A stretch of DNA of 24,000 nt from Alphaproteobacteria bacterium (GCA_028284945.1 JANQQJ010000007.1:37498-61497); one strand, 5' to 3'. Counted from the first letter of the stretch, positions 1-24,000 are shown. A program made the numbers and translations. Notes: a model not told the origin generated them from the letters alone.

Positions 1-1131
1 GCTACGCCGCGGCCGGTCGTCCGTATTCAGTTTTTCGATCTTGGCCTGTTCGACCAGCAGGTCGGGCTCAATACCCTCTGCCTGGATCGACCGCCCCGAC
101 GGCGTGTAGTACCGCGCTGTCGTCAACCGCATTGCACCATTATCGCGGCCGAGCGGAATGATCGTCTGGACCGAGCCCTTACCGAAGGATTTGGTGCCGA
201 CAATAATCGCGCGCTTATAATCCTGCAGTGCGCCGGCAACGATCTCGGACGCTGATGCCGACCCACCATTAATCAACACAATCAGTGGCTTACCACCAAT
301 CAGATCGCCACCACGGGCGTGGTAGCGCTGCACATCCTGCGGATCGCGCCCACGGGTTTGCACCACTTCGCCACGGTCAAGAAATGCATCAGACACGGCC
401 ACGGCCTGATCGAGAAGCCCACCGGGGTTGCTGCGCAGATCAAGCACGACACCGTTCATCTCTGGACCGATTTCCTCGGTCAATTCGGCAATCGCCTTTT
501 TCAGCCCAGGTTCGGCTTGCTCGTTGAAGGTCGTGATACGCACATAACCGGTCTTGCCTTCAGCACGGGACCGAATCGACTGGATTTTGATAATGTCGCG
601 GATGATATCGATATCGAACTGTGCGCGCTCCCCCCGCCGGGCGATGGTTACGGTCAGTTTGGTGCCCGGCTCACCACGCATGATGTCGACGGCATCCGAC
701 AGGGTCAGTCCCATGACCGGCTCGCCATCGAGCGCCGTGATGAAGTCACCCGCCTCGACGCCGGCGCGTTCGGCCGGTGTGTCATCGATCGGTGAGATCA
801 CCTTAACGAGGCCATTCTCCATGGTGACTTCAATACCCAGGCCGCCAAACTCCCCTTTGGTCTGGACCTGCATGTCTTCGAACCGTTCGGCGTTCAGAAA
901 GCTTGAATGTGGATCAAGCGAGGTCAGCATGCCGTTGATCGCTGCCTCGATCATCTCGGCATCATCGACTTCCTCGACATAGTTACTGCGAATCCGTGTG
1001 AACACGTCGCTGAACAGGTTCAACTGCCGATAGGTCTCCGACCGGTCGGCAAGCGGTTCAGATACCGGCGTCATGACGATGATACCTGCCAGCGCGGCCA
1101 GGCAAATACTGGCCAAAATTCTCTTTTTCAT
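1..1131 (-). CDS. ctpA: Carboxy-terminal processing protease (S41 family), partial; the C-terminus lies beyond the window start
   Basis: Not in the ORF track because it runs off the window. My own translation from the ATG at 1131..1129 gives MKKRILASICLAALAGIIVMTPVS... (signal peptide). It continues through a PDZ-like segment and the S41 motifs GGSASASEIVAGALQD and TKSFGKGSVQT. Its ATG overlaps the upstream gene's stop (ATGA at 1128-1131). Confidence 0.85.
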   Translation of the reverse strand, partial: MKKRILASICLAALAGIIVMTPVSEPLADRSETYRQLNLFSDVFTRIRSNYVEEVDDAEMIEAAINGMLTSLDPHSSFLNAERFEDMQVQTKGEFGGLGIEVTMENGLVKVISPIDDTPAERAGVEAGDFITALDGEPVMGLTLSDAVDIMRGEPGTKLTVTIARRGERAQFDIDIIRDIIKIQSIRSRAEGKTGYVRITTFNEQAEPGLKKAIAELTEEIGPEMNGVVLDLRSNPGGLLDQAVAVSDAFLDRGEVVQTRGRDPQDVQRYHARGGDLIGGKPLIVLINGGSASASEIVAGALQDYKRAIIVGTKSFGKGSVQTIIPLGRDNGAMRLTTARYYTPSGRSIQAEGIEPDLLVEQAKIEKLNTDDRPRRS

Positions 1132-2327
1132 CCGCTTACCTTTCTGTCGGTCTCGGCGAGCCAGGGCAACGGGTTAATGGACCGTCCGTCCTGCCGCAAC
1201 TCTATATATAGTCTTGGATTGGCGTTGTCCGCCGCACCCTCGACATTTTTCCCCATCTGTCCGATTGGCTCACCTGCCAGGACCCACTGTGACGCCACCA
1301 CGTCGATAACACTCATCCCGGCGAGCAGGCTATGATATCCCTCTCCGTGATCGATGATCAAGAGCAGGCCATAGTCCCGGAACGGCCCGGAAAACACGAC
1401 TTTTCCGTCCCATGGCGCCGTAACCTGGCTTGCAGGCCTGGTCTCGACATAGATGCCTTTTGACGGGCGCCCCGTCGCATCAGGCTGACTGAAACCCCGG
1501 ATAATGCGGCCAGCTGCGGGTAGTGGCAAACTACCCTGCGCCGATGAAAAAGGCAGCGTATCAAGGGGTTCGCCCGTTCCCGCATAGGGATCCAAAGCCG
1601 CTGCAGCGGCCTCTTCCTCCAACTTCTTGATCAACGCCTCCAGCGACTCAGCCTCTTCAGCAAGAACCTGCTGGCGTGACTGTTCGGCAGCGATGTCTTT
1701 CCGCAGCTTTGCCTGACGCGTCTTGCGGTCCGCGACGAGTCCGGCAACGTCGTCCTGACGGGCATCGAGATTGGTCAATTCCGCCTGCAACGCCGCCTGC
1801 TCCTCAGCAATCGACGCCTGCAGCGCCCGCACCACGGTCACCTGCTCGCGCAGCGTCGCAGCCTCACGGGTCAAGTGATCACGCAAATGGTCAAGCAAAA
1901 TCGCTGTCCGCGCCGTGTCGGGAATGCTGGCGGGCCGGAGGATCAGCGCCGCCGTCGGTTGCCGCGACAACAACTGCATTGCAGCTAGTGATTCACTGAG
2001 CTGAATCGATTGTTCCCGCAATGCTGTCGATGCTTCAGCTTCGCGCGCACGCAGCGCCTCTAGGTCTCGCTCCAACGCCGTAATCTCTTCTTCCTGGGCG
2101 CGCAACGCACCAGCGGCCTCAACAAGCTGTTTTTGTAACTGCCGGCGTTCGGCTTCAACCGCGGCTACTTCTTTTTCCAAGCGGGCACGCTCAGCTTCGG
2201 ACTTGGCGATTTCGCCGGTAACAGCTTTCAGCTGATCTTCCGGCGCATTCTCGGCATACGCCGCGCCAGCCGCCGCGGCAAGTACAGCAGCGACGAAGGT
2301 GCATCTGATCAGTCTAGACGCGGGCAC
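1128..2327 (-). CDS. EnvC-like murein hydrolase activator (coiled coil plus degenerate LytM/M23 domain)
   Basis: 399 aa with a GTG start, signal peptide (FVAAVLAAAAGAAYA) and a long Ala/Glu/Leu/Arg-rich coiled coil. The C-terminal M23 fold (IIDHGEGYHSLLAGM...LYIELR) has lost the catalytic HxxxD and HxH histidines, as in EnvC-type activators. Adjacent to ctpA. Confidence 0.8.
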   Translation of the reverse strand: MPASRLIRCTFVAAVLAAAAGAAYAENAPEDQLKAVTGEIAKSEAERARLEKEVAAVEAERRQLQKQLVEAAGALRAQEEEITALERDLEALRAREAEASTALREQSIQLSESLAAMQLLSRQPTAALILRPASIPDTARTAILLDHLRDHLTREAATLREQVTVVRALQASIAEEQAALQAELTNLDARQDDVAGLVADRKTRQAKLRKDIAAEQSRQQVLAEEAESLEALIKKLEEEAAAAALDPYAGTGEPLDTLPFSSAQGSLPLPAAGRIIRGFSQPDATGRPSKGIYVETRPASQVTAPWDGKVVFSGPFRDYGLLLIIDHGEGYHSLLAGMSVIDVVASQWVLAGEPIGQMGKNVEGAADNANPRLYIELRQDGRSINPLPWLAETDRKVSG

Positions 2328-3894
2328 GGACCTCGGCAGTCGTTGCTGCCGATCCCGAAAGCAAGACCAGTGGCGTGCCAGTCATTTCTGCAGGCGCTTT
2401 CAGGCCCATCAGCGACAACAGGGTGGGCGCGACATCCGCCAACCGGCCATCCTTGACCGAAAGCGCCGCCTCAGCCGTCGAAACCAAGATCGGCACCCGG
2501 AATTCGGTATGGGCCGTGTGAGGTTGACCGGTCTCAGGATCGCGCATCATTTCCAGATTACCGTGATCAGCGGTGATCAGCAGCGCACCGCCAGCGGCCC
2601 GCACCGCATCGTCAAGCCGGCCCATACAACGGTCAATGGTCTCCATCGCCGTGATCGCTGCTGACAAAACCCCGGTATGGCCAACCATATCCGGATTGGC
2701 GAAGTTGCAGATGATCAGGTCATAGCTGTTGCTGCCAATCGCCTCGACCAGACGGTCTGTGACCTCACCAGCCGACATTTCTGGCTGCAGATCATAGGTC
2801 GCAACCTTGGGCGACGGCACCAGGATGCGGTCTTCATTGTCGAACACCGCTTCCTCACCGCCATTGAAGAAGAAGGTGACGTGGGCATATTTCTCCGTCT
2901 CGGCGATACGCAATTGGCGCAAGCCCGCATTGGCGACCACTTCGCCCAGCGTGCCCGTCAGCCTTTCCGGCGGGAACATTGCGGGCATCAGGTCTGCAAG
3001 CGCCGAGGAATATTCGACCATCCCTGCCACAGCCGAGAAGTCGATCTGCCGCGCCCGGTTGAACCCATCAAAGACCGGGTCTACCAACGCGGTCAAAATC
3101 TCCCGCGCCCGGTCACCACGGAAATTGGCCATGATCAGTGCATCACCGTCAGCCATGCCGTGATACCCATCAATGACCGCAGGCAGCACGAATTCGTCCG
3201 TGACGTCATCGGCGTAGCTGGCATCGATAGCATCAAGCGCATTCAGTGACGGTGCCCCCTCGCCGTCGACCAGGCCCCGATAGGCAATCTCTACCCTATC
3301 CCAGCGCTTGTCGCGGTCCATGGCGTAGTACCGCCCGGTGATGGTGCCGAAATGAACGTCAGGCAGCACTTCAATCTGCGCCTGAACCTGTTCGAGATAG
3401 TCCCGCGCGCTGGAAGGTGGGGTATCCCGGCCATCCAGGAAAGCATGAATGACCACAGGCACGCCTGCCTCGCTTATAATCCGTGCCAGCGCGACGATAT
3501 GATCCTGATGGGAATGCACGCCGCCAGGTGACAACAGGCCCATAATGTGGGCGCGTCCGTCGCTCGCCTGCACCTTGCCGATCAAATCCTGAAGCACCTT
3601 GTTCTGTACGAGGGCGCCTGAAGCAACCGCATCATCAATGCGCGGCAAATCCTGCTTCACCACGCGGCCACCGCCGAGATTCATATGCCCGACTTCGGAA
3701 TTACCCATCTGACCGGCGGGCAGGCCGACGGCCTCGCCTGAGGTTTCCAGCAATGCATGCGGACAGATCTCAAACAGCCGGTCGAGATTAGGTGTCGCCG
3801 CCAGCGCCCAGGCATTGTCCTGGGACTCCGGGCGAAAGCCCCATCCATCTAGAATACAAAGCACTGCAGGCCGCATGGTTCTATCCGTGTTCAC
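2314..3894 (-). CDS. gpmI: 2,3-bisphosphoglycerate-independent phosphoglycerate mutase
   Basis: 526 aa with the characteristic N-terminus (VLCILDGWGF...QDNA), NSEVGHMNLG, and C-terminal ITADHGN plus HT..VP. The ORF starts at GTG 3894; ATG 3876 is an alternative start. Confidence 0.93.
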   Translation of the reverse strand: MNTDRTMRPAVLCILDGWGFRPESQDNAWALAATPNLDRLFEICPHALLETSGEAVGLPAGQMGNSEVGHMNLGGGRVVKQDLPRIDDAVASGALVQNKVLQDLIGKVQASDGRAHIMGLLSPGGVHSHQDHIVALARIISEAGVPVVIHAFLDGRDTPPSSARDYLEQVQAQIEVLPDVHFGTITGRYYAMDRDKRWDRVEIAYRGLVDGEGAPSLNALDAIDASYADDVTDEFVLPAVIDGYHGMADGDALIMANFRGDRAREILTALVDPVFDGFNRARQIDFSAVAGMVEYSSALADLMPAMFPPERLTGTLGEVVANAGLRQLRIAETEKYAHVTFFFNGGEEAVFDNEDRILVPSPKVATYDLQPEMSAGEVTDRLVEAIGSNSYDLIICNFANPDMVGHTGVLSAAITAMETIDRCMGRLDDAVRAAGGALLITADHGNLEMMRDPETGQPHTAHTEFRVPILVSTAEAALSVKDGRLADVAPTLLSLMGLKAPAEMTGTPLVLLSGSAATTAEVRARV

Positions 3895-3927
3895 TCAAAG
3901 GCGTTGTGCGGGTCTAAATAGCACTTC

Positions 3928-4386
3928 TCAGCCACGATGGTAGGGGTGACCGGTACTAATGCTCCAGGCCCGATAAAGCTGTTCGGCCAGCATAGCGCGC
4001 GCCAGCATGTGGGGCCATGTCAGTTTTCCCAAGGACAGCAAGGCATTAGAGCGTTCCCGGACCGCGTCTCCATGGCCATCAGCCCCGCCGATCACGAAAG
4101 CGACAGGACGAGCACCTGCATCGCTCCATTCGGTTAACTGGGCAGCAAATTGGCGGCTGTCGTAGGACTTGCCCCGTTCATCCATCGCCACCAGAAAGGC
4201 ACGGTCCGGTGTTTTGGCCAGAAGCAACTCTCCTTCCCGGCGCTGCAGGGACACTGAATCGAGCTTGCGCTTTTCCTCCACCTCGATCACGTCAAGGCGC
4301 CAGGGAAGTCGTTTACTGTATTCCTTTATGAGATCCTGCTCCGGGCCGGATCTCGCCCGGCCCACGGCAATGATGGTCAAATTCAT
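3928..4386 (-). CDS. rlmH: 23S rRNA (pseudouridine1915-N3)-methyltransferase RlmH
   Basis: SPOUT-type sequence MNLTIIAVGR...FVIGGADG...LSLGKLTWPH. I start it at ATG 4386, 7 nt after the rsfS stop, not at the longer ORF-track start 4431, which would overlap rsfS. Confidence 0.9.
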   Translation of the reverse strand: MNLTIIAVGRARSGPEQDLIKEYSKRLPWRLDVIEVEEKRKLDSVSLQRREGELLLAKTPDRAFLVAMDERGKSYDSRQFAAQLTEWSDAGARPVAFVIGGADGHGDAVRERSNALLSLGKLTWPHMLARAMLAEQLYRAWSISTGHPYHRG

Positions 4387-4393
4387 CTGACGG

Positions 4394-4780
4394 TCAGGAC
4401 GCCGCGCCAACCTCGTCGGGCGCGTCGTCATTGGTCAGGCCCGGCGCCCACATCCGTTCCAGATTATAAAATTCACGAACTTCCGGCCGGAACAGGTGAA
4501 CAATCACGTCACCGACATCCAGCAATACCCAGTCTGCCGCGGGCAGGCCTTCGACCTTGATGCCCTTGTGACCGGCTTCCTTGAGCCGCTCCACCAGATG
4601 ATCCGCTGTAGACGCGACATGACGCTGCGATCGCCCGCTGGCAATCAACATGAAGTCCGCCAAACTGGATTTTCCCTGTAGATCAATGACGACGATGTCA
4701 GAAGCTTGATCATCGTCCAGAGACTGATAAATCAGCGACGCAAGCGGGTCGCTGATCGTCGTTTCTCGGTCGGTACTAAT
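4394..4780 (-). CDS. rsfS: Ribosomal silencing factor RsfS; the 5' boundary is uncertain because no canonical start precedes the conserved N-terminus
   Basis: The ORF-track version (4394..4663, TTG start) begins inside the conserved core (...DIVVIDLQGKSS|LADFMLIASGRSQRHV...ADWVLLDVGDVIVHLF). Homology continues upstream in frame to the nadD stop at 4781-4783. See the finding on this junction. Confidence 0.75.
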   Translation of the reverse strand: MSTDRETTISDPLASLIYQSLDDDQASDIVVIDLQGKSSLADFMLIASGRSQRHVASTADHLVERLKEAGHKGIKVEGLPAADWVLLDVGDVIVHLFRPEVREFYNLERMWAPGLTNDDAPDEVGAAS

Positions 4781-5461
4781 TCAAACCGCTCCTTGTTTGG
4801 ACCCGGCAGCCCGAATCGCCGTCGCCGAGGTCGCATCATGCCGATAGTGAATAAACGTCCAGGCTGGTGGCCACATGTCGGCCAGTTCCCGAGCACGCTG
4901 TGCTGGAACGCGACTTCGTGCAAAACACCGGGCCGCTTTACTGGACATTGCCGCCAAAGAATATGTCGGACGGCCAAAAATCGCAACGGGTGTCAGGTTA
5001 AAGATATCTTTCCACCGCCGCCACTTTGGGATCTGCGCCATATTGTCCGCTCCCATCAGCCAGACAAACCGTGTGGTAGGAAACCTGTCGACAAGGGTAG
5101 CAAGCGTGTCTGCCGTATAGCGGGTTCCCAGCCGTGTTTCGATATCCGTCACCCGAATGCGGTGGTTGCCTAAGACAGCACGCGCGCCTGCCATCCGGTC
5201 AGCCAGCGGCGCCATATCCACCGCCTTCTTCAGCGGATTTTGCGGCGAAACCAGCCACCAGACCTCGTCCAAATCCAAATGCCGCAGCGCCTGGCGGGAT
5301 ATCATCAGATGTCCCTGATGCGCCGGGTTAAACGAGCCACCAAGCAATCCGATGCGCCGTCCCGTCCAGATCGGCGACAGAGGGTTGATGTGCTGTCCGG
5401 CACGCAAGATCAGGTGCGGCCACCCCTTAAGGGCGAACCTGCCCCTCGCCCCTGACGACAT
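4781..5461 (-). CDS. nadD: Nicotinate-nucleotide adenylyltransferase
   Basis: [14 protein letters not shown] (HxGH nucleotidyltransferase motif) and a conserved C-terminal region. ATG 5461 overlaps the proA 3' end by 35 nt. TTG 5407 is a non-overlapping alternative start. Confidence 0.88.
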
Positions 5462-6713
5462 ATTTGAAGCTGGTCAGTTGCTCCACGCCGACAGGTCCAC
5501 GGGCATGCAATTTGCCAGTTGAGATGCCGATTTCGGCACCCATACCGAACTCACCACCATCAGCGAACTGAGTCGACGTATTGTGCATCAGAATTGCCGA
5601 ACCGACCTCGTTCAGGAAACGCGCCGCTGCTTCCGCATCCTCCGTGACAATGGCTTCGGTATGCGCCGAGCCATAGGCCGCGATGTGGTCCATCGCCTCG
5701 TCAATCCCGGCGACGGTTTTCACCGACAAAATGGCGTCCAGATATTCGGTGCCCCAATCCTCTTCGCTGGCCGGCTTGATGCGCGAATCCGCAGCACATG
5801 CCTCTGCATCGCCACGCAGCTCGCACCCTGCTTCGACCAGGTCATCGACAATAGGCGTCAGATGAGTGGATAAGACGTCACGGTCGATAATCAGCGTTTC
5901 CATCGCGCCGCAGATGCCAGTTCGGCGCATCTTGGCATTGAGCGCGATTGCGCGTGCCCTTTCCAGATCAGCCGCCGCATGAATATAGGTATGGCAAATG
6001 CCATCCAGATGCGCGAACACAGGCACACGGGCCTCGTTCTGAACCCGCTCTACCAGCGACCGGCCGCCACGCGGCACGACAACATCAATGGTGCCCGCCA
6101 TCCGCAGCATCGCGCCAACCGCCTCCCGGTCCTGGGTCGGCACCAGCTGGATCGCGGCAGCAGGCAGATCGGCAGCCGCGAGACCGTCGGCCAGGCAGGC
6201 CATAATCGCATGATTGGAATGATAGGCTTCGGTGCCGCCCCGCAGGATTGCGGCATTACCCGCTTTCAAACATAGGGCGCCCGCATCCGCGGTCACATTG
6301 GGCCGCGATTCATAGATGATGCCGATAACACCCAGCGGCACGCGTACGCGCGAAATCTGCAGTTTGTTGGGGCGGGACCATTCGTCCATGACAGCACCCA
6401 CAGGATCGTCGAGCGCTGCAATCTGCTCCAATCCAGTCGCCATGCCTTCGATCCGGTCTTCATTAAGCTTGAGCCGATCAAGTAATGCCGAGCTGAGCCC
6501 GCGCTGTTCCGCTGATGACATGTCACGCGCATTGGCGGCCAAAATGTCGGCAGTTTGCGATCGAATGGCTTGGGCAGCCGCCAAAAGCGCGTCGTTCTTT
6601 TTTTCCGTCGGCGTGTAGGCAAGCTCGCGGGCCGCTGCCTGGGCGGCATCGCCCAACCCTTGCATCAACTCTTCGATGGATTGTTCGGTTTCCGTCGCAA
6701 CCGTGCTCATCAC
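5427..6713 (-). CDS. proA: Gamma-glutamyl phosphate reductase
   Basis: 428 aa aldehyde-dehydrogenase-fold protein carrying [17 protein letters not shown] and the catalytic-Cys region [13 protein letters not shown]. Lies immediately downstream of proB. Confidence 0.95.
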
Positions 6714-6720
6714 GCTCTCC

Positions 6721-7833
6721 TTACAACAACACCAGGTGGTCCCGGTGGATCAACTCGCCGCGCCCGCGATAGCCCAGAATAGCTTCTATTTCATCGCTGT
6801 GCCGACCGATTATGCGTTCGGCGTCGCCCGCCGCATAGGCGACCAGGCCGCGGGCCAGTTCACGGCCGTCCTGGCTTTCAACCGTCACGGGGTCACCCCG
6901 CTCAAACTGACCTCTGATTCCACAGACTCCCGCAGGCAAAAGGCTCTTGCCGTCCCCGAGCGCCCGTTCAGCGCCGGAATCGACCACCAACACACCGCTG
7001 GGGTTGAGCGCCCCGGCAAGCCACTGCTTGCGCATGGATGCTGCGCTTCCTGATGCTTCGAACCAGGTGCCGATACCATTTTCTGAATATCGCTGAAGCG
7101 GGCGATCATGCACGCCGCTGACGATCAGCACCTGACAGCCCGACGCAGTCGCAATTTTCGCGGCAGCAATCTTCGTCACCATCCCGCCGGAACCGACCCC
7201 AACAGCCTTGGGCGCACCGGCCATCGCCTCGATCTCCGGCGTGATCTCGGCGACATGGTCAATCAGGGCAGCGTTTGCCTCAACGGGATCGCGTTCATAG
7301 AGCCCATCGACATCGGATAGAATGACCAAACAGTCAGCCGACATCATCTGTGCAACCCGCGCCGCCAACCGGTCATTGTCGCCATAGCGGATTTCGCTGG
7401 TGGCGACAGTATCGTTTTCGTTGATCACCGGCACCGCACGCATCCGCAGCAACGCATCCACCGTGTCACGCGCATTGAGATAACGGCGTCGGGTTTCCGT
7501 ATCGTCCAGCGTCAAAAGAACCTGGGCCACGGTCAGTCCCTGTTCCCCCAGGATGGCCTCATAGGCATGGGCCAGCCTGATTTGGCCAACCGCCGCAGCT
7601 GCCTGTACATCCGAGAGCCGCTGGCGGCTGAACTCCGCACCCAGGTGGCCCGCGCCCAGCGCGACAGCCCCCGACGAGACCAGAACAATGTCGACGTCTT
7701 GCCGGTGCAACGCGGCAATATCCTGCGCCAGGCCTGTAAGCCAGTCTTCGCGCAAGGCACCGCCCTCATCCACCAGCAGGGACGAGCCGACTTTGATAAC
7801 AACACGGCGTGCCTGTGAAAGGTCGTAGGCCAT
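6721..7833 (-). CDS. proB: Glutamate 5-kinase (with C-terminal PUA domain)
   Basis: 370 aa with [37 protein letters not shown] and a C-terminal PUA-like region. Confidence 0.95.
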
Positions 7834-7835
7834 GG

Positions 7836-8876
7836 CTATACCGGCTGCCAGGACCCTGCGGTCTCCTCCACCGCAGGATCTTCGTCTCGCACAGGGTCAA
7901 TTTCAGCGCGCAAAGCACGCAGCACCGCCACGACGCCATCGCCCGAAACAGCAGACAGTTTCATCACCGGGCGCCCGCTTTCAGCGGCCAGGCTTTCAGC
8001 CTTTTCCGCCGCTTCTTCATCGCTGAGAGCATCGCATTTGTTCAGGCCCACTAACTCGATCTTGTCGCCCAGCACATCGCCATAGGCGTCAAGTTCATTG
8101 CGCACGGTCCGATAGGACGACGCGACATCGTCTTCGGTCCCATCGACAAGATGCAGGAGAACCCTGCACCGTTCGACATGACCGAGAAACCGGGTGCCGA
8201 GCCCTGTGCCTTCATGCGCCCCTTCGATCAGGCCGGGGATATCGGCCATGACGAATTCTGCATCATCGACACCGACGACGCCCAGATTGGGCACCAGCGT
8301 CGTGAAAGGATAATCGGCAATCTTGGGCCGCGCCCGGCTGACGGCGGCGAGGAACGATGACTTGCCCGCATTGGGCAGACCAACCAGCCCGGCATCGGCA
8401 ATCAGTTTCAGCCGAAGCCAGACCCACATCTCCTGACCCGGCAGACCCGGATTGGCATGGCGGGGCGCCTGATTGGTTGAGGTCTTGAAATGCGCATTTC
8501 CGAAGCCGCCATTGCCGCCTTTCAGCAGCCGCACGCGCTGGCCCACCCGCGTAAGGTCCGCCAACAGGGTTTCCTTGTCCTCTTCGAAAATCTGAGTACC
8601 GACAGGCACTTTCAGCACCGCATCTTTGCCGCTGGGCCCGCTGCGGTTGCTGCCCGCGCCGGGGACGCCGCTGCCGGCCTTGTAGTGCTGGCGGTAGCGG
8701 TAATCGATTAGGGTGTTCAGGCCTTCCACCGCTTCGACATAGACGTCACCGCCCTTGCCGCCGTCGCCGCCATTGGGGCCGCCGAACTCAACATATTTTT
8801 CCCGGCGGAACGCAATGCACCCATTGCCGCCATTGCCGCTGCGCAGATAGATCTTGCACTCGTCGAGAAATTTCAT
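7836..8876 (-). CDS. obgE: GTPase Obg/CgtA
   Basis: 346 aa. It has the MKFLDE...GGNGGNGC..FRREK glycine-rich Obg fold, followed by G motifs [18 protein letters not shown] and NKCD. Confidence 0.95.
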
Positions 8877-8894
8877 GGTTCAGTGTTTGCGCTT

Positions 8895-8930
8895 CAAAAA
8901 CGAAAAAAGGGGAATGGCCGTCCATTCCCC
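8895..8930 (-). terminator. Rho-independent terminator downstream of rpmA
   Basis: Perfect 9-bp stem GGGGAATGG/CCATTCCCC (8909-8917 and 8922-8930) with a 4-nt loop. On the minus strand it is followed by TTTTTTCGTTTTTG. Confidence 0.6.
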
Positions 8931-8975
8931 TTCAATCAACTCTGTATGGGCGGCGCGGACGGCCAGCAGATCAGG

Positions 8976-9239
8976 TTACTCCGCCGGCAACGGCTCCACA
9001 CCCACATATTGGCGGCCACCGCGGCCAACCGTAAATTTCACATTGCCCTCGGCAACGGCAAAAATCGTGTGGTCCTTACCGATGCCGACATTCTCGCCCG
9101 GATGCCACTTGGTGCCCCGTTGGCGAATGATGATATTGCCGGGAATGACGTGCTCGCCACCGAACTTCTTGACGCCAAGACGGCGGCCAATGGTATCGCG
9201 GCCGTTCCTGGAACTACCGCCTGCTTTTTTATGGGCCAT
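8976..9239 (-). CDS. rpmA: 50S ribosomal protein L27
   Basis: 87 aa: [29 protein letters not shown]... Confidence 0.97.
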
Positions 9240-9241
9240 TT

Positions 9242-9649
9242 CTATTCCTCCGTGCTAGCGGGTGCATCATCCGCCGCTGCTGCTTCTTCTGGGGCAGGCG
9301 CCGGCTCAGCCTTTGCCTTCGCAGCCTTCTTCTTTCCACCACCGGCAACGTCGGTCACACGCAGAACCGTAATGTCCTGACGATGCCCGGCCTTGCGGCG
9401 ATAATTGTGGCGGCGCTTCTTCTTGAACACCACGATCTTGTCGGCGCGGCCCTGTTCCAGAACCTCTGCGGTTACCGCGGCGCCATCGACCAGGGGGGAG
9501 CCCACGGTGACACTCTCGCCTTCACCGACCATCAACACATTATCGAGTGTGATGGAATCGCCAGCTTCACCAGCCAGCTTCTCAACCTTGATCACGTCAC
9601 CAGCGGAAACCCGGTATTGTTTGCCGCCTGTCTTCACTACTGCGAACAT
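9242..9649 (-). CDS. rplU: 50S ribosomal protein L21 (with Ala/Pro/Glu-rich C-terminal tail)
   Basis: [25 protein letters not shown]... starts at ATG 9649. The ORF-track version (to 9955) is an artefactual upstream extension that reads through the tRNA-Ser locus. Confidence 0.95.
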
Positions 9650-9737
9650 TATCTTGCTTTCCGTTATGCGGGAGCCATATCCACCTATTGGCACAGGAAA
9701 AAGGTTTCCCGCGGGCCCTGCCGCCGAAAGAGCGCGC

Positions 9738-9765
9738 AATATAGCGGCTCGCCCCTCCAAGTCAA
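9738..9765 (-). promoter_or_regulatory. Candidate sigma70-type promoter for rplU-rpmA
   Basis: Minus strand reads TTGACT (9765-9760), a 16-nt spacer, then TATATT (9743-9738), about 85 nt upstream of the rplU ATG. Confidence 0.4.
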
Positions 9766-9864
9766 CAATTGCAGCACCCGTTTTTAGAGGGCCGGGATTT
9801 ACTTTGCAGCACACCGTGGTTATGGTCCGCGCCGCCCAAACTCGACCGGGTTTTGAGCCCCTGC

Positions 9865-10130
<266 letters not shown>

Positions 10131-10216
10131 ATAGTGTCCGCATCGATGTCGAGCTCTCGGAGCCTAGATCCAGGCCTTGGTACTATATCTGGCGACCGCT
10201 TGAATGCCTGGTTCAC

Positions 10217-11233
10217 CTATCGGCTGACCTGGACGTGCCAGGTTCCATTCTCGTCACTTTCATAGGAGATCTGGACATCAAGAAACCGGCGAATGACGTC
10301 GGAATTCGTCTCGAAATGCTGGCTAGGTCTGAGCATGGTGAAGCGGCCGCCAGCGCCGACCGCCATCGGGACCAGCAACTGGTCGGCAAGATGGTGACCA
10401 ACGGCCGCATCCGACTTCAAGAAGCGTTTGACTGTTTCGGCAAGACGCTCGCCGACCTTTTCTGCGGTCACGCCTGTCTGGCCGAAGCCGACAAACACCT
10501 CGTGCATGTTCTCGAATTCGAGCCGCACGATTACGGCATTGCCGGGACCAAGGGAAGAATAGCTCCTGACGTGAAGGTGTTCGTCCTCAATGCCGAGCCG
10601 CCGTTTGATCACAGCAAGTTCCCGTTCAGCGATCGTGCCCGGCAAATTCGAAACCATCGCTTCAGCGCTGATGCTCTTGAGGGAACCGCGCGACGTAAGA
10701 TCGAGCGTGTTCGTAAGCGTCGAGGGATGGATCTTGGCATTCCACTCACCACCCCCGGCCGGATAAAAACCGTGGGCGACAAGCTCCGTTTCCACCTCAA
10801 TCCCCGCCGTTGAAAGCGCCGCGAGGAAGCTCTCGGTAATCGCCTCATAGGAAGGCGCCGCCGGATTGTGCGTCCCGCCCTTGAGCACGAGATGGGAAAC
10901 GTCCTCGCAGGTCAGGAGCGCGGGCAATACTGTCTGGAAGACCAACCCAGTGCTGCCGGCCGTCCCAACCGCGAACTCATAGCTGCCGGCTTGCGGGTCG
11001 CCCGGCGTGAAAGTGAGGTCGCTGGAGCCCATTTCGGCCCCCTCCGTGTGTGCGCCGCAGATCTGCCGAGCCGCTTCGACACATGTCAGATGCTGGCGCA
11101 TCAGGCCCGGTCTCGCACGCTTGGCCCTGATCTTTTCGATGCGAAAAGGCTGACCCGTCGTCACGGAAAGGGTGAGGGCGGAGCGCAGAACCTGCCCGCC
11201 GCCTTCACCTTGGGAGCCGTCGATAACGATCAT
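10217..11233 (-). CDS. rtcA: RNA 3'-terminal phosphate cyclase
   Basis: 338 aa: MIVIDGSQGEGGGQVLRSALTLSVTTGQPFRIEKIRAKRARPGLMRQHLT..., the canonical RtcA N-terminus including the catalytic-His region. Lies directly downstream of rtcB. Confidence 0.92.
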   Translation of the reverse strand: MIVIDGSQGEGGGQVLRSALTLSVTTGQPFRIEKIRAKRARPGLMRQHLTCVEAARQICGAHTEGAEMGSSDLTFTPGDPQAGSYEFAVGTAGSTGLVFQTVLPALLTCEDVSHLVLKGGTHNPAAPSYEAITESFLAALSTAGIEVETELVAHGFYPAGGGEWNAKIHPSTLTNTLDLTSRGSLKSISAEAMVSNLPGTIAERELAVIKRRLGIEDEHLHVRSYSSLGPGNAVIVRLEFENMHEVFVGFGQTGVTAEKVGERLAETVKRFLKSDAAVGHHLADQLLVPMAVGAGGRFTMLRPSQHFETNSDVIRRFLDVQISYESDENGTWHVQVSR

Positions 11234-11245
11234 TTCTGGTACCCG

Positions 11246-12472
11246 TCAGCCCTTAACGCAGACAATCTGGCGAAGCGTATGGACGACCTCGACGAGATCC
11301 TTCTGTGCCTCCATGACCGCGTCGATGTCTTTGTAGGCCGACGGTGTCTCGTCAATGACACCTGCGTCCTTGCGGCATTCGACATGGGCCGTCGCCTGAA
11401 TATGTTCCTCAAGCGAGACGCGCTTCTTGGCCTCCCTCCGCGACATGACGCGGCCTGCCCCGTGAGAACAGGAATGAAAACTCTGCTCGTTTCCGAGCCC
11501 GCGCACAATGTAGGACCGGGCGCCCATGGAACCGGGGATGATGCCCATCGCCCCTTTCGCCGCCCGCACGGCACCTTTCCGGGTCACAAAGATGTTCTCC
11601 CCAAAATGGTTCTCACGAGTGACGTAGTTGTGGTGGCAGTTGACCGCTTCAACGTCGGCACCGAAGGGCTTGGCGATCACTTCGCGTGCCGCCTCTACAA
11701 GATGGCGCATCATCACCTGGCGATTGGCCATCGCAAATTTCTGTGCCCAGTCGACAGCCTCGACATAGTCGTCGAAGTGCTCGGTGCCTTCCGGAAAGTA
11801 GGAGAGGTCCTTGTCCGGCAGGTTGATGAACCACCGCTCCATATCCTTCTTGGCCAGTTCGATAAAGTGGCGTCCGATGGCGTTACCGACGCCGCGCGAC
11901 CCGGAATGCAGCATGAACCAGACCCGGTCCTCCTGATCGAGACAGACCTCTACAAAGTGGTTACCGGTACCCAGGGTTCCCAGGTGAACCAGATTGTTCG
12001 TTTTTGTCAGCCGCGGGTACTTGTCGGTGATGCGCTTGAACTGCTCGTCCAGGCCCTTCCATGCCTCGATGGTTGCCTGCGGCGGTTCGCCCCACGCGCC
12101 CTTGTCGCGTTTGCTGCCGCGGCTCTTGCTCATGCCGTGCGGAACAGCCTTCTCGATCGCCGTGCGAAGCGGCGACAGAGTATCCGGTAGGTCGGACGCA
12201 ACCAGAGTCGTACAGGCTGCCATCATGCCGCAGCCGATGTCGACTCCAACGGCCGCCGGAATGATTGCCGACTTGGTCGGTATGACGCTGCCGACGGTCG
12301 AACCGATCCCGACATGAACATCCGGCATGACCGCGAGGTGCTTGTAAATGAACGGCAGCCGGGCCGTTTTCTGCAGCTGCTCCTTGGCGCGCTCGTCAAC
12401 AGGAACGCCACGCGTCCACATCTTGATCGGCGCGCCGTTTTCACCCCGGATTACGTCAAATTCATCAGTCAT
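11246..12472 (-). CDS. rtcB: RNA-splicing ligase RtcB
   Basis: 408 aa from ATG 12472, with a GGAGG 9 nt upstream. Carries RtcB motifs PDVHVG, GVDIGCGM, GTLGTGNHF, HSGSRG, NCHHNY and SCSHGAGR. The longer ORF-track start (12556) would overlap a structured ncRNA. Confidence 0.93.
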   Translation of the reverse strand: MTDEFDVIRGENGAPIKMWTRGVPVDERAKEQLQKTARLPFIYKHLAVMPDVHVGIGSTVGSVIPTKSAIIPAAVGVDIGCGMMAACTTLVASDLPDTLSPLRTAIEKAVPHGMSKSRGSKRDKGAWGEPPQATIEAWKGLDEQFKRITDKYPRLTKTNNLVHLGTLGTGNHFVEVCLDQEDRVWFMLHSGSRGVGNAIGRHFIELAKKDMERWFINLPDKDLSYFPEGTEHFDDYVEAVDWAQKFAMANRQVMMRHLVEAAREVIAKPFGADVEAVNCHHNYVTRENHFGENIFVTRKGAVRAAKGAMGIIPGSMGARSYIVRGLGNEQSFHSCSHGAGRVMSRREAKKRVSLEEHIQATAHVECRKDAGVIDETPSAYKDIDAVMEAQKDLVEVVHTLRQIVCVKG

Positions 12473-12494
12473 CACTTCTTTTCCTCCAGACGAT

Positions 12495-12566
12495 GCCCTC
12501 GCGACAAGGTTTAGGTGAAACGCAGGTCGAAACAAACGATGTAGTTCCACCGACATTCGCGAGGGC
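12495..12566 (-). ncRNA. Y-RNA-like ncRNA, minimal module (third in the array, YrlB-like)
   Basis: A 10-bp perfect terminal stem GCCCUCGCGA/UCGCGAGGGC encloses AUGUC-GGUGGAA-CUACAUCG...UUUCACC-UAAACCUUG. The architecture and motifs match those of the YrlA-like RNA upstream. Confidence 0.6.
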
Positions 12567-12589
12567 CGTAATTCCCTTTCTCAACAGGC

Positions 12590-12702
12590 TGGGGACAAGG
12601 TAGTTGCAAGACATCTCTCCGTCTGCCGGGGCTTCCGGCAGGGGAGGCCGGACTCGAACCGGAGCTTTCGCTCTCCCAATGTAGTCCTGCAGGCATTCCC
12701 CA
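12590..12702 (-). ncRNA. Y-RNA-like ncRNA with T-arm-like hairpin (second in the array)
   Basis: Terminal stem UGGGGA/UCCCCA, then AUGCCU-GCAGGA-CUACAU and the partner strand UCUUGC-AACUACCUUG. Internal elements are GGGAG/CUCCC, a GNRA hairpin AGC-GAAA-GCU, the T-arm-like CCGG-UUCGAGU-CCGG and a 7-bp hairpin CUGCCGG/CCGGCAG. The terminal stem is weaker than in the other two modules. Confidence 0.5.
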
Positions 12703-12745
12703 TTTTCTTCTTTGGTTCTCGATTGTTTCCTCAAACAGAGGGTGT

Positions 12746-12885
12746 CGGTCGGGGCGACAAAGGTTGACGAAACGCTTCCCGCTCTACCGCTGAGCTACGG
12801 GCCCTCATGTTGGACCCGGCGGGATTCGAACCCGCGACCTGGCGATTATGGATCGATGTAGTTCCGTCCGCATTCGCCCCGACCG
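12746..12885 (-). ncRNA. yrlA: YrlA-like Y RNA with tRNA-mimic domain
   Basis: A 12-bp perfect terminal stem CGGUCGGGGCGA/UCGCCCCGACCG starts 13 nt after the rsr stop. The interior holds tRNA parts in permuted order: T arm GCGGG-UUCGAAU-CCCGC, acceptor 3' strand CGGGUCC, loop, acceptor 5' strand GGGCCCG, then D arm GCUC-AGCGGUA-GAGC. This matches the published description of bacterial YrlA RNAs next to rsr. Confidence 0.8.
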
Positions 12886-12898
12886 ATTCCTCTTCGTT

Positions 12899-14452
12899 CT
12901 AGACTTCAATCCTTTCAATTTCCTCAACCCAGTATTCGGCCGTGGTCTTGCCTTCAACGAACCCCGCGAGGGTCTTGAACACCGCATCGGAAAAACCGCC
13001 GACGTTCAGAACATCTTCACGGGCCTTGGCCTGCGTAGTGCCGTAAGGCGCGATGTCGATGCAGACAAGCTTCGCCTTCGGGTTACGGCACTTCAGCCTC
13101 TCCCACTCGGCCATCATGGCAGTCCCGCGACCGGAGGCTCGGTCCATCCAGGACTGGTTGTCCGATACGAAGACAACAAGGTCCGGTGCCTCCTTTCGCC
13201 TGTTCAGGACCGTAAGCGCCGCTGAACAGTTGGTGCCACCACCGCCATAAGCGGCCAGCTTGCCGGCATTGGTCATAACGCTATCGCGCGTGGACAACCG
13301 GGCCTCATGCACCCGGTCATCGAACGGCAGCACCATGGCCTGCCGGTTCTTCCGCAGGATCGCCGCCGCGACAAGCGCCGCAACGTCCACGAACCGAACC
13401 TTCGTCGAGGCGCCCTTGCGGTAGCCGGTGACCGGCCAGTTCATGGATCCCGAGACGTCGACACAGACCGCGACCGAGCCGTTGATCGCCGGGACGTTCT
13501 CGAGCGCGATCTCCATCGCGTCCTCAAGCGCCTGTCGAACAACCATCGGCACGCGCTCATCCGCCGCTGAATACGCCATCATCAGCTGATACGGCATGAC
13601 CCGCGCCCTGCGGATCGCTTCCGCGTCGGCAAGCTTTTCAGCAATCTTGCGATCCATCTTGCCGATCGTAAAAACGCCCTGACGAACAAAGGTGTTCAGG
13701 TTCATGCGCACCATCTGCCACCGGCCGCGCTCGGCGATCTTCGCCCAGTGCTTTTTCGACAGCGGCAGGGCGGTCAGCATCTGGAACGGCACATCCGGGA
13801 TTGCTCCCTGCCCCGTATCCTTGAAGCGGATGAAAACCTGCACCTCTGCCGGAAGCAGGTCAATGTCGGTTGGCTTGTCGATCAACCACGCGAAGAACGC
13901 ATTGCGTGCAGCGTCTTCCGCCTTCGGGTGGACCATCTTGATGACGTCGGCAATCGACGGCGACTGACCTACGGCTGCCTGCAACAGCATCCGGTCCGAG
14001 GCATTCACCAGCCAATGCTGGATCATCCGCTTCGGCCGCGTTCCCAGGGACTTGCGGCCCACCGCGCCCGACCGCATGATCTGCACAAACGTCCGCAGCA
14101 TCCGACCGTTGTCGATAACCCGATCAAAGGTACGGGCAAACAGCACCGGATCCTTGGTCGACAGGGCCGCCAGCAAGTAGGCCGGCGCATCCTTCATGTG
14201 ACCGTTCTTGCGCGCGTAGATCGCCGCCTGCGCAATAAACAGCGGTTCGACCTCGACTGCCGCGAGGTAGAGTTCCTCCGCCTGGAACGTCGCGTCTGCG
14301 TAGAACACGTCCGCGAAAGTTCCAGTGATCGCCAACTGCGCCAAAAGGTGGCGCGCATCGTGGGTGTAGGCGGGACCGCCCGCCCGGTTCCAGCTATTCG
14401 TCGCCGGGATCAGGCGGCCCCTCAACGACGCAAACACGGATTTGTTTGCCAT
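12899..14452 (-). CDS. rsr: Ro 60-kDa autoantigen ortholog (Rsr; TROVE plus vWA domains)
   Basis: 517 aa. The N-terminal TROVE-type region (NRAGGPAY...FYA...) is followed by a C-terminal vWA/MIDAS segment (VCVDVSGSM). Position between rtcR and the Y-like RNAs/rtcBA matches the Salmonella-type rsr-yrl-rtcBA operon. Confidence 0.92.
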   Translation of the reverse strand: MANKSVFASLRGRLIPATNSWNRAGGPAYTHDARHLLAQLAITGTFADVFYADATFQAEELYLAAVEVEPLFIAQAAIYARKNGHMKDAPAYLLAALSTKDPVLFARTFDRVIDNGRMLRTFVQIMRSGAVGRKSLGTRPKRMIQHWLVNASDRMLLQAAVGQSPSIADVIKMVHPKAEDAARNAFFAWLIDKPTDIDLLPAEVQVFIRFKDTGQGAIPDVPFQMLTALPLSKKHWAKIAERGRWQMVRMNLNTFVRQGVFTIGKMDRKIAEKLADAEAIRRARVMPYQLMMAYSAADERVPMVVRQALEDAMEIALENVPAINGSVAVCVDVSGSMNWPVTGYRKGASTKVRFVDVAALVAAAILRKNRQAMVLPFDDRVHEARLSTRDSVMTNAGKLAAYGGGGTNCSAALTVLNRRKEAPDLVVFVSDNQSWMDRASGRGTAMMAEWERLKCRNPKAKLVCIDIAPYGTTQAKAREDVLNVGGFSDAVFKTLAGFVEGKTTAEYWVEEIERIEV

Positions 14453-14625
14453 TTCTCTGCTCTCTTCTCTTCGTTCACGAGAACAGAGTGCCGTTAAGAA
14501 AGTTGCATTAGAACAAAAAATCTGATTTTCACTAAGTAACTGAAATTAATGACTAATACGATAATACGGCCTAGTTAGAACGGGTATTTTTGTATTATTA
14601 TCGATACTAATATATAACGTTATAT
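14453..14625. promoter_or_regulatory. AT-rich divergent control region between rsr and rtcR
   Basis: The region is conspicuously AT-rich in a GC-rich context. It holds inverted repeat CGATAATA (14559-14566) / TATTATCG (14596-14603). A 16-nt perfect palindrome TATATAACGTTATATA (14611-14626) abuts the rtcR ATG. A weak -24/-12-like element sits at 14478-14493. Confidence 0.45.
14478..14493 (-). promoter_or_regulatory. Weak candidate sigma54 (-24/-12) promoter for rsr-yrl-rtcBA
   Basis: Minus strand reads CGGCAC-TCTGT-TCTCG, against the consensus TGGCAC-N5-TTGCW. The -24 GGCAC is good, but the -12 lacks the GC dinucleotide. Position about 25-40 nt upstream of the rsr ATG is appropriate for an RtcR-dependent promoter. 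Confidence 0.25.
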
Positions 14626-16230
14626 ATGAGTAGGAAGACAGTTGCCGTTGGATTCGTTGGGACCGTCCTGGATGCCGGAAAGGCGTCGGACCGCTGGAAC
14701 CGCTGGCGGCCCACCGTTTCGCTCTGCCAGCATGGGGACCTGCTGATCGACCGCCTCGAACTGCTTCATGATCGTCGCGCGCTGAGTCTCGCTGAGCACT
14801 TGGTTTCCGATATCGCGCATGTCTCGCCGGAAACGGAAGTGTGTCTGCGCGAGGTAGCGATCCAAAACCCTTGGGATTTCGAGGAGGTCTACGAAAAACT
14901 GCAGGACTTCGCGCTTGCCTACCCATTCGATCTGGACGCCGAGAACTACCTCGTCCATCTGACGACCGGGACCCATGTTGCACAGATTTGCATGTTTCTC
15001 CTGACAGAGTCCCGCTACATCCCCGGGCGCCTATTGCAAACCGCGCCACCGCGAAAGCGCGAGCCGGGACCTGGTTCCTATTCAATCATCGATCTCGATC
15101 TCTCCAAATACGACCGGCTTGCACAGCGGTTCGAGACTGAATCGGAGAACGCGACCTCCTATCTGAAAGGGGGGGTCGAAACCCGGAATGCGGATTTCAA
15201 CGCCATGATCGAACGCATAGAGAGGGTTGCCATTCGATCCGGCGCGCCGTTGCTTCTGCTGGGCCCCACAGGTGCTGGCAAGTCAGCGCTCGCACGTCGC
15301 ATCTACGACCTTAAGAAGGCGCGTCATGTGGTTTCCGGCAGGTTCATCGACATCAATTGCGCCACCATAAAGGGTGAGCATGCGATGTCGTTCCTGTTCG
15401 GACACAGGCGAGGTTTCGCAGGCATGCCCACCGAACGCCGCGGCGTTCTTCGGGAGGCGGACAAGGGTGTCCTTTTCCTCGATGAAATCGACGAACTCGG
15501 TCTCGACGAACAGGCGATGATTCTGGATGCGGTAGAGCACGGAACGTTCTACCCGCAGGGGTCGGACCACGAAGTCACCAGCAGCTTCCAACTGATCGCC
15601 GGCGCCAACAAGGACCTGGCTGTCGAGGTTCGCGAGGGTCGCTTTCGCGCCGATCTCCTCGCGCGCCTCAATCTATGGACCTTCAAGCTTCCGGGCCTTG
15701 CAGAACGACCGGAAGACATAGAGCCGAACCTGGAGGTCGAGCTCCGCAAGCTGATGTCCCGGGGCGAAGACAAAATAGCGTTCGCCGCCAATGCGTGGCG
15801 GCGCTATGTAGCCTTTGCAACGGATCCGGCCAGTCGCTGGTCCGGCAACTTCCGGGATCTCAGCGCATCAGCCACGCGGCTCGCGACACTCGCGCCCCGT
15901 GGGCGTATTACCGTGGGGCTCGTCGATGAGGAGATCGAACGCCTCAAGACGCAATGGTCCGCCGGCGAATCGGACAGTGACTTCCGGTTGGTTGCCGATG
16001 TCATGGGGGAAGAGGCGGCAGCAGAACTGGACCGACTGGACGTGGTTCAACTAGCGGAGGTCATTCGGGTTTGCCGTCGGTCGGCTTCGATGAGTGCGGC
16101 GGGCAAGATTCTATTCGCCGCCTCAAGAACCCAGCGGAAAACCAAGAATGACTCAGACAGGGTCAAGAAGCTTTTGGAACGCTTTGGTCTGGAATGGACT
16201 TTGATCAAGGGCATAGAGGACGCATCATAA
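14626..16230 (+). CDS. rtcR: Sigma54-dependent transcriptional activator RtcR (CARF-like sensor, AAA+ domain, HTH)
   Basis: 534 aa. RtcR-type N-terminus (VAVGFVGTVLDAGK...RW.RWRPTV), then AAA+ Walker A GPTGAGKS, Walker B LFLDEIDEL, a sigma54-interaction region and a C-terminal HTH. Divergent from rsr. Confidence 0.92.
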   Translation: MSRKTVAVGFVGTVLDAGKASDRWNRWRPTVSLCQHGDLLIDRLELLHDRRALSLAEHLVSDIAHVSPETEVCLREVAIQNPWDFEEVYEKLQDFALAYPFDLDAENYLVHLTTGTHVAQICMFLLTESRYIPGRLLQTAPPRKREPGPGSYSIIDLDLSKYDRLAQRFETESENATSYLKGGVETRNADFNAMIERIERVAIRSGAPLLLLGPTGAGKSALARRIYDLKKARHVVSGRFIDINCATIKGEHAMSFLFGHRRGFAGMPTERRGVLREADKGVLFLDEIDELGLDEQAMILDAVEHGTFYPQGSDHEVTSSFQLIAGANKDLAVEVREGRFRADLLARLNLWTFKLPGLAERPEDIEPNLEVELRKLMSRGEDKIAFAANAWRRYVAFATDPASRWSGNFRDLSASATRLATLAPRGRITVGLVDEEIERLKTQWSAGESDSDFRLVADVMGEEAAAELDRLDVVQLAEVIRVCRRSASMSAAGKILFAASRTQRKTKNDSDRVKKLLERFGLEWTLIKGIEDAS

Positions 16231-16363
16231 GAAGCTGCGCACTCTTGCATGCGTGCTCGAGAGATCCGTTTCGCCTTGCTAGGAGCGCATTCTGGCTCTC
16301 AACAATTCTCCGCCAACAAACGCATCGGAATTTCCTTAAATAATTCAAAGGGTTATATTGGAA

Positions 16364-16576
16364 AGAGGTACCGAGAGTTCGATTCTCGCTCTCTCCGCCA
16401 CCTATAATCTATTGTTTTTATTGGTTTATTTTGATGTATAGCAAGCCGAAATAGCGCATACATTTCGGCACCTTACGACCCCCCGACTGCATACACCCTT
16501 CAAACAGAGAATTCTCCGCCCCGTTGCAGGGTAAGAATCTCCCCCAGTTTCTCTCCATCGGGATTCGTCGGTTCCC
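16364..16576. repeat. Direct repeat copy B: orphan tRNA-Ser 3' remnant (16364-16400) plus 176-bp flank
   Basis: AGAGGTACC-GAGAG-TTCGATT-CTCGC-TCTCTCC-G-CCA parallels the variable-arm end, T arm and acceptor 3' strand of the intact tRNA-Ser. No matching 5' half lies upstream. The flank is collinear with 9955-10130. Confidence 0.7.
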
Positions 16577-16629
16577 CTAATCACTGCAGCTAATATCCCC
16601 CATGTTACCGGAGCGTCCGGCCCACTGAC

Positions 16630-16721
16630 AGCAATCTGCGGACGGCCATGAAGGCCAACCGGCAACGATCACATACGGCATTCGGCAACATCACTCCTGC
16701 CGTGTTCGCTGCCATTAACTG
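16630..16721 (+). pseudogene. C-terminal remnant of a DDE (rve/IS3-like) transposase
   Basis: The frame reads ...SNLRTAMKANRQRSHTAFGNITPAVFAAIN*. This resembles the conserved C-terminal YN..RPHSALG..TP.EF tail of IS3/IS481-type transposases. No upstream catalytic domain is present. Confidence 0.45.
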
Positions 16722-16752
16722 ACTGGAAACGCAGGCCGCATGAGGCCAAAAA

Positions 16753-17055
16753 TCAACCAGGGAACTTTCCCTTGAACCGGACGGGAAAAGGGTCTCGGGT
16801 CATTGGGTGAGAAGCTGGCGTCTCACAGCCGACAGTGTGGGGGGATAGCTTCAGGCATCGCAGCATTGGCTCGACCGCAGATTCCCAGAGCATGAGCACG
16901 ATGATTCCGTTATAGGGGGTGCCGTTGAACCGAAGCGGCCTTGTGATCTGCCCTGCGGCGCGCTCGGCGTTCCATGGCTTGAGCCATGTACAAACACCGT
17001 TCTCCAAGTCGGTGACGATCTTGTCAGTTACACGGGTGTAAACATCAGCTTTCAT
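16753..17055 (-). pseudogene. ardC: Truncated antirestriction protein ArdC (N-terminal ssDNA-binding domain fragment only)
   Basis: An AAGGAG RBS and ATG 17055 give MKADVYTRVTDKIVTDLENGVCTWLKPWNAERAAGQITRPLRFNGTPYNGIIVLMLWESA. This matches the ArdC N-terminus for about 60 aa, then homology is lost (near 16870). Full-length ArdC is roughly three times longer. Confidence 0.6.
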
Positions 17056-17643
17056 TGCCTTTCTCCTTTTGGCTAATCGCGTTTGCGCTGTTGCTGCAAA
17101 CGGACTAGCCAAGCAGCAATGAGCGGGGGTTGGGCCGTCACAGGCCGGACGCGGGCAAAAGGGGATTACCCGGCCTGCACGACCCCAGACTGACAAAGGA
17201 AGGGGGAGGAAGGTCGGGGAACGCCCCGCAGACGCCCGGAGAGAAACGAACGGCCTGGCCTTGACGGCCAAGGGGCCACAGGCCCCAAAAAAAAGGGCAA
17301 AAAAGAAGCGCCAAGGGCCGTTCAACAGAGGCGGCGCAGCCGCCTAAATGCGCGAGGGATTGTCACCGAATGGCCGAGACCCTGCGCAGCAAAGCGCCGC
17401 AGGCGCGAGTAGAGCCCGGTTCGGCTACGCCGGACGCGCCCCCGACTTGATTCAAGAGAAGACGGGCGGTCGCTTCCAGGACATGGCCTTGAAGGCAGAA
17501 TGCTGTTGCCTTTGGGTGGTAGTCTATGTTGATTAATGCTTGGGAAGCACACGCATTGGTAGATGTGAAGAATTGGTTCGAGAAGTAAGGACCAAGATTA
17601 TGTCGTTCAGTAATACGTACATAAAACTAGTTTTGGAGATGTA

Positions 17644-19572
17644 ATGCCCTGGTCTGATGATTTGAATCCTGCAACTCCGGCTTACCAAATTGCCGCTTCG
17701 ACAAATCAACGCGTGCGGGTTGTGGCAGGACCGGGAACGGGCAAGTCCTTCGCTATGAAGCGTCGAGTTGCCCGACTATTAGAGAGTGGCGTAGCACCCG
17801 GCGCGATTCTTCCCGTCACCTTCACACGAGTTGCCGCCGAAGATTTACATCGCGAGCTGGTGGGGATGGGGGCTCCCGGTTGCGACGACCTTGAAGGCGT
17901 CACTCTTCATAGCCTCGCGCTGCGAATGCTCATGCGAAACCATGTGTTGGGTGCTACGGGACGTGTGCCGCGACCGCTGAACGAGTTTGAACTTGAGCCA
18001 CTGATTTGCGACCTGATGGCTGCTCATGGGGGCAAGAAAGAGGTCAAGAAGCTGAGAATGGCCTACGAAGCAGCATGGGCGCGCCTACAACATCAGCAAC
18101 CGGGATACGCGCCGTCTGCAGCAGATGCCGCTTTCCAGGCCGATCTATTGGCTTGGCTTCGCTTTCACGAAGCGATGTTGATTGGCGAGGTCATTCCGCA
18201 ATTTCATCAATATCTGCATTCCAATCCTGCTGCTGCGGAGAGAAGCGAATTCGCCCATATTCTGGTCGATGAATACCAAGACCTAAATCGCGCGGAGCAA
18301 GGAGTGATTGAGCTACTTTCTGACGCAGCAGAGGTGTGCATTGTCGGTGACGATGACCAATCGATTTATAGCTTCAAACATGCCCATCCTGACGGCATTC
18401 GGGAGTGGCTGAATGCTAACGCGGGCGCTGACGATCTCGGGTTGGACGATTGTCGTCGCTGCCCAACTCGTGTGGTCTCGATAGCGAACAGCTTGATCGA
18501 TCATAACGCGCTTCGGCCAGTACCGCGTCCGCTTAACCCGATGCCTGCGAACGGAGAGGGTGACGTTCGGATCATCCAGTACCACGACATCACGCAGGAG
18601 GTTAATGGAGTCGCGGCGCTTGTCGCCCAGATGATCGCCGATGGGGTTCCGGCGGGAGATATCCTTGTACTCACTCAAAGCAGAGCGTTCGGAATGCCTC
18701 TATACGAGGCTCTTGTCGCGGGCGATGTTCCGACCAAGTCGTACTATGCCGAGACGGAACTAAGTCGTGACGACGCACAGCGCGCGTTCGCTTTGCTCAA
18801 ACTGTTCGTAAATCGACAGGATCGGGTCGCCTTGCGTTGGCTCGTCGGAGTCAACGGAAACAACTGGCATGCCGCTGGATATCGCCGCGTGCGTGAGCAC
18901 TGCGAGAATACAGGCGCGTCGCCGTGGGACGCTATGACCCAACTGGAAAGTGGGGCACTTTCCCTTGCATATACAACCGGCATCGTCGAGTCGTTCAGAG
19001 AAATTGTCCAAGAATTGGATGACCTAGAAGCATTGCCTGATCTCTCTGCCGTGGTCGATCACCTTTTCCCTGACGGGCAAGATGCAACACGGGACATTCG
19101 CGCTCTCGCGTTGACCGTTCTCGAGGAGGTGGAAGAGGATGATCGCGAAGCCTTCATTCGTGACCTTTCGACGGCAATCAGCCAGCCTGAAATCCCGACC
19201 GAGATCGAAGACGTGCGAATTATGAGCTTGCATAAGAGCAAGGGGCTAAGCTCTCCCGTCACCATCATCGCGGGGTGCGTCCAAGGGTTGCTACCGCGAC
19301 CTCCGGACGACGGCCTTACGCCCGCAGAGCAGGCTCAACACCTAGAAGAGCAGCGACGACTGTTCTATGTCGGTATAACGCGCGTGAAAGCAGCCCCCCT
19401 TGACGATAAACCAGGCACACTAATCCTGACGTACTGCCAGGAGATGCCGGTTAGAGATGCATTGTCAGTCGGGATCACACCTGCGCAGCAACAGTATGGA
19501 TCAGCGATACTTCACGCGAGTCAGTTCATTCAAGAGCTTGGGCCGACCGCGCCAAACCCCATCGCTGGCTAA
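17644..19572 (+). CDS. UvrD/Rep/PcrA-family SF1 DNA helicase
   Basis: 642 aa with a GGAG RBS. Motifs are Walker A AGPGTGKS, motif II ILVDEYQDLN, motif III IVGDDDQSIYSF, motif V LHKSKGLSSPVTII and motif VI LFYVGITRVK. Codon usage is lower in GC than the core genes. Confidence 0.85.
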   Translation: MPWSDDLNPATPAYQIAASTNQRVRVVAGPGTGKSFAMKRRVARLLESGVAPGAILPVTFTRVAAEDLHRELVGMGAPGCDDLEGVTLHSLALRMLMRNHVLGATGRVPRPLNEFELEPLICDLMAAHGGKKEVKKLRMAYEAAWARLQHQQPGYAPSAADAAFQADLLAWLRFHEAMLIGEVIPQFHQYLHSNPAAAERSEFAHILVDEYQDLNRAEQGVIELLSDAAEVCIVGDDDQSIYSFKHAHPDGIREWLNANAGADDLGLDDCRRCPTRVVSIANSLIDHNALRPVPRPLNPMPANGEGDVRIIQYHDITQEVNGVAALVAQMIADGVPAGDILVLTQSRAFGMPLYEALVAGDVPTKSYYAETELSRDDAQRAFALLKLFVNRQDRVALRWLVGVNGNNWHAAGYRRVREHCENTGASPWDAMTQLESGALSLAYTTGIVESFREIVQELDDLEALPDLSAVVDHLFPDGQDATRDIRALALTVLEEVEEDDREAFIRDLSTAISQPEIPTEIEDVRIMSLHKSKGLSSPVTIIAGCVQGLLPRPPDDGLTPAEQAQHLEEQRRLFYVGITRVKAAPLDDKPGTLILTYCQEMPVRDALSVGITPAQQQYGSAILHASQFIQELGPTAPNPIAG

Positions 19573-19677
19573 CAGCGACATTTGCACGTTTTTGCCAGCC
19601 AGCCGCCGCATGAACGTCGAGCGGGTCCAGCGAGGCGGTGCGTGCCAAAACACCTACCAAGAAGCAGATACGAAAAT

Positions 19678-21084
19678 TCAGTCAGCCAAGGCGCTTGCCT
19701 CATCCGCACGCTGATGCAAAAGGTCGAGCAAGTCCGCAAGCAGGGCCGCGTCTGCGCCCGTCGAAACAGCCAACATGTCCCCAGCCTCTTCTATGGCTTT
19801 GGGCAGGGTCAACCATGGTACGGTTTCGGGCTCCGCCATCAGGCGACGGGTAATTGCAGCGTCGTATGCAAGCCTCGCCGTCTCCTCCATCACATTCGGC
19901 GCTTCGGAATAAATTAGCCTCTGCCCGAGTGAACGCAGCCTGTCGTCGGCAAGTTGCCCAACCAACGCCACGCGATCAAGCCAATCCGTTTCGTGAAAAC
20001 GTTCCATCAGGGCTTTGTCGGTATTGCTGGCAAATCCGTCATAGATTTGTTCTTCGACGTGCGCTGAAGGCTTGCGTTCTTCTCGGGTCTGAAGCAGGGC
20101 TATGACAAGCCGTTCGCAAAGTTCGCTATCGTTTTTCAGGCGCGCGGATCGCCGGTGCAGCTCATCAAGATCCGGTCCGGCGCTGCGTAAGTCTTCCGGT
20201 GCATCATCATATGGCAGGAGAATGGGGCCGGCGTTGGATCGCATGCTGCGAATTGGCTTCGGACGCTCTCCCAATCGCTCAATCAAATCAGACTCGGATA
20301 ATACCGCGAGTTTTTCGGGGTCATGGGCAAGGTCGAAAACAAACATCTCTGACCCGTTGTCAGGATTCACGCCAATATGGGCAACGGTCCATGAATGCGG
20401 TTTCGCATAATAGAAATCGGTGAGGATGAACACGTCCTCCTCGGTAGCAAAATCGGCTACTGCGGCCTTCTGCGCAAAGCGCACAAACCCTGACCAGTGA
20501 CCAGGAACACGATCAGCGATTAGGCGGCACATATTGATCGTGGCTTCGACATCGGCCATAGCGTCATGTGCGTCGGCATGATCGAAGCCGTTGGCTGGCG
20601 CGAGCTGGTCGAGTTTGAAACTGTATCGATTGCGATCGTTAAGCGGAATAGTCAGGGCGTTCGGTTCGAAACGTGCCACGGCCTGAATCATGCGCAAGCT
20701 ATCTGTGCGGCAATTGCCATTCGTGTTGGTTAGATAGGGCGGATGGAGGGTCTTGTATAGGGCTTGGCGCAACAAGTGTTCATCAAAACCGAGTGAATTA
20801 TGGCCGATGAATATGGCCGGGGACCATTCGTTCATCTTGGCCCGGATCGACCGGACCATTTCGTAATGGCTGGGAAGGTCTGGGTCAGTTAGCTGCTCCA
20901 CGGTCACGCCGGTAACGCGCATAGCGCCGGGCGCTGGCACGACATAGGGGAGCAATCGGCACCGAATTTCAAAGCGTTCCAACTCGTTCAGGTCATGGTC
21001 AGCCCTGATCGCCCCGAACTGAAGTATCTGATCAAAGGCTGTATTCGTCCCCGTGGTTTCCGTGTCATAGAAGACGAAACTCAT
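19678..21084 (-). CDS. sbcB: Exodeoxyribonuclease I-like (SbcB family) DEDDh 3'-5' ssDNA exonuclease
   Basis: 468 aa, close to the full length of ExoI. Carries Exo I FYDTETTG, Exo II GHNSLGFDEHLL and Exo III HDAMADVEAT (DEDDh). The N-terminal region parallels E. coli SbcB (...QF.AIR.D......E.......P....P.PGA...TG.T). A GGAGGGG RBS precedes the start. Third gene of the xre-immA operon. Confidence 0.8.
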   Translation of the reverse strand: MSFVFYDTETTGTNTAFDQILQFGAIRADHDLNELERFEIRCRLLPYVVPAPGAMRVTGVTVEQLTDPDLPSHYEMVRSIRAKMNEWSPAIFIGHNSLGFDEHLLRQALYKTLHPPYLTNTNGNCRTDSLRMIQAVARFEPNALTIPLNDRNRYSFKLDQLAPANGFDHADAHDAMADVEATINMCRLIADRVPGHWSGFVRFAQKAAVADFATEEDVFILTDFYYAKPHSWTVAHIGVNPDNGSEMFVFDLAHDPEKLAVLSESDLIERLGERPKPIRSMRSNAGPILLPYDDAPEDLRSAGPDLDELHRRSARLKNDSELCERLVIALLQTREERKPSAHVEEQIYDGFASNTDKALMERFHETDWLDRVALVGQLADDRLRSLGQRLIYSEAPNVMEETARLAYDAAITRRLMAEPETVPWLTLPKAIEEAGDMLAVSTGADAALLADLLDLLHQRADEASALAD

Positions 21085-21110
21085 ATCGCCCCTCCATCAA
21101 TTCGGCTTAC

Positions 21111-21641
21111 TTAGGCGAACAGATTTCCAAGCCTGAACCGCATGGCCGCAGCACTGACCTTATATTTTCTGGCAAGAGCGGTGATCGCCGCTTCATCATC
21201 AATATCGATTGGGTATTCCTTTAGCGACAGCGCCAGAAACGAAGCAGGCATCAAAAGTTCTGCCGCAAAAAGGTTGGCCTCAACCTCCATCTCGTCTTCG
21301 CCGGTAGCGGAATTGGAATCGCGCATAAGCATCGTCGTGAAACTCTTATCGACGTGGATTTCCTTAGTGATTGCACGGCGATGGCACACCAGATGACCGC
21401 ATTCATGCGCAATCGTGAAACGTTGCCGGTTCGGATGATGCAGGGCGTTGACGCCAATGATTGGCGTGCCATCCTTCACATAGACCATCCCGGACAATTC
21501 ATCGTCGAGCGGCGAAAAACGCAGCTGTGCACCGAGTGCTTTCGCGATGCGCTCGACAGGTACAGGAGCGGAAGTCACGTTGTGCTCCGCCAGGAGCTCG
21601 CCTACCTGGCTCTGGATCGATTTTCGTTTGCTCTGCTTCAT
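21111..21641 (-). CDS. ImmA/IrrE-family (M78) zinc metallopeptidase
   Basis: 176 aa with the HExxH motif in FTIAHECGHLVCH. Its start overlaps the xre stop (ATGA at 21638-21641). Confidence 0.85.
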   Translation of the reverse strand: MKQSKRKSIQSQVGELLAEHNVTSAPVPVERIAKALGAQLRFSPLDDELSGMVYVKDGTPIIGVNALHHPNRQRFTIAHECGHLVCHRRAITKEIHVDKSFTTMLMRDSNSATGEDEMEVEANLFAAELLMPASFLALSLKEYPIDIDDEAAITALARKYKVSAAAMRFRLGNLFA

Positions 21642-22006
21642 TCGTCCTCTCTTCCCTCGGCTCCCGCGTCGTGGCTATTCAGCGCACCACCCATGAGATC
21701 TAGCACCTCCCGCCGCTGCTTTTCAGTCAGGCCGTCGCCAGAAATTCGTAAGTCTGATTCCGCGCCATCTCTTTTTGATTTGGGGCGAGGAAGCAGTAAC
21801 AAAGCCGCGGGGGATTCGAGCTGAAGCGCGTCGGCGAGACCAAATAGGTGGTGGACGAGCACCTGCTGGCGTCCTGCCTCGATATTCGCCAGTGATGCGC
21901 GGGAAATGCCAACTTGTTTGGCTAACTGGACCTGCGTGCGCCCAAGCGCCTTGCGCAAGTCCCTGATTCGCATTCCCAAATTCTTGTAGATTTGTTCAGA
22001 TTCCAT
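21638..22006 (-). CDS. XRE-family helix-turn-helix transcriptional regulator
   Basis: 122 aa with an N-terminal HTH (LGMRIRDLRKALGRTQVQLAKQVGISRASLANIEAGRQ). The C-terminal half is charged and likely disordered or involved in oligomerisation. Confidence 0.85.
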   Translation of the reverse strand: MESEQIYKNLGMRIRDLRKALGRTQVQLAKQVGISRASLANIEAGRQQVLVHHLFGLADALQLESPAALLLLPRPKSKRDGAESDLRISGDGLTEKQRREVLDLMGGALNSHDAGAEGREDE

Positions 22007-22014
22007 GACTTCTG

Positions 22015-22041
22015 AATATATACAAACGCGCCTCGTGTCAA
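22015..22041 (-). promoter_or_regulatory. Candidate promoter for xre-immA-exo (short-leader or leaderless)
   Basis: Minus strand has TTGACA (22041-22036) and TATATT (22020-22015). The -10 ends only about 8 nt before the xre ATG, which implies a very short or absent leader. The spacer is about 15 nt if TATATT is used, so the register is uncertain. Confidence 0.35.
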
Positions 22042-22045
22042 TTAG

Positions 22046-22073
22046 ACAAACAAAATGTTTGTATTACAAACAT
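22046..22073. promoter_or_regulatory. Candidate operator: three ACAAAC/GTTTGT half-sites forming two overlapping palindromes
   Basis: ACAAAC (22046-22051), GTTTGT (22057-22062) and ACAAAC (22066-22071). ATGTTTGT-ATT-ACAAACAT (22055-22073) is a perfect 8-bp inverted repeat. A fourth ACAAAC lies at 22022-22027. The sites sit between the divergent xre and ubl operons. Confidence 0.45.
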
Positions 22074-22180
22074 CATTAATGATCTTTTAGTTGACATTTT
22101 TGACCAGGTCGAGCAAAAGGGAATCAGGAACGGGGCCATCCGGCACCGCACCTGAAGCTCTGAGACAAATGGAGGCCTAA

Positions 22181-22435
22181 ATGGCTCAAGAAGAGAAGAA
22201 AACGGTCACGATCGTCATCGACGGGACCCCGCATGAAGTCGAAAAAGGTGAATTGACTTATGTCGAGGTGGTGACTCTCGCGGACCCCGGGTACCCGCAG
22301 CACCCGGAGACGACGTACTCGGTAACCTACAAACGTGGGCACGGCAATAAGCCGGAAGGAACCCTGTCCCCCGGCGGCACGGTCAAGGTTAAAGACGGAA
22401 TGGTTTTCAATGTTTCACGAACTGGTCAGTCATAA
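22181..22435 (+). CDS. Single beta-grasp ubiquitin-like protein of the 'multiubiquitin' type
   Basis: 84 aa with a GGAGG RBS. The sequence is TVTIVIDGTPHEVEKGELTYVEVVTLA...TYSVTYKRGHGNKPEGTLSPGGTVKVKDGMVFNVSRTGQS. From memory this matches the pattern of proteins annotated as multiubiquitin domain-containing that sit next to ThiF-family genes. It does not end in Gly. Confidence 0.7.
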   Translation: MAQEEKKTVTIVIDGTPHEVEKGELTYVEVVTLADPGYPQHPETTYSVTYKRGHGNKPEGTLSPGGTVKVKDGMVFNVSRTGQS

Positions 22436-23579
22436 CAATGACATTAAGAAGCTGCTCGTTAAGGGGTACGCCATTGCGTTGGACAGCAACCACCTTGTCG
22501 TAAGGGACGTTCCCTATATCGACAGCGAAGGGCAGCTGCAGAGCGGCGCAATCGTAAGCAAACTAAAGTTTGTGAATAAACAGCGGGCTGCGCAGCACGA
22601 CCACCAGATATACTTTGCAGGGTCGCATCCGCACGGCATTGACGGCAAGCCGATCAAGAACCTCGGCGGCGGGCCGCACTCCATCACCCTGGACAGCTCC
22701 GATGTTGTTGTCGAGCGCTCGTTCTCTAACAAGCCTAAAAATGGCTTTGCCGATCATTTCGATAAGATCGAGAGTTATGTAAGAATTATTTCAGGCCCGG
22801 CGATGGAACGCGACGGCGCAAACCCGTTCACCTTCAGGAGCACCGAGAAGGTAGCTGGAGAATCGGTTTTTAAATTTCAAGACACGCTAACAAGCCTCGC
22901 TGAGATCGGCGACCTGTCAGCGTTGTTTAAGGATGAGGTAATCGCCATCATCGGCTTGGGCGGGACCGGCTCCTATGTGCTCGACCTGATGGTGAAAACA
23001 CCCGTAAAGCGCATCTTGGGGTACGACCGCGATCCGTACCACGTCCACAACGCCTTCCGATCACCTGGCAGGCTTGATGAGGAGAAATTCGATCAACCGA
23101 AAGCAGCGGTTTATCAAGGACGATACGAAAACTTTCGTGAAGGCGTGACGCTTGTTGCAAAACATATCGATGCGTCCTGTGCAGACGAGCTCAAGGAGGT
23201 CACTTTCGCATTCGTATGTGTCGATAAAGGATCATCGCGGGCAGGTATCTTCGACCTCCTGATCGCGCAATCGATTTCTTTCATTGATGTCGGATTGGGA
23301 CTTGACCGCAAGCAGGGCGCATTGAACGGCATGCTACGGGCCACTTACTTCGCAGCAGACAATGCCGAGGCCTTGCGGGATCGCGATCTTGCAGAGCTTG
23401 TTGATCACGGGAATGACGAGTACCGCGTCAATGTCCAAACAGCGGAGCTTAACGCACTCAATGCCTGCATCGCGGTGATCCGCTACAAGCAGATCAAAGG
23501 CTTCTACCTCGATGAAAACGCATTCAACCACATGCTCTTCAAAGTGAATGATCTGACGATGCTGGGAGAAGAACTATGA
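22410..23579 (+). CDS. ThiF/E1-like adenylyltransferase with Cys-free N-terminal UBC(E2)-like domain
   Basis: 389 aa from ATG 22410 (MFHELVSHNNDIKK...), overlapping the ubl 3' end by 26 nt. The C-terminal half has the Rossmann/adenylation motif IIGLGGTGSYVLDLMVKTPVKRILGYDRD...HNAFRSPG. The N-terminal ~190 aa contain no Cys and include AGSHPHGIDGKPI, reminiscent of the E2 HPN loop. Confidence 0.8.
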   Translation: MFHELVSHNNDIKKLLVKGYAIALDSNHLVVRDVPYIDSEGQLQSGAIVSKLKFVNKQRAAQHDHQIYFAGSHPHGIDGKPIKNLGGGPHSITLDSSDVVVERSFSNKPKNGFADHFDKIESYVRIISGPAMERDGANPFTFRSTEKVAGESVFKFQDTLTSLAEIGDLSALFKDEVIAIIGLGGTGSYVLDLMVKTPVKRILGYDRDPYHVHNAFRSPGRLDEEKFDQPKAAVYQGRYENFREGVTLVAKHIDASCADELKEVTFAFVCVDKGSSRAGIFDLLIAQSISFIDVGLGLDRKQGALNGMLRATYFAADNAEALRDRDLAELVDHGNDEYRVNVQTAELNALNACIAVIRYKQIKGFYLDENAFNHMLFKVNDLTMLGEEL

Positions 23580-23983
23580 TTGACAGGTTCCGTCTCCAGC
23601 GCGTGCAGTACATACCTAAATCGCTTGAACCGGGCATTCTGTATGTATCAGAGGAGTTCGATGTAGCTGCCCATCTGTGCGCATGTGGCTGCGGCACTAA
23701 AGTGACAACGCCGCTGGGGCCAACAGAATGGAAATTTTCTGAGAAGGACGGAGTTCCTAGCCTGTGGCCCTCGATCGGCAACTGGCAGCTTCCATGTAGG
23801 TCGCACTACTCCATCATTGAGAGTCAGACTCGTTGGGGCGAGCAATGGAGCGAAGCGCAAGTCCTTGCTGGCCGCAAAGCTGAAGAAGCTCGGCGAGAGG
23901 CATATTACGTCGAGAAGGATCGGCTTAATCGCAGGCCCTTTGCTCGGTTCTGGCGGTGGGTGCGAGGCCTCTTCAGGCTATGA
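23576..23983 (+). CDS. Small Cys/His-rich protein (DUF6527-like), probable zinc binder with amphipathic basic-aromatic tail
   Basis: 135 aa; its start overlaps the E1 stop (ATGA). It carries H-x-C-x-C-x-C (HLCACGCG) plus C-x-x-H (PCRSHY), and a C-terminal RRPFARFWRWVRGLFRL. From memory this resembles the DUF6527 family that co-occurs with multiubiquitin/ThiF pairs; I could not verify this here. Confidence 0.55.
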   Translation: MIDRFRLQRVQYIPKSLEPGILYVSEEFDVAAHLCACGCGTKVTTPLGPTEWKFSEKDGVPSLWPSIGNWQLPCRSHYSIIESQTRWGEQWSEAQVLAGRKAEEARREAYYVEKDRLNRRPFARFWRWVRGLFRL

Positions 23984-24000
23984 TGGCCGACACAAAGTGA

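Follow-up and report, generated by a model that had tools for sequence, protein, structure and literature searches.

The DNA analysed here (the window) is a stretch of 24,000 nucleotides from an Alphaproteobacteria bacterium (GCA_028284945.1 JANQQJ010000007.1:37498-61497), in which three genes on the minus strand stand back-to-back with an operon of ubiquitination-like genes on the plus strand. The genes and the elements lying between them are:

19678-21084, minus strand: ExoI-like DEDDh 3'-5' exonuclease (exo), 468 aa, with the three ExoI domains; third cassette gene
21085-21110, minus strand: capP-exo spacer of 26 nt, with GGAGG at 21095-21091
21111-21641, minus strand: short CapP/ImmA-type M78 metalloprotease, 176 aa, HECGH motif; Pfam Peptidase_M78 1.6e-26 over residues 33-171
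21638-22006, minus strand: capH-like xre repressor, 122 aa, first cassette gene; Pfam HTH_3 5e-12
22036-22041, minus strand: putative -35 box (TTGACA) of the capH-capP-exo promoter; near-invariant TTGACA-like block in alignment A3
22055-22073: candidate operator O1, a perfect 9+1+9 palindrome, ATGTTTGTA-N-TACAAACAT, flanked by the two -35 boxes
22091-22096, plus strand: putative -35 box (TTGACA) of the bub cargo promoter; invariant GTCAA (capH-strand reading) in alignment A3
22131-22148, plus strand: GC-rich hairpin, 5' UTR of the cargo mRNA; position-conserved inverted repeat
22181-22435, plus strand: bubA, Multiubiquitin Ubl, 84 aa; Pfam Multi_ubiq 5.8e-18; first cargo gene here
22410-23579, plus strand: bubBD, fusion of E2-like (DUF6791) and E1 (ThiF) domains, 389 aa; DUF6791 1e-43, ThiF 8e-9
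23576-23983, plus strand: bubE, DUF6527 protein, 135 aa; Pfam DUF6527 1.7e-20, Pfam name BubE

All three minus-strand ORFs were confirmed. The stop codon of xre and the start codon of the protease gene overlap as ATGA when read from the sequence, the protease gene ends in TAA at 21113-21111, and GGAGG lies 6 nt ahead of the exonuclease ATG at 21084. An earlier reading of this DNA, made from the sequence only, had described precisely this gene order with its overlap, 26-nt gap and ribosome-binding site. The 26-nt spacer is too short to hold a terminator plus a promoter. The sole terminator-like match (20363-20349) falls within the exonuclease gene, and a single match is below chance expectation. 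Spacing, together with the synteny described below, suggests that capH, capP and exo are co-transcribed. On the other strand, the order BubA, BubBD, BubE is that of the published Type II Bub operon; BubBD is 389 aa in the public contig annotation, and starting the gene at the listed GTG (22335) extends it too far.

The repressor matches the PADLOC capH model (1.5e-10) and PDB 7T5U (7.6e-4), and the protease matches the PADLOC capP model (3e-33) over only positions 3-150 of its 242 positions. Against the 291-aa CapP of PDB 7T5T (3e-06), only 7T5T residues 84-174 could be aligned. The C-terminal GAF domain seen in 7T5T is absent from the 176-aa protease and from its exonuclease-linked relatives, which are all short (173-206 aa). 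Likewise, the 120 closest protease homologues measure 159-180 aa, nearly all of them 174-177 aa. Since the GAF domain of the published CapP is missing from the protease, a response to ssDNA cannot simply be assumed for it; in the absence of that proposed ligand sensor, its signal may be a different one.

The third gene product carries Pfam RNase_T (9e-15) and Exonuc_X-T_C (2.8e-22), with ExoI_C given in the public record, and its residues 2-386 align collinearly with residues 10-406 of E. coli ExoI (1FXX; E = 1e-40), at about 26-27% identity. Superposed on structures of full-length ExoI, its AF2 model (pLDDT 84) gives TM values of 0.72-0.75 across about 480 columns and reproduces their three-domain layout of exonuclease, SH3-like and C-terminal helical domains. 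The Exo I, II and III motifs of a DEDDh active site are present: D7, E9, D101, H173 and D178, equivalent to E. coli D15, E17, D108, H181 and D186, are kept in 78-80 of the 80 sequences compared, which come from 79 loci and from E. coli SbcB. The alignment thus shows an intact active site and the predicted structure an ExoI fold, which bears out the description of a full-length ExoI-type enzyme in the sequence-only reading.

The enzyme scores 218 bits against the NCBIfam ExoI equivalog NF008746, below the cut-off of 260, and in the phylogeny that the same reading had proposed its family forms a long branch apart from E. coli SbcB. On this score and this branching the enzyme does not appear to be an orthologue of housekeeping SbcB. 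It reaches 400 bits on the PADLOC model RTasSbcB (PDLC03817); a reverse-transcriptase partner, as suggested by the name of that model, was discarded because no RT was seen in any neighbourhood inspected. In E. coli ExoI the pocket for the SSB C-terminal tail is formed by what we take to be R148, Y207, K227, Q311, R316 and R338. In the 27%-identity alignment these positions become E, G, E, P, a gap and K, so the exonuclease may act on SSB-coated ssDNA in a manner unlike that of ExoI.

The control region between the divergent genes

The intergenic region (22007-22180) spans 174 bp at 42.5% GC, compared with 57.9% for the window. A σ70 consensus scan of 19400-22300 returned no promoter and no full match, and the promoters were therefore placed by cross-locus alignment, using the control regions of 13 cassettes with different cargo (alignment A3). 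The control region is homologous among cassettes as far as the cargo start codon, and the O1 columns are conserved in this alignment. An arm length like that of O1 was reached by 7 of 5000 shuffles. GTTTGT half-sites occur in addition at 22045-22051 and 22021-22027.

In most loci that carry all three genes a palindrome precedes capH by about 55-82 nt, and its sequence varies with that of CapH. Palindromes that keep their position and change in step with CapH behave as candidate CapH operators would, and of the features proposed from the sequence alone the AT-rich region is confirmed and the palindromic operator stands as a candidate. O1 occupies the stretch that separates the -35 boxes and does not cover the core of the cargo promoter, an arrangement that was counted against the explanation favoured below. 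The xre mRNA is probably leaderless, as no Shine-Dalgarno sequence precedes the gene and a -10-like TATTCA at 22018-22013 ends 6 nt ahead of its ATG. On the cargo side, an inverted repeat matching the hairpin precedes capH by about 142 nt in at least nine cassettes. RNAalifold predicts six base pairs for it, four of them with compensatory changes, with a weak covariation term of only -0.1 kcal/mol.

Conservation of the three genes and exchange of their cargo

A census was made of the 80 closest relatives of the exonuclease in species-representative genomes. The order HTH, M78 protease, exonuclease on one strand was found at 49 of these 80 exonuclease-selected loci, across many phyla, and at all four of four protease-selected loci; plasmids of Rhizobium and Mesorhizobium carry the same three genes. 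The protease-exonuclease gap in 45 such loci has a median of 20 nt and lies between -4 and 30 nt in 41 of them, and in three loci the stop and start codons of the two genes overlap. Moreover, exonuclease distances follow those of CapP (Mantel r = 0.88) and CapH (r = 0.84; p = 0.001 for both). Synteny and co-evolution together rule out a fortuitous adjacency of the exonuclease, and the three genes very probably constitute a conserved cassette. A UvrD-like helicase gene (17644-19572) was considered as a fourth member and dropped, since a close homologue occurs only at locus L008.

Operons of diverse type face the cassette: Multi_ubiq-JAB-ThiF operons, BilABCD (BilD 4e-141), Bub types I and II, CBASS types II and III, Thoeris-like and Fic operons, and likewise an AAA-ATPase cargo and a CBASS operon with no detected E1. 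Cargo type is nearly independent of exonuclease distance (0.465 against 0.475), and of 29 exonucleases only 10 have a nearest neighbour with the same type of cargo. capH, capP and exo are inherited as a unit, and the cargo is exchanged. For the unnamed Multi_ubiq-JAB-ThiF family there was no PADLOC match to the Ubl, 129-aa or JAB products; the cassette flags such divergent partners as candidate defence operons.

The reverse comparison gives a different picture. Among 80 related Type II Bub loci the exonuclease occurs in only one (L085), and that locus is the same element at 94% identity. It follows that the exonuclease belongs to the regulator cassette and not to Bub. Of the interpretation offered by the sequence-only reading, the CapH/CapP-like pair, the ExoI enzyme and their conserved linkage, for which it had proposed the neighbourhood census, have thus been substantiated. 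Its suggestion that the exonuclease is a fourth component of the adjacent Ubl/E1 (Bub) system was rejected, given the single Type II Bub locus and the many unrelated cargos served by the same three genes. Its other two ideas, a feedback that destroys the inducer and an effector against phage or plasmid ssDNA, are taken up below as hypotheses.

The exonuclease family comprises at least 1,754 homologues in the protein database (E ≤ 1e-10), from many phyla and from both chromosomes and plasmids. The 2.9 million viral contigs of IMG/VR yielded only one true relative. Matches in a phage collection proved to be E. coli sbcB at prophage junctions, and a phage-borne origin of the exonuclease was rejected on these grounds.

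Relation to known systems

To our knowledge, the DNA-damage-responsive switches of bacterial defence operons known so far are CapH/CapP, CapW and CapK/CapS. A close likeness is to CapH and CapP of the E. coli MS115-1 CBASS system (Lau et al. 2022, 10.1101/2022.04.27.489752), where an XRE repressor gene is likewise followed by an M78 metalloprotease gene, and the pair diverges from the defence operon across a shared promoter region with a palindrome (here the candidate operator). The two systems differ in that the protease here is 176 aa without a C-terminal GAF domain, compared with 291 aa for the published CapP, that a third conserved gene, the ExoI-like exonuclease, completes the transcript, and that the cargo consists mostly of E1/Ubl operons and not of CBASS. 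Association of CapH/CapP with Bub, Bil and CBASS operons has already been published (PMC11601596, PMC10557695), with the pair present at 168 of 544 Bub operons (PMC11601596). The sequence-only reading had noticed neither this published link to Bub nor the missing GAF domain. The operon in the window is no different from Type II Bub (6E.2; Ye et al., PMC11601596), of which the exonuclease is not a part. ImmR/ImmA of ICEBs1 and DdrO/IrrE of Deinococcus are similar in that, upon DNA damage, an M78 protease cleaves the XRE repressor; unlike the present cassette, they govern element excision or a repair regulon and have neither a co-transcribed ExoI-like gene nor a divergent defence cargo.

With respect to the exonuclease, E. 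coli SbcB (PDB 1FXX, 4JS4) shares the three domains and the catalytic residues, but is a housekeeping gene product, whereas the enzyme described here is encoded in a regulated mobile cassette. Cap18 (10.1101/2022.01.04.474952; 10.1101/2025.03.04.641389) is likewise a DEDDh exonuclease whose gene belongs to a defence system. By destroying a signalling intermediate it sets the activation threshold, and the role proposed below may be likened to this. Cap18, however, is a small (about 200 aa), dimeric, RNase T-like enzyme encoded inside CBASS operons and specific for 2'-5' dinucleotide intermediates; the 468-aa ExoI-type enzyme in a regulator operon with mostly non-CBASS cargo falls outside the definition of Cap18. 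In DRT10/UG17 (10.64898/2026.04.29.721553) an ExoI-type enzyme quiets a defence system by degrading its ssDNA/cDNA, but there the enzyme is chromosomal housekeeping SbcB, and no RT was seen at the loci examined here.

No account of an HTH-M78-ExoI operon came up in full-text literature searches, and the CapH/CapP, Bil and Bub literature searched contained no mention of an exonuclease alongside CapH/CapP. This agrees with the view in the sequence-only reading that a system of this composition was not described. While the CapH/CapP-Bub association is known, the exonuclease as a third cassette gene appears to be new relative to the literature searched, and surveys of Bub, Bil and CBASS that scored only HTH and M78 genes have overlooked it.

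Possible roles of the exonuclease

The explanation that we favour as a whole, tentatively and at a little under an even chance, is that of one portable control cassette with an attenuating exonuclease. In the cassette a capH-like repressor is joined to a short protease of the CapP/ImmA type without GAF domain and to an ssDNA exonuclease resembling ExoI; it takes in the 174-bp region with both predicted divergent promoters and the candidate CapH operators, and is plugged back-to-back to a defence operon, in this case Type II Bub. By homology to E. coli CapH/CapP, CapH would repress both promoters until cleaved by the protease on DNA damage or infection. Since exo sits in the autoregulated transcript, the exonuclease would rise together with the cargo, and would then degrade 3'-ended ssDNA, the published activator of CapP. 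Removal of ssDNA would set the threshold for activation, and newly made CapH would restore repression, giving a pulse followed by a reset. Three published findings are precedents in favour of this scheme: CapP is activated by ssDNA and then cleaves CapH (10.1101/2022.04.27.489752); the toxicity of DRT10 is restrained by host SbcB, which degrades its DNA product (10.64898/2026.04.29.721553); and the CBASS activation threshold is set by the small DEDDh exonuclease Cap18 (10.1101/2025.03.04.641389). The missing GAF domain, the altered SSB-pocket residues, the short proteases that adjoin Bub operons with no exonuclease and the E1/Ubl bias of the cargo count against it. Co-induced removal of the ssDNA inducer, as threshold or reset, is the most likely single role for the exonuclease, although attenuation of the signal is itself held here only as a working possibility, with a probability just short of one half at best. 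A cassette with a built-in ssDNA exonuclease would offer a direct handle on how an ssDNA signal is shaped, thresholded and shut off.

An unlikely but credible alternative is that the exonuclease has a function of its own, as effector or as repair enzyme. Induced by the switch and acting beside any cargo, it would destroy phage or plasmid ssDNA (rolling-circle, recombination or conjugative intermediates) or process damaged host DNA. Strict conservation of the catalytic residues, the complete architecture of a processive ExoI and the 400-bit score on the RT-associated SbcB model are all consistent with this, as is the finding that exonuclease copies without CapH/CapP still lie amid defence genes (type I R-M, Thoeris, helicase/nuclease). 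A GajB-like UvrD helicase gene also adjoins in the window, and one lies directly downstream of the exonuclease in L008, but such a neighbour is seen in only two loci. Moreover, the exonuclease gene is placed in the regulator transcript and outside the cargo operon, copies with CapH/CapP but no cargo are almost never found, and a 3'-5' ssDNA exonuclease by itself is a weak barrier to dsDNA phages; the near absence of the family from viral contigs has no bearing on anti-phage activity. Somewhat less probable is a role as sensor or co-activator, in which the 3'-ssDNA-bound complex or the reaction products would trigger CapH cleavage by the GAF-less protease in place of the GAF domain. Every exonuclease-linked protease is indeed short, and none of 13 long CapP genes (258-312 aa) adjoining Bub operons has an exonuclease; the three stop/start codon overlaps, the tight protease-exonuclease co-evolution and the replaced SSB-pocket residues, which presumably could mean a different partner, fit as well. 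Simple co-inheritance predicts the co-evolution equally, however, and a pure sensor has no need of a fully conserved active site. Short proteases without the exonuclease also adjoin Bub operons, at L093 and L126, so that the switch itself can do without the exonuclease, and B. subtilis ImmA, which is short and has no GAF domain, functions without an exonuclease. Also unlikely, and slightly more so than the effector role, is a more far-reaching reading in which the locus represents a distinct class of GAF-less CapH/CapP switch with integral ExoI signalling (a 3'-ssDNA sensor licensing the protease, or a pulse timer) together with a real coupling of ssDNA processing to Ubl conjugation.

A generic feedback role does not account for the bias towards E1/Ubl cargo, since ThiF/E1 is encoded opposite 39 of 45 assessable cassettes, in at least five operon families. 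A direct tie to Ubl conjugation, with the exonuclease as a Ubl target or as an enzyme that exposes or processes a DNA-bound substrate, would explain this bias but is improbable. Type III CBASS, E1-less CBASS, Thoeris-like, Fic and AAA-ATPase cargos share the same cassette, nearly all Type II Bub loci lack the exonuclease, and the published Bil and Bub activities require no nuclease (PMC10557695, PMC11601596); shared ancestry within the regulator clade may be all that lies behind the bias. It is most improbable of all that the pair is the ImmR/ImmA module of a surrounding integrative element, controlling excision or lysogeny with the exonuclease and Bub genes as passengers. The contig just beyond the window end does carry genes for a large serine recombinase, a terminase and a ParB-methylase, with a fragment of ArdC on the opposite flank. 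However, a recombinase is not among the conserved partners, and the exonuclease family is nearly absent from viral contigs. What recurs in at least 49 loci, in chromosomal and plasmid settings from many phyla, is the exonuclease together with a divergent defence operon that shares the control region.

The three-gene cassette and its cargo

The minus strand of the window carries three genes, and the coordinates assigned to them in the sequence-only reading were matched exactly in an ORF check:

21638-22006, minus strand: xre (capH-like), 122 aa, Pfam HTH_3 (5e-12)
21111-21641, minus strand: protease gene, 176 aa, Peptidase_M78 (1.6e-26), motif HECGH
19678-21084, minus strand: exonuclease gene, 468 aa, RNase_T and ExoI C-terminal domain

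The protease ATG overlaps the xre stop (ATGA), and a 26-nt spacer, with GGAGG 6 nt ahead of the exonuclease ATG, separates the protease and exonuclease genes. The median of this gap across trio loci is 20 nt, and 41/45 gaps fall between -4 and 30 nt.

When loci were selected by exonuclease (the best 80 of 385 relatives, on one-genome-per-species contigs), the HTH, M78 and exonuclease genes were contiguous, in that order and on the same strand, in 49 of the 80. Trio loci span Alphaproteobacteria, Gammaproteobacteria, Entotheonella, Nitrospinaceae, Planctomycetes, Acidobacteria, Verrucomicrobiota and Gemmatimonadota. Protease remnants persist in two further loci of the 80. Selection by protease placed the exonuclease gene directly downstream in all four homologues looked up (66-71% identity), and RefSeq annotation gives the same trio order on Rhizobium and Mesorhizobium plasmids. 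Pairwise protein distances are strongly correlated (Mantel r 0.88 for exonuclease-CapP, 0.84 for exonuclease-CapH and 0.87 for CapP-CapH; all p=0.001). The adjacency of exonuclease and XRE/ImmA genes first seen in the window is thus conserved, and there is little doubt that the three genes form a conserved, co-inherited cassette, complete with a bidirectional control region.

In two Sphingomonas loci (L052, 7983-12738, and L058) the parts are rearranged around a Thoeris operon, ThsB(TIR)-ThsA(SIR2-SLOG), with which the exonuclease gene is convergent; CapH-CapP lies on its far side.

The operons facing the cassette across the control region (its cargo) are diverse.

Cargo of the cassette, with number of loci
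Multi_ubiq / 129-aa protein / Prok-JAB / ThiF operon: 17
BilABCD (PADLOC BilD 4e-141): 10
Type II Bub: 4, plus the window
JAB-E1 fusions (Type I Bub-like): 4
Other E1: 2
Type II CBASS: 2
CBASS, E1 not detected: 1
TIR / SIR2 / patatin-SLOG (Thoeris-like): 2
AAA ATPase: 2
IS element in the cargo position: 1
Contig too short for a cargo call: 4

Protease-selected loci added Type III CBASS and a Fic operon, and an E1 is encoded in 39/45 assessable cargos. Exonucleases that share a cargo type are separated by a mean distance of 0.465, against 0.475 for those with different types; in only 10/29 cases does the closest exonuclease have the same type of cargo, and an 81%-identical relative of the window exonuclease faces a Multi_ubiq-JAB-ThiF operon. 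Cargo type is nearly independent of exonuclease relatedness, and the trio is therefore a modular, cargo-swapping cassette.

The most frequent cargo, found at L010 (4445-6924) and 16 other loci, encodes Multi_ubiq (~240 aa), the 129-aa protein, Prok-JAB and ThiF (~290 aa). In PADLOC the first three products went unmatched and the ThiF protein gave nothing beyond generic E1-E2 hits; the operon is a candidate uncharacterised Ubl defence system.

The short protease and the ExoI-like exonuclease

Published CapP (7T5T) has 291 aa and a C-terminal GAF domain, the proposed ligand binder (10.1101/2022.04.27.489752). The window protease, by contrast, is M78 domain throughout its 176 aa, and is a non-canonical CapP. 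All exonuclease-linked proteases measure 173-206 aa; the 120 closest protease homologues measure 159-180 aa, almost all 174-177. Among protease genes adjoining Type II Bub operons, none of the 13 long ones (258-312 aa) is accompanied by the exonuclease, which is present with one of the five short ones and verifiably absent from at least three. The exonuclease therefore tracks the short protease class, yet is not obligatory.

E. coli ExoI (1FXX) is collinear with the window exonuclease (E 1e-40), and the AF2 model of the latter (pLDDT 84, pTM 0.84) superposes on full-length ExoI structures with TM 0.72-0.75 over ~480 columns, in keeping with the full-length ExoI-like enzyme proposed earlier. 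The DEDDh residues D7, E9, D101, H173 and D178 are kept in 78-80 of 80 aligned sequences (79 loci and E. coli SbcB). These data show that the ExoI-type active site and fold are intact.

SbcB orthology was rejected: the NCBIfam ExoI equivalog has a cut-off of 260 bits, and the protein reaches 218. It is only ~27% identical to E. coli SbcB, and in a tree, the comparison suggested from sequence, it occupies a long branch apart from that protein. The top library match is the PADLOC 'RTasSbcB' model (400 bits). Exonuclease residues 140, 199, 216, 291 and 317 align with E. coli ExoI residues that we take to be the SSB C-terminal tail pocket. These positions are replaced across the family (K227 to E in 62/79, in an alignment with the ~27% identical SbcB), which hints that SSB docking may be lost or that the enzyme may have another partner.

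CapH and CapP are known to adjoin Bub (168/544 operons; PMC11601596), Bil/6C (25/162 operons) and other operons (PMC11601596, PMC10557695). The exonuclease is unmentioned in the published CapH/CapP-Bub/Bil accounts searched, and full-text literature searches turned up no account of an HTH-M78-ExoI operon. The cassette differs from known CapH/CapP in its short protease and ExoI-like third gene. Being widespread, so far overlooked and accessible to direct tests, it is of moderate to high interest.

The control region and a possible role for the exonuclease

The intergenic region between cassette and Bub operon, previously described as 174 bp and AT-rich, has that length and a GC content of 42.5%, against 57.9% for the window. 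The 190 nt preceding capH were aligned for 13 cassettes, which between them carry five cargo types, and revealed these conserved blocks:

22036-22041, minus strand: predicted TTGACA of the capH promoter
22055-22073: palindrome O1, candidate operator
22091-22096, plus strand: predicted TTGACA of the cargo promoter, then a GATAAT-like -10
22131-22148, plus strand: GC-rich hairpin in the bubA 5' UTR

The cargo RBS and a second half-site upstream of capH are also conserved, as is a 17-nt spacer downstream of the capH TTGACA that holds a GTTTG half-site. Cassette and control region thus travel together. The predicted capH -10 (TATnAA) ends ~6 nt ahead of the ATG, a spacing kept across the 13 cassettes, and no Shine-Dalgarno precedes capH (window 22007-22018), which suggests a leaderless capH mRNA.

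Most trio loci have a palindrome 55-82 nt ahead of capH, and the palindrome sequence shifts in step with CapH divergence (ATGTTTGTA.TACAAACAT, ATTGCGTGTA.TACACGCAAT, ACACGCAATGCGTGT), as would be expected for a repressor and its candidate operator, and the 9+9 palindrome of the window was reached in 7/5000 shuffles. In cassettes that carry other cargo, an inverted repeat equivalent to the 22131-22148 hairpin occurs ~142 nt ahead of capH; the hairpin has compensatory changes in 4/6 predicted pairs, but its covariation is weak, with a negligible covariation energy.

By homology, CapH would repress both promoters and the protease would cleave it upon DNA damage or infection. Exonuclease level would then rise together with the cargo, and the enzyme may remove 3'-ended ssDNA, setting a threshold and permitting re-repression. 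Conceptual precedents are Cap18, a small DEDDh enzyme of CBASS operons that sets a threshold by degrading a 2'-5' intermediate (10.1101/2022.01.04.474952; 10.1101/2025.03.04.641389), and host SbcB, which restrains DRT10 by degrading its cDNA (10.64898/2026.04.29.721553).

The intact active site would also suit an effector or repair nuclease induced together with the cargo, a distinctly less probable role. Somewhat less probable again is a sensor or co-activator in place of the GAF domain. A specific tie to Ubl conjugation might be read from the E1-rich cargo and is improbable. As for the fourth Ubl/E1 component first proposed as one possibility, the exonuclease occurs in only 1 of 80 metagenomic Type II Bub loci selected by BubBD, the sole case being a 94%-identical copy of the window element. 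The exonuclease is part of the regulator, not of Bub. Least likely, and by our estimate very unlikely, is that the pair is the ImmR/ImmA module of a mobile element. Threshold setting by the exonuclease is the reading we favour, at slightly less than even odds; with the E1 bias unexplained and residues of the presumed SSB-tail pocket lost, the more novel readings keep some probability.

The Bub operon and the surrounding island

The window's divergent operon is a textbook Type II Bub, with BubA (Multi_ubiq) as first gene across the 174-bp region, BubBD (DUF6791+ThiF; true start 22410) and BubE (DUF6527). Window positions 1-16230 hold core genes and an Rsr/Y-RNA/RtcBA/RtcR RNA-repair locus (10217-16230), an arrangement already known:

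10217-11233, minus strand: rtcA
11246-12556, minus strand: rtcB
12748-12880, minus strand: Y-RNA-like YrlA (Rfam RF02553, 73.6 bits)
12899-14452, minus strand: Ro60/TROVE-vWA protein
14626-16230, plus strand: sigma-54 activator RtcR

From ~16.3 kb onward the sequence looks island-like, containing an ArdC fragment, a GajB-like UvrD helicase, the trio and Bub. The ORF at 16753-17325 (minus strand) retains only the N-terminal part of the ArdC anti-restriction domain (Pfam ArdcN positions 2-58 of 123), and is probably a conjugative-element remnant marking the left side of the island after rtcR. Directly past bubE, the window's own public contig (L001, 1-7100) encodes a large serine recombinase, DUF2924, DUF3489, a terminase large subunit, DUF5681 and a ParB-N6/N4 methylase, which places the cassette and Bub at the edge of a prophage-like integrative element.

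The UvrD-family helicase (17644-19572, plus strand; best PADLOC hits GajB and 'RTasHel') is an orphan convergent with the exonuclease gene. At another locus, L008, which lacks CapH/CapP, a helicase gene with 70% identity immediately follows the exonuclease gene in the same orientation; the exonuclease gene is preceded there by that of a 1133-aa RNaseH-like and SF1 helicase protein. Finally, the ORF for ribosomal protein L21 (9242-9955, minus strand, 237 aa) has an over-extended N-terminus: its Pfam domain begins at residue 103, and the surplus stretch runs over a tRNA-Ser(cga) encoded in the other direction (9865-9954, plus strand).
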